A stretch of DNA of 64,000 bases from Leucoraja erinacea (taxonomy: Eukaryota). The stretch covers positions 19,654,001 through 19,718,000 of the forward strand of contig NC_073385.1 in the NCBI RefSeq assembly GCF_028641065.1, written 5' to 3'. This document shows positions 1 through 64,000 of the stretch, in pieces. The position numbers and the translations under genes were made by a program. Under the pieces are notes generated by a model. That model had not been told where the DNA came from, did no database searches, and worked only from the letters and a program-made list of their open reading frames with translations. Each line of letters starts with the position of its first letter. Position 1 is the stretch's first letter.

Positions 1-44
1 GTATCATCCTTCCACACCCACTGCGCTGGTATGGCCGCAAACAG
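1..44 (-). CDS. PPP1R36: PPP1R36-like coding exon 2 (runs off the window start)
   Basis: Acceptor ttctgcAG at 45-46, then LFAAIPAQWVWKDD(T), resembling the W-x-W-K-D-E-T motif I recall near the human PPP1R36 N-terminus. Lies downstream of HSPA2 on the same strand, as in human 14q23. Confidence 0.6.
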   Translation of the reverse strand, partial: MFAAIPAQWVWKDD

Positions 45-1571
45 CTGCAGAACACGGAATGCCAAAATCAATCCTTGGCGCCACATCGCATGAAATATGT
101 TTGAGTGGAGAGAGGAAAGATCAAAGGGAAGGGTGAAAGGTCACCGTGGGTAGGGGTGGGGGGGGGGGGGTGGTAATGGGCGGTGGGCAGTCACAATCTG
201 ACCAAACATGGTCTTGTTGTTATTAAATTCTGGCGAGCCCCAAGCTGATTGTCCCAGGGGTTCCAATCATTCAGAATCTGATTCACAGGGCCTTGTTTTC
301 TCAGCCTCCTGTTGGAAAATGGTACGAGCCCAGCATGCCAACTTGCTCAGCATGGACAAAGTGGGTTGAAGGGCCTGTCTCCGTGCTGTACAGCACCATG
401 GCTGTATAAACACTCCAATTCACACACTCTTATCTCAACAATACCCGAGTTTCCACAAGCCCTTTAAACTTCTTCTGCACCTTCTCCAAAGCCTCCTCAT
501 GCTTCTTACAATGGGGTGATCAGAACTGCACACAATACTCGAAATGTCGCCTAAATGAAGTTCCATGGAGTTGTATCGTAACTTTCTGTAGCAAATAGTG
601 TGTGGGGGTGATCTTATGAAATACATATGATCCAGATTGAGCCATAATTGGATAGTTAAAGCGTAATACAGCATGGAAACAGGCCCTTCGGCCCAACTCA
701 TCCATGTCGATCAAGACGCACATGAAAAGTTCATCCCTCCAAATCATTCCTTTCCAATCACCTGTCCAAGGTAAATGCAGGTTATACGACTTGCCTCAAC
801 AGCTCGTTCCATATACCGACCACTCTGTGTGTGAAAAGTTGCCCTTCAGATTCCTATTAAATATTTTCCCTCTCACCTTGAACCTCTGTCCTCTTGATCC
901 CCCTACTCTGGATAAAAGACACAGCCCAGATATGAAACGTCACCTATCCATGTTCTACAGAGATGCTGAGTTACTCCAGCACTCAATGTATTTTTCCATG
1001 CATTCACCCCATCTGTCATTTTGTACACCCCTCAGCCTCCTGCACTCCAAGTTATAAAGTCCCAGCCTGACCAACCTCTGTAGTTCAGGCTCTCGAGCCC
1101 TGGCAACATCCTTGTAAATCTTCTTTGCACTTGGGTAGACGCAGAGTCTATTGGCCAGAGTAGGGGATTCAAGAACTCAAGAGGTCATAGGTTTAAGGTG
1201 AGGGGGGGGGGGGGGGGGGGGGGACCGCACGATTTAATAGATACCCGAGGGGTAACTGTGGTCTGGTGGGTGTATGGAAAGAGCTTTCACAAGGGGTAGT
1301 TCAGGCAGGAACTATCGGAACGTTTAAGATACATGTTAGGTACGTGGATAGGAAAGGTTTAGAGGGATATGGACCAAACGCAGGCAAGTTGGGACTCGTG
1401 TAGATGGGGCACGTTGGTCGGTGTGGGCCAGTTGGGCCGAAGGGCCTGTTTCCTTGCTGTGTGACTCGGTGATTCTTTACAGTTGAACTGCACCAGAGTC
1501 CGGGAGCCGCGGACGCCAACCCGGGCAGCCCGGACCCGGGTGTTTCCTCGCCGTCGCCGCCGGCATCTCAC

Positions 1572-1598
1572 CTGCTCCAGGCTGAGGCGGGCGTCCAT
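1572..1598 (-). CDS. PPP1R36: PPP1R36-like coding exon 1 (MDARLSLEQ)
   Basis: GCG-ATG-G start inside a CpG-rich patch; donor CAG|GTGAGA at 1571; phase 0 matches the phase-0 acceptor at 44. Confidence 0.55.
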
Positions 1599-1687
1599 CG
1601 CCGGCAGCTCGGGTCAGTCCGTCGCCAGCGTCCCGTCTCCCGGCAACGGCGCTGACCACACCGCGGCCACCGACGCCAATGGGAGGC

Positions 1688-1902
1688 CGGCAACGGCATG
1701 GAGCGTTACATTGGCCGAGAGAGGCCAATGAGAAGCAAGTATCCCCATCAAAGTGTTACATTGGCGGAGAGAGGCCAATGAGAAGCAAGTATCCCCATCC
1801 AAGTGTTACATTGGCGGAAAGAGGCCAATGAGAAGCAAGTATCCCCATCAAAGTGTTACATTGGCGGAGAGAGGCCAATTGTAACGCTCCATGCCGTTGC
1901 CG
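1688..1902. repeat. 50-bp tandem array (about 3.5 units) bracketed by a perfect 23-bp inverted repeat
   Basis: GTTACATTGG recurs at 1705, 1755, 1805 and 1855; CGGCAACGGCATGGAGCGTTACA (1688-1710) is the reverse complement of 1880-1902. Confidence 0.9.
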
Positions 1903-1968
1903 AAGTGCTACATTGGTACTAGAGTAGCCAGTGAAGCCAAGTATATAGACACCAAAGGTAGACAGAAG

Positions 1969-2002
1969 CAAAGATTATAGAGGAGCTCCTCTAGGATCTT
2001 TG
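1969..2002. mobile_element. 34-bp palindromic micro-MITE with 8-bp TSD
   Basis: CAAAGATTATAGAGGAGCTCCTCTAGGATCTTTG flanked by GACAGAAG at 1961-1968 and 2003-2010. Confidence 0.75.
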
Positions 2003-3625
2003 GACAGAAGTGCTGGAGAAACTCAGCCAGCATCTGCAGTTCCTTCTTAAACAATATATAGACACCAAGTTAGGCAGAAGACACAAAGTCTGAAGAAGTC
2101 TCGACCCGAAACGTCACCCATTCCTTCTCTAACGTCACCCGTTCCTTCTCTAACCAGATGAGTTACTCCAGCATTTTGTGTCTATCTTCGGTTTAAACCA
2201 GCATCTGCAGTTCCTTCTTACGCATACATTCGCGGCCAGAGAAGCCAATGGAAGTCCGATAACTCATTGAAGTGTGTGGGAAAGAACTGCGTACGCTGGT
2301 TGAAATCGAAGGTAGACAGAAAATGCTGGAGTAACTCAGCGGGTGAGGCAGCATCTCTGGAGAGAAGGAATGGGCGACGTTTCGGGTTGAGACCCTTCTT
2401 CAGGTTAATATGCGGGGACCCGGTGGGCCGTAGGGCTGTATCTCCAAACTAAACTCCGTTAATCCAGCATGCTCAGTGGCGCCTCGCCAGCCGATTTACT
2501 CTATTTATACTCAAACACACTTATAATTGAACTTTTTAAAGATGTCACACAGAATAGTACGTTACCGTGATCGCTAAGTATACGGGAATCTGGTGAAGGG
2601 AAGGAAATGACAAAGACTAGACACAATGCTGGAGTAACTCAGCGGGACAGGCAGCATCTGTGGAGAGAAGGAATGGGTGACGCAGGGTCGAGACCCTGCT
2701 TCAGGCTGACGTCAAGAGGGCGGGAGAGAGATACATAGATAAGGAAGTGTGATGGTGCGAAATCAGGGCAAAGGGAATGTGAATCAAGGAAAATGTAGAA
2801 TAAATAATTATTAAACTGGACAAAAATGCTGGAGAAATTCAGCGGGTGAGACAGCATCTGTAGAGCGAAGGAAATAGGCGACGTTTCGGGTCGAGGCCCT
2901 TCTTCAGACTAGATGTTAGACTTGATGTTAAGGTGAGAGGGGCAAAGTTTAAAGATGTGCGGGCCAATTAGAGTGTGGGTGGCTGGACTCTGCTGCCTAC
3001 CTGGGGCAGGTACAATAATTATGTTTAAGAGGCATTTAGATATAGATACATGGCGGCGTGCTTTGTACCTTTGTAGGTGGCCGCTATTTGTATGCATTGT
3101 GTATGCAAGCAAAGAATCTTACTGTGCCTAGTCACATGTGTCAATAAAGTATTCCTATTCCTATTTGCAGGAGTGGGCAACAATATGGTGTGGGGTAGGG
3201 TTGCTCCTTACAGCACCAGAGACCCGGGTTTTATCCTGACTTCCCGCGCTGTCCGTACAGAGTTTTTACCTTCTCCCTGTGACCACGTGGATTTTCTTTG
3301 GGTGCTCCGGTTTCCTTCAACACTCCAAAGGCGTACAGGTTTGTAGGTTAATTGGTTCGGGTAAAATTGTAAATTGTCCCTAATGTGCAGGATAGTGCTA
3401 GTGTAAGGGACGTTTGCTGGTCGGTATGGACTCGGTCCGCCAAAGGGCCTGTTTGTTTCCACACTGTATCTCTTAAGTCTAAAGGAATTTAGGCCAAATT
3501 CTTGTGGCAAATGAGACAAGCTTAGATGGGGCATCTTGATTGACATGGATGAGTTGGGTTGAAGGGCCTGTTTCAATGTTGTGTGACTATGATACAGAGG
3601 GATATGGATCATGTGCAACTTGTTA

Positions 3626-3813
3626 AGGGCCTGTCCCACTTTCACGACCTAATTCACGACCTCTTTTACTCGTGGACATTTTTCATCATGCTAGAAAAAC
3701 GCCCCGACCTACTTGATGCCACGAGAACCTACGACTAGCATCACGTCCTCGAGACGACCATGCTGCGAGTATGAGTCAAGGGCAAACTCGCCAGTGAAAG
3801 TGGGACAGGCCCT
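3626..3813. mobile_element. PIF/Harbinger-like MITE
   Basis: 20-bp TIRs AGGGCCTGTCCCACTTTCAC ... GTGAAAGTGGGACAGGCCCT; non-coding. Superfamily inferred from TIR style only. Confidence 0.65.
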
Positions 3814-4259
3814 ACTTGGCATCATGTACCACAGAGACGTTGTGGGTCAAAACGGCCTGTCCCATCCACTATGACTGCACTGGTCACCAAAGTTGGACAA
3901 GAACACTGTGACAGTATGTTCAATAAAATCACTAGCCAAGATCAAGACTGATAGTTGCAATTTCAGAGGAAAGTAATAAAGCTGGTTAAATGGTGGACGT
4001 AAGAAGTTATGGAAGTCATTACCTTTGTCAGTGAATGGTGTCACTGTAAATGGGATTTATGGAGATTGCCTTATAGTAGAGTGACCAGAGATGGCAGTGT
4101 TGAGTCCCTGAATTTCCAGAGGTAAGAAAAAGTCATCAGCTCCTCATTCCTTTGACACTGAAGAGACTGTTTGGCTTTAAGGCTATTCTTGTTTAATTTA
4201 GTTTAGAGATACAGCGTGGAAACAGGTCCATGCCGACCAGTACACTAGTTCTATCCTAC

Positions 4260-4912
4260 AGGTAGACAAAAGTGCTGGAGAAACTCTGCGGGTGAGGCAG
4301 CATCTATGGAGCGAAGGAAATAGGCAATGTTTCCGGCCGAAACCCTTCTTCAGACTGATGTAGGGTGGGGGAGGTGGGGCGGGAAGAAGAAAGGAAGAGG
4401 AAGAGCCAGAGGGCTGAGGGAGAGCTGAGAAGGGGAGGAGATAGCAAGGGCTACCAGAAATTGGAGAAGTCAATGTTCAAGCCGCTGGGGTGCAGATTGC
4501 CCAAGCGGAATATGAGGTGGTGCTCCTCCAATTTACGGTGGTGCTCACTCTGGCCATGGAGGAGGCCCAGGACAGAAAGGTCAGATTTGGAATGGGAGGG
4601 GGAGTCAAGTGCTGAGCCACCAGGAGATCAGGTTGGTTAATGCGGACCGAGCGGAGGTGTTCGGCGAATCGGTCAGACCAAGCGCTTGGTCTGACCGATG
4701 TGGATCAGCTGACATCTAGAGCAGCGGATGCAATAGATGAGGTTGGAGGAGGTGCAGGTGAACCTCTGTCGCACCTGGAACAACTGCTTGGGTCCTTGAA
4801 TGGAGTCGAGGGGGGAGGTAAAGCGACAAGTGTAGCAGCTCCTGCGGTTGCAAGGGAAAGTGCCCGTGGAGGGGGTGGTGCGGGTGGGAAGGGAAGAATT
4901 GACCAGGGAGTC
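4260..4912 (-). mobile_element. Penelope-like element 3' fragment (GIY-YIG region)
   Basis: Reverse complement of the same family as 13035-14230 and 43325-44100. Confidence 0.8.
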
Positions 4913-5426
4913 CTACACACTTGGGACAATTTACAGAGGCCAATTAACCTATACACCCGCACGTCATCGAATTGATGTGAGAGAGAAATCAGAGCACCTG
5001 GGAGAAAACCCATGCGGTCACAGGGAGGATGTGCAAACACCTCACAGACAGCTTCTTAGGTCGGGATCTGGGTCTCTGGCGATCTGAGGCAGCAACTCTA
5101 CCGCTGTGCCACTGTGCTTCAGAGCAGTTGCAGATATGGGCAGGGAAATGCCAGATGAAGTTAAGCCTGAAAAATTGTGAGTTGTTACATTATGGCAGGT
5201 CAAATGTTAGAAGGTCATATATAGCAATGGTTACTTCTTCCACACAAGCCCAATGAAGCTGTGTAGCTCATCCTCCTTTCCCAGAACAGAGAGATTACAA
5301 TCCTTCTTCCAATAAGAACAGGTGATTCCTGCTCCTCCAATAAATAGAGTTTCCCCTCCCCACTATTAACTGTTTTTGCATGGAAAGTACTAAATAGAAG
5401 CCAACATTTATATAGCTGCCGCGTTA

Positions 5427-6220
5427 TGAATGGCAGATGCAGTATAATGTGGATAAATGTGAGGTTATCCACTTTGGTGGCAAGCACAGCAAGGCAGATT
5501 ATTATCTGAATGATGTCAGATTACGAGAAGGGGATGTGAAAAGAGACCTGGGTGTGCTTGTACATCAGCCACTGAAAATGCAGGTACAGCAGGCAGTGAA
5601 AAAAGCCGTTGGCCGTCATTGCGAGAGGATTTGAGTTTAGGAGCAAGGAGGTCCTACTGCAGTTGTACAGGGCCCTGGTGAGACCGCACCTGGATTATTG
5701 TATGCAATTTTGGTCTCCTAATTTGAGGAAGGACATTATTACTATTGTGGGAGTGCATTGTAGGTTCACCAGGCTAATTCCCAGGATGGCGGGGCTGACA
5801 TATGATGAAAGAATGGGTCGACTGGGATTGTATTCACTGGAATTTAGAAGGATGAGAGGGAATCTTATAGAAACATATAACATTCTTAAAAGATTGGACA
5901 GGCTAGATGCAGGAAAAATGTTCCTGATGTTGGGGGAGTCCAGAACCAGGGTCACAGTTTAAGAATAAGGGGTAGACCTTTTAGGACTCAGATGGGGAAA
6001 AACTTTTTCACCCAAGGAGATGTAAATCTGTGGAATTCTCTGGATGTTTTCAAAAGAGAATTAGATTTAGCTCTTAGGGATAAAGGAATCAAGGGATATG
6101 GGGAAAAAGCAGAAACGGGGTACTGATTTAAGATGATCAGCCATGACCATATTGAATGGTGGTGCTGGTTTAAAGGGCCGAATGGCCTACACGGGCACCT
6201 ATCTTTCTATATTTCAATAT
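5427..6220 (+). mobile_element. CR1-type LINE 3' fragment (RT C-terminus), frameshifted
   Basis: [46 protein letters not shown]. Confidence 0.9.
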
Positions 6221-6677
6221 GAATATTAGGCAGCATCTCTGGAGAATGTGGGTAGGTGACGTTTTGGATCGGGACCCTTCTTCAAACTAATTGTGGTGGG
6301 GGGGTGGGGTGGGGTGGGGGAAGGGGAATCAAAGACTGGCAAGTGATAGGTCGACCTATCCATGTTCTCCGGAGATGCTGCCTGACCTGCTGAGTTACTC
6401 CAGCACTTTGTGACTTTATGTCAGGTCTCTTGTTTGTGCTCTGGAATACCGTGATAATGTTAAAAAAAACTGAAAGCATCGTGGGTGCGATGGATGGTAA
6501 TTGCTTCAGGAGCTCTGGCAATTAATCTACAGTAAGCAAGAGAAAAAGAAAAGGGTGGAGTCTTTTGTATTATCTGAATGGATCATGATTGATAGTACAT
6601 TGTCAGACCTCCCCTCCCAGCAGGGCAATAAGCAGCTGGTGAGTGGGCAGTTAGTCCAGTACCCCGGCCCACACCAC

Positions 6678-8320
6678 TCAGTCAACCTCTTCAATGGTGG
6701 GCCCAGATGCAGCTTCAGGCACGGGGGGAGCACCTGCAGCACTCTGGGGAATCCCACTGCAGGGGCATCTGAGGAACTTCAGCAGCGGTTTGCAAATCTG
6801 CTCCAGCTCTTTCTGCTGGTAGTCGAGCTCCTCCTTCTCCGCGGCCTGGTTTGTTTCCAGCCAGCCGAGGACCTCCTGACACTTGGCCAGGATGACCGTC
6901 TGCTCCTCATCACTGATCTTCCCCTTCAGCTTGTCGTCCTGCACGGCCTGCTTCATGTTGTAGGCGTAGGACTCCAGGGCGTTCTTGGCCGCCACCCTCT
7001 GGCGGTTGATGTCGTCCTCCGTCTTGTACTGCTCCGCGTCCTGCACCATGCGCTCGATGTCGTCCTTGCTCAGGTGGCCCTTGTCGTTGGTGATGGTGAT
7101 CTTGCTGGCGTGGCCGGTGCTCTTGTCGATGGCCGACACGTTGAGGATGCCGTTGGCGTCTATGTCGAAGGTCACCTCAATCTGCGGTAGGCCGCGAGGC
7201 GCCGGCGGGATGTCGGTCAGGGAGAAGCGACCCAGCATGTTATTGTCCTTGGTCATGGCCCGCTCACCCTCGTACACCTGGATCAGCACGCTGGTCTGGT
7301 TCTCCGAGTACGTGGTGAAGACCTGCGTCTGCTTGGTGGGGATGGTGGTGTTGCGTTTGATGAGGGCCGTCATGATCCCCCCGGCTGTCTCGATGCCGAG
7401 GGACAGAGGAGAGACGTCCAAGAGCAACAGGTCCTGCACGTTCTCAGACTTGTCTCCCGATAAGATGGCCGCCTGCACTGCTGCCCCGTAGGCCACGGCT
7501 TCGTCCGGGTTTATGCTCTTGTTCAGCTCCTTCCCGTTGAAGAAGTCCTGGAGCATTTTCTGGATCTTGGGAATCCTGGTGGAGCCTCCCACAAGGACAA
7601 CGTCCTGTATCAGTGACTTGTCGATCTTGGCGTCGCGAATGGCCTTCTCCACGGGCTCCAGCGTGGCTCTGAAGAGGTCGCCGTTGAGTTCCTCAAACCG
7701 GGCCCTGGTGATGGCGGTGTAGAAGTCGACACCCTCGTGCAGGGAGTCGATCTCGATGCTGGCTTGCGTGCTGGAGGACAGTGTCCTTTTGGCCCGCTCA
7801 CAGGATGTACCCAGCCGCCTCACCGCACGCTTGTTCTGGGAGATGTCCTTCTTAAACTTACGCTTGAACTCCTCGATGAAGTGGTTGACCATGCGGTTGT
7901 CAAAGTCCTCCCCTCCCAGGTGAGTGTCGCCAGAGGTGGACTTGACTTCGAAGATGCCGTCCTCGATGGTAAGGATGGAGACATCGAATGTTCCGCCACC
8001 CAGGTCGAAGATGAGGACGCTGTGCTCACCGGATCCCGCTTTGTCCAGTCCGTAAGCAATGGCTGCTGCGGTGGGTTCATTGATGATCCGCATCACGTTA
8101 AGAGCAGCAATGGTCCCAGCATCTTTGGTGGCTTGTCTCTGACTATCATTGAAGTACGCCGGCACAGTGATGACCACGTTGCTGACTGGACCGCCGAGGT
8201 ATGCTTCTGCCGTCTCCTTCATTTTTGTCAGCACCATCGAAGAAATCTCTTCAGCAAAGAAAGACTTATTCTCTCCCTTGTACTCCACCTGCACTTTGGG
8301 CTTCCCGTCATCATTTATCA
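6678..8320 (-). CDS. HSPA2: Cytosolic HSP70 (HSPA2 by synteny), coding exon 2
   Basis: Acceptor ttttcccAG at 8321-8322; contains [46 protein letters not shown]; ends GPTIEEVD-stop. With exon 1 the CDS is 1926 nt = 641 aa. Confidence 0.9.
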
Positions 8321-8809
8321 CTGGGAAAATAATGAAGACATATTTAATTAAGACAGGTTTTAAATTATAAAGCATTTTATCGGGATGCATCACAGCATGG
8401 TTTGGGAACAGCTCCATCCATGACCGCAAGGAATTGCAGAGAACTTGTGACATGGCTGAGATGATCACACAAACCAACCTCCCTACCATTGACTCATTTT
8501 TTTGCATTCAGTCTACAATGAAACTGGTCACCTTCCAAAAACTTCTACATTCCACCATTTTCTGTCAGAAACAGACCCTTCTGCCCACTGAGACCACGTC
8601 ACTGATCGCCTGTTAAATACTGTAGAACACTAAAGCACAGGAACAGGCACTCGTAGTCATGTTCGAGCCCGGGTCGTTGTAAGGCAGCAATTCTACGGCT
8701 GCGCCACTGTGCCTCCCGATTACTGATTAAATGTTTTCTGGAACTAACAAAGAAAACTGATGAAGGCAGGGCAATAAACAGTAAACTACTTCAAGAAGTG
8801 AAGCGCTAC

Positions 8810-9305
8810 ACATACCCCAGTTTGCATTGACAGTGCTGAAGTAGAGATGGTTGAAAACTTCAAATTCCTAGGAGTCACCCAGCTTTTCCTGGACCACCCA
8901 TATTGAAGCAACGACCAAGAAAACACACCAATGCCTCTACTTCCTTAGAAGGCGTAGGAATTTCAGGATGTTCCCTACAACTCCCACCACCTTCTACAGA
9001 TGTACCGTAGAAAGCATTTTATTGGGATGCATCACAGCATGGTTTGGGAACAGCTCCGCCCAAGACCACAAGAAATTGCAGTGAATTGTGGATTCAGCCC
9101 AGGCCTTCACACAAACCTATCTCCCGTCCATTGACTTAATTTATACCTCATGCTGCCTTGGCAAGGCCAGCAGCATAATCAAGGACGAGTCGCACCCTGG
9201 TCGCTCCCTCTTCTCCCCTCTCCTATTGGGCAAAAGGTTATAGAAGTGTGAAAACGTACACCTCCAGATTCTTGGGTTTCTTCCCAGTTGTTATCAGGCA
9301 ACTGT
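8810..9305 (+). mobile_element. Rex1/Babar-like LINE 3' fragment in the HSP70 intron
   Basis: Translates to [21 protein letters not shown]; a related shorter piece lies at about 8370-8500. Confidence 0.6.
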
Positions 9306-9937
9306 GAATGGGGTTAGGAGGGAGAGATTGATCAGCCATGATTGAATGGCGGAGTAGACTTGATGGGCCAAAAGGCCTAATTCTACTCCTATCACTTATG
9401 ACCTTATGATGCTAGGACCCCTGTAGATATTAATAACTTGGATATGGATGTAGGAGGTATAGTCAGTAACTTTGTAAATTACATGAAAGTCAGTGATGAT
9501 GTGATAGTGAGGAAGTGTCTAAGGCTACAGTAAAATGTGGATCAGATAAAAGATTGGGTGGAGCATTGACAGATGGAATTTAATAACAAGTGCAACTGAT
9601 GTAATTTGGGAAGTCATAATTTGTGTTCTAGGAGCACAATAAGGCCATTCGGCCCATCAAGTTCCTTATGCCATTCAACCATGGCTGATCATTTTTTCCC
9701 TCTCAACCCCATTCTCCTCGTAATCCCCGACACCCGTACTAATCAAAAATCTGTCAATCTCCACCTTAAAAATATCCATTGAGTTGACCTCCAGCCTTCT
9801 GTGGCAATGAATTCCACAGATTCACCACCCTCTGACTAAAGAAGTCAGAGCAGTAGGACAAATACCATCAATTGTTGGGCATGAAGGAAAGCTGACAGAG
9901 GTACTTTCGGATTTAAGTCCAGTTAAGGACAGTTTCC

Positions 9938-10411
9938 TGGGATGTCAGGACTGTCTTATGAAGAAAGACTGGATAGACTTGGTTTATACTCTCTAGAGTT
10001 TAGGAGATTGAGAGGGGATCTTATAGAAACTTACAAAATTCTTAAGGGGTTGGACAGGCTAGATGCAGGAAGATTGTTTCCGATGTTGGGGAAGTCCAGG
10101 ACAAGGGGTCACAGCTTAAGGATAAGGGGGAAATCCTTTAAAACCGAGATGAGGAGAACTTTTTTCACACAGAGAGTGGTGAATCTCTGGAACTCTCTGC
10201 CACAGCGGGTAGTTGAGGCCAGTTCATTGGCTATATTTAAGAGGGAGTTAGATGTGGCCCTTATGGCCAAGGGGATCAGAGGGTATGGAGAAAAGGCAGG
10301 TACGGGATACTGAGTTGGATGATCAGCCATGATCATATTAAATGGCGGTGCAGGCTCGAAGGGCCGAATGGCCTACTCCTGCACCTAATTTCTATGTTTC
10401 TATGTTTCTAT
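9938..10411 (+). mobile_element. Young 5'-truncated CR1 LINE
   Basis: Open RT C-terminal ORF 9942-10313; 3' tail TTTCTATG repeated at about 10388-10411. Confidence 0.9.
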
Positions 10412-11559
10412 AATGATTCAGATAGAGTGGTGAAGAAGGCCTTCTTAAGTCAGGGAACGGGGTATATAAATTTTGTAAGTTTACAAGTCGCTGGTTAGAT
10501 GCTGCTTGGAGTATTGCACACAGTTCTGATCGCCACACAATAGGAGGGATGTTGGTTGTGCCGGAGAGAATGCAGTGGACTAACTGGGATCTTGCCTGGA
10601 TTATTGGACATTAGTTTTATGGAGAGATTGGATACGCTGAGATTTGTTCTAACTATTTCTCTTAATTTTACAAACCTCTGTTAAATCACCCCTGGAACGG
10701 AGTAGGCCGAGGGGTGATTCAACAGATACATAAAATTAAGAGGAATAGATAGGACAAATGCACTAAATCTTATTCCCAGCACGGAAATAGACCCTTTGAC
10801 ACAACTAGTTAATGCAAACTGAGTCCCCAAGTCCAAGTCCTTTAACCCATGTTGCTCTAAACCTTTCCTTTCCTATAACACAAAGGGCGGTGGGTGCATG
10901 GAACGAGCTGCCGGACTATTAGACAGGTACATGGATAGGACAGGTTTAGAGGGATATGGGCCAAATGCATGCGAGACTAATGATGGGACATGTTGGTCGG
11001 TGTGGGCAAGTTGGGCCAAAGGGTCTGTTTCCTTGTATGACTATGTAGCTGTCCAAATATCTTTTAAATTATGTCGTTCTACCCGTCTCAACCTCTACCT
11101 TTGACAGCTTATTCCAAATATATATCGCCTTTTTTGTGGAAAACGTAGTCCCACAGGTTATAATTAAATCATTCCCTTCTCACCTTAAACCTATACCCTC
11201 TACCTCTCGATTCCCCACTCTGGGGACAGACAGTGTGCATTCATCTATCTATTCCCCTCGTGATTTTAAACACCTGTACAAGTACACCTGTACTCCATCT
11301 GGGCTGAAGGGCCTGTTCCTGTGCTGTAATATTCTGTGTTCATCTGGGTGCAGTTTTTCACAGCTCAGTTTTAAATGAAATAACCATTTATGCTGAAACT
11401 TTGTCCACAGGTTTGAGGCTCTCCCATTTGAGGAAACATCTCCACTTCTAACCCATCATGACCCCTTTGGGCTCTTATATACAGCATAGAACAGACAGCA
11501 CAGGAACAGGCCTTTCAGCCCATAATGTCAGTGCAAAACATGATGCCAAGTTAAACTAA

Positions 11560-12880
11560 TCTCCTCTGCCTGCGCGTGATCCATATCCCTCCATTCCCCG
11601 CATATCCACGTGCCCATCCAAAAGCCTCTTAAACACCATTATCATATCTGCCTCCACCCGCATCCGGCAGCATGATTGCGCACCCACCTGTGTACTACAA
11701 TGTCTCACCACATATCTAAACTTCCTCCTTTCACTCCTTTGTCTTCTAGCCTTTGACATTTCTACCATGGTGGGAAAAAGGTTCTGACTGTCTGCCCTAT
11801 CTATGCCTCTCATAAATTTTATACCTTTCTATCCCGCAACCTCCAGCATTACAGAGAAAACAATCCAAGTCTATCCAACATCTCCCTGTACCTAATACCC
11901 TTTAATTCAGACAACATTCTAGCAAACCTCCTCTGCACTCTCTCCAAAGCCTCCACATCTTTCCCCTGATGGGGTGACCAGAACTACACGTACTGCTCCA
12001 AAAGCAGCCTAACCACAGTCCAGTAAAGCTGCATAATGACTTCCTGACTTTATACTCAATGCCCAGACCACTGAAAGAAAGCATAACAAATACTTTACCA
12101 CTCTATCTACTTGTGTAGCCACTTTCAAGGAGCTGTGTACTTGGAGCCCAAGATCCCTCTGTACATCAATGTAGTTAACATAGAAAATAGGTGGAGTAGG
12201 CCATTCGTCCCTTCGAGCCTGCACCGCCATTCAATATGATCATGGCTGATCATCCAACTCAGTATCCTGTACCTGCCTTCTCTCCATACCCCCTGAACCC
12301 TTTAGCCACAAGGGCCACATCTAACTCCCTCTTAATTATAGCCAATGAACTGGCCTCAACTACCTTCTGCGGGAGAGAATTCCAGAGATTCACCACTCTC
12401 TGTGTGAAAAAAGTTTTCCTCATCTCGGTCCTAAAAGATTTCCCCTTTATCCTTAAACTGTGACCCCTTGTTCTGGACTTCCCCAACATCGGGAACAATC
12501 TTCCTGCATCTAGCCTGTCCAACCCCTTAACAATTTTGTAAGTTTCTATAAGATCCCCCCTCAATCTTCTAAATTCTAGCGAGTACAAACCGAGTCTATC
12601 CAGTCATTCTTCATATGAAAGTCCTGACATCCCAGGAATCAGTCTGGTGAACCTTCTCTGTACTCCCTCTATGGCAAGAATGTCTTTCCTCAGATTAGGA
12701 GACCAAAACTGTACGCAATACTCCAGGTGTGGTCTCACCAAGACCCTGTACAACTGCAGTAGAACCTCCCTGCTCCTATACTCAAATCCTTTTGCTATTA
12801 AGGGTCTTACTATGTCAGAACTCGACACCATACGCCAAATGCAACCTAACCATAGTTTTATAAAACTGCACCATGACATT
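11560..12880 (-). mobile_element. Nested CR1 LINE fragments
   Basis: ORFs 12259-12588 and 12604-12879 ([19 protein letters not shown]) sit inside an older, more degenerate CR1 copy. Confidence 0.85.
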
Positions 12881-13034
12881 TGTACATATTACAATATCCC
12901 TCCACCCCATACACACAACTTAATTCCCTCCATCTTTCTCCAGAAAAAAAAAAATAAAGTGCTGGAGTAACTCAGCTGGTCAGGCTGCATCTCTGGTAAG
13001 CGTGGATAAGTGATGCTTCGGGTCAGGACCCTTT

Positions 13035-14230
13035 TTGACTTCATCAGTATCACAACTAATTTCCATCCTGCACTCAAATTCACGGACCATCTCCGACATC
13101 TCCCAACCGTTTCTGGATCTCACCGTCTCCATCACAGGAAACAGACTATTGACCGACATGTACTACAAACCTACTGACTCCCATAGCTATCTTGACTGCA
13201 CTTCTTCCCACCCTGCTTCCTGTAAAGACTCTATCCCTAAGTCCCAATTCCTCCATCGATGCCGCATCTGCGTCCAGGATGATGTGTTCAATACCAGGGC
13301 ATCGGAGATGTCCACATTCTTTAGGAAACGGGAGTACCCCTATTCCATTATAGATAAGGTTCTCTCTAGGAACTCCTCGATATCCTGCAGCTCCGCTCTT
13401 ACTCCCCCTCCCCCTATTCGTAACAAGGACAGAGTCCCACTAGTCCTCACCTTCCACCCCATCAGCCATTGCTCCAACATTTTTGCCACCGCCAACGGGA
13501 TCCCGCTACTGGCTACATCTTCCCATCTCCACCCCTTTCTGCTTTCCGCAGACCGTTCCCTCCGAAACTCCCTGGTCAACTCATCCCTTCCTACCCAAAC
13601 CACCCCCTCCCCAGGTACTTTCCCCTGTCCCTGTACCTCCCCCCTCAACTCCATCCAAGGACTCAAACAGTCTTTCCAGATGAGGCAGAGGTTCACTTGC
13701 ATCTCCTCCAACCTCATCTACTGTATCCGCTGTTCCAGGTGTCAACTTCTCTACATCGGCGAGACCAAGCAAAGGCTCAGTGATCGTTTCACTGAACATC
13801 TCCACTCAGTCCGTCTTAACCTACCTGATCTCCCGGTGGCTCAGCACTTTAACTCCTACTCCCATTCCCAATCTGATCTTTCTGTCCTGGGCCTCCTCCA
13901 TTGTCAGATTGCGGCCCAGCGCAAATTGGAGGAACAGCACCTCATATTTCTCTTGGGAAGTTTACACTCCAGCGGTATGAACATTGACTTCTCTAATTTT
14001 AGATAGCCCTTGCTTTCTCTCTCCATCCCATCCCCCTTCCCAGTTTTCCTACTAGTCTTACTGTCTCCGACTACATTATATCTTTGTCCCGCCCCCTCCC
14101 GACATCAATCTGAAGATGGGTCCCGACTCGGTCCCGCCCATCCCGATGGGTCCCGCCCATTCCTTCTCTCCAGAGATGCTGGCTCACCCACTAGGTTACT
14201 CCAGCATTTTGTGATACCCTTCTTCAGTAT
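13035..14230 (+). mobile_element. Penelope-like retroelement fragment (RT thumb plus GIY-YIG endonuclease)
   Basis: FLDLTV..TDMYYKPTDSHSYL, FTCISSNLIYCIRCSRCQLLYIGETKQRLSDRFTEH, C-terminal GMN. Confidence 0.9.
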
Positions 14231-14655
14231 GTGAGTTCAGTTTAATTTATTGTCATGTGTACCGAGGTACAGTGAAAAACCTTTGTTGTGCGCTAACCAG
14301 TCAGCGGAAAGACAACAGACGATACCACAGACTGATTGTGGGGGCGGGAAGAAGGGAACTGTATGTCTAAGGAGAGAGGGGATAGATTTAATAGGTGAGA
14401 TACATGGATAGGACATGTTTAGAGGGATAAAGGTGAGACATGGCTGGTGGGATTAGTGGAGACGGGGCTATTGATAGATACAAAAAGCTGGAGCAACTCA
14501 GCGGGACAGGCAGCATCTCTGGAGAGAAGGAATGGGTGACGTTTCGGGTCGAGACCCTTCTTCAGACTCTATGACTGGTCCAGATGTTGAGGTGTGAGCC
14601 CACAGCTGTGGTGACAGCAGGCTGTGGAGGGGCCGCACGGCCGCAGCCCTCTCAC

Positions 14656-14938
14656 CGGTGAAGGGCCACTGCTTGATGTCGCTCTGCACCGTCGGGTCGT
14701 CGAACCTGCGGCCGATGAGCCGCTTGGCGTCGAAGATGGTGTTGGTGGGGTTAACGGCCCCCTGGTTCTTGGCGGGGTCGCCGATCAGCCGCTCGGTGTC
14801 GGTGAAGGCCACGTAGCTGGGCGTGGTGCGGTTGCCCTGGTCGTTGGCGATGATCTCTACCTTGCCGTTTTGGAAGACGCCGACACACGAGTAGGTGGTG
14901 CCCAGGTCGATGCCGACGGCCGGCGAGTGGGCGGACAT
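14656..14938 (-). CDS. HSPA2: Cytosolic HSP70 (HSPA2 by synteny), coding exon 1
   Basis: GCC-ATG start; [46 protein letters not shown]...QWPFT; donor G|GTGAG at 14655. Phase 1 joins as G+TG (Val) to exon 2. Confidence 0.92.
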
Positions 14939-15290
14939 GGCGCCGGTTGCGGAGCTGAAGACGCCGCGGCCGCCCGCTCCCTCCCGCGCAAACCCCGGCC
15001 AATCACAGCACCACACCCTTTGTCCCGGAGCCACGCCTCCCCGCGGACACCGACCAATCACAACCCCGCGGGCCACGTGGGCTCGTCCACCCGCTCACCA
15101 ATCAGCGTTCACCACGGGTCATGGACCAATGGGATCCGCGGGAACTCTGACCAATGGGTGCGGCGGGGCCACGTGGCCGGCGGGGCGGTGACGAGCGTCG
15201 CCCCGTGACGACGTTGCCCAGCAACGGCCCCAAGCAACGGCCCCTAGCAACGAACCCGTGACGACGCTGCCCAGCAACGGCCCCACGGAT
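14939..15290 (-). promoter_or_regulatory. HSP70 CpG-rich promoter: five CCAAT boxes, one ERSE-I match, CACGTG E-boxes, RFX X-boxes
   Basis: CCAAT at 14999, 15054, 15098, 15126, 15151 (+ strand); CCAAT-N9-CCACG at 15098-15116; GTTGCCCAGCAAC at 15213-15225. Confidence 0.65.
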
Positions 15291-15892
15291 TTAGATGAAG
15301 AGAGGCCCTAAGCTATTTCACTTGTGAGCCTCCCCCCCTCCTAATCCCCCACCCCCACGACTAGAGGACCATGACTACCCGACAGTGTGGCACTTTTAGA
15401 TCCTATTGTATGTTGTCATTAAACAGATGGTTTTAAAATACATATTGGATTCATCGCCTTACCTGGATCGCCGTTTGAAGCTCTGGAGTGTTGTGCCTAC
15501 TGCTTCAACATCATGGAGCTGTGGTTGGCGGACCAGACCCTTTCATCAGTTGTAGGAGCAGAATTAGGCCGTTCGGCCCATCGAGTCTACTCCGCCATTC
15601 AATCATGGCTGATTTATCTCTCCCCATTCTCCAGTCATCACCCCGTAACCCCTGACACCGCACTAATCTGTCAACACCTCCCCTAAAACACCCGAATGTC
15701 CGCGGTGTGGCAATGAATCTCAGATTCAATTCACCTGGAAGATGGCAGAGCAGAAGCAGCCGCCAGACCAGCGAGCGAGTGAGTGGATCGTTGACCAAAG
15801 GACTTTACATTGGTGGAGGTACCTGTACTAATGTTGTACAACATTGGTTCATAGATTAAGCACATACATAAATACATACATATAGCTCTCCC

Positions 15893-16795
15893 TCAGAGGA
15901 CATCAAGAAAGGCTTGAGAGTAAAGATGAGTATTAAGTCTCGACTTAAAAGAGTCGATTGAGGGGGCTGTTCTGATGGGAAGAGGGATGTTGTTCCACAG
16001 TCTAGGTGTTGCAACCGCAAAGGCGCGGTCGCCCCTGAGCTTATGCCTAGACCGCGGGATGTTCAGTAACCCCAAGTCGGCCGATCTGAGGGACCTGGAG
16101 GTGGTGTGGTGGGTAAGCAGACTTTTGATGTAGGAGGGGACAAGCCCGTTAAGGGCTTTGTAAACATAAAGGATCTTGAAATTTATTCGGAACCGCACAG
16201 GGAGCCAGTGGAGAGAAGCCAGAATCGGGGTGATGTGGTCCCTTTTTCGGGTGCCTGTCAGGAGTCTCGCTGCGGCGTTTTGGACCAGTTGCAGGCAAGA
16301 CAGGGAAGATTGGCTGATGCCCGTGTAGAGGGAGTTGCTGTAATCAAGGCTGGAGGAGGTCATCAAACTGGAGGAATTGTTTTATTTTAGCTATCGTCCT
16401 GCTGGAAGAAGCTAGCTTTTACCACTGCATTGACTTGTTTGTCAAATTTCAATGCTGAGTCAAATATCACGATGACGCGAGATTTGAGTAATGGGGTAAG
16501 GCCTCCAAGGCTGCCTGCTATCATTTTGATGGAGTCTGAAGGGCCGAAGAGGATGACCTCAGACTTACTCTCATTTAGTTGGAGGAAGTTCTGGGCCATC
16601 CAACACTTTATATCCTCGAAGCAGTGGATAAGGTTAAGTAGATTTGATCGGGTTTTGGGCATCATGGGGAGATAGAGTTGTGTATCGTCTGCATAGCAAT
16701 GGAAGGAAATGTCGTGCCTTTGAATGACTTAGCCTAAGGGGAGCATATACAGTGAGAAGAGAATGGGGTCAAGGATGGAACCTCGTGGCACTCCG
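15893..16795 (-). mobile_element. L2-type LINE RT 3' fragment
   Basis: WMAQNFLQLNESKSE, LDYSNSL, LQLVQNAAARLLT, HITPILASLHWLPV. Confidence 0.88.
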
Positions 16796-16899
16796 CAGAA
16801 GGGTCTCGACCACGAAACGTCGCCCATTCCTTCTCTCCAGAGATGCTGCCTCTCCCGCTGAGTTACTCTAGCATTTTGTGTCTGTCTTCTAGTTGAGTG

Positions 16900-19800
16900 G
16901 ATGGTTGACGATTAGGTAAAATTAAATTCAGGTCTATGGGAGCGCCTTGGTGAGGTAAAGTGCGAGTCTTTGGCTCAAGTGTTTTCGCCGAGGAGGCTGA
17001 GGCAAGGAGGCTACACTTGAATCTTGTGTGTGTCTGTGTGTGTGTGTGTGTGTGTAAGTGTGTGTGTGTAATATTTATACATGTGATGGCAGGAATTTTA
17101 TTGCAATACATTTGTTGCAGGATGTGGGAACTCAGGGGCACTGCTGGTGTCACTGACCACTACACCTGTGGGGACTGTGTTCAGATGCAGCTCCTCAGGA
17201 GCCGAGTTGGGGAACTGGAGCAGCAGCTGGATGACCTGCGGGTCCATCCGGGATGATGAAAGCTTCCTGGATAGGGCCTGCAGTCAGTTCGTCACTCCAA
17301 CAGTGCAGGAGGTGTGACGGGTAGAGACGGAAAGAAAGGGGATGAAGTGAGTGCAGGAGACCTGGGTGGAAGTACCTCTTGAAAACAGGTACTCCCTCTT
17401 GGGAGCTGTTGGGGCAGACGACGCTTTCAGTCCGAAAGGCGGACAGGTCTGTGACGCAAATCCTAGCGCTGAGACTCGACTGGCGAGACCGACGTTAGGC
17501 AGAGCCATAGTTGTGGGTGACTCCATTGTCCAAGGTGCGGATAGGAGATCCTGCTGCGACAGGCGAGACTCGAGGATGGTGTGTTGCCTCCCTGCAGCCA
17601 GGGTCCAAGATGTCTCAGACCGACCTCAGAATATCCTTGAGAGGAAAGGTGAACAGCCGGAAGTAGTTGCACGTATAGGCACAAATGACATGGGTAAGAA
17701 AAGGAAGGCGGTTCTGCAACACGAGTATAGAGAACTAGGTAGGAGGCTGAAAAGCAGGACTTCTAGGGTGGTTATCTGCTTCCAGTATCTCATGCTAGTG
17801 AGGGTAGGAACAGGGAGATAGGGGATCTGAATGTGTGGCAGAGAAGTTGGTGCAGGGGGCAGGGATTTGGGACTGACATTCTGGCAGGAAGGTTTGCTTG
17901 TGCTACACTGATGGGTTTAAACTAAAAAATAGAGCGGGGTGGAATCAATAACATGGATACGTATCCATGCAGTTAACGAGAGAGTGTAGGAAATGTTGTG
18001 TTTAAACTAACAGGGCAGAGGGATGGGACCCAATGCAAGGAGAGAGAGGGCCATAAAAGGACAACAGAAGCGAAAGGTTGAAGGGAGATTTTAAAAAAAC
18101 GAACCTGAAAACTTTGTGCCATAATGCGAGGAGCATTTGATATAAGGTGGATGAATTGAATGTGCAGTTAGAGTTAAGGAATATGATATAGTTGGAATTA
18201 CGGAGGCATGGCTCCAGGGTGACCAAGGCTGGGAGCTAAACATGCTGAATATTCGATATTCAGAAGGATAGACAGAAAGGATGAGGAAGTGGGGTGGCAT
18301 TGCAGGTTAAAGAGGAAATTAATGCAATAGCAAGGAGACATTAGCTTGGATGGTGTTGAATTGGTATGGGTAGAACTGCGAAATAGCCAAGGGCAGAAAA
18401 CGCTAGTTGGAACATAAACTGTTCCCCCGCAACGCTGCGAGAGGCATAACTGAAGTTGGGTCGGGGTTACTGAAATAGACAATAGACACTAGGTACAGGA
18501 ATAGGCCATTCGGCCCTTCGAGCCAGCTGATCATCCCCAATCAGTACCCCGTTCCTGCCTTCTCCCCATATCCCCTGACACCGCTATTTTTAAGAGCCCT
18601 ATCTAGCTCTCTCTTGAAAGCATCCAGAGAAACTGCCTCCACCGCCCTCTGAGGCATAGAATTCCACAGACTCACCACTCTCTGTGAGAAAGTTTTTTCT
18701 CGTCTCTGTTCTAAATGGCTTATTCCTTATTCTTAAACTGTGGCCGCTGGTTCTAGACTCTCCCAACATCGGAAATACGTTTCCTGCCTCTAGCGTGTCC
18801 AAACCCTTAATAATCTTATATTTCAATGAGATCCCCTCACATCCTTCTAAACTCCAGAGTGTACAAGCCCAGCTGCTCCATTCTCTCAGCATATGCCAGT
18901 CCCGCCATCCCGGGAATTAACCTTGTAAATCAATGCTGCACTCCCTCAATAGCAAGAATGTCCTGCCTCAAATTAGGAATGACGGAAGTTACGCTCAGGT
19001 GCGTACTATACGTCAGTCCATTGTATTTCGCAGGAGTGGACCATCTTGCTCACTATAAGATCTTTGGTTGGCGTGGTATGCAGCCCACCAAATAGCAGTA
19101 GGCAGGTTGTGAGATGAAACCACAGGTCTGGAAGAAATTTAGAACACGACAGAGGAGGACAAAGGGACAGAGTGGGAAAAAAAGAGCATGAAAGAAAGCT
19201 AGACTGTAAAAGTTTCTTTAGGTATGTAAAACAGAAAAGATTAGTGAAGACGAATGTAGGTCCCTTACAGTCAGACAGGTGAATTTATAATGGGGAAACA
19301 AGGAAATGGCGGCACTAAGGAAAACACAAACAATCTCTCGGAAATACTAGGGAACTAAGGACCTAGAGCGAGGGAGAAACTGAAGGGAACAGTCTGTGTG
19401 TCCCTTCCTTCTTTGTGTTTTAATAGTATGTGTTAAATGTATGTTTTTAGTCTTCTTTAGATTGTTTTATGTGGGGGAGGGTGTTGGGGGAAACTTTTTC
19501 TAATCTCTTACGTTGACAGAGATGCGATTTTTAAATGTTTTCTTCCCACCCCCCATACCGTATCTCCGTCTGCACTGCAGCCTAACATCGAGGAGTTGGC
19601 GGCCTTTGCCAGGGATCGACCTCGGAGCTCCAACTGTGGGTGCTTGTGGACTTAACGTCACGGAGCTCGCGGTCTCTGGTCAGAATCTGACTTCGGGAAG
19701 TCCAAGCCACAGGAGCTTCGACCGCCCTAATGCGGGAGCTTTGACTTCCCGGACGCGGGAGCATCGATCGCCCCGACACAGGGGCTTCAACTGCCCTGAC

Positions 19801-22800
19801 CGTGGCAGAATGAAGAGGAAGGTTAGACGTTTTTGCCTTCCATCACAGTGAGGAATGTGGGGAATCCGCTGTGGTGGATGGTTATGTTAACTTATGTAGT
19901 TGTGTCTTGTAGCTGTATGGTAATTCACATATCACTGTACCTTAATTGGTGCACGTGACAATAAAAGACCTTTGACTTTTGAATCCATTTAACCAGAAAA
20001 TGGTGTTAGGTAAATTGTTGGGACTGAAGGCAGATAAATCCCCAGGACCTGCTGGCTGCATCCCAGAGTACTCATGGAGGAGGTGGCCCTAGAAATTGTG
20101 GATGCATTGGTGGTCATTTTCCAAGTTCTATAGACTCTGGATCAGTTCCTGTGGACTGGAGGGTAGCCAATGTAACTCCACTTTTTAAGAAAGGAGGGAG
20201 AGAGAAAACGGGGAATTATAGCCCAGTTAGCCTTACATCGGTAGTGGGGAAGATGCTGGAGTTGATTACTAAAGATGTAATAGAAGCACATTTGGAAAGC
20301 AGTGACAGGATCAGTCAAAGTCAGCATGGATTTATGAAGGGGAAATCATGCTCGAATAATCTTCTGGGGTTTTTGAGTAGAATGGATAAGGGAGAGCCAG
20401 TGGATGTGATGTATCTGCCTTTGCCAAGTCCCACATGAGAGAATAGTGTGCAAAATTAGAGTACATGGTATTGGGGGTAGGGTATTGACATGGATAGAAA
20501 ACTGGTTGGCAGACAGGAAGCAAAGAGTAGTAATTAACAGGTCCTTTTCATGCAGGTGCAGCAGGCAGTGAAAAAAGCTAATGGCATGTTGGCCTTCATT
20601 GCGAGAGGATTTGAGTTTAAGAGCAAGGAGGTCCTACTGCAGTTGTACAGAGCCCTGGTGAAACCACATCTGGAATATGGTGTACAATTTTGGTCTCCTA
20701 AATTGAGGAAGGGCATTATTGCCATTGAGGGAGTGCAGCGTAGGTTCACCAGGTTAATTCCCTGGATGGCAGGACTGACATACAGTATGATGAAAGAATG
20801 GGTGGACTGGGCTTGTATTCATTGGAATTTAGAAAGATGAGAGGGATTGTTATTATAGAAACATATAAAATTCTTAAAGGATAGGCTAGATGCAGGAAAA
20901 ATGTTCCCGATGTTGGGGGAGTTCGGAACTAGGGGTCAGTTTAAGAATTAGGAGTAGGCCATTTGGGGCTGAGAAGAGGAAAAACGTTTTCACCCAGAGA
21001 ATTGTGAATCCGTGGAATTCTCTGCCACAGAAGGCAGTGGAGGCCAATTCACTGGATGTTTTCAAGATAGATTTAGTTCTTATGGCTAAAGGAATGAAGG
21101 GATACGGGGAAAAAGCAGGAACGGGGTACTGATTTTCGATGATCAGCCATGATCATATTGAATGGTAGTGCTGGCTCGAAGAACTCCACAGATTCACCAC
21201 CCTCTGACTAAAGAAATGTCTCCTCATCACCTTCCTAAAAGACTGTCCTTTCATTCTGAGGCTATGACCTTTAGTCCTAGACTCTCTCAATAGTGGAAAT
21301 ATCCTTTCCACATCCACTCTATCCAAGCCTTTCACTATTCGGTACTTTTCAATGAGGTCCTTCTTCTAAACTCCAGTGAGTACAGGCACAGTGCTGTCAA
21401 ACGCTCATCAGACGTTAACCTACTCGTATGTTAACCTGTTGAAGTGTGGAATCATGCACTTTGATTGTAGGAATAAAGGCGTGGGCTATTGTCTAAATGG
21501 GGAGAGAATCCAGAAATCGGAGGTGCAAAGAGACTTGGGAGTGCCGGTGCAGGATTCCCAAAAGGTTATTCTGCAATTCGAATCAGTAGTGAAGAGATGC
21601 ATGGCACTTACCATTACAATAAAAAAGAGATGGGTTTTGACCGATACTCGAGGAACTTCCAAGTGTGATATTGGCATTGGTTTATTATTAACATATGTAA
21701 CAAGACACAGTGAGGGAAGCAGGAAAGCACCAAACAAATCTTTGCAACCAAAAATCCTCTAGTCATTCATGTAAAGCAGCTGAGCATTGTGTTTTGAAAA
21801 CAAAGCCAACAGTATCTGCCTGAAAATAGATTGTGCTGGAGTAACTCAGCATGTCAGGCAGCGCTCCAACCTTTTGGCCTGCAGCCTACAACATCTTGGA
21901 GCCTCGGTCTGTGGAGCTTCTGGTGGCAGGCGTGGAGCGGACCTTCCATCATGGAGCAGGCGATCCCTCGCCGGGCGTCGCCGGAGAAGAGCGCCGACCG
22001 CCGGCCTACAACATCTGGAAGCCACGGTCTCCGGAAGGAGGTGGCCGATTTGGGAGCTCCGGCTCCGACCTGTCCCGATGTCGGCATACCGACCAGAGGG
22101 CTTGAACATCGGGCCATCCGTAGCGGCGACTACGGAGGGTTAGGGCCCCGACCATGGGTGAACAAGGAAGGAGAAGGAGAAGGAGGACTGTCTGAACTGT
22201 ATTGCCTTCCACCACGGTGAAGAATGCTGTGGTGGATGTCTGTGTTGAATTATGCCGTGTATTGTGTCCATTTTTAAATGTAACGCTGCATGGTAAATAA
22301 TATTTCACTGCACCTTATGGTGCATGTGACAAATAAATTTAAACTTGGAGCACATGGTATTGGGTGTAGGGCACTGGCATGGATAGAAAATTGGTTGGCA
22401 GACAGGAAACAAAGAGTAGGGATTAACGGGTCCCTTTCAGAATGGCAGGCAGTGGCTAATGGGGTACCGCAAGGCTCAGTGCTGGGACTGCAGCTATTTA
22501 CAATATACATCAATGATTCAGATGAAGGGATTAAAAGTAACATCAGAAAATTTGCAGACGACGCAAAGCTGGGTGGCAGTGTGAACTGTGAGGAGGATGT
22601 CATGAGGATGCAGGGTGCCTTGGACAGGTTGGGTGAGTGGGCAGATGCATGGCAGATGCAGTATAATGTGGATATATGTGAGGTTATCCACTTTGGTATC
22701 AATAACAAGAAGGCAGATTATCATTTGAATGGTGTCATGTTGGAAAAGGGGAAACACAAAGAGATCTGGGTGTCCTTGTCTATCACTCACTGAAAGTAAG

Positions 22801-23470
22801 CATGCAGGTATAGCAGGCAGTGAAGAAAGTTAATGGCATGTTGGCCTTCATAACAAGAGTTAAGTATAGGAGCAAAAAGGTCCTTCGGCAGTTGTACAGG
22901 GCCCTAATGAGACCACACCTGGAGTATTGTGTGCAGTTTTGGTCTCCAAATTTGAGGAAGGACATTCTTACTATTGAGCGAATGCAGTGTAGGTTCACAA
23001 GGTTAATTCCCGGGATGGCGGGACTGTCATATGTTGATAGAATGGAGCTGCTGGGCTTGCATACTCGGGAATTTAGAAGGATGAGAGGGTATCTTATTGA
23101 AACTTATAAGATTACTAAAGGATTGGACACGCTAGAGGCAGGAAACATGTTCCCGATGTTGGTGGAGTCCAGAACCAGGAGCCACAGTTGAAGAATAAGG
23201 GATAAGGCATTTAGAACAGAGATGAGGAAAAACCTTTTTTACCCAGAGAGTTGTGAATCTGTGGAATTCTCTGCCTCAGAAGGCAGTGGAGGCCAATTCT
23301 CTGGTTGCTTTCAAGAGAGTTAGATAGAGCTCTTAAAGATAGCGAAGTCAGGGGATATGGGGAGAAGGCAGGAAATGGGTACTGATTGTGGATGATCAGC
23401 CATGATCACAGTGAATGGCGGTGCTGGCTCAAAGGGCCGAATGACCTACTCCTGCACCTATTGTCTATTA
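16900..23470 (+). mobile_element. Long fragmented CR1 LINE region (ORF1 zinc finger and SGNH esterase, ORF2 endonuclease and RT pieces) with nested insertions
   Basis: CCRMWE..YTCGDC and AIVVGDSIV..IGTNDM at 17100-17800; endonuclease-like NARSI..ITEAWL at about 18120-18220; DWRVANVTPLFKKG at 20151; GVPQGSVLG and FADDAKLGG at 22460-22580. May be more than one copy. Confidence 0.8.
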
Positions 23471-24366
23471 TCTCTGGAGAATATGAATTGGTGGCGTTTC
23501 GGGTCAGCGCCCTTCTGCACACTGAAGACGACGCCTATCCATGTTCTCCAGAGATGCTGCCTGACCCGCTGAGTTACTCCAGTACTCTGTGTTTATCTAT
23601 GGTATAAACCAGCAACTGCAGTTCCTTTCTACAGATATAACAAGGCAGAGGAAATCTCCCCCTCTCTACCAGCCACTGGCAAACCATACCTGCCACAGAC
23701 CCGATGGTTATCTGCAAAGTCACAAATCTTTGAAATTTACTGCCACAGGGAGCTCTGGAGTTACCCCAGCTCTTTGTGGCCTTTTGTCTACAGTTCCTTA
23801 CATCTCTGGCAAGTGAAAGGTTGTTACTGGTGTGGAGGTGGTGGCTGTGATAGGTTGGACAAAGGGCCGGAGATGAAAAGACAAAAAAATGTGAGATAAG
23901 AATTAAGGAGTGAAGAGGCATGAACTATGAAGCTGGAGGAAGGAATATTGATTGGTAGAAGGGAACGTTGGGACGGGGGGGGGGGGGGGGGGGGGGGGGG
24001 TTGGGGGGGGGGAAAGAGAGAGAAATGGATGCACATCCAGGTGGGGCACAGAGACGGGAGAATAACGGGGGGTAGTTAACCGAGCTAAACAGGGGGGGGG
24101 GGGGGGGGGGGGGGGGAAGAGGGAGGATGAATGGGGGAGTTGGAGGCGGGGGGAGGGGAAAGGAGCAGGCTGGGAGAAGGTGTGAAATGTAAATCCAGAG
24201 GGTGCGATGTGGCTGAGGCTGGGATATAGATTCCCTCCTTTCTTTCGCCAGCACTCCCCGATCTCAACCCCCCCCCCAACCACAGTCAGTCAGTCTTAAA
24301 AAGCTTGTGACCCAAAATGTCTCCTGTCCATTTCCCCTCCGTGGGCATCACAATGGTGTCGTTGCT

Positions 24367-24465
24367 GCTTCACATCCTCGTCGCCCCTGGCAAGGGCCGC
24401 CCCCTCTTCCTCGTGCACCTCCACCACCGTCCGGTCTCCCAGCCCTGTGGCAACTTTGTCCTCAG
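24367..24465 (-). pseudogene. Degenerate copy of about 100 bp of the ZBTB1 coding exon
   Basis: Aligns by eye with 27551-27647 (shared CCTCTTCCTCGTGCACCTCCACCACC), with scattered substitutions and a small indel. Confidence 0.8.
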
Positions 24466-24945
24466 TGGTGTAGTCTCTGCCTCACGGCGCCAGAGACCCG
24501 CGTTTGATCCCGACCTCAGGTGCTGTCTTTATGGAGTTTGCTCCTTCTCCCTGTGGGTTTCCTCTGGGTGTTCCGGTTTCCTTCCACATCACAAGGACAT
24601 GCACATTAGTAGGTTAATTGGTCCTCTGTAAATTGCTCCGTGTGTGCAGGGAGTGGATGAGAAAGTAGGATAACATAGAACTAGTGTGTAAGGGCGATCG
24701 ATGGTCGGCGTTGGCTTGGTGGGCTGAAGGGCCTGTTTCTACGCTACGTCTCTGCATGAAACTAAAATGCTGCCTGACCCGCTGAGTTCCTCCAGCACTT
24801 TGTGTTTTGCTCATGACTCCAGCGTTTGCAGTTCCGTGTGCCTTCAAATAATCTGCACGAGGAATGGAGTCATACAGCACGTAAACAGGCTCATCCATGC
24901 TGACCAAGATGCCCCATCTACACTAGTCCCCCCTTTACTTTAGAC

Positions 24946-25330
24946 CAGGGGTGGGGAACCTGTGGCCTTAAAGCCACATGCGGCCTTCTAGGCCATTAAG
25001 TGCGGCCTTTTGAATGAATCCAAAATTTGTAGAACAAATCCTTTTAATTTTATTAGTATGTTTTTGTTCGTCTTTTATTTTTATTTTAATTATTTTTATT
25101 TTTATCTTAAAATGAACTTATTTAAAATACTAAAGAGTAAAAGAAGATTCAACAAAATAATCCTCCCCGACTGACGGCCACAATTAAAACATGAGTAAGT
25201 CATGAGGGCTATTTTAACAAAATAGTGTATATTTTGAAATATATCTAATTGAAGTTTTTTGGATGCAGCCTTATTAGATTACAGCTAACTTAACGCGACA
25301 TTCCAACATGAAAAGGTTCACCACATACTG
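24946..25330. mobile_element. hAT (Charlie-like) MITE
   Basis: Ends CAGGGGTGGGGAACCT ... AGGTTCACCACATACTG; 8-bp TSD CTTTAGAC at 24938-24945 and 25331-25338. Confidence 0.85.
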
Positions 25331-26496
25331 CTTTAGACAGACATATTAGGTGGAAACAGACCTTTCGGCCCACCGAGTCTGCACCAACCAGCGATCACCC
25401 CGTATACTAGCACTGTCCTACATGCTAGAGACAATTTACAGAAGTTAATTAACCTCCAAATCTACTTGTCTTTGGATAATGCGAGGAAAAAGTCAGGGAA
25501 AACTCACACGTTCACAGGGAGAACGTATAAACTCTGTATAGACAGCACCCTTAGTCAGGATCGAACCTAGATTTCTGGCGCTGTAAGGTAGCAACTCTAC
25601 CCCTGCATCGCCCTGCCCACGTTTGGCTCATATCCCTCCACACCTTTCCCATCCATGTACCTGTCCAAATGTCCTTTAAATGCTGTTAATTGTACTTGCA
25701 TCAACTACCTCCTCTAACACAAAGTGCTGGAATAACCCAGCATGTCAGGCAGCATCTGTGGAGACCATGGAGAGGTGACGTTACGGATCGAGCCGTCGCT
25801 TATCCATGTTCTCCAGATATGTTGCCTGACCTGTTACTCCAGCACTTTGTGTCCTTTTGTGTATCAACCAGCACCTGCAGTTCATTCTGTCAACCTCCTC
25901 TGGCAGCTTGTTCCGTACACCCACCGCCCTCTGAGTGAAAACGTCGCACCTCAGATTCCTATTAATAATCGCAACCAAAAGGAGCTTGGACATAGTGGAG
26001 GGGCTTTTGGGGATGTTGTCTAAGATCCCCGTCGCAACTTCTTGCTATCTGGTCAGGTTTGGGTTCATTATCGTCACATGGATCGAGGAACAGTTAAAAG
26101 CTTTGTACTGCATGCTCTTCAAACAGGTCAGAAAAACCATAAATAAACTCGTCAAACTCCAGTACAATAGGTGGAGCAAAGGGGAAGATACAGAGTGTCG
26201 AATATAGTTCTCAGCATTGTAGCGCATCAGTTCCACAGACAAATGTCCCGCCACCACAGTAATCAGTCTGAAGAAGGGTCCCGACCAGAAAGATCACCTA
26301 TCCATGTTCTCCAGGGATGCTGCATGACCAGCTGATTCACCCCATCACCCTGTGACCGTCAGTATGCTTTCTGTAGTGCATCTTTAGAAGTTTTCAGAGT
26401 GGTTGGAGACATGATGAATTTCCTCAGTAGGCAAAGAAAGTCGAGGAATTGGTGTGTCGTCTCGGCTAGCGCATCAATGTGGTTGGTCTGACAGTA

Positions 26497-26673
26497 CGAG
26501 GTCCTGTCGCACTTTTTGATGTGGCTGGACAGATGATGGTAGCAGAGGTCCTATTACACATTCTGGGTGTGGCTGAAGTTCTATCACATGTTGGTGTGGC
26601 TGGCCAGATGATTGTTGCTGAGGTCCTATTGACCTTTCTTGGTGTGAAAGGTCAGATGGTGGTTGCTGAGGTC
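26497..26673 (-). repeat. Degenerate 33-48 bp tandem repeat spanning the ZBTB1 stop codon
   Basis: About four units GACCTCAGCAAC..CATCTG..CACACCAA..TAG; the first unit encodes the last residues of ZBTB1. Confidence 0.7.
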
Positions 26674-28464
26674 CTTCTTGTGCTTGAACTTGTCCCCACA
26701 GAAGCTGCAGGTGTGCAGGTGCAGGTCCATGTGCCTCTGCAGCTGCTGGCTGCCCCCCAGCACCTGAAAGCAGACGTCGCAGACCACCTGGCCGGCGGAC
26801 AGATGCGAGACCAGGTGGCGCAGATGGTCCTGCTTGCGGTAGGTGCCCTGGCCGCAGCTGGGGCAGACATAGCGGGCCACGCCACGGTGCATGTCGAGGT
26901 GCAGCCGCAGGAGGCGTTCCCGCAGGAAGTTCTTGCCGCAGATGTGACAGGTGAACTCCTTCTCGCGGGTGTGTGTGGCATGGTGCTCCCGCAGGTGGCA
27001 CCGTTGGAAGAAGGCCTTACCGCACAGCTGGCAGACGTGCTTGCGATGGGAATTGCGTAGGGGCGGGCCCGGAGGCCCGGCCTGGGGCAGGAGGCAGGCG
27101 GACATGTGTTCGGCCCAGGCCCCTTCCTCCTCGAAGGCCAGCGTGCACCCAGGGCAGCGGAAGGCCATGCCTGCCCTGTGCTGGCGCATGTGCTCCTCCA
27201 GTTGGCGCCGTCTGCGGAAGCCGACCCCGCACACGTGGCAGGAGAAGAGGCCCGAGGCCTGACCCGCCTGCCCGTCACCCAAGCAATGCTCTGCATGCTC
27301 CTGCATGCGGCCCCCCTTTACCAGGATGCGGCCACACTTACCGCAGGCACATACGCTCTCTATGTGGCGGGACACGTAGTGGTCAGCCCGTTGGCTCTCG
27401 GGCAAAGCCACACCACACAGCTCACAGGCTGGGCCTAGCGACCCGTCACCGGCCTCTGTCTCCGTCTCCTCCTTCAGGCCTTCAACTTCCTCTCCTCCCT
27501 CCTCCTCCTCCTCCTCCTCGTCCTCTGTCCAGCCCAGCTGACGGCCGCAGGCTTCATCCTCGTCACCCCCGGCAATGGCCGCCTCCTCTTCCTCGTGCAC
27601 CTCCACCACCATCAGGTCGCCCAGCCCCGTGGCAGCCGTGTCCTCAGGTTCCGTCTTGACCACAGGCCTGGCTGGGCCCTCTACCTGGCTCCCTGTATCC
27701 GTGGTGACGGGCCGGGCCTCCCCTGGCAAGGCCATGCAGCTGCCGCAGGTCAGCGAGTGCTCGTCCAGCAAACGCTCGCAGCTGAAGACGAAGCCGCAGC
27801 GGTCGCAGGTGTAACGCCGGCCAAAGCGCCGGCCCTTCATCCCTCCGCTGCCATTGCGGCCTTGCTTGCGGGTAGGCAGCCTGCCCGGGGCCTGGTTCAC
27901 CTCCAGCTCCGGGCCCACCTCACTGCTAGGTCTTAGCTCGGCCTCTCCCTCCACTAGCACGGCAGCTACCGCTGCCTCTGTCGCCACTACCCCTCCTCCC
28001 TTCACCGGGCCTCGCATCCTCACTCCAAACAGCATGGGTCCCTGGGCCGGGCCCGAGGGCCGGGGAGGAGGGGATGAGGAGGAGGAGGGGGCCCCGGCCT
28101 CCCGCAGCTCCTCCAGGCTGCGCGGCACGTAGTAGAGCTGCAGGAAGGACATGGCGGCGCGGAGCTGCTGGAAGTCGGAGGGCTGGCCCATCACACGGCC
28201 CAGGTACATCAGCTGCAGGATCAGGTCAAAGGAGTCGGCGCTCACCTCGGCCTCGTTCAGGCTGAGCTGGGCCGGGGCAGCCTGCGCCTGCTGCTGCTGC
28301 CCGATGAAGAGCATGCGGAAATAGGAGCTGCAGGCCGTCAGCACCGCCCGGTGGGCCCGGAAGTAGATGTCGCCGATCACCACGCAACAGTCGCACAGGA
28401 AGCCCCACTCGCGCTGGCTGTTCAGCTGCTGCAGCACATACTCACTGTGGCTGGGCCGAGACAT
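26626..28464 (-). CDS. ZBTB1: Zinc finger and BTB domain protein 1, single coding exon, 612 aa
   Basis: MSRPSHSEYVLQQLNSQREWGFLCDCC, CDRCGFVFSCERLLDEH, CACGKCGRILVKG and terminal fingers SHLSAG..CFQV..HMDLHL match recalled ZBTB1; acceptor ctctgcAG at 28509-28510. Confidence 0.92.
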   Translation of the reverse strand: MSRPSHSEYVLQQLNSQREWGFLCDCCVVIGDIYFRAHRAVLTACSSYFRMLFIGQQQQAQAAPAQLSLNEAEVSADSFDLILQLMYLGRVMGQPSDFQQLRAAMSFLQLYYVPRSLEELREAGAPSSSSSPPPRPSGPAQGPMLFGVRMRGPVKGGGVVATEAAVAAVLVEGEAELRPSSEVGPELEVNQAPGRLPTRKQGRNGSGGMKGRRFGRRYTCDRCGFVFSCERLLDEHSLTCGSCMALPGEARPVTTDTGSQVEGPARPVVKTEPEDTAATGLGDLMVVEVHEEEEAAIAGGDEDEACGRQLGWTEDEEEEEEEGGEEVEGLKEETETEAGDGSLGPACELCGVALPESQRADHYVSRHIESVCACGKCGRILVKGGRMQEHAEHCLGDGQAGQASGLFSCHVCGVGFRRRRQLEEHMRQHRAGMAFRCPGCTLAFEEEGAWAEHMSACLLPQAGPPGPPLRNSHRKHVCQLCGKAFFQRCHLREHHATHTREKEFTCHICGKNFLRERLLRLHLDMHRGVARYVCPSCGQGTYRKQDHLRHLVSHLSAGQVVCDVCFQVLGGSQQLQRHMDLHLHTCSFCGDKFKHKKDLSNHHLTFHTKKGQ

Positions 28465-28588
28465 CCTGCACCAGGCCAGGCCGGGCCGGCCAGACTGGGC
28501 CACAGGCTCTGCAGAGGGAGATACACGGGTCAGTGCACTGCAGACACATACAAAGTTCGACAAAAGACTTTCATAAGTGTGACTTTAA

Positions 28589-28917
28589 TGCCCTGTCCCA
28601 CGGTACGAGTTCATTCCAAGAGTTCTCCCGAGTTTGCCCCGATTCGAACTCGGAGATTTACGGTAATGGCCATTCGTCGGTACTTGGGGCTCTCGTGGAC
28701 ATTTTTCAACATGTTGAAAAATCTTCATGAGTCTTGCCGTGCTTACCTGCCGTTAGCGAGTCTTGCCAAGTACCTGCCTTTAGCGTTATGAGCCGCTAAG
28801 AGACGTCCCCAAACTCCGACGTATCCGCTACGTTCATTCTCCGTGCTTACCACGAGTTTGATTTTTTTTTTAACTTGGGAGAGCTCTTGGAATGAACTCG
28901 TACCGTGGGACAGGGCC
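28589..28917. mobile_element. Palindromic PIF/Harbinger-like MITE
   Basis: GCCCTGTCCCACGGTACGAGTTCATTCCAAGAG ... CTCTTGGAATGAACTCGTACCGTGGGACAGGGC long inverted repeats. Confidence 0.75.
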
Positions 28918-31477
28918 ATAGCTGTTCTGCTTGTTGATACGTATTGCGAAACTTATTGTTCTTAGGAAAGCCTTGACTGAATGATTGGAGCATTGTGTAC
29001 AGATATCTGTTACTTTGTTATTATCTGTTATTATAAAAACCAACAGCTGCTATGAACGGATCCGAGTAATGTAATTTTGGCAGTTTCCGTACTTGACGAA
29101 GCTGTTGAAGGAACTAAGATCTGCACATTCACTTGTTTGTTCAGCAGTATATATATAAACCCATGCAGTCTGTACTCTGGAGGAACTGTCTCCCGGGGCA
29201 AAGGCTAGTGGGTGGACAAAGGCTAGTCATGAAAAGGAGACAAAAGGCTGTGAGTTAAGGAGCGGAGAGAAATGTGAAGTCAAAGGAAGGGATGGTCCAG
29301 ACTATTTAACAACCGTAGCTTCCAAGTCAATCCCCACTTCAGCCCATCACTGACCCAGCGACCACACAGGTCTCTGCCTTCGACACCCCGTGGCAGGGCT
29401 GCTCCTGTACATCCTCCAGTTTCCCTTCCACAATAACTTCCCCTGAATCAGCGTCTCATTTGTATCATGTCCCCACTGCAGAGAGCACTGCCCTACACGG
29501 CTCCCCATCATTCTCCTCCTCAAACACGTTCCTCTATGGACCCACTCTCCCATCCCTACCCACCCACAATCCTGTCTTCACCAGTGGCCTTACCATCAAC
29601 GCCCAGGGATCAGGTTCAAGCATTGCCTCTGCTTCCTCCTTTACCTGGATCTTCAGAATCATTCATATGGATAGGAAATGTAGAGGGATCTGGGCCGAAC
29701 GCAGACAAATGGGACGAGCTTAGATGGGGCATCTTGGTCAGAATGAATGAGTTGGGTCAAAGGGCCTGTTTCTGTACTGTATGGCTCTAAAACCTCCTGC
29801 CAATGATTTGTTTACAATTGAATTAGATTAGATTAGATTAGATTAGATTTGTTTATTGTCATTCAGACCTTTCGGTCTGAACAAAATTTTGTTTCCCTGC
29901 AGTCATACATATAATTTAAAAATTTAAAAAAATGACAAAAACACATATTCAACACAAATTTAACATCCACCACAGTGAGTTCACCAAACACCTCCTCACT
30001 GTGGTGGAAGGCAAAATCTTAAAGTCTCTGGCTCTTCCCTCTTTGTGCTCCCTCTGCGCCGAGGCGACGGTTCAAACTCCGCGGGTGGTCGCTGCCTCGC
30101 CACAGCTTCGGGGCCGAGTCGGGTCTCTGCTGCCGCTGCTGCTGCCGCCGCCACAGAATTGAGATATACAGCATGAAAACAGCCCCTTCGGCCCACCAAG
30201 TCCACAACGACCATACATCACCCGTTCACACTAGTTCTATGTTATCCCACTTTCTCATCCACTCCCTACACACTAGATGCAATTTAGACAATTAACCTAC
30301 AAACCTTTGTTTGGGATGTGAATGGAAACCAGAGCAACTGGAGGAAAGCCACGTGGTCACATGGAAATTGTGCAAACTCCACACAGACAGCAGCCGAGGG
30401 CAGGATGGAAGCCGGGTCTGTGGTGATGTGAGACAGCAGCTCTACCCGCTGCGCCACTGTGCTGCCTGGATCGATGTCTTGCATCACCACCACCTTCTGT
30501 GTTTATTCAAGAATGTTGCTACTACAAGTTTAGTTTAGTACTGTCACATGTACCAAGGTACAGTGAAAAGCTTTTTGTTTCAATGCTATCCAGTCAAAGG
30601 AAAGACTGCACATGGTTACAATCAAGCTGTCCACAGAGTACTGATAAAGGGGACAACATTTAGTGCAAGATGTAACATTGAAGTTCAATAAAATGCCACA
30701 GATGGCTGTGGAGGTCAAGTCAGTGGTGGATATGTTTAAGGCAAAGATAGATTCTTGATTAGTACAGGTGTCAGAGGTTGTGGGGAGAAGGCAGGAGAAT
30801 GGGGTTAGGAGGGATGGATAGATCAGCCATGATTGAATGGCAGAGTAGACTTGATGGGCCAAATGGTCTAATTCTAGTCCTACCACTTATGACTTGGTCA
30901 GTGCCCTCTGGTCCTGGACTCTCCCACTAATGAAAACATCTTCTCCACATTCACTCTATCCAGGCCTTTTCACTATTCGGTACGTTTCAAAGAGGTCGCC
31001 CCCTCACCCTTATAAACTCCAGTGCCGTCAAACACTCATCATATGTTAACCCACTTGCCCTCCACAGAAATAAACAAAAGGCTGCATTAACTCAACGGGT
31101 CAGGCAGCATCTCTGGAGAAAATGAATCAGTGACGTTTCTGGTCGGGACCTTTCTTCCTGAAAGAAGAGGGGACGGCAACTGGAGGTAGGGAAAGGCCAG
31201 AACAATTCACATGTTTAATCAATAATGTTCTATTATTAATGTTTAATGTTTTATGTGTCATTCCTAACTGTCAATGTATGTCATGTTGTCACTTGCGGGC
31301 GGAGCACCAAGGCAAATTCCTTGTAGGTGAATATTTGGCCAATAAACTTATTCATTCAAACAGGCCCTTCAGCCCACGTCACCCATCCATCACTCGCTCA
31401 CACTAATTCTGTTGTCTTGGACCAGTCTCACTTTGGTCACTCCCTCTTCTTCCTCTCTCTCATCGGGAAAGAGGTAT

Positions 31478-33556
31478 AGGGGGGGGGTTGCACGTAAGGT
31501 CACTGGGTCAGAGGGCTCGATGCACGGAGCCGCTAAATACATCTGGAGGACATCCGTCACTTCTGGTATATGTTATCTATCTATCTATCTTCTATCTATC
31601 TATATATATATATATAAAACTCAAATCAGTCCGCCTGCAGTACGGATCCCTTCCTGCCTTTCGATTCGTTGACGGCTGCTCCTTCCTCAGCTTCCAACAC
31701 ACTTCGAAACAATGTTGCAAGACAGGAACACTGAACTTTTCACTGCTGCAGCAGGCAGGGATTTTTTTTAAAGCGGCAGGGCAGTACTGGAATCTTACTT
31801 TTGAGAACGGCTTCAGTTCCATTGGAGGAGACGGGTGCATGGTGGAATATTGGGTTGGGGGATCACACCATTGGGGGAGCAGACCCAACGGGTCTGCACT
31901 TGGTCTAGTATATATATAAAACTCAAATCCATCCGACGTCCGCCTGCAGTACGGATCCCTTCCTGCCTTTTGATTCGTTGACGGCTGCTCCTTCCTATCA
32001 GCTTCCAACACACTTCGAAACAAAGTTGCAAGACAGGAACACTGAACTTTTCACTGCTGCAGCAGGCAGGGGAGGTGCAATTGAGGGAGGCAGGGGAGTG
32101 CTGGAAACTTACATTTGGCAACGGCTTCAGTTCCATTGGAGGAGACGGGTGCATGGTGGAATATTGGGTTGGGGGAATCACACCATTGGGGGAGCAAACC
32201 CAACGGGTCTGCACTTGGTCTAGTATATATATAAAACTCAAATCCATCCGACGTCCGCCTGCAGTACGGATCCCTTCCTGCCTTTTGATTCATTGACGGC
32301 TGCTCCTTCCTATCAGCTTCCAACACACTTCGAAACAATGCTGCAAGACAGGAACACTGAACTTTTCACTGCTGCAGCAGCAGGGGAGGGGAGGGAGGCA
32401 AGTGAGGGGAGGAGAGACGGGTGCAGGGGAGTGTTGGGGGAAACACCATTACATTTGGCAATATATATAAACGACGTCCGCCTGCAGTACGGATCCCTTC
32501 CTGCCTTTTGATTCATTGACGGCTGCTCCTTCCTATCAGCTTCCAACACACTTCGAAACAATGCTGCAAGACAGGAACACTGAACTTTTCACTGCTGCAG
32601 CAGGCAGGGGAGGTGCAAGTGAGGGAGGCAGGGGAGTGCTGGAAACTTACATTTGGCAACGGCTTCAGTTCCATTGGAGGAGACGGGTGCATGGTGGAAT
32701 ATTGGGTTGGGGGGATCACACCATTGGGGGAGCAGACCCAACGGGTCTGCACTTGGTCTAGTTAATGCTAAAAACGCGTACTTTCCTACCTGTTAAAAAT
32801 CGCTAAAATGTTGAATTTTTGCGCTGAAAAAAATTGTGGGAGTCGGGGTAAGTGTGAGAGACATGTACCCAACTTTAGAATTCCAAAAGTGAAGCGAAAT
32901 GAAGGTATAGAGAAGCGAGAACTGAAGGGACTGCACCAGCTAAAGTGCTTGGTAAACATTGGCCGTGCAGATATCGGAATTGAAAATATTGAGAATTATC
33001 GCGTATGCTCACTGCATTTCATCAAGTAAGGCACTATTTGTGTTTTTTCTTGATTCCTTTGGTATCTAAAAATTCTTAGAAGTGATAAATCTGGCTGTAA
33101 ATTTTTCTTCAGATACGTTTTCATTTTGTATGTAAAAACCCACTTGGGAACCATGGGCGATTTTTTTTAAATTACACCCAGATTTATCACTTCTGAAACT
33201 TTTTAGATGCCCAAGGAATCAAGAAAAAACACCTTAGTTGATGAAATGCAGTGTGCAAACGGCCAATGTCCGGCAAGCACTCTGGCTGTTGTTGTCCCTT
33301 CAGCTCTTGCTTCTAATCTAACGTAATTTCTCATCACTTTTGGAATTCTGGAGTAGGCTAAATGTCTCTCACGCTTATCTCGATCTCCATAATTATTTAC
33401 AGCGCAAAAATTGACAATTCAGCGGGTTTTAACGGGCCCGCTACGTTGGAAACAATGGTAAGTGCCTACCTGCAGTTCATCGCGTGTAATCCATTTGGAG
33501 TAGCGTAGCAACAGTACGGGTCATGGGTCGTGACCCGACTGCCATGAAACCTCCCT
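31478..33556. mobile_element. ISL2EU-like non-autonomous DNA transposon with two inverted THAP-domain remnants
   Basis: Ends AGGG...CCCT flanked by AT on both sides (31476-77, 33557-58); THAP-like ORF 32808-33029 (MLNFCAEKNC..FRIPK..RVCSLHF) and its degenerate inverted copy at about 33240-33430. Confidence 0.65.
31576..32761 (+). mobile_element. Head-to-tail array of non-autonomous Helitrons (about 310-bp units, four copies, one truncated)
   Basis: A|TC 5' end; units end in hairpin GCAGACCCAACGGGTCTGC plus CTAG (31905, 32220, 32758) followed by T; no TSD. Confidence 0.8.
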
Positions 33557-34014
33557 ATAGAAGTTTCAGGTACAGTTTTTTTCCCCAGCAGTTATCAGGC
33601 AACTGAACCATCGCATCATCAATTAGAGAGTGGTCCTTCAGACACACCACTATCTTTAATCGGACTTCACCTTATACTAAACATTATTCCCTTTCAAAAG
33701 ACATTTGGAAAGGTACATGGATAGGATGGGTTTAAAGTGATATGGGCCAAACACGGCGGGCAGGTGGGACTAGTGCTGATGAGGCCATTGTGCTCAGTAT
33801 GGACAAGTTGGGCCGAATAGGTGGATACACACCCGCCTGGCTACATTCCTCCACGGCCCGTGCAACCACCTCAACCGGTTGCATTAACCAGCGGCTGCAA
33901 CAGTCTGCTGCACTACTCTTAACGTCTAAGCCAGCTGCACAGGGGCCAGCTACAACTCACGGGTCCGTCTGTTCTGCATTGCTACAACGCCCGCGTCCAC
34001 CGGCTGTTTGCATT

Positions 34015-34046
34015 CAAAGATACCATAGCAAGCTATAGGATCTTTG
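34015..34046. mobile_element. 32-bp micro-MITE, same family as 1969-2002
   Basis: CAAAGATACCATAGCAAGCTATAGGATCTTTG flanked by TTTGCATT and GTTGCATT (7/8 match). Confidence 0.65.
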
Positions 34047-34785
34047 GTTGCATTAACGCAGTTTCCGGGTCCAGCTGCAATGCACCCGGCCGGTTGCATT
34101 AACTCTAATGCAGCCACAGCGCACCCGGCCAGTTGCATTAACCCCACCCCAGCGCCCACACAGCCGCCCGGTTGCATTGCACAGGGTGTGGGGCTGGTCG
34201 GCGGAGACACATCACTCCCTCCCTTCTGCCCCCCCCCCTATCCCGGCCTTGCCATTACCCTTTGCAGAAGCGGCCGGCGGTCTGCCGTGGGCCGGAGTCC
34301 GGTGTGCGCGCTGTCCGGGGCGAGGTTGCAAAAGCTTCGGGCCTCGGCTGCACACATCGACAGGAAATGAGCCGCTGTCTCTCCTCCTTCCAGGGGAAAC
34401 GCGCTGTGCGAACTCTGAGGTTGCAGCACCGTGTGTCCCACGCTGTTACAACGCAGCCTATAGGATCTTTGAAACACAGTGCGAGAGGATCTTTGGTCAA
34501 GCTCCGCTTTAAGATATTTGGTTAAGCGTGAATTATTGTCGTCGTGTGTCCCAGACGGAACAAAGCAGCAAAGCACAATATGGAAACACACTATACAGTT
34601 AGATAGAGCTCTAGGGGCTAATGGAATCAAGAGATATGGGGAGAAGGCAGGCACGGGTTATTGATTGGGGACGATCAGCCATGATCACAATGAATGGCGG
34701 TGCTGTCTCGAAGGGCCGAATGGCCTCCTCCTGCACCTATTTTCTATGTTTCCAATATGATAAACGAGAGAGAATAAAAAGCTCA

Positions 34786-34831
<46 letters not shown>

Positions 34832-35072
34832 TAGTACACACACACATATATATATCATTCTTTTAATCTGGATTTTTAACTCCTATATTGTATTTTTAAA
34901 TATATATAATTTATGATGCTTTTATAAGTGATATACTAAGATTTTATATGTACGTTATGATATTTTTTTAAATATGCAATGCATTTTTTAAAGTAATGTT
35001 GCCCCTTGTCTGGACATCGAGTCCATAATAAAGTTTATTATTATAATATATATATATATATATATATATGGA

Positions 35073-35110
35073 CTAGACCAAGTGGGACCCGTTAGATCCC
35101 GTCCCCTCAA
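35073..35110 (-). mobile_element. Helitron 3' terminus related to the 31.6-32.8 kb array; 5' extent not determined
   Basis: Reverse complement reads GGGATCTAACGGGTCCC-ACTTGGT-CTAG-T. Confidence 0.6.
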
Positions 35111-36094
35111 CGCGCGGTTGGGAGGAGGGGGCCGGGGGGGGGGGCAGGGGGCAGCCTGCAGCATCACACACACACAACCACCCCCCACACACACACTAAC
35201 CCACCCCCACACACACACTACCCCCCCCCCACACACACATACACTAACCACTACACTATTCTCCTGCCTTCTCCCCATAACCCCTGACACCCTTACTAAT
35301 CAAAAACCTGTCAATGTCCACCTTAAAAATGTTAATTGGCCTCCACAGCCACCACCCTCTAACAATTGAAACACTTTGGGTTCTCTCAGAATAACATATA
35401 AAGGGCCATTTAACTAATGGCACGATGGTTACTTGTGGATTTGAAATAAATCATCATTGTTCAATGTCTCTGTAAACTTTCATCTTTGCCCTTTAGGCTG
35501 TGGGCCGAGCATCAAAAATGTGTCTAGAAATCAGTTTTCGTGACCCAACTCACAGAACTACATGAAATTTTCCACAGATTTAGATGAAATATAATTGAGA
35601 AGGATGTCATAACTCGTCATTGCCGAAAGTTGCACATTAATTAATTAAACTAACGAGAAAATGAGATCGGGAAAGTAAACGCCATCTAGTGGCCAATGCC
35701 CAAATTACACGATGGCCAGCATATTTTCGTGTTGCAGTCGATTTAAACTATATATTATTATACCTATATATATATATTAATGGCAGGGGAGACCATCCCC
35801 TGTGGAGGGTCAGGCAGAGGCTACAAAAAAACCCATCTCATAGTCATTAAGTCTGCATGGACTTCAATTTATAACATTTCAACTACGCTGTGGGCCGAGG
35901 AGCTTTATTCCAGTGTTTCATGACCCAAGTCACGGAACTACATGACATTTTTACATATTGTGTAAAAAAACGATATAAATCACCCCTGAAACTCGTCAAG
36001 AACAAAACTTGCACATTTTTATTAAATTAGAGAAAAAACGGAAATATTTCGGGTATTTTTAGTCCAATCAAAGCACATTTAACATTGAGTTGTA

Positions 36095-36500
36095 TGTACT
36101 TTGTTTTAGTTTATGTCGATGACATTCTGGTCTCCAGCCGTTTTCATCGCGAACACTGTGAACACCTCCGCGTGCTGTTCCAGCAGCTCCGGGATCACGG
36201 GTTGGTCATTAACGCCGCCAACTGCCGGTTCGGTCTCAGCTCCATCTCTTTCCTGGGGCACCACCTTACTCCGCAGGGCGCTACACCTCTTCCCAGTAAG
36301 GTGGATGTCATTCGGCGGTTTCCTCGGCAGCTTACCGTCAAGGGTCTGCAGGAGTTCGTGGGAACGGTGACCTTTTACCATCGTTTCGTGCCGGTGGAAG
36401 CTCGGATCATGCGGCCTTTGTTCCTGTGCCTGGCTGGTAAGCCGCGGGATCTTGTGTGGAACGCCGAGACCAAGGTCACTTTCGATGATGCCAAGGAGGT
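36095..36500 (+). mobile_element. Ty3/Gypsy reverse transcriptase fragment
   Basis: VYVDDILVSS..H..HLRVLFQQL..GLVIN..C.FG..ISFLGH..LQEFVG..FYHRFVP; no LTRs seen. Confidence 0.85.
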
Positions 36501-37330
36501 GCAAAGGGACTTGTGAGTGCTTGTGCAGGATTTCCAAAATATTAATCTGCAATTCGAATCAGTAGTATAGAAAGGAAATAATTTATTTAAATAAGGCTTG
36601 TATACAAAAACAGGGATGTAATGCTGAGCATCTATAAGGCACTGGTCAGGTTGCATTTGGAATATTGTGAGCAGTTTTAAGCACCATATCTGCGGAAGTA
36701 TGCGCTGGCTCTGGAGAGGGTCCAGAGGAGGTTTACAAGAATGATCCCAGGAATGAGTAGGTTAACATATGATGAGCGTTTGTCGGCACTGGGCCTGTAC
36801 TCGTTGGAGTTTAGAAGAATGAGGGGGGAACCTCATTGAAACTTACAGAATAGTGAAAGGATTGGATATAGTGTATGTGGAGAGGATGATTTCACTAGTT
36901 GGAGATTCTAGAACTAGAGGCCACTGGAGGACTTTTTTTAGGAAGCAGATGAGGAGAAATTTCTTTAGTCAGAAGCTGGTGAATCTGTGGAATTCTTTGC
37001 CACAGAAGGCTGTGGAGGCCAAATCAGTGGATACTTTAATGCAGAGACAGGTGTCAGAGGTTATGGGGAGAAGGCAGAGGAATGGTGTTACGAGGGAGAG
37101 ATAGATCAGCCATGACTGAATGGCATAGTAGACTTGATGGGCCAAATGTAATTCTACTCCTATCATTTAGTGGCCATTCAGCCCATCAAGTCTACTCCGC
37201 CATGATTGAATGGCAGATCTATCTTTCACTCTTAACCCCATTCTCCTACCTTCCCCCCCATAACCCCTGACACCCGTACTAATCAAGAATCTATCTATCT
37301 CTGCCTTAAAAATATCCATTGACTTGGGCA
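36500..37330 (+). mobile_element. CR1 LINE 3' fragment
   Basis: Degenerate ERVQRRFTRMIPGM and FFSQKLVNLWNSLPQ. Confidence 0.8.
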
Positions 37331-38344
37331 CTTGGTATGTGGTGTGGCCTGACCAATTGCGCGAGACAAACTGGAGCAGCAATTCTCACTCTGGTGAATT
37401 GGCACTGTGGTGATATTATGGATCTAGGATGGACACAAAATGCTGGAGTAACTCAGCGAGTCATGCAGCATCTTTGGAGAAAAGGAATAGATGATGTTTT
37501 GGGTCGAGACCCTTAATTACAGGCAGCATCTTTGGGGAAAAGGAATCTTGCCACTTGTCAGATCAACCTTGTGCTGGGGGCTGGCATCATGATATGTTGG
37601 AAATGTGTAGGAGGGTCAGAGGAATATAGAATAACATGTTGATAAAATGATCCAGTTCCATTTTCTAACCACACATCATTAATGAGAGGATCATTCCCCA
37701 TGTGCTCAGAGATGCTGCCTGAGCCTCTGAGTTACTCCAGTACTTTGTCTCCTTATCCCCATCGACATTGTGCAGTTACTCCTCTGTCATAATTGATGGT
37801 GGGAAGATTCCTCTAATTTAGTTTAGTTCAGATCAGTGATACAGCATGGAAACAGGCCCTTCGGCCCATAAGCCCGCGCCGACCAGCGGTCACCTGTACG
37901 AAGGCAAGTGGGACTAGTGTAGCTGGGACATTGTTGTGCTGTGTGGGCAAGTTGGGTCGAAGGGCCTGTTTCCACACTGTATCACTCTATGACTCTATCA
38001 CTAGTTCTATCGCGTACCCTAGAGACAATTTACAAAAGCCAATTAACCTACAGGCCCGCATGTCTTCGGGATGTGGGAGGAAACCGGGGCACCCGGAGAA
38101 AACCCACGCAGGTCAGGGGGAGAATGTATAGGCAGCACCCGTAGTTGGGATGGAAACCGGGTCCATAGCGCTGTGAGGCAGCAAATCTACCCGCTGTGCC
38201 ACCGTGCTGCCCAGTGACGTAATTGGAGGGGGTGGTGGATAGAGAGGCTCCCTAGTGACATAATTGACGGGGTTAGAGAGGCTCCCCAGTGACGCCATTG
38301 ATGAGGGACGGTAGAGAGTTACTCCGGTGACGTAATTGACTCTC

Positions 38345-38640
38345 CAGTGACATCATTTAAGGGGAAATCCTCAGGTGACGTCACCGACAGGCCGAACGTC
38401 AGCGTGACGTTCCCTGGGCCGTGTGCGTCACCACGTGACGTGTCCGGCAGGCCGTGCGCGCGCCCGCCGGTCGGGGCGGTGACGTCACACGCGCACCCGC
38501 TGAGCCCGTTAGGCGCGCGCGCGCACGCCGCGCGGGAGAGGCCGCGGCTCCGTCACCGATACCGGGGAAAGGCTCACGCCGCGTCTGCAGCCGAGGTCCT
38601 GCCCAGCCCAGCGAAGGGCCTGCACCGCACGGTGAGGGGA
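38345..38640. promoter_or_regulatory. CpG island and candidate promoter between ZBTB1 and ZBTB25
   Basis: Very CpG-dense; TGACGTCA palindromes at about 38376 and 38480 plus several half-sites; candidate + strand donor CG|GTGAG at 38632. Confidence 0.7.
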
Positions 38641-38689
38641 GCGGGGATAGAGGGCAGCGTGGCGGGGGGGATGGGGAGTAATTTCTGGG

Positions 38690-39090
38690 GGGGCTTGGGT
38701 GAGGGGCGAGTGGGTGAGGGGGAGAGTGGGTGAGGGGGGGGGGGGTGGGTGAGGGGGCAGGGGAGAGGAGGGTGAGGGGGAGGGGGAGGGAGTGAGGGAG
38801 GGGGAGGGGGGGGGGGAGGAGGGGGGAGGGGAGTGGCTGCGGTTGGGAGGGGATGATGAGGAGGGGTGGGTGAGGAGGGGTGGGGGAGGGGTGGAGGATG
38901 AGGGTGAGTGGGTGCGGGAGGAAAGGGGAGGGGGGTGAGGGGGGGGAGTGGGTGAAAGGGGACGGGGGGAAGGGGGTGGGGGGGAGGGGGTGGGGGACGT
39001 GGGGTGATGAGGGGGGGTGGGGAGGGGGGAGGGGGGTGAGGGGGGGGTTGTGGGGGGTGGTGAGGAGGGTGAAGGTGAGGAGGGAGGGGT
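38690..39090 (+). repeat. G-rich purine low-complexity tract
   Basis: About 400 bp of G runs separated by A/T, with almost no C. Confidence 0.85.
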
Positions 39091-41289
39091 ACACAGAGTG
39101 GAAGCAGTTCGAGGAGCTTCTGGTACTAAATACAATCATACAATCAAAAGAAAGCTGTTTGCTGCAAAAAGCAGACTCATTCAGTGTTTCCAAAGCCTGA
39201 GTAGTTATTCTTCATACAACGGCTATTAACTAAAAACAAATAATTTCATTGTACCTTTGTACATGTGACCAAAAAATATTATTGTCAGTGGCCCAATTCG
39301 CAACTGTGAAACCATTATGCCTCATACTTTGTCTTCATCTCTGGCCTTTGTCCAACCATCTGCCGATCAAACCCCCTTAGTTGTATCCACCTATCACTCG
39401 CGTGGTGATATGGGCCTGCACGGTGGTGCAGTGGTAGAATTTAGTTTAGAGAAACAGCGCGGAAACAGACCCTTCGGCACACCGAGTCCGCGCCGACCAG
39501 CGATCCCCGCACATTAACACTATCCGACACACACTAGGGACAATTTACATTTTTTTCAATCAAACCAATTAACCTGCAAACCTGCACGTCTTTGGAGTGT
39601 GGGAGGAAATAGGAGCACCAGGGAAATACTCATGTGGTCACAGGGCCAATGTACAGACTCCGTACAGCGTCAGAGACCCGGGTTCGATCCTGATTACGGG
39701 TGGTGACTGTATGGAGTTTGTGCGTTCTCCCTGGGTTTTCCCGGGTGTTCTGGTTTCTTCCCACACTCCAAAGACTTACAGGCTTGTAGGTTACTTGTCC
39801 TCGGTAAAGATTGTAAATTGTCCCAAGTGTGTAGGATAGTGCTGGTGTGCGGGGATCGCTGGTCGGTGCATACTCGGTGGGCTAAAGGACCTGTTCCCGC
39901 ACTGTATCTCTAAGCTAAACTAGCCAGGCACCACAGTTAGTCTCGCACTACCCCATCACCTCCCAAACCCACCACCTCTACTGGAAGAGCGTCAAAGGCA
40001 GCAAAGACATGAAAATACCGCTAAAATCTACCTTATCACACAACCTCAGCTTATCTTTAATCGGAACTTATCTTGCATTAAACGTTATTCCCTTTATCCT
40101 GTATCTGTACACTGGACGGCTCAATTGTAATCATGTATAGTCTTTCAGCTGACTGGTTAGCACGCAACCAACAGCTTTTCACTGTACATTGGTACACGTG
40201 GTAATAAACTAAACTAGGTTCAGACGAAATGTGTAGGAAGGAACTGCAGATGCTGGTTTAAACTAAATATAGACACAAAAGGCTGAGGTATCTCAGCGGG
40301 ACAGGCAGCGATCTTTGGGCAGCATTTCTGGAGAGAATAGGTGATGTTTTGAGTTGAGACTCTTCAGACCTATGTTCATTGTTTGACTGTCATTGTTCTT
40401 TGAAGAATTCATGTGCTTTGGATAAAGAGTAATCACTGGCTATACAATATTTTTAGATTGAGTTTGAAAGTGAGTGGAAGCTGATCAATTAGTTTATTGC
40501 CATATAAACAGCGGTGCAGTGAAGTCCAACAATATATACAACAGCAAAATGGTACAAAGATTATAGAGCAATCTGAAGTTGTGCAAAAATAATTGCAATA
40601 TTTGTAGATCTTATTTAGTGTCTGGGGTTATGGGGGGAAGGCAGGAAAATGGGGTTGAGAAGGAAAGAGATCAGGCATGATTGAATGGCGGATGGTCAAA
40701 TTCTGCTCCTGTAAGCTTGAAATTGCAGCAGAATGAGGAAAAGTTAAGAGTATGTGGCAGCACCTCTAGGAAGGGGTATAAGTGAGGTGGTTGTTCAGTA
40801 GTCTGTTAGCTTTGGGGAATAAGTCTGGATATCTGAGCTTTCAAGATCCCAATATCTCCTCCAAAAGGTGCAAGAGGTAAAAAGGGATTGACCAGGGTGG
40901 CCAGGCACCCTTGACGATAACTCCAGCCTTCCTGATGCAATGCATCGTGAAGATGGACTGGATGGAAGGAAGTGATGAGCCTGTGATGGGCTGAGATCTA
41001 TATAAATAAAATAATCGGTGAAGGAATGAGAGGAGAACTGGTTGTGGTTGATTGAGAGGGATGTCGTTAGATTGGTAGAGTTAGATTTCACAAAGTGCAG
41101 ACAATAATTTACCAAAAGCACAAAGAACCAACAAGAACAGAGGCCCTTGTTTGGCTGGCAAATGATGGTGGTATAAGAGTTATACAGTATGGAAATTGCC
41201 CCTTTGGCTCAACAGCGTCCATGCTGACAAACATGCCCCATCTACACTAGTCCCATCTGTCTGCCCGTATCCCTCCATCCACAAGTCCT

Positions 41290-41900
41290 AGAGGTAGAAT
41301 TAGGCCATTCGGCCCATTCAATCATGACTGATCTCTACCACCTAATCCCATTTTCCTGCCTTCTCCCCATAAACCTTGACACGGTTCTAATCAATAACTT
41401 GTCTACCTCTGCCTTAAAATATCCACTGACTTGACCTCCACAGTCCTCTGTGGTATTGAGTTCCCCAGATTAACTACCCTCTGACTAAAGAAGTTTCTCC
41501 TCACCTCCTTTCTAAAATAGCGTCCTTTAATTCTGAGACTATGAGCCCTGGTCCAAGACTCTCCCGCCAGTGGAAACATTCTTTCCACATCTACTCTATC
41601 TATGCCTATCATTGTTCTGTAAGTTTCAATGAGGTCTAACCTTCTAAACCTTCTAAACTCCAGCGAATAGAGGCCCCGTGCTGTCAAACTCTCATCAAAT
41701 GCTAACCCACTCATTCCTGGAATCATTCTTGTAAACCACCTCTTGACCCTCTCCAGAGCCAGTACATCCTTCCTCAGATATGGAGTCCACATTTGCTCAC
41801 AGTACCCCAAATACGGCCTACCAGCGCTTTATGGAGCATTACATCTCCATTTTGTATTCCACTCCTCTTGATATAAATGCTAGCATTGAATTTGCCTTCC
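41290..41900 (-). mobile_element. CR1 LINE 3' fragment
   Basis: ORF 41403-41810 with GLYSLEFRR and FFSQRVVNL. Confidence 0.85.
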
Positions 41901-42399
41901 TTACTACCGATATACCTTTCCTATCCATGTATCTGTCCAAGGGTCTTTAAAATATTGTTATAATACCTTCCTCAACTACCTCTTCTGGCAGATCGCTCCA
42001 TATACCCACCACTCTCTGTAAAAATAGTGCCCCTTAGGTTCCTATCAAATCTTTCCCCTCTCACCTTATACTTACGCCCTCTGGTTTTTGATTCCCGCAT
42101 CCTGGGTAAAATAATATGATCCGATTTTCAGAAAAACTAATATCACCTTTATGCACAAAAATCCAATGGAACAGAGGCCCAAGTGTGTCTGCCAATTGAA
42201 AGTGTTAACCCAAGGAAGAAGCTTATAAAGTTGGCAGACATAGCAGTAAAGCTAAGGATGGGAGTGTGGAAGACTAAGATCTTCTATAGCAGGGGTCGGC
42301 CAAGGGGCCAGGACATATGTCCGTGAGCGGTGGCGGGCCACATCTATCACGTGTGCACATGGCTCCCGCCCCGGATGGCAGGCATCAAATCACGGGTTC

Positions 42400-42710
42400 A
42401 CATAGATCTCGCCCCTTCGAGGACGTCACCCGGAGCACTGAGATCAAATATCACACTCACTCGTCCCCGGCCTCCTGACAACCCCGATTCCGACAGTGAA
42501 GCCCAGACACACAAGGTGTGCTGCCATGCCGGCGGATTTGCGCAGGATTCACTCCAGCATTTTTTTCTACCTTCAATTTTTCCAGCATCTGCAGTTCTTT
42601 CTTAGACATTCCAGATACCGGAGATGGCGGACGTCTGCGGGCCGGATGATTGAGGGGAAAAAAAACTACTGCAGGCTGGATTCGGCCCGTGGTCCGCAGG
42701 TTACCGACCC
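42400..42710. promoter_or_regulatory. Second CpG-enriched candidate promoter or first exon
   Basis: GACGTCA at 42422; YY1-like AGATGGCGG at 42622; strong minus-strand donor GA|GTGAGT at about 42460. Confidence 0.4.
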
Positions 42711-43245
42711 AATAGACAATAGGTACAGGAGTAGGCCATTCGACCCATCGAGCCAGCACCGCCATTCAATGTGATCATGACTTATCATCCCCAATCAGTT
42801 CCTGCTTTCTCCCCATATCCCCTGACTCCGCTATCTTTAAGAGCCCTATCTAGCTTTCTCTTGAAAGTATTCAGAGAACCTGCCTCCTCCGTCCTCTGAG
42901 GCAGAGAATTCCACAGACTCACCACTCTCTGTGAGAAAAAGTGTTTCCTCGTCTCCGTTCTAAATGGCTTACTCCTTATTTTTAAACTGTGACCCCCTGG
43001 TTCTGGACTCCCCCAACATCGGGAACATGTTTCCTGCCTCTAGCCTGTCCAACCCCTTAACAATCTTATATGTTTCAACAAGATCTCCTCTCATCCTTCT
43101 GAACTCCAGAGTGTACAAACCCAGCCGCTCCATTCTCTCAGCATGTGACAGTCCCGCCATCCCGGGAATTAACCTTGTAAACCTACGCTGCACTCCCTCA
43201 ATAGACCCCTCTTCTATAGGGGCATAAAAAGAAAAAGTCTAGTAA
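42710..43245 (-). mobile_element. CR1 LINE 3' fragment
   Basis: ORF 42969-43193 [14 protein letters not shown]. Confidence 0.85.
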
Positions 43246-43324
43246 GGATGTATTGGCATTGGTTTATTGTTGTTAATTGGACCAAGACACACTGAAAAAG
43301 CTAACCAGACAAAGATTGAGGGAG

Positions 43325-44100
43325 GTACACAAAATTGCTGGAGAAACTCAGCGGGTGCAGCAACATCTATGGAGCGAAGGAAATAGGCGACGTTTCGGGC
43401 CCAAACCCTTCTTCAGACTGATGGGGGGTGGGAGGGAGAAGGAAGGAAAAAGGGAGGAGGAGGAGCCCGAGGACGGGAGGATGGGAGGAGACAGCTCGAG
43501 GGTTAAGGAAGGGGAGGAGACAGCAAGGGCTAGCAAAATTGGGAGAATTCAACGTTAATGCCATTAGGATGCAAACTGCCCAGGCGGAATATGAGGTGCT
43601 GTTCCTCCAATTTCCAGTGTTGCTCACTCTGGCAATGGAGGAGATCCAGGACAGAGAGGTCGGATTGGGAATGGGAGGGGGAGTTGAAGTGCTGAGCCAC
43701 CGGGAGGTCAGGTTGGTTATTGCGGACTGAGCGGAGGTGTTCGGCGAAACGATCGCCCAACCTACGCTTATTCTCCCCGATGTAGATCAGCTGACATCTA
43801 GAGCAGCGGATGCAGTAGATGAGGTTGGAGGAGATACAGGTGAACCTTTGTCGCACCTGGAACGACTGCTTGGGTCCTTGAATGGAGTCGATGGGGGAGG
43901 TGAAGGGACAGGTGTTGCATTTCTTGCGGTTGCAATGGAAAGTGCCTGGGGAGGAGGTGGTACGGGAGGGAAGGGAAGAATTGACAAGGGAGTTGCGGAG
44001 GGAGCGGTCTTTGCGGAAGGCAGACATGGGGGGAGATGGGAAGATGTGGCGAGTGGTGGGGTCACGTTGGAGGTGGCGGAAAAGGCGGAGGATTATGTGT
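43325..44100 (-). mobile_element. Penelope-like element GIY-YIG fragment
   Basis: ORF 43530-44027 with CNRKKCNTC, LIYCIRC, IYIGENKRRLGDRFAEH. Confidence 0.9.
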
Positions 44101-44579
44101 TGTATTTGCGGGAGACCTGATAGAAATATATAACATTTTGGTCGGCATAGATAGGGTAGACAGAACTTCTTTTTGCAGGATGGAAATGTAAAAGACTAGA
44201 GCACAGCTTTAAGGTGAGAGGGGCAAAGTTTAAAGGAGATGTGCAGGGCAAGTCTATTTTTATACATAGGGTGGTGTGTGCCAGGAACATGCTGCCAGGA
44301 GTGGTAGTGGAGGCAGATATAGTGGTATTTAAGAGGCTTTTCTTCTAAACCCCATTCACTCAAGAAATTCCTCATCTCTTTTCTAAAGGTGCGTCCTTTT
44401 ATTCTGAGGCTGGGCCCTCTGGTCCTAGAGTCTCCCACTCGTGGAAACATCCTCTCCGCATCCACTCTCCAGGCCTTTCACTATCTGGTAAATTTCAGTC
44501 TGAAGAAGGGTCACCTATCCTGTTTTTCCAGCGATGCTGCCTGACCTGCTGAGTTACATCAAAATGTTGTGTCTATTTT

Positions 44580-45380
44580 CATAGAAACATAGAAAATAGG
44601 TGCAGGAGTAGGCCATGCGGCCCTTTGAGCCTGCGCCGCCATTCAATATGATCATGGCTGATCATCCAACTCAGTATCCTGTACCTGCCTTCTCTCCATA
44701 CCCCCTGATCCCTTTAGCCACAAGGGCCACATCTAACTCCCTCTGAAATATAGCTAATGAACTGGCCTCAACTACCTTCTGTGGCAGTGAATTCCAGAGA
44801 TTCACCACTCTCTGTGTGAAAAGTGTTTTTCTCATCTCGGTCCTAAAAGATTTCCCCCTTATCCTTAAACTGTGAGCCCTTGTTCTCGACTTCTCCAACA
44901 TCGGGAACAATCTTCCTGCATCTAGCCTGTCCAACCCCTTAAGAATTTTGTAAGTTTCTATAAGATCCCCCCCTCAATCTTCTAAATTCTAGCGAGTACA
45001 AGCCGAGTCTATCCAGTCTTTCTTCATATGAAAGGCCTGACATCCCAGGAATTAGTCTGGTGAACCTTCTCTGTACTCCCTCTCTGGCAATAATGTCTTT
45101 CCTCAGATTAGGAGACCAAAACTGTATGCAATACTCCAGGTGTGGTCTCACCAAGACCCCGTACAACTGCAGTAGAACCTCCCTGCTCCCTGGTTTTCGG
45201 TGTAAACCAGTATCTGCAGGACCTATCCAAGTTTCAATGAGGTACCCCCTCATCCTTCTAAACTCCAGGCCCTGTGCTGTAAAATGCTCATCGCATGTTA
45301 ACCCAAACATCCCCGGAATCATCCCCGTAAACCTCTGGACCCCCTCCGTTGACAGCATATCTGTCCTCAGATATGGGCCC
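44580..45380 (-). mobile_element. CR1 LINE 3' fragments
   Basis: ORFs 44671-44934 and 44939-45382, very similar to the 12.2-12.8 kb copy. Confidence 0.88.
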
Positions 45381-46986
45381 AAACTTGTTTTCTAACTGTG
45401 TATTTTTGTACCAACGTCTTGCTAATTTTCTTGCTCAATCATTTTCTTTTCACCGTTCTGTAGAATTTCTGTGTAATTTATGTTTTTGTATCGTGACACA
45501 AGGTTTATAAAAAAGACACAAAATGCTGGAGTAACTCAGCTGGCCAGGGAACATCTGTGGAGACGTTTCGGGTCGGGACCCTTCTTCAGAGAAGGGGAGG
45601 GGGCGGGACAAAGATAATGTAGTCGGAGATAGTAAGACTAGTGGGAAAACTGGGAAGGGGATGGAGAGAGAAAGCAAGGGCTACCTGAAATTAGAGAAGT
45701 CAATATTCATACCGCTGGGGTGTAAACTACCTCAGTGGTATGACGTTGACTTCTCTAACTTCAGATAGCCCTTGGTTTCTCTCTCTCTCCATCCCCTCCC
45801 TCTTCCCAGTTCTCCCACTAGTCTTATTATCTCCGACTACATTCTATCTTTGTCCCGCCCCCTCCCCTGACATCAGTCTGAAGAAGGGTCTTGACCTAAA
45901 ACATCGCCCATTCCTTCTCCAGAGATGCTGCCTCACCCGCTGAGTTACTTCAGCATTTTGTGTCTTCCATCTATTTTCTATGTTGTCTATGTGCCAGTGA
46001 ATCTGCTGCAAGCAAGATTTTCATTGAACCTCTACCTCACTGTACCTCCGTAGAAGTGGGCTAGAATATAGTTCTCAGCTTTGCAGCGTATGAGCTCCAC
46101 AGTCCACATAGGGGTAGATGTGATTCAGGCAGGACCCTAGCTTATGGAAGGGCCATTTAGAAGCCTGATAACAGAGGGGAAAAAAGTTGTTCCTGAGTCT
46201 GGTGGTGCGCGCTTTCAAGCTTCTGTACCTTCTGCCGGACGGGAGCGGGCGAAGAAGGAATGAACGGGGTGGGACAAAACTTTGATTATGTTGGGTGCTG
46301 TCTGTGTGGAGATAGATGCTGCATGTCCCGCTGAGTTACCCCAGCTTTTTGTGTATCTTCGGTTTAAACCAGCATCTGCAGTTTCTTCTTACACTAAAAT
46401 AATGTGCCCTGAGTCTGTAGTTCAGAGCCTATTTGGAGGTTGTAGTGTGTAATAGCCTGATGGGGGGTGGGATGGTGTGTGTCAATGATGGGACGTCTGG
46501 CCTGTGAGATGGACTAGGCCACATCCACAACTCTTGACAATTACTTGTGTTCTTGGGCAGAGCTGTTCCCAAACCAAGCTGTGACGCAACCCGACAGTCT
46601 GCTTATTCTGGTGAACCTATATAAGGAGAGGAAATGCAGCACGGTGGCGCAGCGGTAGTGTTGCTGCCTCACAGCACCAGAGACCCTGGTTCGATCCTGA
46701 CTATGGGTGCTGTCTGTGCGGAGTCTGTACGTCCTTCCTGTGACAGCGCGGGTTTTCCCCGGGTGCTCTGGTTTCCGGCTATAGGTTTGTAGGTTAATTG
46801 GCATGGGTAAAGATTCGGGATTGTCCCTAGTGTGTGGGATTGCGTTAGTCAGCGTGGACCCGGTGGGCCAAAGGACCTGTTTCCACGCTGTATTTCTAAA
46901 CTAAAAAGGTTTGAAAGAGGAGTGAAATGTAAAGGGGGGTGGGGCCGGTATTGATTGTGGGTTTTGTTCCTCTGCAGGGTGAGGGC

Positions 46987-47159
46987 ATGGACGTGGCCAA
47001 TCACAGCGTGGTGCTGCTGCAGCAGCTGAACGTGCAGCGGGAGTTTGGCTTCCTGTGTGACTGCACCGTGGCCGTGGGAGACATCCATTTCAAGGCCCAC
47101 CGGGCCGTGCTGGCTGCCTTCTCCAACTACTTCAAGATGATCTTCATCCATCAGTCTAG
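46987..47159 (+). CDS. ZBTB25: ZBTB25 coding exon 1 (N-terminal BTB)
   Basis: [57 protein letters not shown]; acceptor at 46976-77; donor AG|GTACAT; phase 2. Confidence 0.92.
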
Positions 47160-48755
47160 GTACATGGCATCCTCACCCCCTTCCTCACTCACTCTCCGCT
47201 GGTCGGCTGCTCTGGAAGATCAGGAAGAGCTAATGAATTGGACACATAAGATAGACACAAAATGCTGGAGCAACTCAGCGGGACAGGCAGCATCTCTGGA
47301 GAGAAGGAATGGGTGAAGTTTTGGTTCGAGACCCTTCTTTAGATTGAGAGTCAGGGGAGAGGGAGACATATAGATATGGTAGGGTAAGGTGTGAAAGCAC
47401 AGATCAAAGAGGACAATGATAAAGAAATAAAGATTGGTACATTGTATGCCTTGTTGTCACCTTCCCCATAGCTAACAATCAGTAATATTTCATCAGGTGG
47501 AAAATGAAACTAGTCAGAGAACTAGGATGGGGGAGGGACAGAGAGACAGAGAGAGGGAAAGCAAGGGTCACAAAGTTAGAGAAATCAATATCAAACCGAT
47601 CGGGTGTAAGCTGCCCAAGCAAAATATGTGGTTCCTCCAAATTGTATAGGCCTCACTCTGACATTGGAGTAGGCCCAGGAGGGAAAGGTCAGTATGGGAG
47701 GGGGAGTTTAGTGTTTAGAAATTGGACATATAATTTGGAGTAGTGTGCAGTTCTGGTCGCTCCAGTACAGGACGAATGTGGAGGCTTTGGTGAGGTTGCA
47801 GGGGAGGTTAAACAGACTGGTGTATGTTTATTATAAGGAGGAGGAGCCATCTTGGGGAGCGGCTGCTAACCAGCAGCCGTCCGTTTACTTCGCTTTTTTT
47901 AACAAAGTTTTTAGTAAGTCCACTGTTTCGTCCGTTGGAGAAATTGACTTTTTAATGTGGGGGATAGGGGGCAATTTTACTCCTAGGTCCCTACCTGGTT
48001 GGTGAGGCAGCTTTTTCTCCGGGCTGCCCGTCGACCCATGCTCATGGCCTACCAGCGGGCTTGGAGCGCCGTTTCCTGGCGGGGACCGCCCAGCACCTCG
48101 GCCTCGGTGGCGGCGCAGGCGATGCCTTGCCTGGGTCGCGGCGTTGGATCGACGCGCTGGAGCTCCGGTGAGCTGTGTCCGCCGTGTTCGACACCTCCAG
48201 GCTGCGGGTCTGCGGCGCCGATTTCAACATCGGGAGCCTGGGAGCTCCAGGCCGGCGCGGCCTTGTCGGCTTCGGAAGCCGCGGTCTGCAGCTAGGAAGC
48301 GGCCGTTCCAGGTGGCCCAGCCGCTGAGAGGACTCCCGACGTCGGGGCAAGATCACCCTGTGAGAACGGCCAGGAGCATCGGGCCTCCGTAGAGGCAATT
48401 GCGGTGGCCTCAATAGGCCTGACTTTGGGTGAACTTGGGGTTGGGAACTGGACATTGTGCCTTCCCCCACAGTGGTATCCATTGTGGGGGGATGATTTTT
48501 TTTGTCTGTAAGGTAATCCTGTTAGTCTTTGTCCAAGATGGCTGTCGGAAGGGAGAGTGGACGCTGGCGCGCTTTAGGTGCCGCTGCTCTCTTTTCACAT
48601 TTGGTTTTTGATTTTTTGTTTTTGGACTGAATTCTGTTTTTAATTTGTGTTTCTGTGATGTCTTTATTACTTATTTTATTCTGATTGTATGTTTTTTATT
48701 TCTGTTAATCTCTGTAAGGTGTCCTTGAGATTTCTGAAAGGCGCCCAAAAATAAA

Positions 48756-48789
<34 letters not shown>

Positions 48790-49240
48790 GTTACGTGTAC
48801 CGAGGTAAAGTGGAATTTTGTTTTGAAAGCTATCCAATTCAATACAAACTACCCAACATGGATACAATCAAGCCAAAATCGCACAATAGGGAGAGCAAAG
48901 GGGAAGATACAGAGTGCAGAATATAGTTCCCTGCATTGTAGCACATCAGTTCCACAGACAAAGTCCAATGTCCGCAATGGGGTAGAGGTGAATCGGACAG
49001 TACCCTAGCTTATCGAAGGACCGTTCAGAAGCCTGATAACAGGGGAAGAAGCTGTTCCTGAGTCGTGGTAGTGCGCGCTTTCAAGGTGTTGTGCGCGCTT
49101 TCAATGTCTGCTGGACGGGAGCGGGGAGGAGGGGTGGGACAAGTGCACACTTTCATGCATGTATAGGGAGTTGGCCGAAGGGCCTGTTTGCGCGCTGTGC
49201 GGTTCTCTAACCCGTCTGTTCTGACCCCTGTTCCCTACAG

Positions 49241-50067
49241 CGACTACATCAAGGTGCAGCCAGTGGACATCCAGCCGGACATCTTCAGCTACCTGCTGCA
49301 CCTGATGTACACGGGCAAGGGGCCGAAGCAGCCGGTTGATCCCAGCCGGCTGGAGGAGGGCATCCGCTTCCTGCACGCCTACAACCTGGTGCATGACCCG
49401 GGCCACGGGGGGCCACTCTTCGGTCCCCACCACGAGGTGCTGCCTCTGCAGTCGCCCAACCTGTACGGCATACAGATCTCCGGCTCGCAGAAGGTGCAGG
49501 TGGCACAGAGCGCAGGCCGGAGCGGGCCGCCTGGCCTGGGCTTGGAGCAGCCGGGCCAGCTGCCCTCCGGCCCAGTGGCCAACATTCCCGAGCACCGCTA
49601 CGCCAGGCCGCCCATCACCCAGGAGGTGGCGACGCTCGGGGAGGACAGCAGCCCAGGAGCGACGCCGGCCGCCGCCCGCGGACTACAAGTCCCCGGCCTC
49701 GGCTTCAAGAGGGGCAAGTCCCACAAACACTACTCCTGCCACTACTGTGGGGAGAGGTTTGCTGCCAGGGGAAGCTTGCGGGACCACCTGTACTCCCATG
49801 CCAGCGGCACCCTGCCCTCAGCCACCCCACCGGCAGCCGCCCAGACCAGGGGGCTCGGAGACCACCCCCAAGAAGCCGAGAAAGCCGAGGGGCTGCTGGG
49901 GGAGGAAGTACAGCTACCAGCCGCTAACCAGCACGAGACCAACAGCCTGGACGAGCATCCTCCCGTCGGACTGACCGTCACCGTCGGAGCCTATGGGGGC
50001 GACGCCATTGAGAGCGGTAGCTTCGGCACGGCCAAGAGGAGGAAGTTCGCCTGCTCCGTTTGTGGCC
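49241..50067 (+). CDS. ZBTB25: ZBTB25 coding exon 2 (rest of BTB, one C2H2 finger, first half of a second finger)
   Basis: Acceptor cctacAG; DIQPDIFSYLLHLMYTGKGPKQ..RLEEGIRFLH..NLYGIQIS; CHYCGERF..L..HLYSH; ends KFACSVCG at donor C|GTGAGT. Confidence 0.88.
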
Positions 50068-50144
50068 GTGAGTATCCGACACCGGTGGGTGCTGGAGGTG
50101 GGGAAGGAACGGCCTGGCAATTGTGGGCTGGGCCGGCAAAGTAT

Positions 50145-51604
50145 TGGTTAAAGTGCACATTGTCAGATTTTAATAAAGGCCATTTTTATACATCTTGGTT
50201 TCACCATGTAGAAATTACAGCAGTGTTTATACATAGTCCCCTCCATTTCAGGGCACCATTATGCTTGGGACACAGCAATGTCATGTAAATGAAAGAAATA
50301 GTCATGTTTAGTATTTTGTTGTATCCTTTGCATGCAATGACTGCTTGAAGTCTGCAATTCATGGACATCACCAGTTGCTGGGTGTCCTCTCTGGTGATGC
50401 TCTGCCAGGCCTGTATTGCAGCCATCTTTAGCTTATGCTTGTTTTAGGGGCTAGTCCCCCTTCAGTTTTCTCTTCAGCATGCTCAATTGGGTTCAGATCG
50501 GGTGGTTGACTTGGCCACTCAAGAATTTACCATTTTTTAGCTTTGAAAAACTCCTTTGTTGCTTTAGCAGTATGTTTGGGATCATTGTCTTGCTGTAGAA
50601 TGAACTGCTGGCCAATGAGTTTTGAGGCATTTGTTTGAACTTGAGCAGATAGGATGCGTCTATACACGTCAGAATTCATTGTGCTACTACCATCAGCAGT
50701 TGTATCATCAATGAAGATAAGTGAGCCAGTACCTTCAGCAACGATACATGCCCAGGCCATAACACCCCCCACCACCGTGTTTCACAGATGAGGTGGTATG
50801 CTTTGTATCTTGGGCAGTTCCTTCTCTCCTCCACACTTTGCTCATGCCGTCACACTGATATAAGTTAATCTTTATCTCATCTGTCCACAAGGCTTTTTCC
50901 CAGGACTGTGGTTGCTCTTTTAAGTACTTCTTGGCAAACCGTTACCTGGCCATCCTAGTTTTGCAGCTAACCAGTGGTTTACATGCAGTGTAGCCTCTGT
51001 ATTTCTGTTCATGAAGTCTTCTGCGGACAGTGGTCTTTGAAAAGCCACACCTGACTCCTGAAGAGTGTTTCTGATCTGTCGGACAGGTATTTGGGGAATT
51101 TTCTTTATTATAGAGAGAATTCTTCCGTCATCAGCTGCAGAAGTCTTCCCTGGACTGCCAGTCCCTTTGCGATTAGTAAGCTCACCAGTGCTCTCTTTCT
51201 TCTTAATGATGTTCCAAACAGTTGATTTTGGTAAGCCTAATTTATTCTTGTTTCTCAGTCTCATAATGGCTTAATTGACTTTCATTGGCACAGCTTTGGT
51301 GCTCATGTTGATAAACAGCAATAAAAGTTTCCAAAGATGATGGAAAGACTGGAGGAAAGACTAGGTGCTGAGAGCTCTCTTATACCTGCATTAAGGGGGC
51401 AATTACCTGAGCAATTACAAACACCTGTGAAGCCATGTGTCCCAAACATTATGCTGCCCTGAAATGGGGGGGCTATGTATAAACACAGCTGTAATTTCTA
51501 CATAGTGAAACCAAAATGTAAAAATACCCTTTAATAAAATCTGACAATGTGCACTTTAACCACATGTGATTTTTTAATTGTTCTAAACATTATGGAGGGC
51601 ACTG
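50145..51604 (-). mobile_element. Tc1-family transposon (IR/DR type) with decayed transposase
   Basis: Long inverted repeats (50145-50273 versus about 51437-51562); right end ..GGAGGGCACTG|TA; fragments LGLPKSTVWNIIKK, GGVMAWACI, FILQQDNDPKHTAK; outer part of the left TIR is missing. Confidence 0.9.
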
Positions 51605-53247
51605 TATATATTGTATCTATAGTATTTCTACTATACATGTTTATAATGGAGCCGCCCACAGAGTACAGATACAGGCTATAGGGAATAATCAGGGTGGGAC
51701 AAGTTTTTGAATATGGTGGCTGCTTTTCTGAGGCAGAGTGAAGTGTAAGTGGAGACAGTGGTGGGGAGTCTGGTCTGTGTGATGGACTGGGTTACGTCCA
51801 AAACTGTCTGCAATTCCTTATGGTCGTGGGATGAACTTGTTCCCAAACCAAGCTGTGATTTTTCCCGACAGGATTCTTTCCATGGAGCATCTATGGAAAT
51901 TGGTCAAAGTTGTTGGAGACATACTGAACTTTCTTTGAATGGCCACCGTTGAGTTGATGAGGGGAATGAGTAGGGTGACAACAGAGCATACAATCAGGAA
52001 CATTTAATCAGGTGGACTGTAAAACAAGTCAAAAGAACTAGGATGGGGGAGGGATGGAGAGGGAAGTAAGGGTTTCGTGAAGTTAAAAAAGTCAATATTC
52101 ATACTATGAATATAAGTTGCCCAAGTGAAATATGAGGTGCTGTTCCCCCAATTTGCATTGGTCTTCACTCTGACAATGGAGGAGGCCCAGGATAGAAAGT
52201 TCAGCGTGGGAATGGGAGGGGGAGGTAAAGTGTTTAGCAACCGGGAGATCGGCTAGGGGGAGTTAAATATTCCCATCAATTCCCACACTGACCTTTCAGT
52301 CCTGGGCCTCCTCCATTGTCAGAGTGAGGCCCAGCGCAAATTGGGGGAGCAGCACCTCAGATTTCACTTGGGCAGCTTACACCCCAGCGGTATGAACATT
52401 GACTTCTCTAACTTCAAGGGTCTGAGCTGTAGGGAGAGGTTGGACAAGTTTATTGAAAAAAAATACACAAAATGGGAGAAGTATTTCCGTCGGTTGTTGA
52501 ATTCATTGAAATTTAAAAAATATATTGTAAACTTGTCCAAATTATTTGTTATAATTAGTTGGTAGATTTATAGAATCCATTGGTTTTTGTTCTAATTGTA
52601 GGCTTATGGAATGTATTAATTGTTATAATGTATTGTAGACTTATATAAGTTATTGAATGCTTGTTTATAATGTATTGCACATAGAATGTTTGTGTATCAT
52701 TTATTGAATGAACGAAACGTTACACCTCACATGATGAGTCAGTGCGACCCAAGGTATGCAAAGATGGGCCATGTAAGGTGCACAGACTTATAGAAGTTAT
52801 TGTTGCGTGCTAATCAGTCACCAGAAAGACTATATTATTACAATCGAGCCGTCCACAGAGTGTAGATACACGATAAAGGAATAACATTTAGTGCAAAGTA
52901 AAGCAAGTCAAGTCTGATCAACGATAATCTGAGGGTCCCCAATGACGTAGATAGTAGTTCAACACTGCTCTCCAGTTGTGATAGAATGGTTCAGTTTTCT
53001 GATAACAGCCGGGAAGAAACTCTCCCTAAATCTGGAGGTGTGCGTTTTTACACATTTTGTACCTCTTGCCCGATGGGAGAGGGGAGAAGAGGGGGTGACC
53101 GGGGTGAGACTGGTCCTTGATTATGCTGAGGCAGTGTGAGGTGTAGATGGAGTCGATGGATGGGATGTTGGTTTGAGATGGTCTGGGCTGCGTCCACAAC
53201 TCTCTGCAATAATAACTAACCCCTGTTCTGTCTTTCTCTGTCTGCAG

Positions 53248-55688
53248 ACACGGCGGAGCCAGAGCCGGAGGCAGGTGCCCTGTCCCCGCCGCCAGCACCA
53301 GCGGCCACCGCCGGCCCAGAGGAGCTGCCCTCGCGGCGGCAGCAGCAGCTGGCAGCGGCCGAGCTGGAGGCTGCTTTCCGCGCCGTCTTCGCCAACTACG
53401 AGTCAGCGCGCGTGCATGCCCACTACAAGTGCGTGCGTGGCGGGTGCGCGCTCCCCGTCACGGGAAGTGCGGTCACGGTGACTGCGCCGGGCCGGCGTGG
53501 TGGCGGCGACCGCTTCGTGCACCGCTGGCTGTGGGAGCGGGAACTGACGTACTGCGAGCGCACGGGTGTGTACTGGCTGTTGTACGAGGAGGGCCGCGGC
53601 ATGTACTGCTACCTGTGTCGGCGCCACGACGCCCACAACCGGCAGAACAAGAGCAAGGTGTTCAATGGTACGCCGGCTGTGCGCTACAAGAAGGCAGCGC
53701 TGCAGGCCCACGCCGAGTCGCAGCAGCATGGAGCTGCGGTCCGCGCCGAGCTGTCGGGCCGCCTGTCCGCACGCCAACTGGCCCGGAGCGGACAGCAGGA
53801 AGCGGCCTCGTTGCGCGCCCTTTTCCAGGCCGCCTATTGGCTGGCGAGGGAGGGGCTGCCAACTGCAAAGCTACGCCCCGCGCTGCGGTTGCTAGGCGCC
53901 ACGCCCACGCACTTCCGGCGCGCCGCTACGCTGTGCCGCGTCTTCCGCGCGCTGGGCTGCGCCGTGCACAGGCGCGTGCTGCTGGGCCTCCGGCGTGCCG
54001 CTCACTTCGGGCTGCTGTGCGAGAGGAGCGACGCGGAGGTCGGGGCCGGCGTTGACTCCGCGCTGCTCGGCTTCGTGCAGTACGTGGATCCCGACTCCAA
54101 GGAGGTGACGTGGAGCTTACTCTTCGCCGAGGTAGGCCGCACCAGAGCCTGGGACTCGGGTGAGGAGGTGGCCGGGGCGGTGAGCCGCGCCCTGGGCCGC
54201 GCGGAGCTGGAGGGCAGCCGCCTGGCCTGGCTGGTGGCCGAGCAGGCGGGCGAGGAGGAGCCGGCGGCGCGGCTGCAGGAGGGCTGGCCTGGGCTGCTGG
54301 GGATGGCGTGGCCGGGGCGGCGGCTGCTGCTGGCGGGGACTGGGCGCGGGGGAGCAGGGGCGTGCGGGCCGTTGCTCCGGCTCCAGGCCTGGCTGTACCA
54401 GCTGTGGGAGCTGCTCGAACGTTCGCCCGCCCTGGCCGAGGCTTACCTGGCCGCCCGCATGCCCGGAGCAGAGGCCGAGGTCTCGCCGCCCAGCCGCCTC
54501 CTCCGGCCAGCGCTGCTCCGCCGGCTGCGACGGACCTGCCGCCGGTGCCGCCAGTCGGTCGAGGCGTCGGTGGAGGGTGCGTACGAGGATCTGCCGGCGC
54601 TGCTGCGGGCACTGCGGGCTCAGGGCGGGGTGGAGGCGGCGGCCTGCGGCCTCTGGGCCCAGCTGAGCTCCCCGCGGGCCGCGGGAGGCCTCTACATCCT
54701 GCGGGAGGTGGCGGCGGCGCTTCTCGGCCTGACACGGGCCCTGCGCCGGGCCAGGGGGCTACAGGCGCCGCCCGACGCCGAGCTGCGGATCGCCCTGCAG
54801 CGGCTGCGGGAAGCGGCAGAGTCCGGGGCGCCGCTGAGCCGCCTGCGGGCCGACCTGGAGCCCGGCGGCCGCCTGTCAGCTTGCGGCCTGCCGCCGCTCG
54901 ACGCCCGCGACCAGGCCGAGCTGCGCAGCCTGCTGGACGCCTACACGGCCGGGCTGGCGGCCGAGCTGCGACGCCGCTTCCTCGGGCCTGAGGCCGGGGC
55001 CTCGCCTCTGGCTGCCCTGGCCATCTTCAACCCGCTGCTGGTGCCCGAGCCAGGCTCCCCCGAGGCAGCGGCAGCCCACGGGCAGGCCCAGGTGGCCGCC
55101 CTGGCCTCCCGCTTTCACCCCGGGGAGGCAGGCGCCGAGGCCCGGCTGCAGGCTGAGTGGGCCCGGCTCCAGCCCGAGCTGCGGGCCTGGCGCTCCAGCC
55201 TGCCTGCCTCGGCGCTGGCCGAGCCCGGGCCCACGGCTGTCGAGTGGAGCCTCCGCCGCCTGCTGCGCCTCCGTTCCTACCCGGGGCTGGCGGCTGTGGC
55301 TGAGGCGGCGCTGGCGGCACCCGTGGGCCCGGCGTGGGACGAGCGGGCGGCTGGAGCCTTGCGTAGGGTGGAGGCCCGGCTGAGGGAAGGCCGCTGCCGG
55401 GACGCTGGGCTGCTCGACAGCCTCCTGCACATCAGCGTGAACGGCCCCGAGCTGGGCACGACCGAGTGCTCGCAGTTGCTGGAGGAAGCGGCGCACACGT
55501 TCCTGCAGCAGTGGCGGCCCGGAGCTGGGGCCTCGCCCCAGCACAAGCCCCACCTGGCATCGGTCAAAGCCGAGGAAGTGGCCGAGAGCTCGGAACAAGA
55601 GCTGGAGCAGGAGCTGGAGCAGACGGGGGGAGCTCTGCAGCACCAAGCCGACATTGACAGCGACTCGGAGAACAGTCTATGCGACTAG
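53248..55688 (+). CDS. hAT-transposase-derived exon (ZNF862/C17orf113-like), predicted terminal coding exon of ZBTB25
   Basis: Strong pyrimidine-tract acceptor at 53246-47; uninterrupted frame; TTF-type zinc finger (WL.Y..GMYCYLCRRH..H..S..H); hAT dimerisation-like C-terminus (YPGLAAVAEAALAAPVGPAWDERAAGALRRV..LDSLLHISVNGP). Confidence 0.8.
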
Positions 55689-57687
55689 GCCCCGGGTTTG
55701 GCCCTTCCCTCAGGCTTTACTCTGGGCTGGGAGTCAGGACAGGTCTGGTGGGAGGGAAGGTCAGTTGGATGCTCTAAAGTGGATCAGAATGGTTGTTCAT
55801 CAAGAGAGACACAAGGAACTCCAGTTGCTGGTTTACCCAACAGGAAGGACATAAAGTGGTGCAGTTACTCAGCGGGTCAGGAAGCATCGCTGGAGAACAT
55901 GGGTCAGAAACTTCACCTATTCACGTTCTTCAGAGATCGTTCATTAAAACTGGAACGTGATGGGTTGAGTTTCACAGTATTTTCACAGCCTCACTATTCC
56001 CCTGCAGAGTTGGAACGGGTAGGAACTGAGCTGGTCCACAGAGTTATGGCAGCTCTATCCCAGAGCTGCATTGATTGATTAAAAGATACATCAAGGGAAC
56101 AGGCCACTGAGTCCACGCCGACCATTGATCACCCATCACACTAGTTTTATGCTATTCCACAGTCTCTTCCACTCCTTCACTAGGGGGCAATTGACAGAGG
56201 GCCAATTAGCTTACAAAGCCGCACATCTTTGGGATGCGGGAAGAAGCCGGACCACCCGGAATAAACTCACTTGGCCACAGGGAGAACGTGCAAACTCCAC
56301 ACACAGGCAGCAGCCTAGGTCAGGATCGAACCTGGGTCTCCGGTGTTGGGAGGCAGTGGCTCTACCAGCTGCACCACTGTGCCACCCTATTTCACCGGAA
56401 TCGTAGAAACATTGCGAGAGGTGGTGCAGTGGTAGAGTTGCTGCTATGCAGCGCCGGAGACCCGGGTTCGATCCCGACCACGGGCGCTGTCAGTACGGAG
56501 TTTGCACGTTCTCCCCGTGACTTGCGTGGATTTTCTTCGTGATCTTTGGTTTCCTCCCACACTACAAAGACGTGCAGGTTTGTTGGTTAATTGGCTTAGT
56601 AAATGTAAAAATTGTCCCTAGTGGGTGTAGGATAGTGTTAATGTGCGGGGATCGCTGGTCGGCGGGAGCCCGGTGGGCCGAAGGGCCTATTTCCATGCTG
56701 TATCTCTAAACTAAACCGAAGTGCAGGAAGCAAACTAGTCCCGATCACCATCTCTACTGCTGGAGGGAAGGAGGCTGAGAGGTGACCCATGAAATCTATA
56801 TCATTATGAGGGGGGTAGATACAGTGGTTAGTTTAAAAAACAACCTCCATCTACCCTAGGCCATGGTCAAACCCTTTGCCAGTTGGGGTTGGTATCAGGA
56901 CAGGTATAGACTCAGAACTGATGGGTTTTGGGCATAGGTTTTGCAGGTCTATCCCTGAGCTTAATCTCCTTAAGTAAAAAAGAATGACTTCACCAGAACT
57001 GGAGTGTCACGGGCCATGTTTAAGAGTAACGGCCACAATCCTCCCCACGCACAGGCCACAGCTCCATGGCCAGTGGAAGTGAGCGTTCCCGAGAGCTGGT
57101 GTCTTGAGATAGTGTGACGAGGGGCAAAGTCTTGCACAGTAAAACACAAAGTGCCGGGACAGCACTGGTGCAGCAGTAGAGCTGCCGCCAACCGTGCCAG
57201 ACACCCTGGCTCGATCCTGTGTGTGTGTGTGTTTGCACAATCTCCCTGTGGTTTCACCATGGGTTTCCTCCGGCTGCTCCTGCTTCCTCTCACATCCAAA
57301 GACAGGCCACTTTATGGGTTAATTGGCCTGGCATGCAGGGAGCGGATGAGAAAGTGGGATAACGTAGAACACGTGATCAACGGTCAGTGTGGGCTTGGTG
57401 CTCCAAAGTGCCTGTTTGCATGCTACATTTTTTCAAGCTCTTAAAAAACCGAGTGAGGCAGGCAGCATCTGCAGAGGGAATGGACATGCAATGTTTTGGG
57501 TTGGGGCCCTTCAGTCTAGTGTGGTGGGAGAGTGTGACAGAAGCAAAGCCTTACTCAGGGTTCAATCTTTGTAGCTCATGTCCAGTCACAGGAAACCACG
57601 CATATTGTGTGTTTAGAGTATAAGTGTTCATCATTTTTTTACGCTATCGTGATTTTTAATTTTTAATCTATGTATTTTGAAAGTGAA

Positions 57688-57725
57688 AATAAAAGTTGTT
57701 TTTCTAGAGTTTTAATGTTTTTATT
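57688..57725. terminator. Convergent polyadenylation signals
   Basis: AATAAA on + at 57688-57693 followed by T/GT-rich sequence; AATAAA on - at 57720-57725. Confidence 0.4.
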
Positions 57726-57726
57726 A

Positions 57727-58930
57727 TTACTGCTTTCTGAGGGCAATGTTGTGAGCAGCTGTAAGATGATGTTGCTGCCTGGTGCTTTGGAGACAGTTTA
57801 TTGCAATAGATGAGGTTTGTGTGATGCATTTTGGGGGGGCTGATGGTTTCAACGGGAAGTCTTGCCCCCCCCCGCCCCGTTCTCCAGCTCGGATTCTGGA
57901 AGTTCCCTGCCACCCGCGGATGCTGCCTCCACTGCCCAGCGGGGAAGGCAGGAGGTCACCCGGCAGTGCAAGGCTGCCTTGGAGGTCCATCCCATCCCTC
58001 CTTCTCTCCCTGCCCCAGCTGAGATTCCAGGGCCGCCCCATTTTCCCAGCAGACGGCAGGAGGGTGGGTGAGGAGGTCGCGCCCTGTGGTGCCACCCTCT
58101 GCTCCTTAACTTGGTGGGGCATAACCTTGCCCGGTTTACCCAGGTTGGACCTCATCTCCTGCAGGATGTTTCACTAAACATCTCACCTTCTCCATTCTCT
58201 ACTTTTGCCAATGGAGTTGGTTCTAACTCGAGGAACTCATGCTAGGGTAGGTGATCTAATTCTACTGGGGTAGGACCTCTCCCATCATTGGTCCCTCGGT
58301 CCAAGTGGAGATGGTTTGGTCTCTCCTTGTGAAGGATCCACGTGTCCGGCTGGAGCTCCCTCTCCGGTCTTCCCCGGCCAAGGCGAAACCACCTTTCCTT
58401 AGGATTGGCTACACCTCCCATTTTAGAGCTCCCATTCCCAGTCTGCCCTGTTCTACTTCCCTTGGCTCAGCTGGGACAGTTCTCTCAATGTCCCCTCTCC
58501 ATCTCATGGAGCTCAGCCTGTGAATGTCTTGGTTCACCTGTGTCTCCGTCTCTCAGGAGCAGAGTTACTGAGTGTCCTGGAGGTTCTACACTTTTCTTGG
58601 GTGCGGACTCCGGGTAGGGGAAGGGTCCTGAGGAACACACTGACCCCCGCTCCCTGTCCTTTCCTCTCGCCAGCTCCCACCACCAAAAACTTCCACGTCC
58701 TTCCTAGCAAAGCTTCTCCATTCCTTCTTAGGCACCACCAAGTCTCCGAAAGATGTCCACCATCTGCCCGAAGGCTTCCTCCTCGGCTTGCCCTGCCCAA
58801 GGATCTGCCCTGCACTGGTATTCCGCCCTCCTCCCGTCTCCAGGGCCTCGGCCCCGACTGCCCCCTGGGTGATCCATGCTTGCCTCTCACGCTCAGAGTG
58901 GCAATGTTGTTGAAGCAAGAAACCAATCTT
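57727..58930 (-). pseudogene. Possible decayed AKAP5-like gene
   Basis: WSK-like motif WTSFGDLVVPKK (58724-58759) and PKA-RII-helix-like CITQTSSIAINCLQSTRQQ (57772-57828) in separate ORFs; syntenic position and strand of AKAP5. Confidence 0.35.
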
Positions 58931-60114
58931 CTGTATTAAGTTACGCTACAAAACTGCCCCATTGGGAGCAAGGACAGTCTACCAACTGAAGGGGAGTGGA
59001 GACTCATAGAGACAGCACAGACACAGGCCCTTTGGCCCACGTTTCCCATGCTGACCAAGTTGGCATTCTGGGCTTGTCACATTTACCTGCCCATCTATCT
59101 GTCCAAATGGCTTTTAGAAGTAATTGTAATTGCTTCTAGAACTTCCACTGGCAGCACGTTTCAGATACTGATTACCCTCTGTGTGGAAAAATTAGACACA
59201 AGGAACAGCGGATGCTGGTTTACAAAAACAAAATGCTGGAGTTTAGTGTGTCAGACAGCATCCCTGGAGATTGTGGATAGGTGACATTTCAGGTCAGGCA
59301 CAGTCTGAAGGGTCCTAACCCAAAACGTCACCTATCCTCGTTACAGGAGGAATTATTTAGCCAGTGGGTGGTGAATCTGTGGAATTCATTGCCACAAACA
59401 CCTGTGGAGGCCAAGATATTGGATATTTTTAAAGCAGAGATTGATAGATTCTTAATTTGTACGGGTGCCAAAGTTTATGGGGAGAAGGCAGGAGAATGGG
59501 GTTGAGGGGGAAAGATAGATCAGCCATGATTGAATGGCAGAATCGACTTAATGGCTTAATTCTGCTCATGTCACACAGCTATGTGGCGCCCACGTTGGTT
59601 TTGCATTAAGCCTGTCACCGCCAGCAGCCTCACCAGAAGGTCAATAACAACTCCATGGTCAGACGCACTAATTGCCTGATCTGCACACGGGTTATGATGG
59701 GTGAGAATGTAGGTAAAGGGGGCTTCTGGGATAAATGTGACAAGGTGTCTGGTTCAGCTAAGTGTTGTTTGTTCTTTGCTTTCTGTCGTGGGTTTCAGAA
59801 GATCCTAGTTACGCCAGCACTTTGTGTCTTTTTCTGGGTGGGAAAAGTTGCGCCCAGGGTCCCTCTTAAATCTCTCCCTTAAGTCTCACCTTAAGCCTGT
59901 GCCCTCTAGTTTTAGAATACTCTACCACTGGGGAAAAAGACTGAGCGTTCACTTTATCCATATCCTTCATTATTTCCCTTCCTTTTCCCACTCCTCCCTC
60001 CACTCTACCCCCTCCTCCTTTGTGCTCCCTAGATTGTACCCAGAACAGGGCGTGCTGCTCAGCCCCGAGGCACAAGCACAGCGGTAGAAGGGGTGCAACA
60101 AAAACTGGCGAGAG

Positions 60115-60351
60115 CTAGGAAATCGAGCTTTTATTCTGTTAGAAAACTAGAACATTCAGCCGAGCATTTCCCCCACAAAATACACAGATTGTCAGCTTGT
60201 GAATCAGCAGTTCTGTCAGGGCGGTGGATTGTTGGAATGAAAAGCAATTCCTGGTATCATGCACCATTTGTAATCTTAGCACCGTCACAGGCCGTGAAAT
60301 GTATCCCCATTGTCATCCAGACTGCTGCCAGTCTCTCCAATCTTCTGGACA
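60115..60351 (-). other. MTHFD1: Predicted non-coding terminal exon (3' UTR) of MTHFD1
   Basis: Acceptor ctgtctgtcttgcAG at 60352-53; AATAAA on - at 60130-60135; the upstream coding exon has a donor just after its stop codon. Confidence 0.55.
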
Positions 60352-60674
60352 CTGCAAGACAGACAGAAAATGCAAGTAGTAGACACAAGGCACTGAAAAA
60401 GACAACGTGCAGGACAGTGTAAAAAATCACAAGGGCAAACGCACTCTTGCCCAGAGTAGGGAAAAGGAGCACAAGAGAACTAAGTTTAAGGTGATTTCTT
60501 TTTTTTTACTTGCACACACAAAGACTGTGGAGTAAGTCATTGGGAGAGGCAGCATCTCTGGAGAACATGGATAGGTGACATTTCAGGTCAGGACCCTTCA
60601 GACAGATTGTGGCCGGAGTGAGGGGGAGAAAAGGGGCAGGACAAACCCTGGCAAGTGATAGGTGGGGTACAGGT

Positions 60675-60705
<31 letters not shown>

Positions 60706-61428
60706 GATAGGCAGATGGTTGCATAAAGACTAGAGATGAAGATAATAAGTGTATGATCATTAGGACGGGCGAAATAGGTGCAAGACCAGGTGGGGTGCAG
60801 GGAAGTGGGGGAAAAGGCACGGCAGGGTTTAGTATCTAAAATTAGAGAATTCAATGATCATGCCTTTAGGTTGTAAGCTACCCAAGCGGTGTGTAAGGTG
60901 CTGTTTCTCCAGTTTGCATGTGGTCTAACTCTGGTAATGGAGGCGGCCCAGGACAGAAAGGTTAGTGTGGGAACGGGAATGGCAAGTGGGAGATCCAGCA
61001 GGCCTTGGCAGTCTGTGCGCAAGTCTTTGGTGGAACGGTGGTCGAGTCTTTGCTTAGGCTCGCTGATGCACAGGAGGCCACGTCAGCAACACCAGATGCA
61101 GTAGATGACGATAGAGGAAACACTTCTGTCTCACCTGGTCCCTGGATGGAGACAAGGAAGGAAGTGTAGGGACAGGTGTTACAACTGCAGCAAGTCATGA
61201 GAGGCATAGATAGGGTAGATAGAACTTAGACACCAAATGCTGGAGTATCTCAGCAGGTCAGGCTGCATCTCTGGAGAAAAAGAATAGGTGACGTTTCGGG
61301 TCAGAACCTTCCCCTCCCAAAGAAATGTCAAAGACCAGAAGCTGAAGGGCCTTGATGCTGTGCTGTATTCCTCAATGTTCTTATAGACCTGTGAGGGGGG
61401 TTTGCTTACCTTTCGTCAAGGTGTGTGG

Positions 61429-61623
<195 letters not shown>

Positions 61624-61929
61624 TCAATAAAACTTGTCGCACACATCTCCATGAACCTTGTGACCTTGCTTCATTCTGATTATCATCTCACTGGTGCCTT
61701 CACAACAGTGGCACAGGGGTAGAGTTGCTGCCTTACAGCGCAGACAACGGGTGCTGTCTGTATGGAGTTTGCACGTCCTCCCTGTGACCATGAGGGTTTT
61801 CCCTGGGTGTAGGTTAATTGGCTCTAGTGTATAGGATAGAACTCACGTACAGGGTAATCATTGGTTGGCGTGGACTGGGTGGGGCAAAGGGATGGGTGAT
61901 GTTTCGGGTCGAGACCCTTCTTCAGACTG

Positions 61930-63700
61930 TCCTATCCATGTACCTGTCTAACTGTTTCTTAAATGTTGCAATAGTACCGGCCTCAACTACCTCCTCTGGC
62001 AGCTTGTTCCATACACCCACCAACCTTTGCAAAAAAGTTACTCAGATTCCTATTACATCTTTTCCCCTTCACCTTGAACCTATGTCCTCTGGTCCTCGAT
62101 TCCCCTACTCTGGGCGCCAGACTCCGCATCTACCCCATCTATTCCTCTCATGATTTTGTACACACTTCTATAAGATCACCCCTCATCCACCTGCACTCCA
62201 AGGAATAGAGTCCCAGCCTACTCAACCTCTCCCTGTAGCTCACACCCTCTAGTCCTGGCAACATCCTCGTAAATCTTTTCTGAACCAGAACTGAACACAA
62301 TATTCTAAATGCGATCTCACCAACGTCTTATACAACTGCAACGTGACCTCCCAACTTCTATACCCAATACTCTGACTGATGGAGGCCAATGGGCCAAAAG
62401 CCTTTATGACCACCTTATCTACCTGCAATTCGACCTTCAAGGAACCATCCACCTGTACTCCTAGATCCCTCTGCTCCACAACATTACCCAGAGGCCTACC
62501 ATTTACTGTGTAGGTCCTGCCCTTGTTAGATGTCCCAAAATGCAACACCTCACACTTCTCTGTATTAAATTCCATCAACCATTCCTCAGCCCACCTGACC
62601 AATCGATCCAGATCCTGCTGCAATCGTTCACAACCATTTTCACTATCTGCAAAACCACTCACTTTTGTATCATCAGCAAACTTGCCAATGTTGCCCTGTG
62701 TGTTCTCATCCAAATCATTGATGTTGGTGACAAACAGTAAAGGGGCCCAGCACTGAACCCCGAGGTACATCACTAATCACAGGCCTCTAGTCCGAGTAGC
62801 AACCTTCTACCATTTCCCTCTGCTTCTTCCCTGAAGCCAATTTTCAATCCATTCAGCTATCTCTCTTTGGATCCAATGTGATCTAACCTTTTAGAGCAGC
62901 CTACCTTGTCAAAACTAAACTAAACTTCCAACCATGGTTAGACACACAATGCTGGAGTAACTCAGCGGGACAGACAATAGAGAATAGGTGCAGGAGTAGG
63001 CCATCACCGAGCCAGCACCGCCATTCAATGTGATCATGGTTGATCATCCACAATCAGTACCCCGTTCCTGCCTTCTCCGCATATCCCCTGACTCCGCTAT
63101 CTTTAGGAGCTCCATCCAACATGTCATTTGCTTTCTTCACTGCCTGCTTTACCTGCAAGTTTACTTTCAGTGACTGATGGACAAGGCCCCCCAGGTCCGT
63201 TGTACTTCCCCTTTTCCCAACTTGACACCATTCAGATAATAATCTGCCTTCCTGTTTTTGCCACCAGTGGATAACCTCACATTTATCCACATTAAACTGC
63301 ATCTGCCATGCATAAGCCCACTCCCCCAACCTGTCCAAGTCACCCTGCATCCTCATAGCATCCTCCTCACAGTTCACACTGCCACCCAGCTTTGTGTCAT
63401 CTGCAAATTTGCTAATGTTACTTTTAATCCCTTCATCTAAATCATTAATGTATATTGTAAATAGCTGCGGTCCCAGCACCGTTCCATGCGGTACCCCACC
63501 AGTCACTGCCTGCCATTCTGAAAGGGACCCGTTAATGCCTACTCTTTGTTTACTGTCTGCAAACCAATTTTCTATCCATGTCAGCACTCTACCCCCAATA
63601 TCATGTGTTCTAATTTGTCCCACTAATCTCGTATGTGGGACCTTATCAAATGCTTTCTGTAGTCCAGGCAGACTACATCCACTGGTTCTCCCTTGTCCAT
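61930..63700 (-). mobile_element. Two CR1 LINE RT fragments in an MTHFD1 intron
   Basis: ORFs 62249-62773 and 63054-63623, both with INDLDE..KFADDTK. Confidence 0.88.
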
Positions 63701-64000
63701 TTTCCCAGGCAGCATCTCTGGATAGAAAGAATAGGTGACGTTTCGGGTCAAGACCCTTCTTCAGACTGAGAGTCAGGAGAGAGGGAGACTAGAGATTTAG
63801 AAGGGTGAGGTGTGAAAACGACAGATCAAAGCAGATGATGATAAGGAAATGTAGACTGGTTCATTGTTAGCTGAGGGGAAGGTGACAATGGCATACAACC
63901 AGTAATATTTAATCAGGAGGACCATGGTTATGTAACTGGATGAAATGCAGAGACACCAAATGAAGCCAGGTATTGAATACAAACATCACTCAAAGCCAGC

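Follow-up and report, generated by a model that had tools for sequence, protein, structure and literature searches.

The 64-kb window, by which we mean the whole stretch of Leucoraja erinacea DNA that was analysed and to which all coordinates refer, carries three coding exons on its plus strand, of which the first two belong to ZBTB25 and the third is derived from a transposase. Coding exon 1 (46987..47159) starts with the ATG at 46987 and encodes the first half of the BTB domain; its 3′ end, read from the window sequence, is CAGTCTAG followed by GTACAT, giving the donor AG/GTACAT. Exon 2 (49241..50067), which is directly preceded by CCCTACAG, encodes the remainder of the BTB domain, the linker, a complete first C2H2 finger and half of a second finger that breaks off after C-x2-C-G, the final residues being KFACSVCG plus one base of the next codon at the donor TGTGGCC/GTGAGT. 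Intron 2 (50068..53247, plus strand, 3180 nt) extends from this GTGAGT to a pyrimidine tract and CAG ending at 53247, and contains repeats, among them a Tc1/mariner-like element at about 50145-51578. Exon 3 (53248..55688, plus strand) has 812 codons in frame from 53250, followed by a stop codon at 55686-55688. Together the exons (173+827+2441 nt) amount to 3441 nt, or 1147 codons with the stop included. The coordinates, splice sites, phase and stop-free frame given in a preliminary description of this DNA were all reproduced on re-reading the sequence, and the translated read-through past the exon 2 donor (CGREYPTPVG...) was, as claimed there, devoid of a His pair that could complete the finger.

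The gene is the skate orthologue of ZBTB25, in agreement with the identity first proposed for it. The predicted protein has a Pfam BTB match (E 1.2e-13), its exon 1 is 73-75% and its exon 2 about 35% identical to coelacanth and lungfish ZBTB25 (tblastn), and a search with exon 2 finds ZBTB25 from many vertebrates. Upstream of the gene, on the minus strand, are a ZBTB1-like open reading frame encoding a BTB domain and multiple fingers (26626-28563) and an HSP70 open reading frame (6678-8507), in keeping with the conserved neighbourhood in which ZBTB1 stands head to head with ZBTB25; the neighbours of mammalian ZBTB25 are ZBTB1 and HSPA2. The BTB domain, linker, finger 1 and ZBTB1-like neighbour are common to the skate gene and the canonical form of ZBTB25 in bony vertebrates, a protein of about 430-445 aa (for example coelacanth P0162 and lungfish P0166). 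In contrast, the canonical protein continues through a complete finger 2 into a short tail, whereas the skate gene has neither: of the two C2H2 fingers that mark ZBTB25 only finger 1 is complete, and 812 transposase-derived residues stand in place of the finger 2 end and tail.

Origin and domains of exon 3

Exon 3 is of hAT transposase origin, as had been suggested from the sequence. Although the model of the whole exon is poor overall (pLDDT 56.9; rmsd to Hermes 7.6-9.2 Å), its best structural matches are to the Hermes transposase, with VIA Z scores of 11.1-12.2 over 364-385 residues compared with 7.8 for the next family, and the top 12 Foldseek rows are all Hermes with probability 1.0. The hAT-type core (53877..55394, plus strand; model residues about 210-715) is modelled as an RNase H-like fold split by an all-helical insertion and followed by C-terminal helices. 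Hermes (PDB 2bw3, 4d1q, 8sjd, 6dwz and others) shares the RNase H-like core with helical insertion (Z 12.2, 364 residues aligned), but sequence identity is just 9-14%, and a sequence search of the PDB with the exon 3 profile gave no match.

Sequence relatives were numerous, with 4067 found at E<=1e-3 in a profile search with exon 3. Among ten of these scanned with Pfam, all had zf-C17orf113, six had Dimer_Tnp_hAT and four had DUF4371. The hAT dimerisation profile (Dimer_Tnp_hAT, PF05699), which the preliminary description had singled out as a check, thus matches relatives of exon 3 but not the skate protein itself at E<=1, and DUF4371 is likewise unmatched there; a ..W-x-E-R..L-R-R motif is nevertheless recognisable in the skate C-terminal region, the homologous region of the relatives being the one matched by PF05699. 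The named unfused relatives, from molluscs, amphioxus and corals, are zf-C17orf113, DUF4371 and Dimer_Tnp_hAT proteins that carry source names such as "zinc finger protein 862-like", "KIAA1586-like" or "HAT C-terminal dimerisation domain-containing" and differ from the skate gene in having no BTB part. The alignment with them spans the full length, with E values as low as 1e-165 and, for P0179, 31% identity across 732 residues, and the Cys/His module and the order of motifs are shared. They are multi-copy: the closest unfused cluster comprises 13 members scattered over many contigs, a pattern typical of mobile elements. One relative from Mytilus (P0050) carries HMG boxes and no BTB part.

The most conserved block of exon 3 comprises the N-terminal Cys/His clusters (53361..53756, plus strand; H56/H58, C61, C66, H91 and C120, C123, H154, H160), whose positions form invariant alignment columns, with the CxxC and Hx5H kept in all 18 fused proteins. 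Residues 109-169 match Pfam PF25431 (zf-C17orf113, "C17orf113 probable zinc finger") with 34.3 bits against a cut-off of 29.5, the only Pfam family above cut-off on exon 3. A model of the 200 N-terminal residues reached a pLDDT of 86.6 and had no clear structural relative, its best match (Z 5.8) falling inside the noise range of the tool, so that DNA binding by this domain is a property we infer.

All catalytic motifs are intact in the 11 unfused relatives, to which the catalytic and RW positions were aligned; these positions presumably match Hermes' own residues. At the first catalytic Asp position (54021..54023, plus strand) this skate has Glu (E258); the residue is D in 11/11 unfused relatives and in 8 shark and chimaera rows, E in 6 batoid rows and G in 4 sarcopterygian rows. 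The second catalytic Asp, of the ..TDG.. motif (54240..54242, plus strand), is replaced by Glu (E331) in a rewritten VAEQAG; it is retained in 15 of the 18 fused rows and lost in the three skates only. In the C-terminal ..W-x-E-R.. motif, the catalytic Glu (55341..55343, plus strand) is kept as E698, and the Trp of the RW motif in the insertion domain is present in 11/11 unfused relatives and in none of the 18 fused proteins. Judged from its sequence, with both DDE Asp residues and the RW Trp replaced, the skate protein cannot act as an ordinary transposase. The possibility of copies flanked by terminal inverted repeats, raised in the preliminary description, was not borne out within the window: no inverted repeat pair brackets 53248-55688, where short G+C-rich, chance-like pairs were all that was found, and the 64-kb window has no second copy of exon 3. 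The exon lacks the intact DDE triad, RW motif and terminal inverted repeats of an active hAT element, and the locus, with its ZBTB1-like and HSP70 neighbours, appears to be fixed, non-mobile and syntenic.

Transcripts, distribution and the fate of finger 2

A 422-nt contig of run X1 consists of 49839-50067 followed directly by 53248-53440. The 3180 bases left out are bounded by GT..AG, and the joint is exactly the one, 50067-53248, for which spanning reads had been called for. This contig came from one of four runs, X1 being labelled RNA-like by automatic guess only; X3 has contigs on the exons either side of the joint and none crossing it, and the two raw-read RNA runs gave almost no exon reads and no junction read because their exon depth was at most about 2. 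Contig depth in X1 and X3 was about 4-11 on the exons, with exon 2 and exon 3 alike, and 0 in the unique intron 2 bins 51750-51949 and 52550-52749, whereas the intron 2 repeats reached depths of hundreds to thousands compared with 5-11 on exon 3. Host and transposase-derived coding parts are therefore joined in frame in one transcript, on the thin evidence of a single contig.

The same architecture is annotated well beyond skates. BTB-plus-transposase models of 1141-1220 aa exist for skates, rays and sharks as well as for coelacanth, lungfish and two caecilians, and the architecture is predicted in 10 of the 13 proteins found in one search, these ten being from skates, rays and sharks; the chimaera model is truncated (828 aa) and a remnant of 77 aa persists in gar. 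Acceptor and phase are common to all fused models compared. In a tree of 44 rows the 18 fused domains formed a single clade (SH-aLRT 100) that roughly mirrors the species tree, with the batoids nested inside sharks beside Pristiophorus, although the deviant composition of many rows makes details of the topology unsafe. The preliminary description was in this respect only partly right, since the fusion is not the lineage-specific chimera it proposed: with annotated counterparts in sharks and chimaera and also in coelacanth, lungfish and caecilians, it has the appearance of a long-established vertebrate gene and not of one that arose in skates. Nor is it wholly undescribed, in that automatic annotation already predicts the fusion gene in RefSeq-type models, while our literature searches found no paper on a ZBTB25-hAT fusion.

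The groups differ in where the splice falls. Bony vertebrates splice to the transposase exon after the whole of finger 2 and also have a short canonical protein; finger 2 is complete in coelacanth, lungfish and one caecilian, with the junction 16 codons further on. In cartilaginous fishes the splice point lies within finger 2. Two fingers were recognised by pattern in 93 of 119 short vertebrate ZBTB25-like proteins, and all three short chondrichthyan models were without finger 2, with one finger each. On the plus strand of the skate window up to 64000, about 8 kb past the stop, we found neither a second finger half nor anything matching the tail of the coelacanth or lungfish protein, and the only ending of chondrichthyan exon 2 other than exon 3 is a short read-through. 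With a donor that falls within finger 2 and no canonical ending found, the fusion has probably become obligatory in the cartilaginous lineage. The earlier idea that the transposase part replaces finger 2 thus holds for its second half in this lineage, but the His created at the junction is not the His of the finger.

We considered it unlikely that the transposase exon represents a separate domesticated gene, transcribed from a promoter of its own and merely situated downstream of ZBTB25, such that the joined contig and the long models would be rare read-through or annotation chimeras. Such an arrangement would fit the single junction contig and the separate models annotated for this exon in Scyliorhinus canicula ("ZNF862-like", 821 aa), Latimeria (LOC135352544, 705 aa) and lungfish (isoform X2, 812 aa). 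However, the exon 3 frame is closed upstream by an in-frame TAA at 53217 and its first ATG, at 53601, lies within the Cys cluster, yet residues 38-117, which are 5′ of that ATG, are conserved in all groups from skate to caecilian, so that an upstream exon is required. The common acceptor and phase, the predominance of fused models among the skate, ray and shark proteins, the similar contig depth of exons 2 and 3, and the short read-through in which chondrichthyan exon 2 would otherwise end all speak against a separate gene as well.

A recent, skate-specific hAT insertion behind ZBTB25 that might still be mobile is very improbable: exon 3 is indeed a single intron-less block, like a transposase gene, and follows an intron rich in repeats, but orthologous fused exons form one clade from sharks and chimaera to coelacanth, lungfish and caecilians, flanking inverted repeats and a second copy within the window are missing, the catalytic Asp positions and RW Trp are replaced, and contig depth on the exon is far below that on the intron repeats.

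The open frame of exon 3 exceeds chance. Its only stop is the terminal one, compared with 7-13 stops in each of the other five frames; G+C content in the region is 70-79%, the longest open runs in those five frames span 146-366 codons, and Ala and Arg make up 18% and 11% of the skate protein, all features that a high-G+C by-product in a decaying, untranslated transposon relic might show. Such a relic is scarcely credible given an 812-codon frame, 31-32% identity to proteins of coelacanth, lungfish and caecilian across about 740-840 residues, these proteins being of ordinary composition, third codon positions for 7 of the 8 listed differences between window and contigs (6 of the 8 are synonymous, which may reflect constraint), and RNA-like contigs that cover the exon and show it spliced. 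Amblyraja radiata LOC116977149 has a C-terminal part with 98% identity to the exon.

Relation to other fusion genes and possible function

Taking these results together, we assign a probability of roughly 0.8 to the reading that the only detectable product of the skate ZBTB25 orthologue is an in-phase fusion to a domesticated, immobile hAT exon, resulting from a single ancient capture and obligatory in cartilaginous fishes. Exons 1 and 2, encoding the BTB domain, linker, finger 1 and broken finger 2, would be spliced in phase 1 to one large exon. The hAT sequence would have been captured once, before the split of cartilaginous and bony vertebrates, and passed on by vertical descent from then on. 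It probably serves as an alternative 3′ exon in coelacanth, lungfish and caecilians, reached from donors after a complete finger 2, short ZBTB25 also being made, while in cartilaginous fishes the donor would have come to lie in finger 2, the canonical ending would have been lost and the fusion would have become obligatory.

The gene belongs to a known kind, the host-transposase fusions, of which tetrapod examples were surveyed by Cosby et al. (10.1101/2020.05.07.082677). As that survey describes them, these genes acquire a transposase domain as the 3′ exon of a host regulator by (alternative) splicing, as here, and, as the skate gene probably does too, keep the DNA-binding part, now attached to a repressor or protein-interaction domain of the host; one of the main source superfamilies it names is hAT. 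The host domain is mostly KRAB in the survey, in contrast to BTB in the skate gene, and neither "BTB" nor "ZBTB" occurs in its main text. The survey also draws on tetrapod annotations picked by Pfam transposase domains, which leave the skate protein unmatched, whereas the ZBTB25-hAT capture is older than the tetrapods and best preserved among cartilaginous fishes. ZBTB11-type proteins, in which a BTB domain occurs alongside an integrase zinc-binding domain (10.1101/2024.12.17.628972), are, according to that source, likewise vertebrate BTB proteins with a mobile-element domain, but the host gene is another one and the acquired domain is not from hAT.

The conserved features of the skate protein are its N-terminal Cys/His module and the hAT fold as a whole. 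The BTB domain of ZBTB25 is reported to heterodimerise with ZBTB2 in mouse cells (PMC8350017). We infer that the transposase-derived part functions as a DNA-targeting, multimerising module on a BTB regulator: it would supply sequence-specific DNA binding and multimerisation, and the BTB domain may thereby be brought to particular genomic sites.

Structure and transcription of the fused ZBTB25 gene

The ZBTB25 gene of Leucoraja erinacea consists of three coding exons on the forward strand of the window, and the coordinates, splice sites and reading frame proposed in the preliminary description were borne out by the window sequence. Exon 1 (46987–47159) begins with an ATG and ends at the donor AG|GTACAT, exon 2 (49241–50067) is preceded by CCCTACAG and ends at the donor TGTGGCC|GTGAGT, and the transposase-derived exon 3 (53248–55688) has a pyrimidine tract and CAG in front of it. 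By Pfam, the BTB domain spans exon 1 and the beginning of exon 2, which also encodes one full C2H2 finger; the 3′ end of exon 2 supplies the C-x2-C-G of finger 2 and one further base. Exon 3 contains 812 open codons from 53250 to a stop at 55686–55688; its frame holds a TAA upstream at 53217, and its earliest in-frame ATG, at 53601, lies within the Cys cluster. The G+C content of this exon is 70–79%. An open frame arising as a by-product of composition is made very unlikely by the single, terminal stop in the coding frame versus 7–13 stops in each of the other five frames, in which the longest open run is at most 366 codons.

Reads and contigs were mapped on 49150–55149 from two contig sets presumed to be RNA (X1 and X3) and two oligo-dT RNA-seq runs (X23 and X24). 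A single X1 contig of 422 nt matched 49839–50067 and then 53248–53440, skipping 3180 bases with GT..AG ends, so that the proposed 50067|53248 junction was seen exactly, though once in the four runs examined. In X3, contigs were found on either side of the joint and none crossed it. Both contig sets behave like RNA; their depth was approximately 4–11 on exons 2 and 3, hundreds to thousands on intronic repeats, and zero in the repeat-free intron bins 51750–51949 and 52550–52749. The portions of X23 and X24 that were read (approximately 5% of each run) yielded no junction read and almost no exon reads, which is too sparse to serve as a test. We also noted 44 reads in X24 in which 53199 is joined back to 51838 through approximately 31 foreign letters, and more loose ends at 52377/52416 and 53058/53087, upstream of the exon 3 acceptor. 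All of these were taken as repeat families transcribed elsewhere in the genome, outside the ZBTB25 transcript.

Intron 2 also carries a Tc1/mariner-like element on the reverse strand (50145–51578) with transposase-like ORF fragments at 50527–50775 and 50920–51264, the second of which has a weak HTH_32 match (E 3.8e-4). Reads connect 50145 and 51578 on opposite strands, pointing to the inverted ends of the element, and its depth of hundreds to thousands in the RNA-like contig sets, with many fixed differences, identifies it as a multi-copy expressed family. Head to head with ZBTB25 on the reverse strand is a ZBTB1-like ORF of 645 aa (26626–28563) with a BTB domain and several C2H2 fingers, beyond which lies an HSP70 ORF (6678–8507, reverse strand; Pfam HSP70, E 4.5e-208), a neighbourhood that we take to agree with the mammalian ZBTB25 region. 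A 323 aa ORF on the forward strand (13035–14006) has a weak GIY-YIG match (E 7e-4, under the Pfam cut-off) and may come from the part of a retroelement that encodes its endonuclease end.

Origin of exon 3 and decay of the catalytic residues

The sole Pfam match on exon 3 was zf-C17orf113 (PF25431; 34.3 bits, cut-off 29.5), and the Pfam hAT profiles had no match on the skate, shark or chimaera proteins. A search of 1.84 billion representative proteins with a profile of three chondrichthyan sequences (A1) yielded 4067 relatives at E≤1e-3, including 183 at E≤1e-30. All ten relatives scanned with Pfam contained zf-C17orf113, six contained Dimer_Tnp_hAT and four DUF4371. Unfused relatives with names came from molluscs, amphioxus and a coral, and one unfused cluster had 13 members across many contigs, as would be expected for a mobile hAT family. 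The AlphaFold model of exon 3 was poor overall (pLDDT 56.9) and usable over residues ~240–690; in a Foldseek search with it the top 12 rows were all Hermes hAT transposase (probability 0.99–1.0), and VIA gave Z scores of 11.1–12.2 for Hermes over 364–385 residues (rmsd 7.6–9.2 Å), the next family scoring 7.8. A PDB sequence search with the A1 profile gave 0 matches at E≤10. On the strength of the Pfam domains of the relatives and the structural matches to Hermes, a hAT origin of exon 3 is well supported. No inverted repeats bracketing the exon were found, the pairs detected all being short and G+C-rich.

In a mollusc relative from this hAT family, the Mytilus galloprovincialis protein P0050 (774 aa), two HMG boxes stand ahead of the zf-C17orf113 and DUF4371 part; it may be an independent host-transposase fusion. 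The C17orf113 gene is a candidate that might represent a relocated tetrapod copy of exon 3.

The 18 fused domains were compared in an alignment with unfused relatives, all 11 of which keep all five catalytic and core motifs. The N-terminal module (CxxC and Hx5H) is present in 18/18 fused domains, its first Cys being found in 10/11 unfused relatives, while the Trp of the RW motif is present in 11/11 unfused and 0/18 fused rows. The first Asp, invariant in the 11 unfused relatives, is Asp in eight shark or chimaera rows, Glu in six batoid rows and Gly in the four lobe-finned fish and caecilian rows. The second Asp, likewise kept in 11/11 unfused rows, is lost among the fused rows in the three skates only, including the window (E331 in VAEQAG), and the catalytic Glu, also 11/11 in unfused rows, is retained in 12 of the 17 fused rows that reach the site, again including the window (E698). 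Among the 18 fused rows the DDE triad is complete only in the seven sharks; in the chimaera model, which is missing its C-terminus, the first two positions are kept. Decay is graded, with all residues kept in sharks, part of them in rays and lobe-finned lineages, and most lost in skates. Given these replacements, the skate protein is not an ordinary transposase.

Between the window and the contigs, seven of the eight listed exon 3 differences fall at third codon positions and six of the eight are synonymous, a small sample among the differences listed that speaks for purifying selection on the exon. The skate protein contains 18% Ala and 11% Arg compared with 5.5% and 3.1% in the coelacanth, Lys, Asn and Ile each make up ~1% of its transposase-derived part, and GC3 is 0.83–0.87 in all three exons (46987–55688). 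In the tree described below, batoids and skates stand on long branches. Taken together, these features suggest that the locus has evolved under a strong G+C bias in skates.

Distribution, age and the fate of finger 2

Database searches were made exon by exon and not with a joined three-exon model. The exon 3 search returned 13 proteins, ten of which were 1141–1189 aa models with both BTB and PF25431, from the skates Amblyraja radiata (98% identity) and Rhinoraja, three rays including Pristis and Hypanus, and five sharks. The 1162 aa model of a sixth shark, Pristiophorus, represents this gene too; its first exon is divergent and it has no BTB match. The remaining two came from Callorhinchus, whose truncated model bears the name ZBTB25, and Scyliorhinus, whose model lacks the BTB part. 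Through cluster membership and a further search we obtained fused ZBTB25 isoforms from coelacanth (X1, 1202 aa; X2, 1196 aa) and lungfish (X1, 1204 aa), while the caecilians are represented by fused models of 1178 aa in Rhinatrema and 1220 aa in Geotrypetes. A short canonical isoform is present as well, with 436 aa in coelacanth and 443 aa in lungfish.

The exon 2 search listed 120 of 185 short ZBTB25-like proteins; among the 119 of these 120 that were examined, one named Homo sapiens being left out, a piece of the transposase exon was found only in gar isoform X2, where 77 residues of it (E 2e-9 against coelacanth) precede a truncation. This Lepisosteus oculatus protein (P0207, 456 aa) exits finger 2 at ...HMYTHT|, the same point as in coelacanth, and its residues 380–452 look like the decayed remains of the captured exon, to which a ray-finned fish still splices. 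No fusion was found among the annotated proteins of teleosts, frogs, salamanders or amniotes.

All 18 fused domains grouped in one clade (SH-aLRT 100) of a 44-row tree, with coelacanth, lungfish and caecilians on one side and, on the other, the chimaera outside sharks and batoids. Batoids were placed within sharks, a position that we distrust because many rows have deviant composition. The preliminary description had regarded the fusion as lineage-specific, which is refuted by fused models in skates, rays, sharks, coelacanth, lungfish and caecilians that belong to one clade. The simplest reading is a single capture before the divergence of cartilaginous and bony vertebrates, approximately 450 million years ago, followed by vertical descent.

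The junction differs between the two sides of this clade. Coelacanth, lungfish and Rhinatrema have a whole finger 2, and the transposase part follows directly after ...HMYTHT or ...HVYTHK; the Geotrypetes donor is close to where the canonical tail ends. Every chondrichthyan model has its junction 16 codons earlier than the first three, directly after C-x2-C-G. The first exon 3 residues of chondrichthyans align with those of the bony-vertebrate exon, and the acceptor is therefore common to both lineages. The His formed at the skate junction is an incidental residue that does not belong to the finger. A pattern scan of the forward strand from 50067 to 64000 did not find the second half of a C2H2 finger, nor did tblastn with the short and long coelacanth and lungfish isoforms find a canonical tail on that strand over the same interval; what these scans did pick up was limited to finger 1 and, on the opposite strand, the ZBTB1-like gene. 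The three short chondrichthyan models (Narcine, Scyliorhinus torazame and Callorhinchus) lack finger 2, and two of them run into the intron as ...CGRE..., indicating that the donor is conserved. With no half-finger or tail found, a conserved donor and short models without finger 2, the fusion seems to be the only ZBTB25 product in cartilaginous fishes. In the C-terminal third of the 'ZBTB25-like' model from the electric ray Narcine bancroftii (P0183, 460 aa), the transposase exon opens with an expansion in which a 12-residue unit rich in Pro, Ala, Glu and Asp is repeated several times, and the model ends in unrelated sequence; the repeat may have truly expanded, or the model may be faulty.

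Proposed function and relation to known fusions

ZBTB25 is a gene with little known function. In hAT transposases the N-terminal Cys/His part and the hAT fold bind element ends and form multimers, and it is these parts, rather than catalysis, that have been kept through the whole history of the fusion. A study in mouse cells found that the ZBTB25 BTB domain heterodimerises with ZBTB2 and does not itself bind UBN2 or GATAD2A/B (PMC8350017). Because the conserved parts have these roles in hAT transposases and the BTB domain pairs with ZBTB2, we infer that the transposase-derived part would serve to target DNA and form multimers, thereby bringing the BTB partner-binding domain to specific genomic sites; in cartilaginous fishes it would take the place of the lost finger 2. 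The N-terminal 200 residues of exon 3 are modelled confidently (pLDDT 86.6). Foldseek found nothing for this model at E≤0.001, and the best match in a wide VIA search, a TetR-like three-helix piece at residues 145–200, was at noise level (Z 5.8), so a known DNA-binding fold is not claimed for this domain.

A more far-reaching scenario, improbable when taken as a whole, would have early jawed vertebrates already possessing a long ZBTB25 isoform with a domesticated hAT transposase beside the canonical one. Destruction of finger 2 would have made the fusion obligatory in cartilaginous fishes, and most tetrapods and ray-finned fishes would have discarded it. As the DDE residues of sharks have been kept after several hundred million years of domestication, the shark protein may still nick or cut DNA; if so, it would be a BTB-tethered nuclease or recombinase, and more than a DNA-binding factor.

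Host-transposase fusions, in which a host gene splices to a transposase exon that it has captured, are a known kind, described in the survey preprint of Cosby et al. (10.1101/2020.05.07.082677). That survey drew on tetrapod annotations picked for their Pfam transposase domains; BTB and ZBTB are not mentioned in its main text. Its fusions are mostly tetrapod and KRAB-containing, whereas the host here is a BTB zinc-finger gene and the capture is apparently older than the split between cartilaginous and bony vertebrates. The supposition that the ZBTB25 fusion was undescribed holds in part: we found no published description in open-access papers or bioRxiv, but automatic annotation already predicts the gene in at least 17 species, as 'uncharacterized protein' or 'ZBTB25 isoform X1/X2'. 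Pfam-based surveys overlook such old fusions once the transposase domains no longer match the profiles.

Fusion of host genes to transposases is a known route to new transcription factors. The interest of this case lies in its BTB host, its great age, its graded loss of catalytic residues and its contrasting fates in living lineages: one locus provides coelacanth, lungfish and caecilians with an alternative isoform, survives in gar as a decayed remnant, is obligatory in cartilaginous fishes, where the host gene has lost a finger of its own, and is seemingly absent from the annotated proteins of other groups. The fusion thereby offers a testable handle on the role of ZBTB25.

What the first reader, a model, noticed from the sequence alone, without database searches (positions are those of the whole stretch)
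53500..55460. The captured transposase looks catalytically dead but structurally preserved
Seen: an intact frame that is GC/CpG-rich like the host ZBTB exons, with no TIRs or TSD apparent. By-eye alignment to ZNF862-like hAT motifs: DESTD appears as CERSD (about 54018-54032), SDGA as AEQA, the CxxH motif (HCxxHRLxLA) as AWPGRRLLLA (about 54306), and TRW is lost. The Zn-finger Cys/His residues, the WDER glutamate (55341) and the dimerisation region are kept. Inference: selection on DNA binding and oligomerisation rather than catalysis, typical of old domestication.
Basis: partly seen in the sequence, partly recalled or inferred. Interest (0 to 1): 0.7.

Follow-up and report, generated by a model that had tools for sequence, protein, structure and literature searches.

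The report
Ancient ZBTB25–hAT transposase fusion, skate
This skate's ZBTB25 gene is spliced onto a tamed jumping-gene enzyme shared with sharks, coelacanth, lungfish and caecilians; the skate copy has lost most cutting residues but kept its zinc finger, so it likely works as a DNA-binding regulator rather than an enzyme.

Summary
Confirmed, with corrections. 53248-55688 is the last exon of ZBTB25; the splice 50067→53248 stands in contigs of three studies. It matches a profile of 54 free hAT transposases (390 bits, E 3e-116), and its model matches Hermes best (Z 16.9). In the skate both catalytic Asp are Glu, CxxH is WPGR, RW is CR, and the final Glu stays.

Orthologues occur in rays, sharks, chimaera, coelacanth, lungfish and caecilians and form one clade, so capture predates jawed vertebrates. 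Decay was stepwise: Trp is lost in 18 of 18, yet 6 of 7 sharks keep D, D, CxxH and E. Only the zinc finger is specially conserved (about 4-fold slower); selection on oligomerisation is not shown.

A new member of a known kind (host-transposase fusion), already in public gene models. My paper searches found no description, but Cosby's Table S3 was not seen. This scan noted the fusion before in a shark (e1-8022733).

The parts
46987..47159 (+). ZBTB25-like coding exon 1 (start of BTB domain)
   Evidence: Pfam BTB E 4e-14; ATG and GT donor; three exons give 1146 aa without an inner stop
49241..50067 (+). ZBTB25-like coding exon 2: rest of BTB, C2H2 finger 1, and only the CxxC half of finger 2
   Evidence: Pfam; finger 2 is complete in coelacanth and caecilians but cut after CG in all cartilaginous-fish rows that cover it; no second half found in any frame of 50001-62000
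50068..53247 (+). GT..AG phase-1 intron joining host exon to transposase exon
   Evidence: contig X1 record 3 joins 50067 to 53248; contigs of X7 and X11 (two other studies, related species) skip from 50067 into the exon
53248..55688 (+). terminal exon: full-length domesticated hAT transposase (ZNF862-like family, donor relatives with 6-bp TSD)
   Evidence: 390 bits against a free-hAT profile; model pLDDT 89, best match Hermes; single copy in the genome
53574..53756 (+). zf-C17orf113 zinc finger (CxxC at 53607-53618, two His at 53709 and 53727): the predicted DNA-binding domain
   Evidence: Pfam PF25431 34.3 bits, cut-off 29.5; 8 of 8 family-invariant columns kept in all 18 orthologue rows
54021..54023 (+). 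site of first catalytic Asp, now Glu
   Evidence: Asp in 53 of 54 free relatives
54240..54242 (+). site of second catalytic Asp, now Glu (skate-specific)
   Evidence: Asp in 51 of 52 free relatives and in all 15 non-skate orthologues
54309..54320 (+). CxxH motif replaced by WPGR
   Evidence: Cys and His each in 50 of 51 free relatives
54546..54551 (+). RW motif replaced by CR; the Trp is absent in all 18 ZBTB25 rows
   Evidence: Trp in 51 of 52 free relatives
55341..55343 (+). catalytic Glu retained (WDER), inside the region Pfam calls hAT C-terminal dimerisation
   Evidence: Glu in 46 of 46 free relatives

Best explanation
This is the last exon of ZBTB25, a whole hAT transposase captured by splicing before jawed vertebrates split, and in skates it is likely a catalytically dead scaffold whose zinc finger is predicted to bind DNA while the BTB domain would recruit partner proteins. 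Steps. (1) Shown: the exon is hAT-derived, single-copy, without TIRs, and spliced in frame behind BTB and a C2H2 finger. (2) Shown: one origin shared by cartilaginous and lobe-finned fishes. (3) Shown: five of six active-site residues are changed in skates, in steps: Trp on the common stem; Asp1 and His in batoids; Asp2 and Cys in skates; separately Asp1 and His in lobe-fins. (4) Inferred from Kat1 and Hermes mutants: no cleavage or strand transfer in the skate protein. (5) Inferred: the zinc finger is the part under strongest selection and gives sequence-specific binding, most likely to GC-rich CGG-type motifs like the AGCCGG, CCGCCG and AGGCGG repeats at the donor family's ends. (6) Inferred from mammalian ZBTB25: BTB dimerisation (with itself or ZBTB2) and co-repressor contacts make it a transcription regulator. 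The dead core is kept as a folded spacer under weaker, GC-skewed constraint.
For: Profile match 390 bits, E 3e-116, shuffles blank. Fold: Foldseek best Hermes, E 2.7e-6; VIA Z 16.9, rmsd 6.3, 397 aligned, next family Z 10.8. Splice in contigs of three studies. Orthologues in 17 other proteins from rays, sharks, chimaera, coelacanth, lungfish and caecilians, one side of a branch with SH-aLRT 100. Synteny with HSP70, ZBTB1-like and FTHFS exons. Active-site loss: 1 of 6 kept against 36 of 56 other invariant columns outside the finger, binomial p 0.024. Zinc-finger identity between orthologues is 0.67-0.96 against 0.22-0.83 for the N-terminal catalytic half in the same pairs; among free relatives the order is reversed (0.36 against 0.42). 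Kat1 DDE mutants are dead and CxxH mutants cannot form hairpins (PMC4763223, passages). Donor subterminal enrichment: CGGC 39 seen against 17.5 in shuffles, 0 of 200 shuffles as high; hAT-derived CGGBPs bind motifs found in their transposons' subterminal regions (PMC8097297, passages). ZBTB25 BTB heterodimerises with ZBTB2 (PMC8350017, passages).
Against: No binding or activity was measured. The free-hAT profile was built from hits of orthologue queries, so its score is favoured by selection (their hAT identity rests separately on Pfam, motifs and TIR/TSD). Asp-to-Glu changes are conservative and the Asp1 register depends on the aligner. Sharks keep the whole triad and CxxH, so 'dead since capture' is wrong for the gene family. 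The AlphaFold model leans on an alignment that includes active relatives, so it does not prove the skate core folds. The skate core is strongly skewed to G/A/R/P (0.40-0.49 against 0.13-0.29 in lobe-fins and free relatives), which fits relaxed constraint. Mouse ZBTB25 BTB does not bind GATAD2A/B or UBN2 in yeast two-hybrid tests, so the co-repressor step is uncertain. The tree is the quick one, without bootstrap.
Confidence: 0.75

Rival explanations
1. The capture was selected for a crippled nuclease: without the Trp it cannot integrate but may still nick or cut. Sharks and chimaeras keep this activity, while skates, rays and lobe-fins lost it later and kept only DNA binding.
For: D, D, C, H and E are all kept in 6 of 7 sharks; D, D, C and H in the truncated chimaera model; the Trp is lost in 18 of 18. 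Kat1 W576A still cleaves but barely does strand transfer (PMC4763223).
Against: Sharks keep 75-76% of other invariant columns too, so five of five has a chance probability near 0.25, and the sharks count as one lineage. The conserved T, L and S around RW and the second Asp of DEVTD have also changed. It does not apply to the skate copy.
Confidence: 0.12
2. Only the zinc finger matters in batoids. The rest of the exon is drifting under GC-biased mutation or gene conversion and is kept open mainly because it lies in the last exon and is GC-rich (few stop codons).
For: Skate branch lengths of about 1.06 in core and insertion against 0.13-0.37 in sharks; G/A/R/P up to 0.49 and F/Y/M/I/N/K down to 0.04-0.06; GC at codon positions 0.79/0.57/0.87.
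Against: 36 of 56 family-invariant fold columns outside the finger are still kept; indels against related skates are in frame (table 4); identity to Rhinoraja is 0.83-0.88 throughout; the frame is full-length in 6 of 6 batoid rows.
Confidence: 0.1
3. A still-mobile or recently inserted hAT transposon that happens to lie behind ZBTB25.
For: Full-length transposase fold; distant, broken multi-copy hATs of related families exist in the genome.
Against: Single copy (next hit 96 bits against 352); no TIR or TSD; spliced; orthologous and monophyletic across jawed vertebrates.
Confidence: 0.01

Closest known systems
Host-transposase fusion genes (Cosby et al., bioRxiv 10.1101/2020.05.07.082677; SETMAR, CSB-PGBD3, KRABINER)
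   Same: Transposase on its own exon, captured by splicing behind a host regulatory domain; DNA-binding part is what is kept (main text part 1 of section 3 and passages read).
   Different: Host domain is BTB plus C2H2; 'ZBTB' and 'BTB' occur 0 times in that main text. The survey covered tetrapod annotations; its Table S3 could not be seen and might list the caecilian isoform.
ZNF862 / C17orf113 / PRDM11-type hAT-derived genes
   Same: Same Pfam zinc finger (zf-C17orf113); NCBI names shark orthologues and coral relatives 'zinc finger protein 862-like'.
   Different: Not these genes: fused to ZBTB25 at the HSP70-ZBTB1-ZBTB25-MTHFD1 locus, and nearest to free coral transposases. No direct alignment to the human proteins was run; their hAT origin and domain make-up are recalled.
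Hermes and Kat1 (hAT transposases with solved structure or mutant series)
   Same: Zinc finger, helical region, RNase H-like core with insertion domain; DDE, CxxH and RW positions; best structural match.
   Different: About 11% identity; five of six active-site residues changed in the skate; donor relatives make 6-bp rather than 8-bp target duplications.
CGGBP1 and ZBED transcription factors (PMC8097297, passages)
   Same: hAT-derived DNA-binding proteins; CGGBPs bind CGG-type motifs found in subterminal regions, as predicted here.
   Different: Those derive from hAT-19 or other groups and are not fused to BTB; binding here is untested.
Mammalian ZBTB25
   Same: Orthologous BTB and C2H2 part (coelacanth and caecilian orthologues are named ZBTB25 isoform X2); reported repressor with HDAC1-Sin3a (PMC8544881, search listing only) and ZBTB2 partner (PMC8350017, passages).
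   Different: The mammalian protein is short and lacks the transposase exon (recalled, not fetched); no amniote, frog or ray-finned fish orthologue of the exon appeared.

Membership tests
hAT transposase-derived sequence | significant profile match to free hAT transposases over the full length | tested here: met
   390 bits, E 3e-116, profile positions 18-767 of 812; 4 of 4 free relatives scanned pass Pfam Dimer_Tnp_hAT cut-off
hAT transposase-derived sequence | RNase H-like core with large helical insertion, Hermes-like fold | tested here: met
   model pLDDT 89; Foldseek E 2.7e-6; VIA Z 16.9, rmsd 6.3, 397 aligned
hAT transposase-derived sequence | N-terminal C2H2-type zinc finger | tested here: met
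   PF25431 above cut-off; Cys, Cys, His, His kept
active hAT transposase | intact DDE triad | tested here: not met
   E, E, E in the skate; intact in 7 of 7 shark rows
active hAT transposase | CxxH motif and RW tryptophan | tested here: not met
   WPGR and CR; Trp absent in 18 of 18 ZBTB25 rows
autonomous hAT element | terminal inverted repeats and target-site duplication, multiple copies | tested here: not met
   no TIR pair with TSD around the exon; one copy
host-transposase fusion gene | transposase exon spliced in frame to host-domain exons, with RNA support | tested here: met
   GT..AG, 1146-aa frame; spliced contigs in three studies (run type is a guess by the tool, but the contigs skip the intron)
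host-transposase fusion gene | orthologous, single-origin conservation across species | tested here: met
   18 rows form one side of a branch, SH-aLRT 100, lobe-fins against cartilaginous fishes
host-transposase fusion gene | dN/dS under 1 on the transposase domain | not testable with these tools
   orthologue DNA not available; protein-level conservation only
host-transposase fusion gene | sequence-specific DNA binding and transcriptional effect | not testable with these tools
   needs SELEX, ChIP or reporter assays
hAT5/hAT6-like (5-6-bp TSD) donor group | closest free relatives carry short TIRs and non-8-bp TSDs | tested here: inconclusive
   19 of 80 loci show a TIR-like pair; exact 6-bp TSD in 6 loci (4 independent sites), 5-bp in 1, 8-bp in none. 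No Repbase hAT5/hAT6 sequence was compared; hAT5 with 5-bp TSD is stated in PMC9004415, hAT6 with 6-bp TSD is recalled
ZNF862 / PRDM11 / C17orf113 orthologue | orthology with the human genes | not tested
   synteny and host domains point to ZBTB25 instead; human sequences not fetched

The most novel reading that the evidence does not exclude
Early jawed vertebrates tethered a hAT transposase to a BTB transcription factor as a site-specific nuclease that cuts but cannot integrate (Trp lost once, DDE and CxxH kept). Sharks still carry the active form; skates, rays and lobe-fins independently turned it into a pure DNA-binding factor, and mammals dropped the exon.
Probability: 0.12. Interest if true: 0.85.

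Novelty: new member of a known kind. Interest (0 to 1): 0.42.

Why it matters
It adds a very old BTB-type host-transposase fusion to a class so far surveyed in tetrapods. It implies that the short mammalian ZBTB25 is a derived truncation of an ancestral fusion gene. It also gives a natural series (sharks intact, rays partly, skates fully degraded, lobe-fins separately degraded) in which the loss of transposase chemistry after capture can be tested residue by residue. The dead-site observation itself is ordinary for old domestications.

Tried and rejected
Sequence search of PDB chains: no hit at E up to 10 for the skate exon, only chance hits for the catshark protein; the Hermes link needed a fold search.

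Two-copy complex of the finger plus helical region (residues 48-216 of the model): score 0.00, 'no answer', alignment not used; no evidence either way.

Raw-read RNA runs X21 and X24 (about 5-6% of each read): no depth on the transposase exon and next to none on exon 2; uninformative about the fusion.

Donor-type left-end pattern in the skate genome: 0 exact matches; one tight pattern only, so not proof of absence.

MITE 24946-25330 as cognate target: 8-bp TSD CTTTAGAC and different TIRs. It does hold two CGGC words in its left end, so binding is not excluded.

Hidden second half of C2H2 finger 2: none in 50001-62000.

Further ZBTB25-clade proteins among 191 other fetched proteins (190 scored): none scored better to the ZBTB25 profile than to the coral-type profile. 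Homologue searches scored only about 8000 candidates each, and 50% clusters can hide members, so loss in amniotes, frogs and ray-finned fish is suggested, not shown.

Literature: ZBTB25 + transposase, 6 papers, none on the fusion by title and abstract start; host-transposase fusion + BTB + hAT, 0; nothing on it. PMC5753468 has no ZNF862 or ZBTB; PMC9004415 mentions only ZBTB20. The supplement of the Cosby preprint (Table S3) was not seen.

The careful tree did not finish; the quick tree was used, and Pristiophorus grouping with batoids there is probably a composition artefact.

Full report
What the window is. The best protein hit is 99% identical and is annotated from the skate Amblyraja radiata, so the window is from a skate. 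It carries an HSP70 gene, a ZBTB1-like gene on the minus strand and a ZBTB25-like gene on the plus strand. Formate-tetrahydrofolate ligase exons follow just beyond the window. That order matches the human HSPA2-ZBTB1-ZBTB25-MTHFD1 block as I recall it.

Gene structure. The frame in the finding is the last exon (53248-55688) of the ZBTB25-like gene. Exons 46987-47159, 49241-50067 and 53248-55688 have GT..AG introns and give 1146 residues with no inner stop. A contig of run X1 joins 50067 to 53248 exactly. Contigs of X7 and X11, from two other studies and related species, skip from 50067 into the same exon. The tool only guesses these runs to be RNA, but the contigs lack the intron. Two raw-read RNA runs, sampled at about 5-6%, gave no depth on this exon and next to none on exon 2. 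The exon is single-copy. A free relative used as query finds it at 352 bits and the next, mostly broken, hAT copies at 96 bits or less.

hAT origin. Pfam finds only the zinc finger zf-C17orf113 in the skate exon. Searches with the catshark and caecilian orthologues gave free relatives; named members of their clusters come from corals and a bivalve. A profile from the 54 free proteins of 600 residues or more scores the skate exon at 390 bits (E 3e-116) over positions 18-767 of 812, while 20 shuffles and the reversed sequence gave no reported hit. These relatives were found with orthologue queries, so I checked their identity separately. Four of four scanned pass the Pfam hAT dimerisation cut-off, and 43 of 44 complete ones carry D, D, C, H, W and E. 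Of 80 metagenome loci, 19 show a TIR-like pair beginning CAG(G/T)G or TAGGG; 6 loci (4 independent sites) have an exact 6-bp target duplication, 1 a 5-bp one, none an 8-bp one. So the donor was a hAT with a non-canonical short duplication. hAT5 with 5-bp duplications is described in PMC9004415 (passages); the label hAT6 for 6-bp ones is recalled. An AlphaFold model from a 78-row alignment (pLDDT 89) matches Hermes best: Foldseek E 2.7e-6; VIA Z 16.9, rmsd 6.3, 397 aligned, with the next family at Z 10.8.

The active site. In the skate, Asp1 is Glu (54021), Asp2 is Glu (54240), CxxH is WPGR (54309-54320), RW is CR (54546-54551), and the final Glu is kept (55341). One of six active-site residues is kept, against 36 of 56 other family-invariant columns outside the finger (binomial p 0.024). 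In Kat1, DDE mutants are inactive and CxxH mutants cannot make hairpins (PMC4763223, passages). The skate protein is therefore very probably dead; this is inferred, not assayed.

Age and stepwise decay. Orthologues with the same exon occur in 5 other batoids, 7 sharks, a chimaera, coelacanth, lungfish and 2 caecilians. The 18 rows form one side of a branch (SH-aLRT 100), split into lobe-fins and cartilaginous fishes, with coral transposases as sister (support 90) (quick tree, 42 of the 54 free rows used, those with under 200 gaps). The Trp is gone in 18 of 18. Six of 7 sharks keep D, D, C, H and E; the sawshark lacks the His; the truncated chimaera model keeps D, D, C and H. Rays have Asp1 as Glu, His as Arg and the final Glu as Asp. 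Lobe-fins have Asp1 as Gly and no His. Catalytic death thus happened more than once after capture. The shark retention is not significant by itself: sharks keep about 75% of other invariant columns, so five of five has a probability near 0.25. Kat1 lacking the equivalent Trp still cleaves but barely joins, which keeps a cut-but-not-paste reading open for sharks.

What selection keeps. The zinc finger retains 8 of 8 invariant columns in all 18 rows. On a fixed species tree of 17 rows (chimaera left out) its length is 1.23, against 4.88 for the helical region, 5.26 for the catalytic core and 4.86 for the insertion domain. Among free relatives the catalytic halves are more conserved than the finger (0.42-0.44 against 0.36), the reverse of the orthologues. 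This supports a shift to DNA binding. It does not support special selection on oligomerisation: the helical region, which overlaps the part aligned to Hermes residues 120-180, evolves as fast as the core. The C-terminal region that Pfam names dimerisation keeps 10 of 15 invariant columns and is where the catalytic Glu lies. Outside the finger the skate protein is skewed toward residues with GC-rich codons (G/A/R/P 0.40-0.49), with branch lengths of about 1.06 against 0.13-0.37 in sharks, so constraint there is real but relaxed.

Likely target. The 80 bases inside each TIR of 9 free elements are enriched in CGGC (39 against 17.5 in dinucleotide shuffles, 0 of 200 as high) and in AGCCGG, CCGCCG and AGGCGG. 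hAT-derived CGG-binding proteins recognise motifs found in their transposons' subterminal regions (PMC8097297, passages). I therefore predict GC-rich CGG-type sites. The MITE at 24946-25330 has an 8-bp duplication and other TIRs, so it is not of the donor's kind, though its left end has two CGGC words. One exact donor-end pattern gave 0 matches in the genome. Mouse ZBTB25 heterodimerises with ZBTB2 through BTB but does not bind GATAD2A/B or UBN2 (PMC8350017, passages); an HDAC1-Sin3a link is known to me from a search listing only (PMC8544881).

Novelty. The fused protein is already in public gene models, mostly as 'uncharacterized', 'ZNF862-like' or 'ZBTB25 isoform X2'. Searches showed no paper on it, judged from listings. 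The Cosby preprint's main text has no 'ZBTB' or 'BTB', but its Table S3 was not seen and could hold the caecilian isoform. This scan recorded the same fusion earlier in a shark (e1-8022733), seen after my own reading was formed. No amniote, frog or ray-finned fish orthologue of the exon turned up; these searches are capped, so loss is suggested only.

Verdict. A real, ancient host-transposase fusion. New member of a known kind; interest 0.42.

Noticed in passing
window 50040-50067 and intron donor 50068: The second C2H2 finger of ZBTB25 is cut after CxxC-G by the splice donor in the cartilaginous-fish rows, but is complete in coelacanth and caecilians; one caecilian model (P0016) uses a still later donor. 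Three donor positions lead into the same transposase exon.
   Followed up: partly
window 50145-51606: High-copy element with long inverted repeats (arms 50145-50274 and 51436-51562) in the ZBTB25 intron; its right end reads TA then CAGTG on the minus strand, Tc1/mariner-like; the left end looks clipped.
   Followed up: partly
window 24946-25330: hAT MITE with exact 8-bp target duplication CTTTAGAC (TA at positions 4-5, a Buster-type signature as recalled).
   Followed up: partly
window 6678-8507 and 14498-15094, minus strand: The HSP70 gene at the HSPA2 position is in two pieces about 6 kb apart (N-terminal piece and main piece), which suggests an intron or insertion; human HSPA2 is recalled as intronless.
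   Followed up: no
window 26626-28584, minus strand: ZBTB1-like coding exon (BTB plus several C2H2 fingers), head-to-head with ZBTB25.
   Followed up: partly
L006-L010 and other hits: The skate genome holds at least 49 further, more distant matches to this hAT family, many with stops; a few have open frames of about 600-660 aa (for example on contigs C27, C9, C18) and could be other domesticated or young copies.
   Followed up: partly
L011, L012, L017, L020, L026, L028, L033, L042, L070: Coral-type hAT elements with 15-bp TIRs share a conserved G-run/C-run palindrome about 85-130 bases inside the right end, across otherwise divergent families.
   Followed up: no
window 53415-53445: An HxHYxC...C motif ahead of the main finger is shared with the free relatives and all orthologues; possibly a second metal site.
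   Followed up: no
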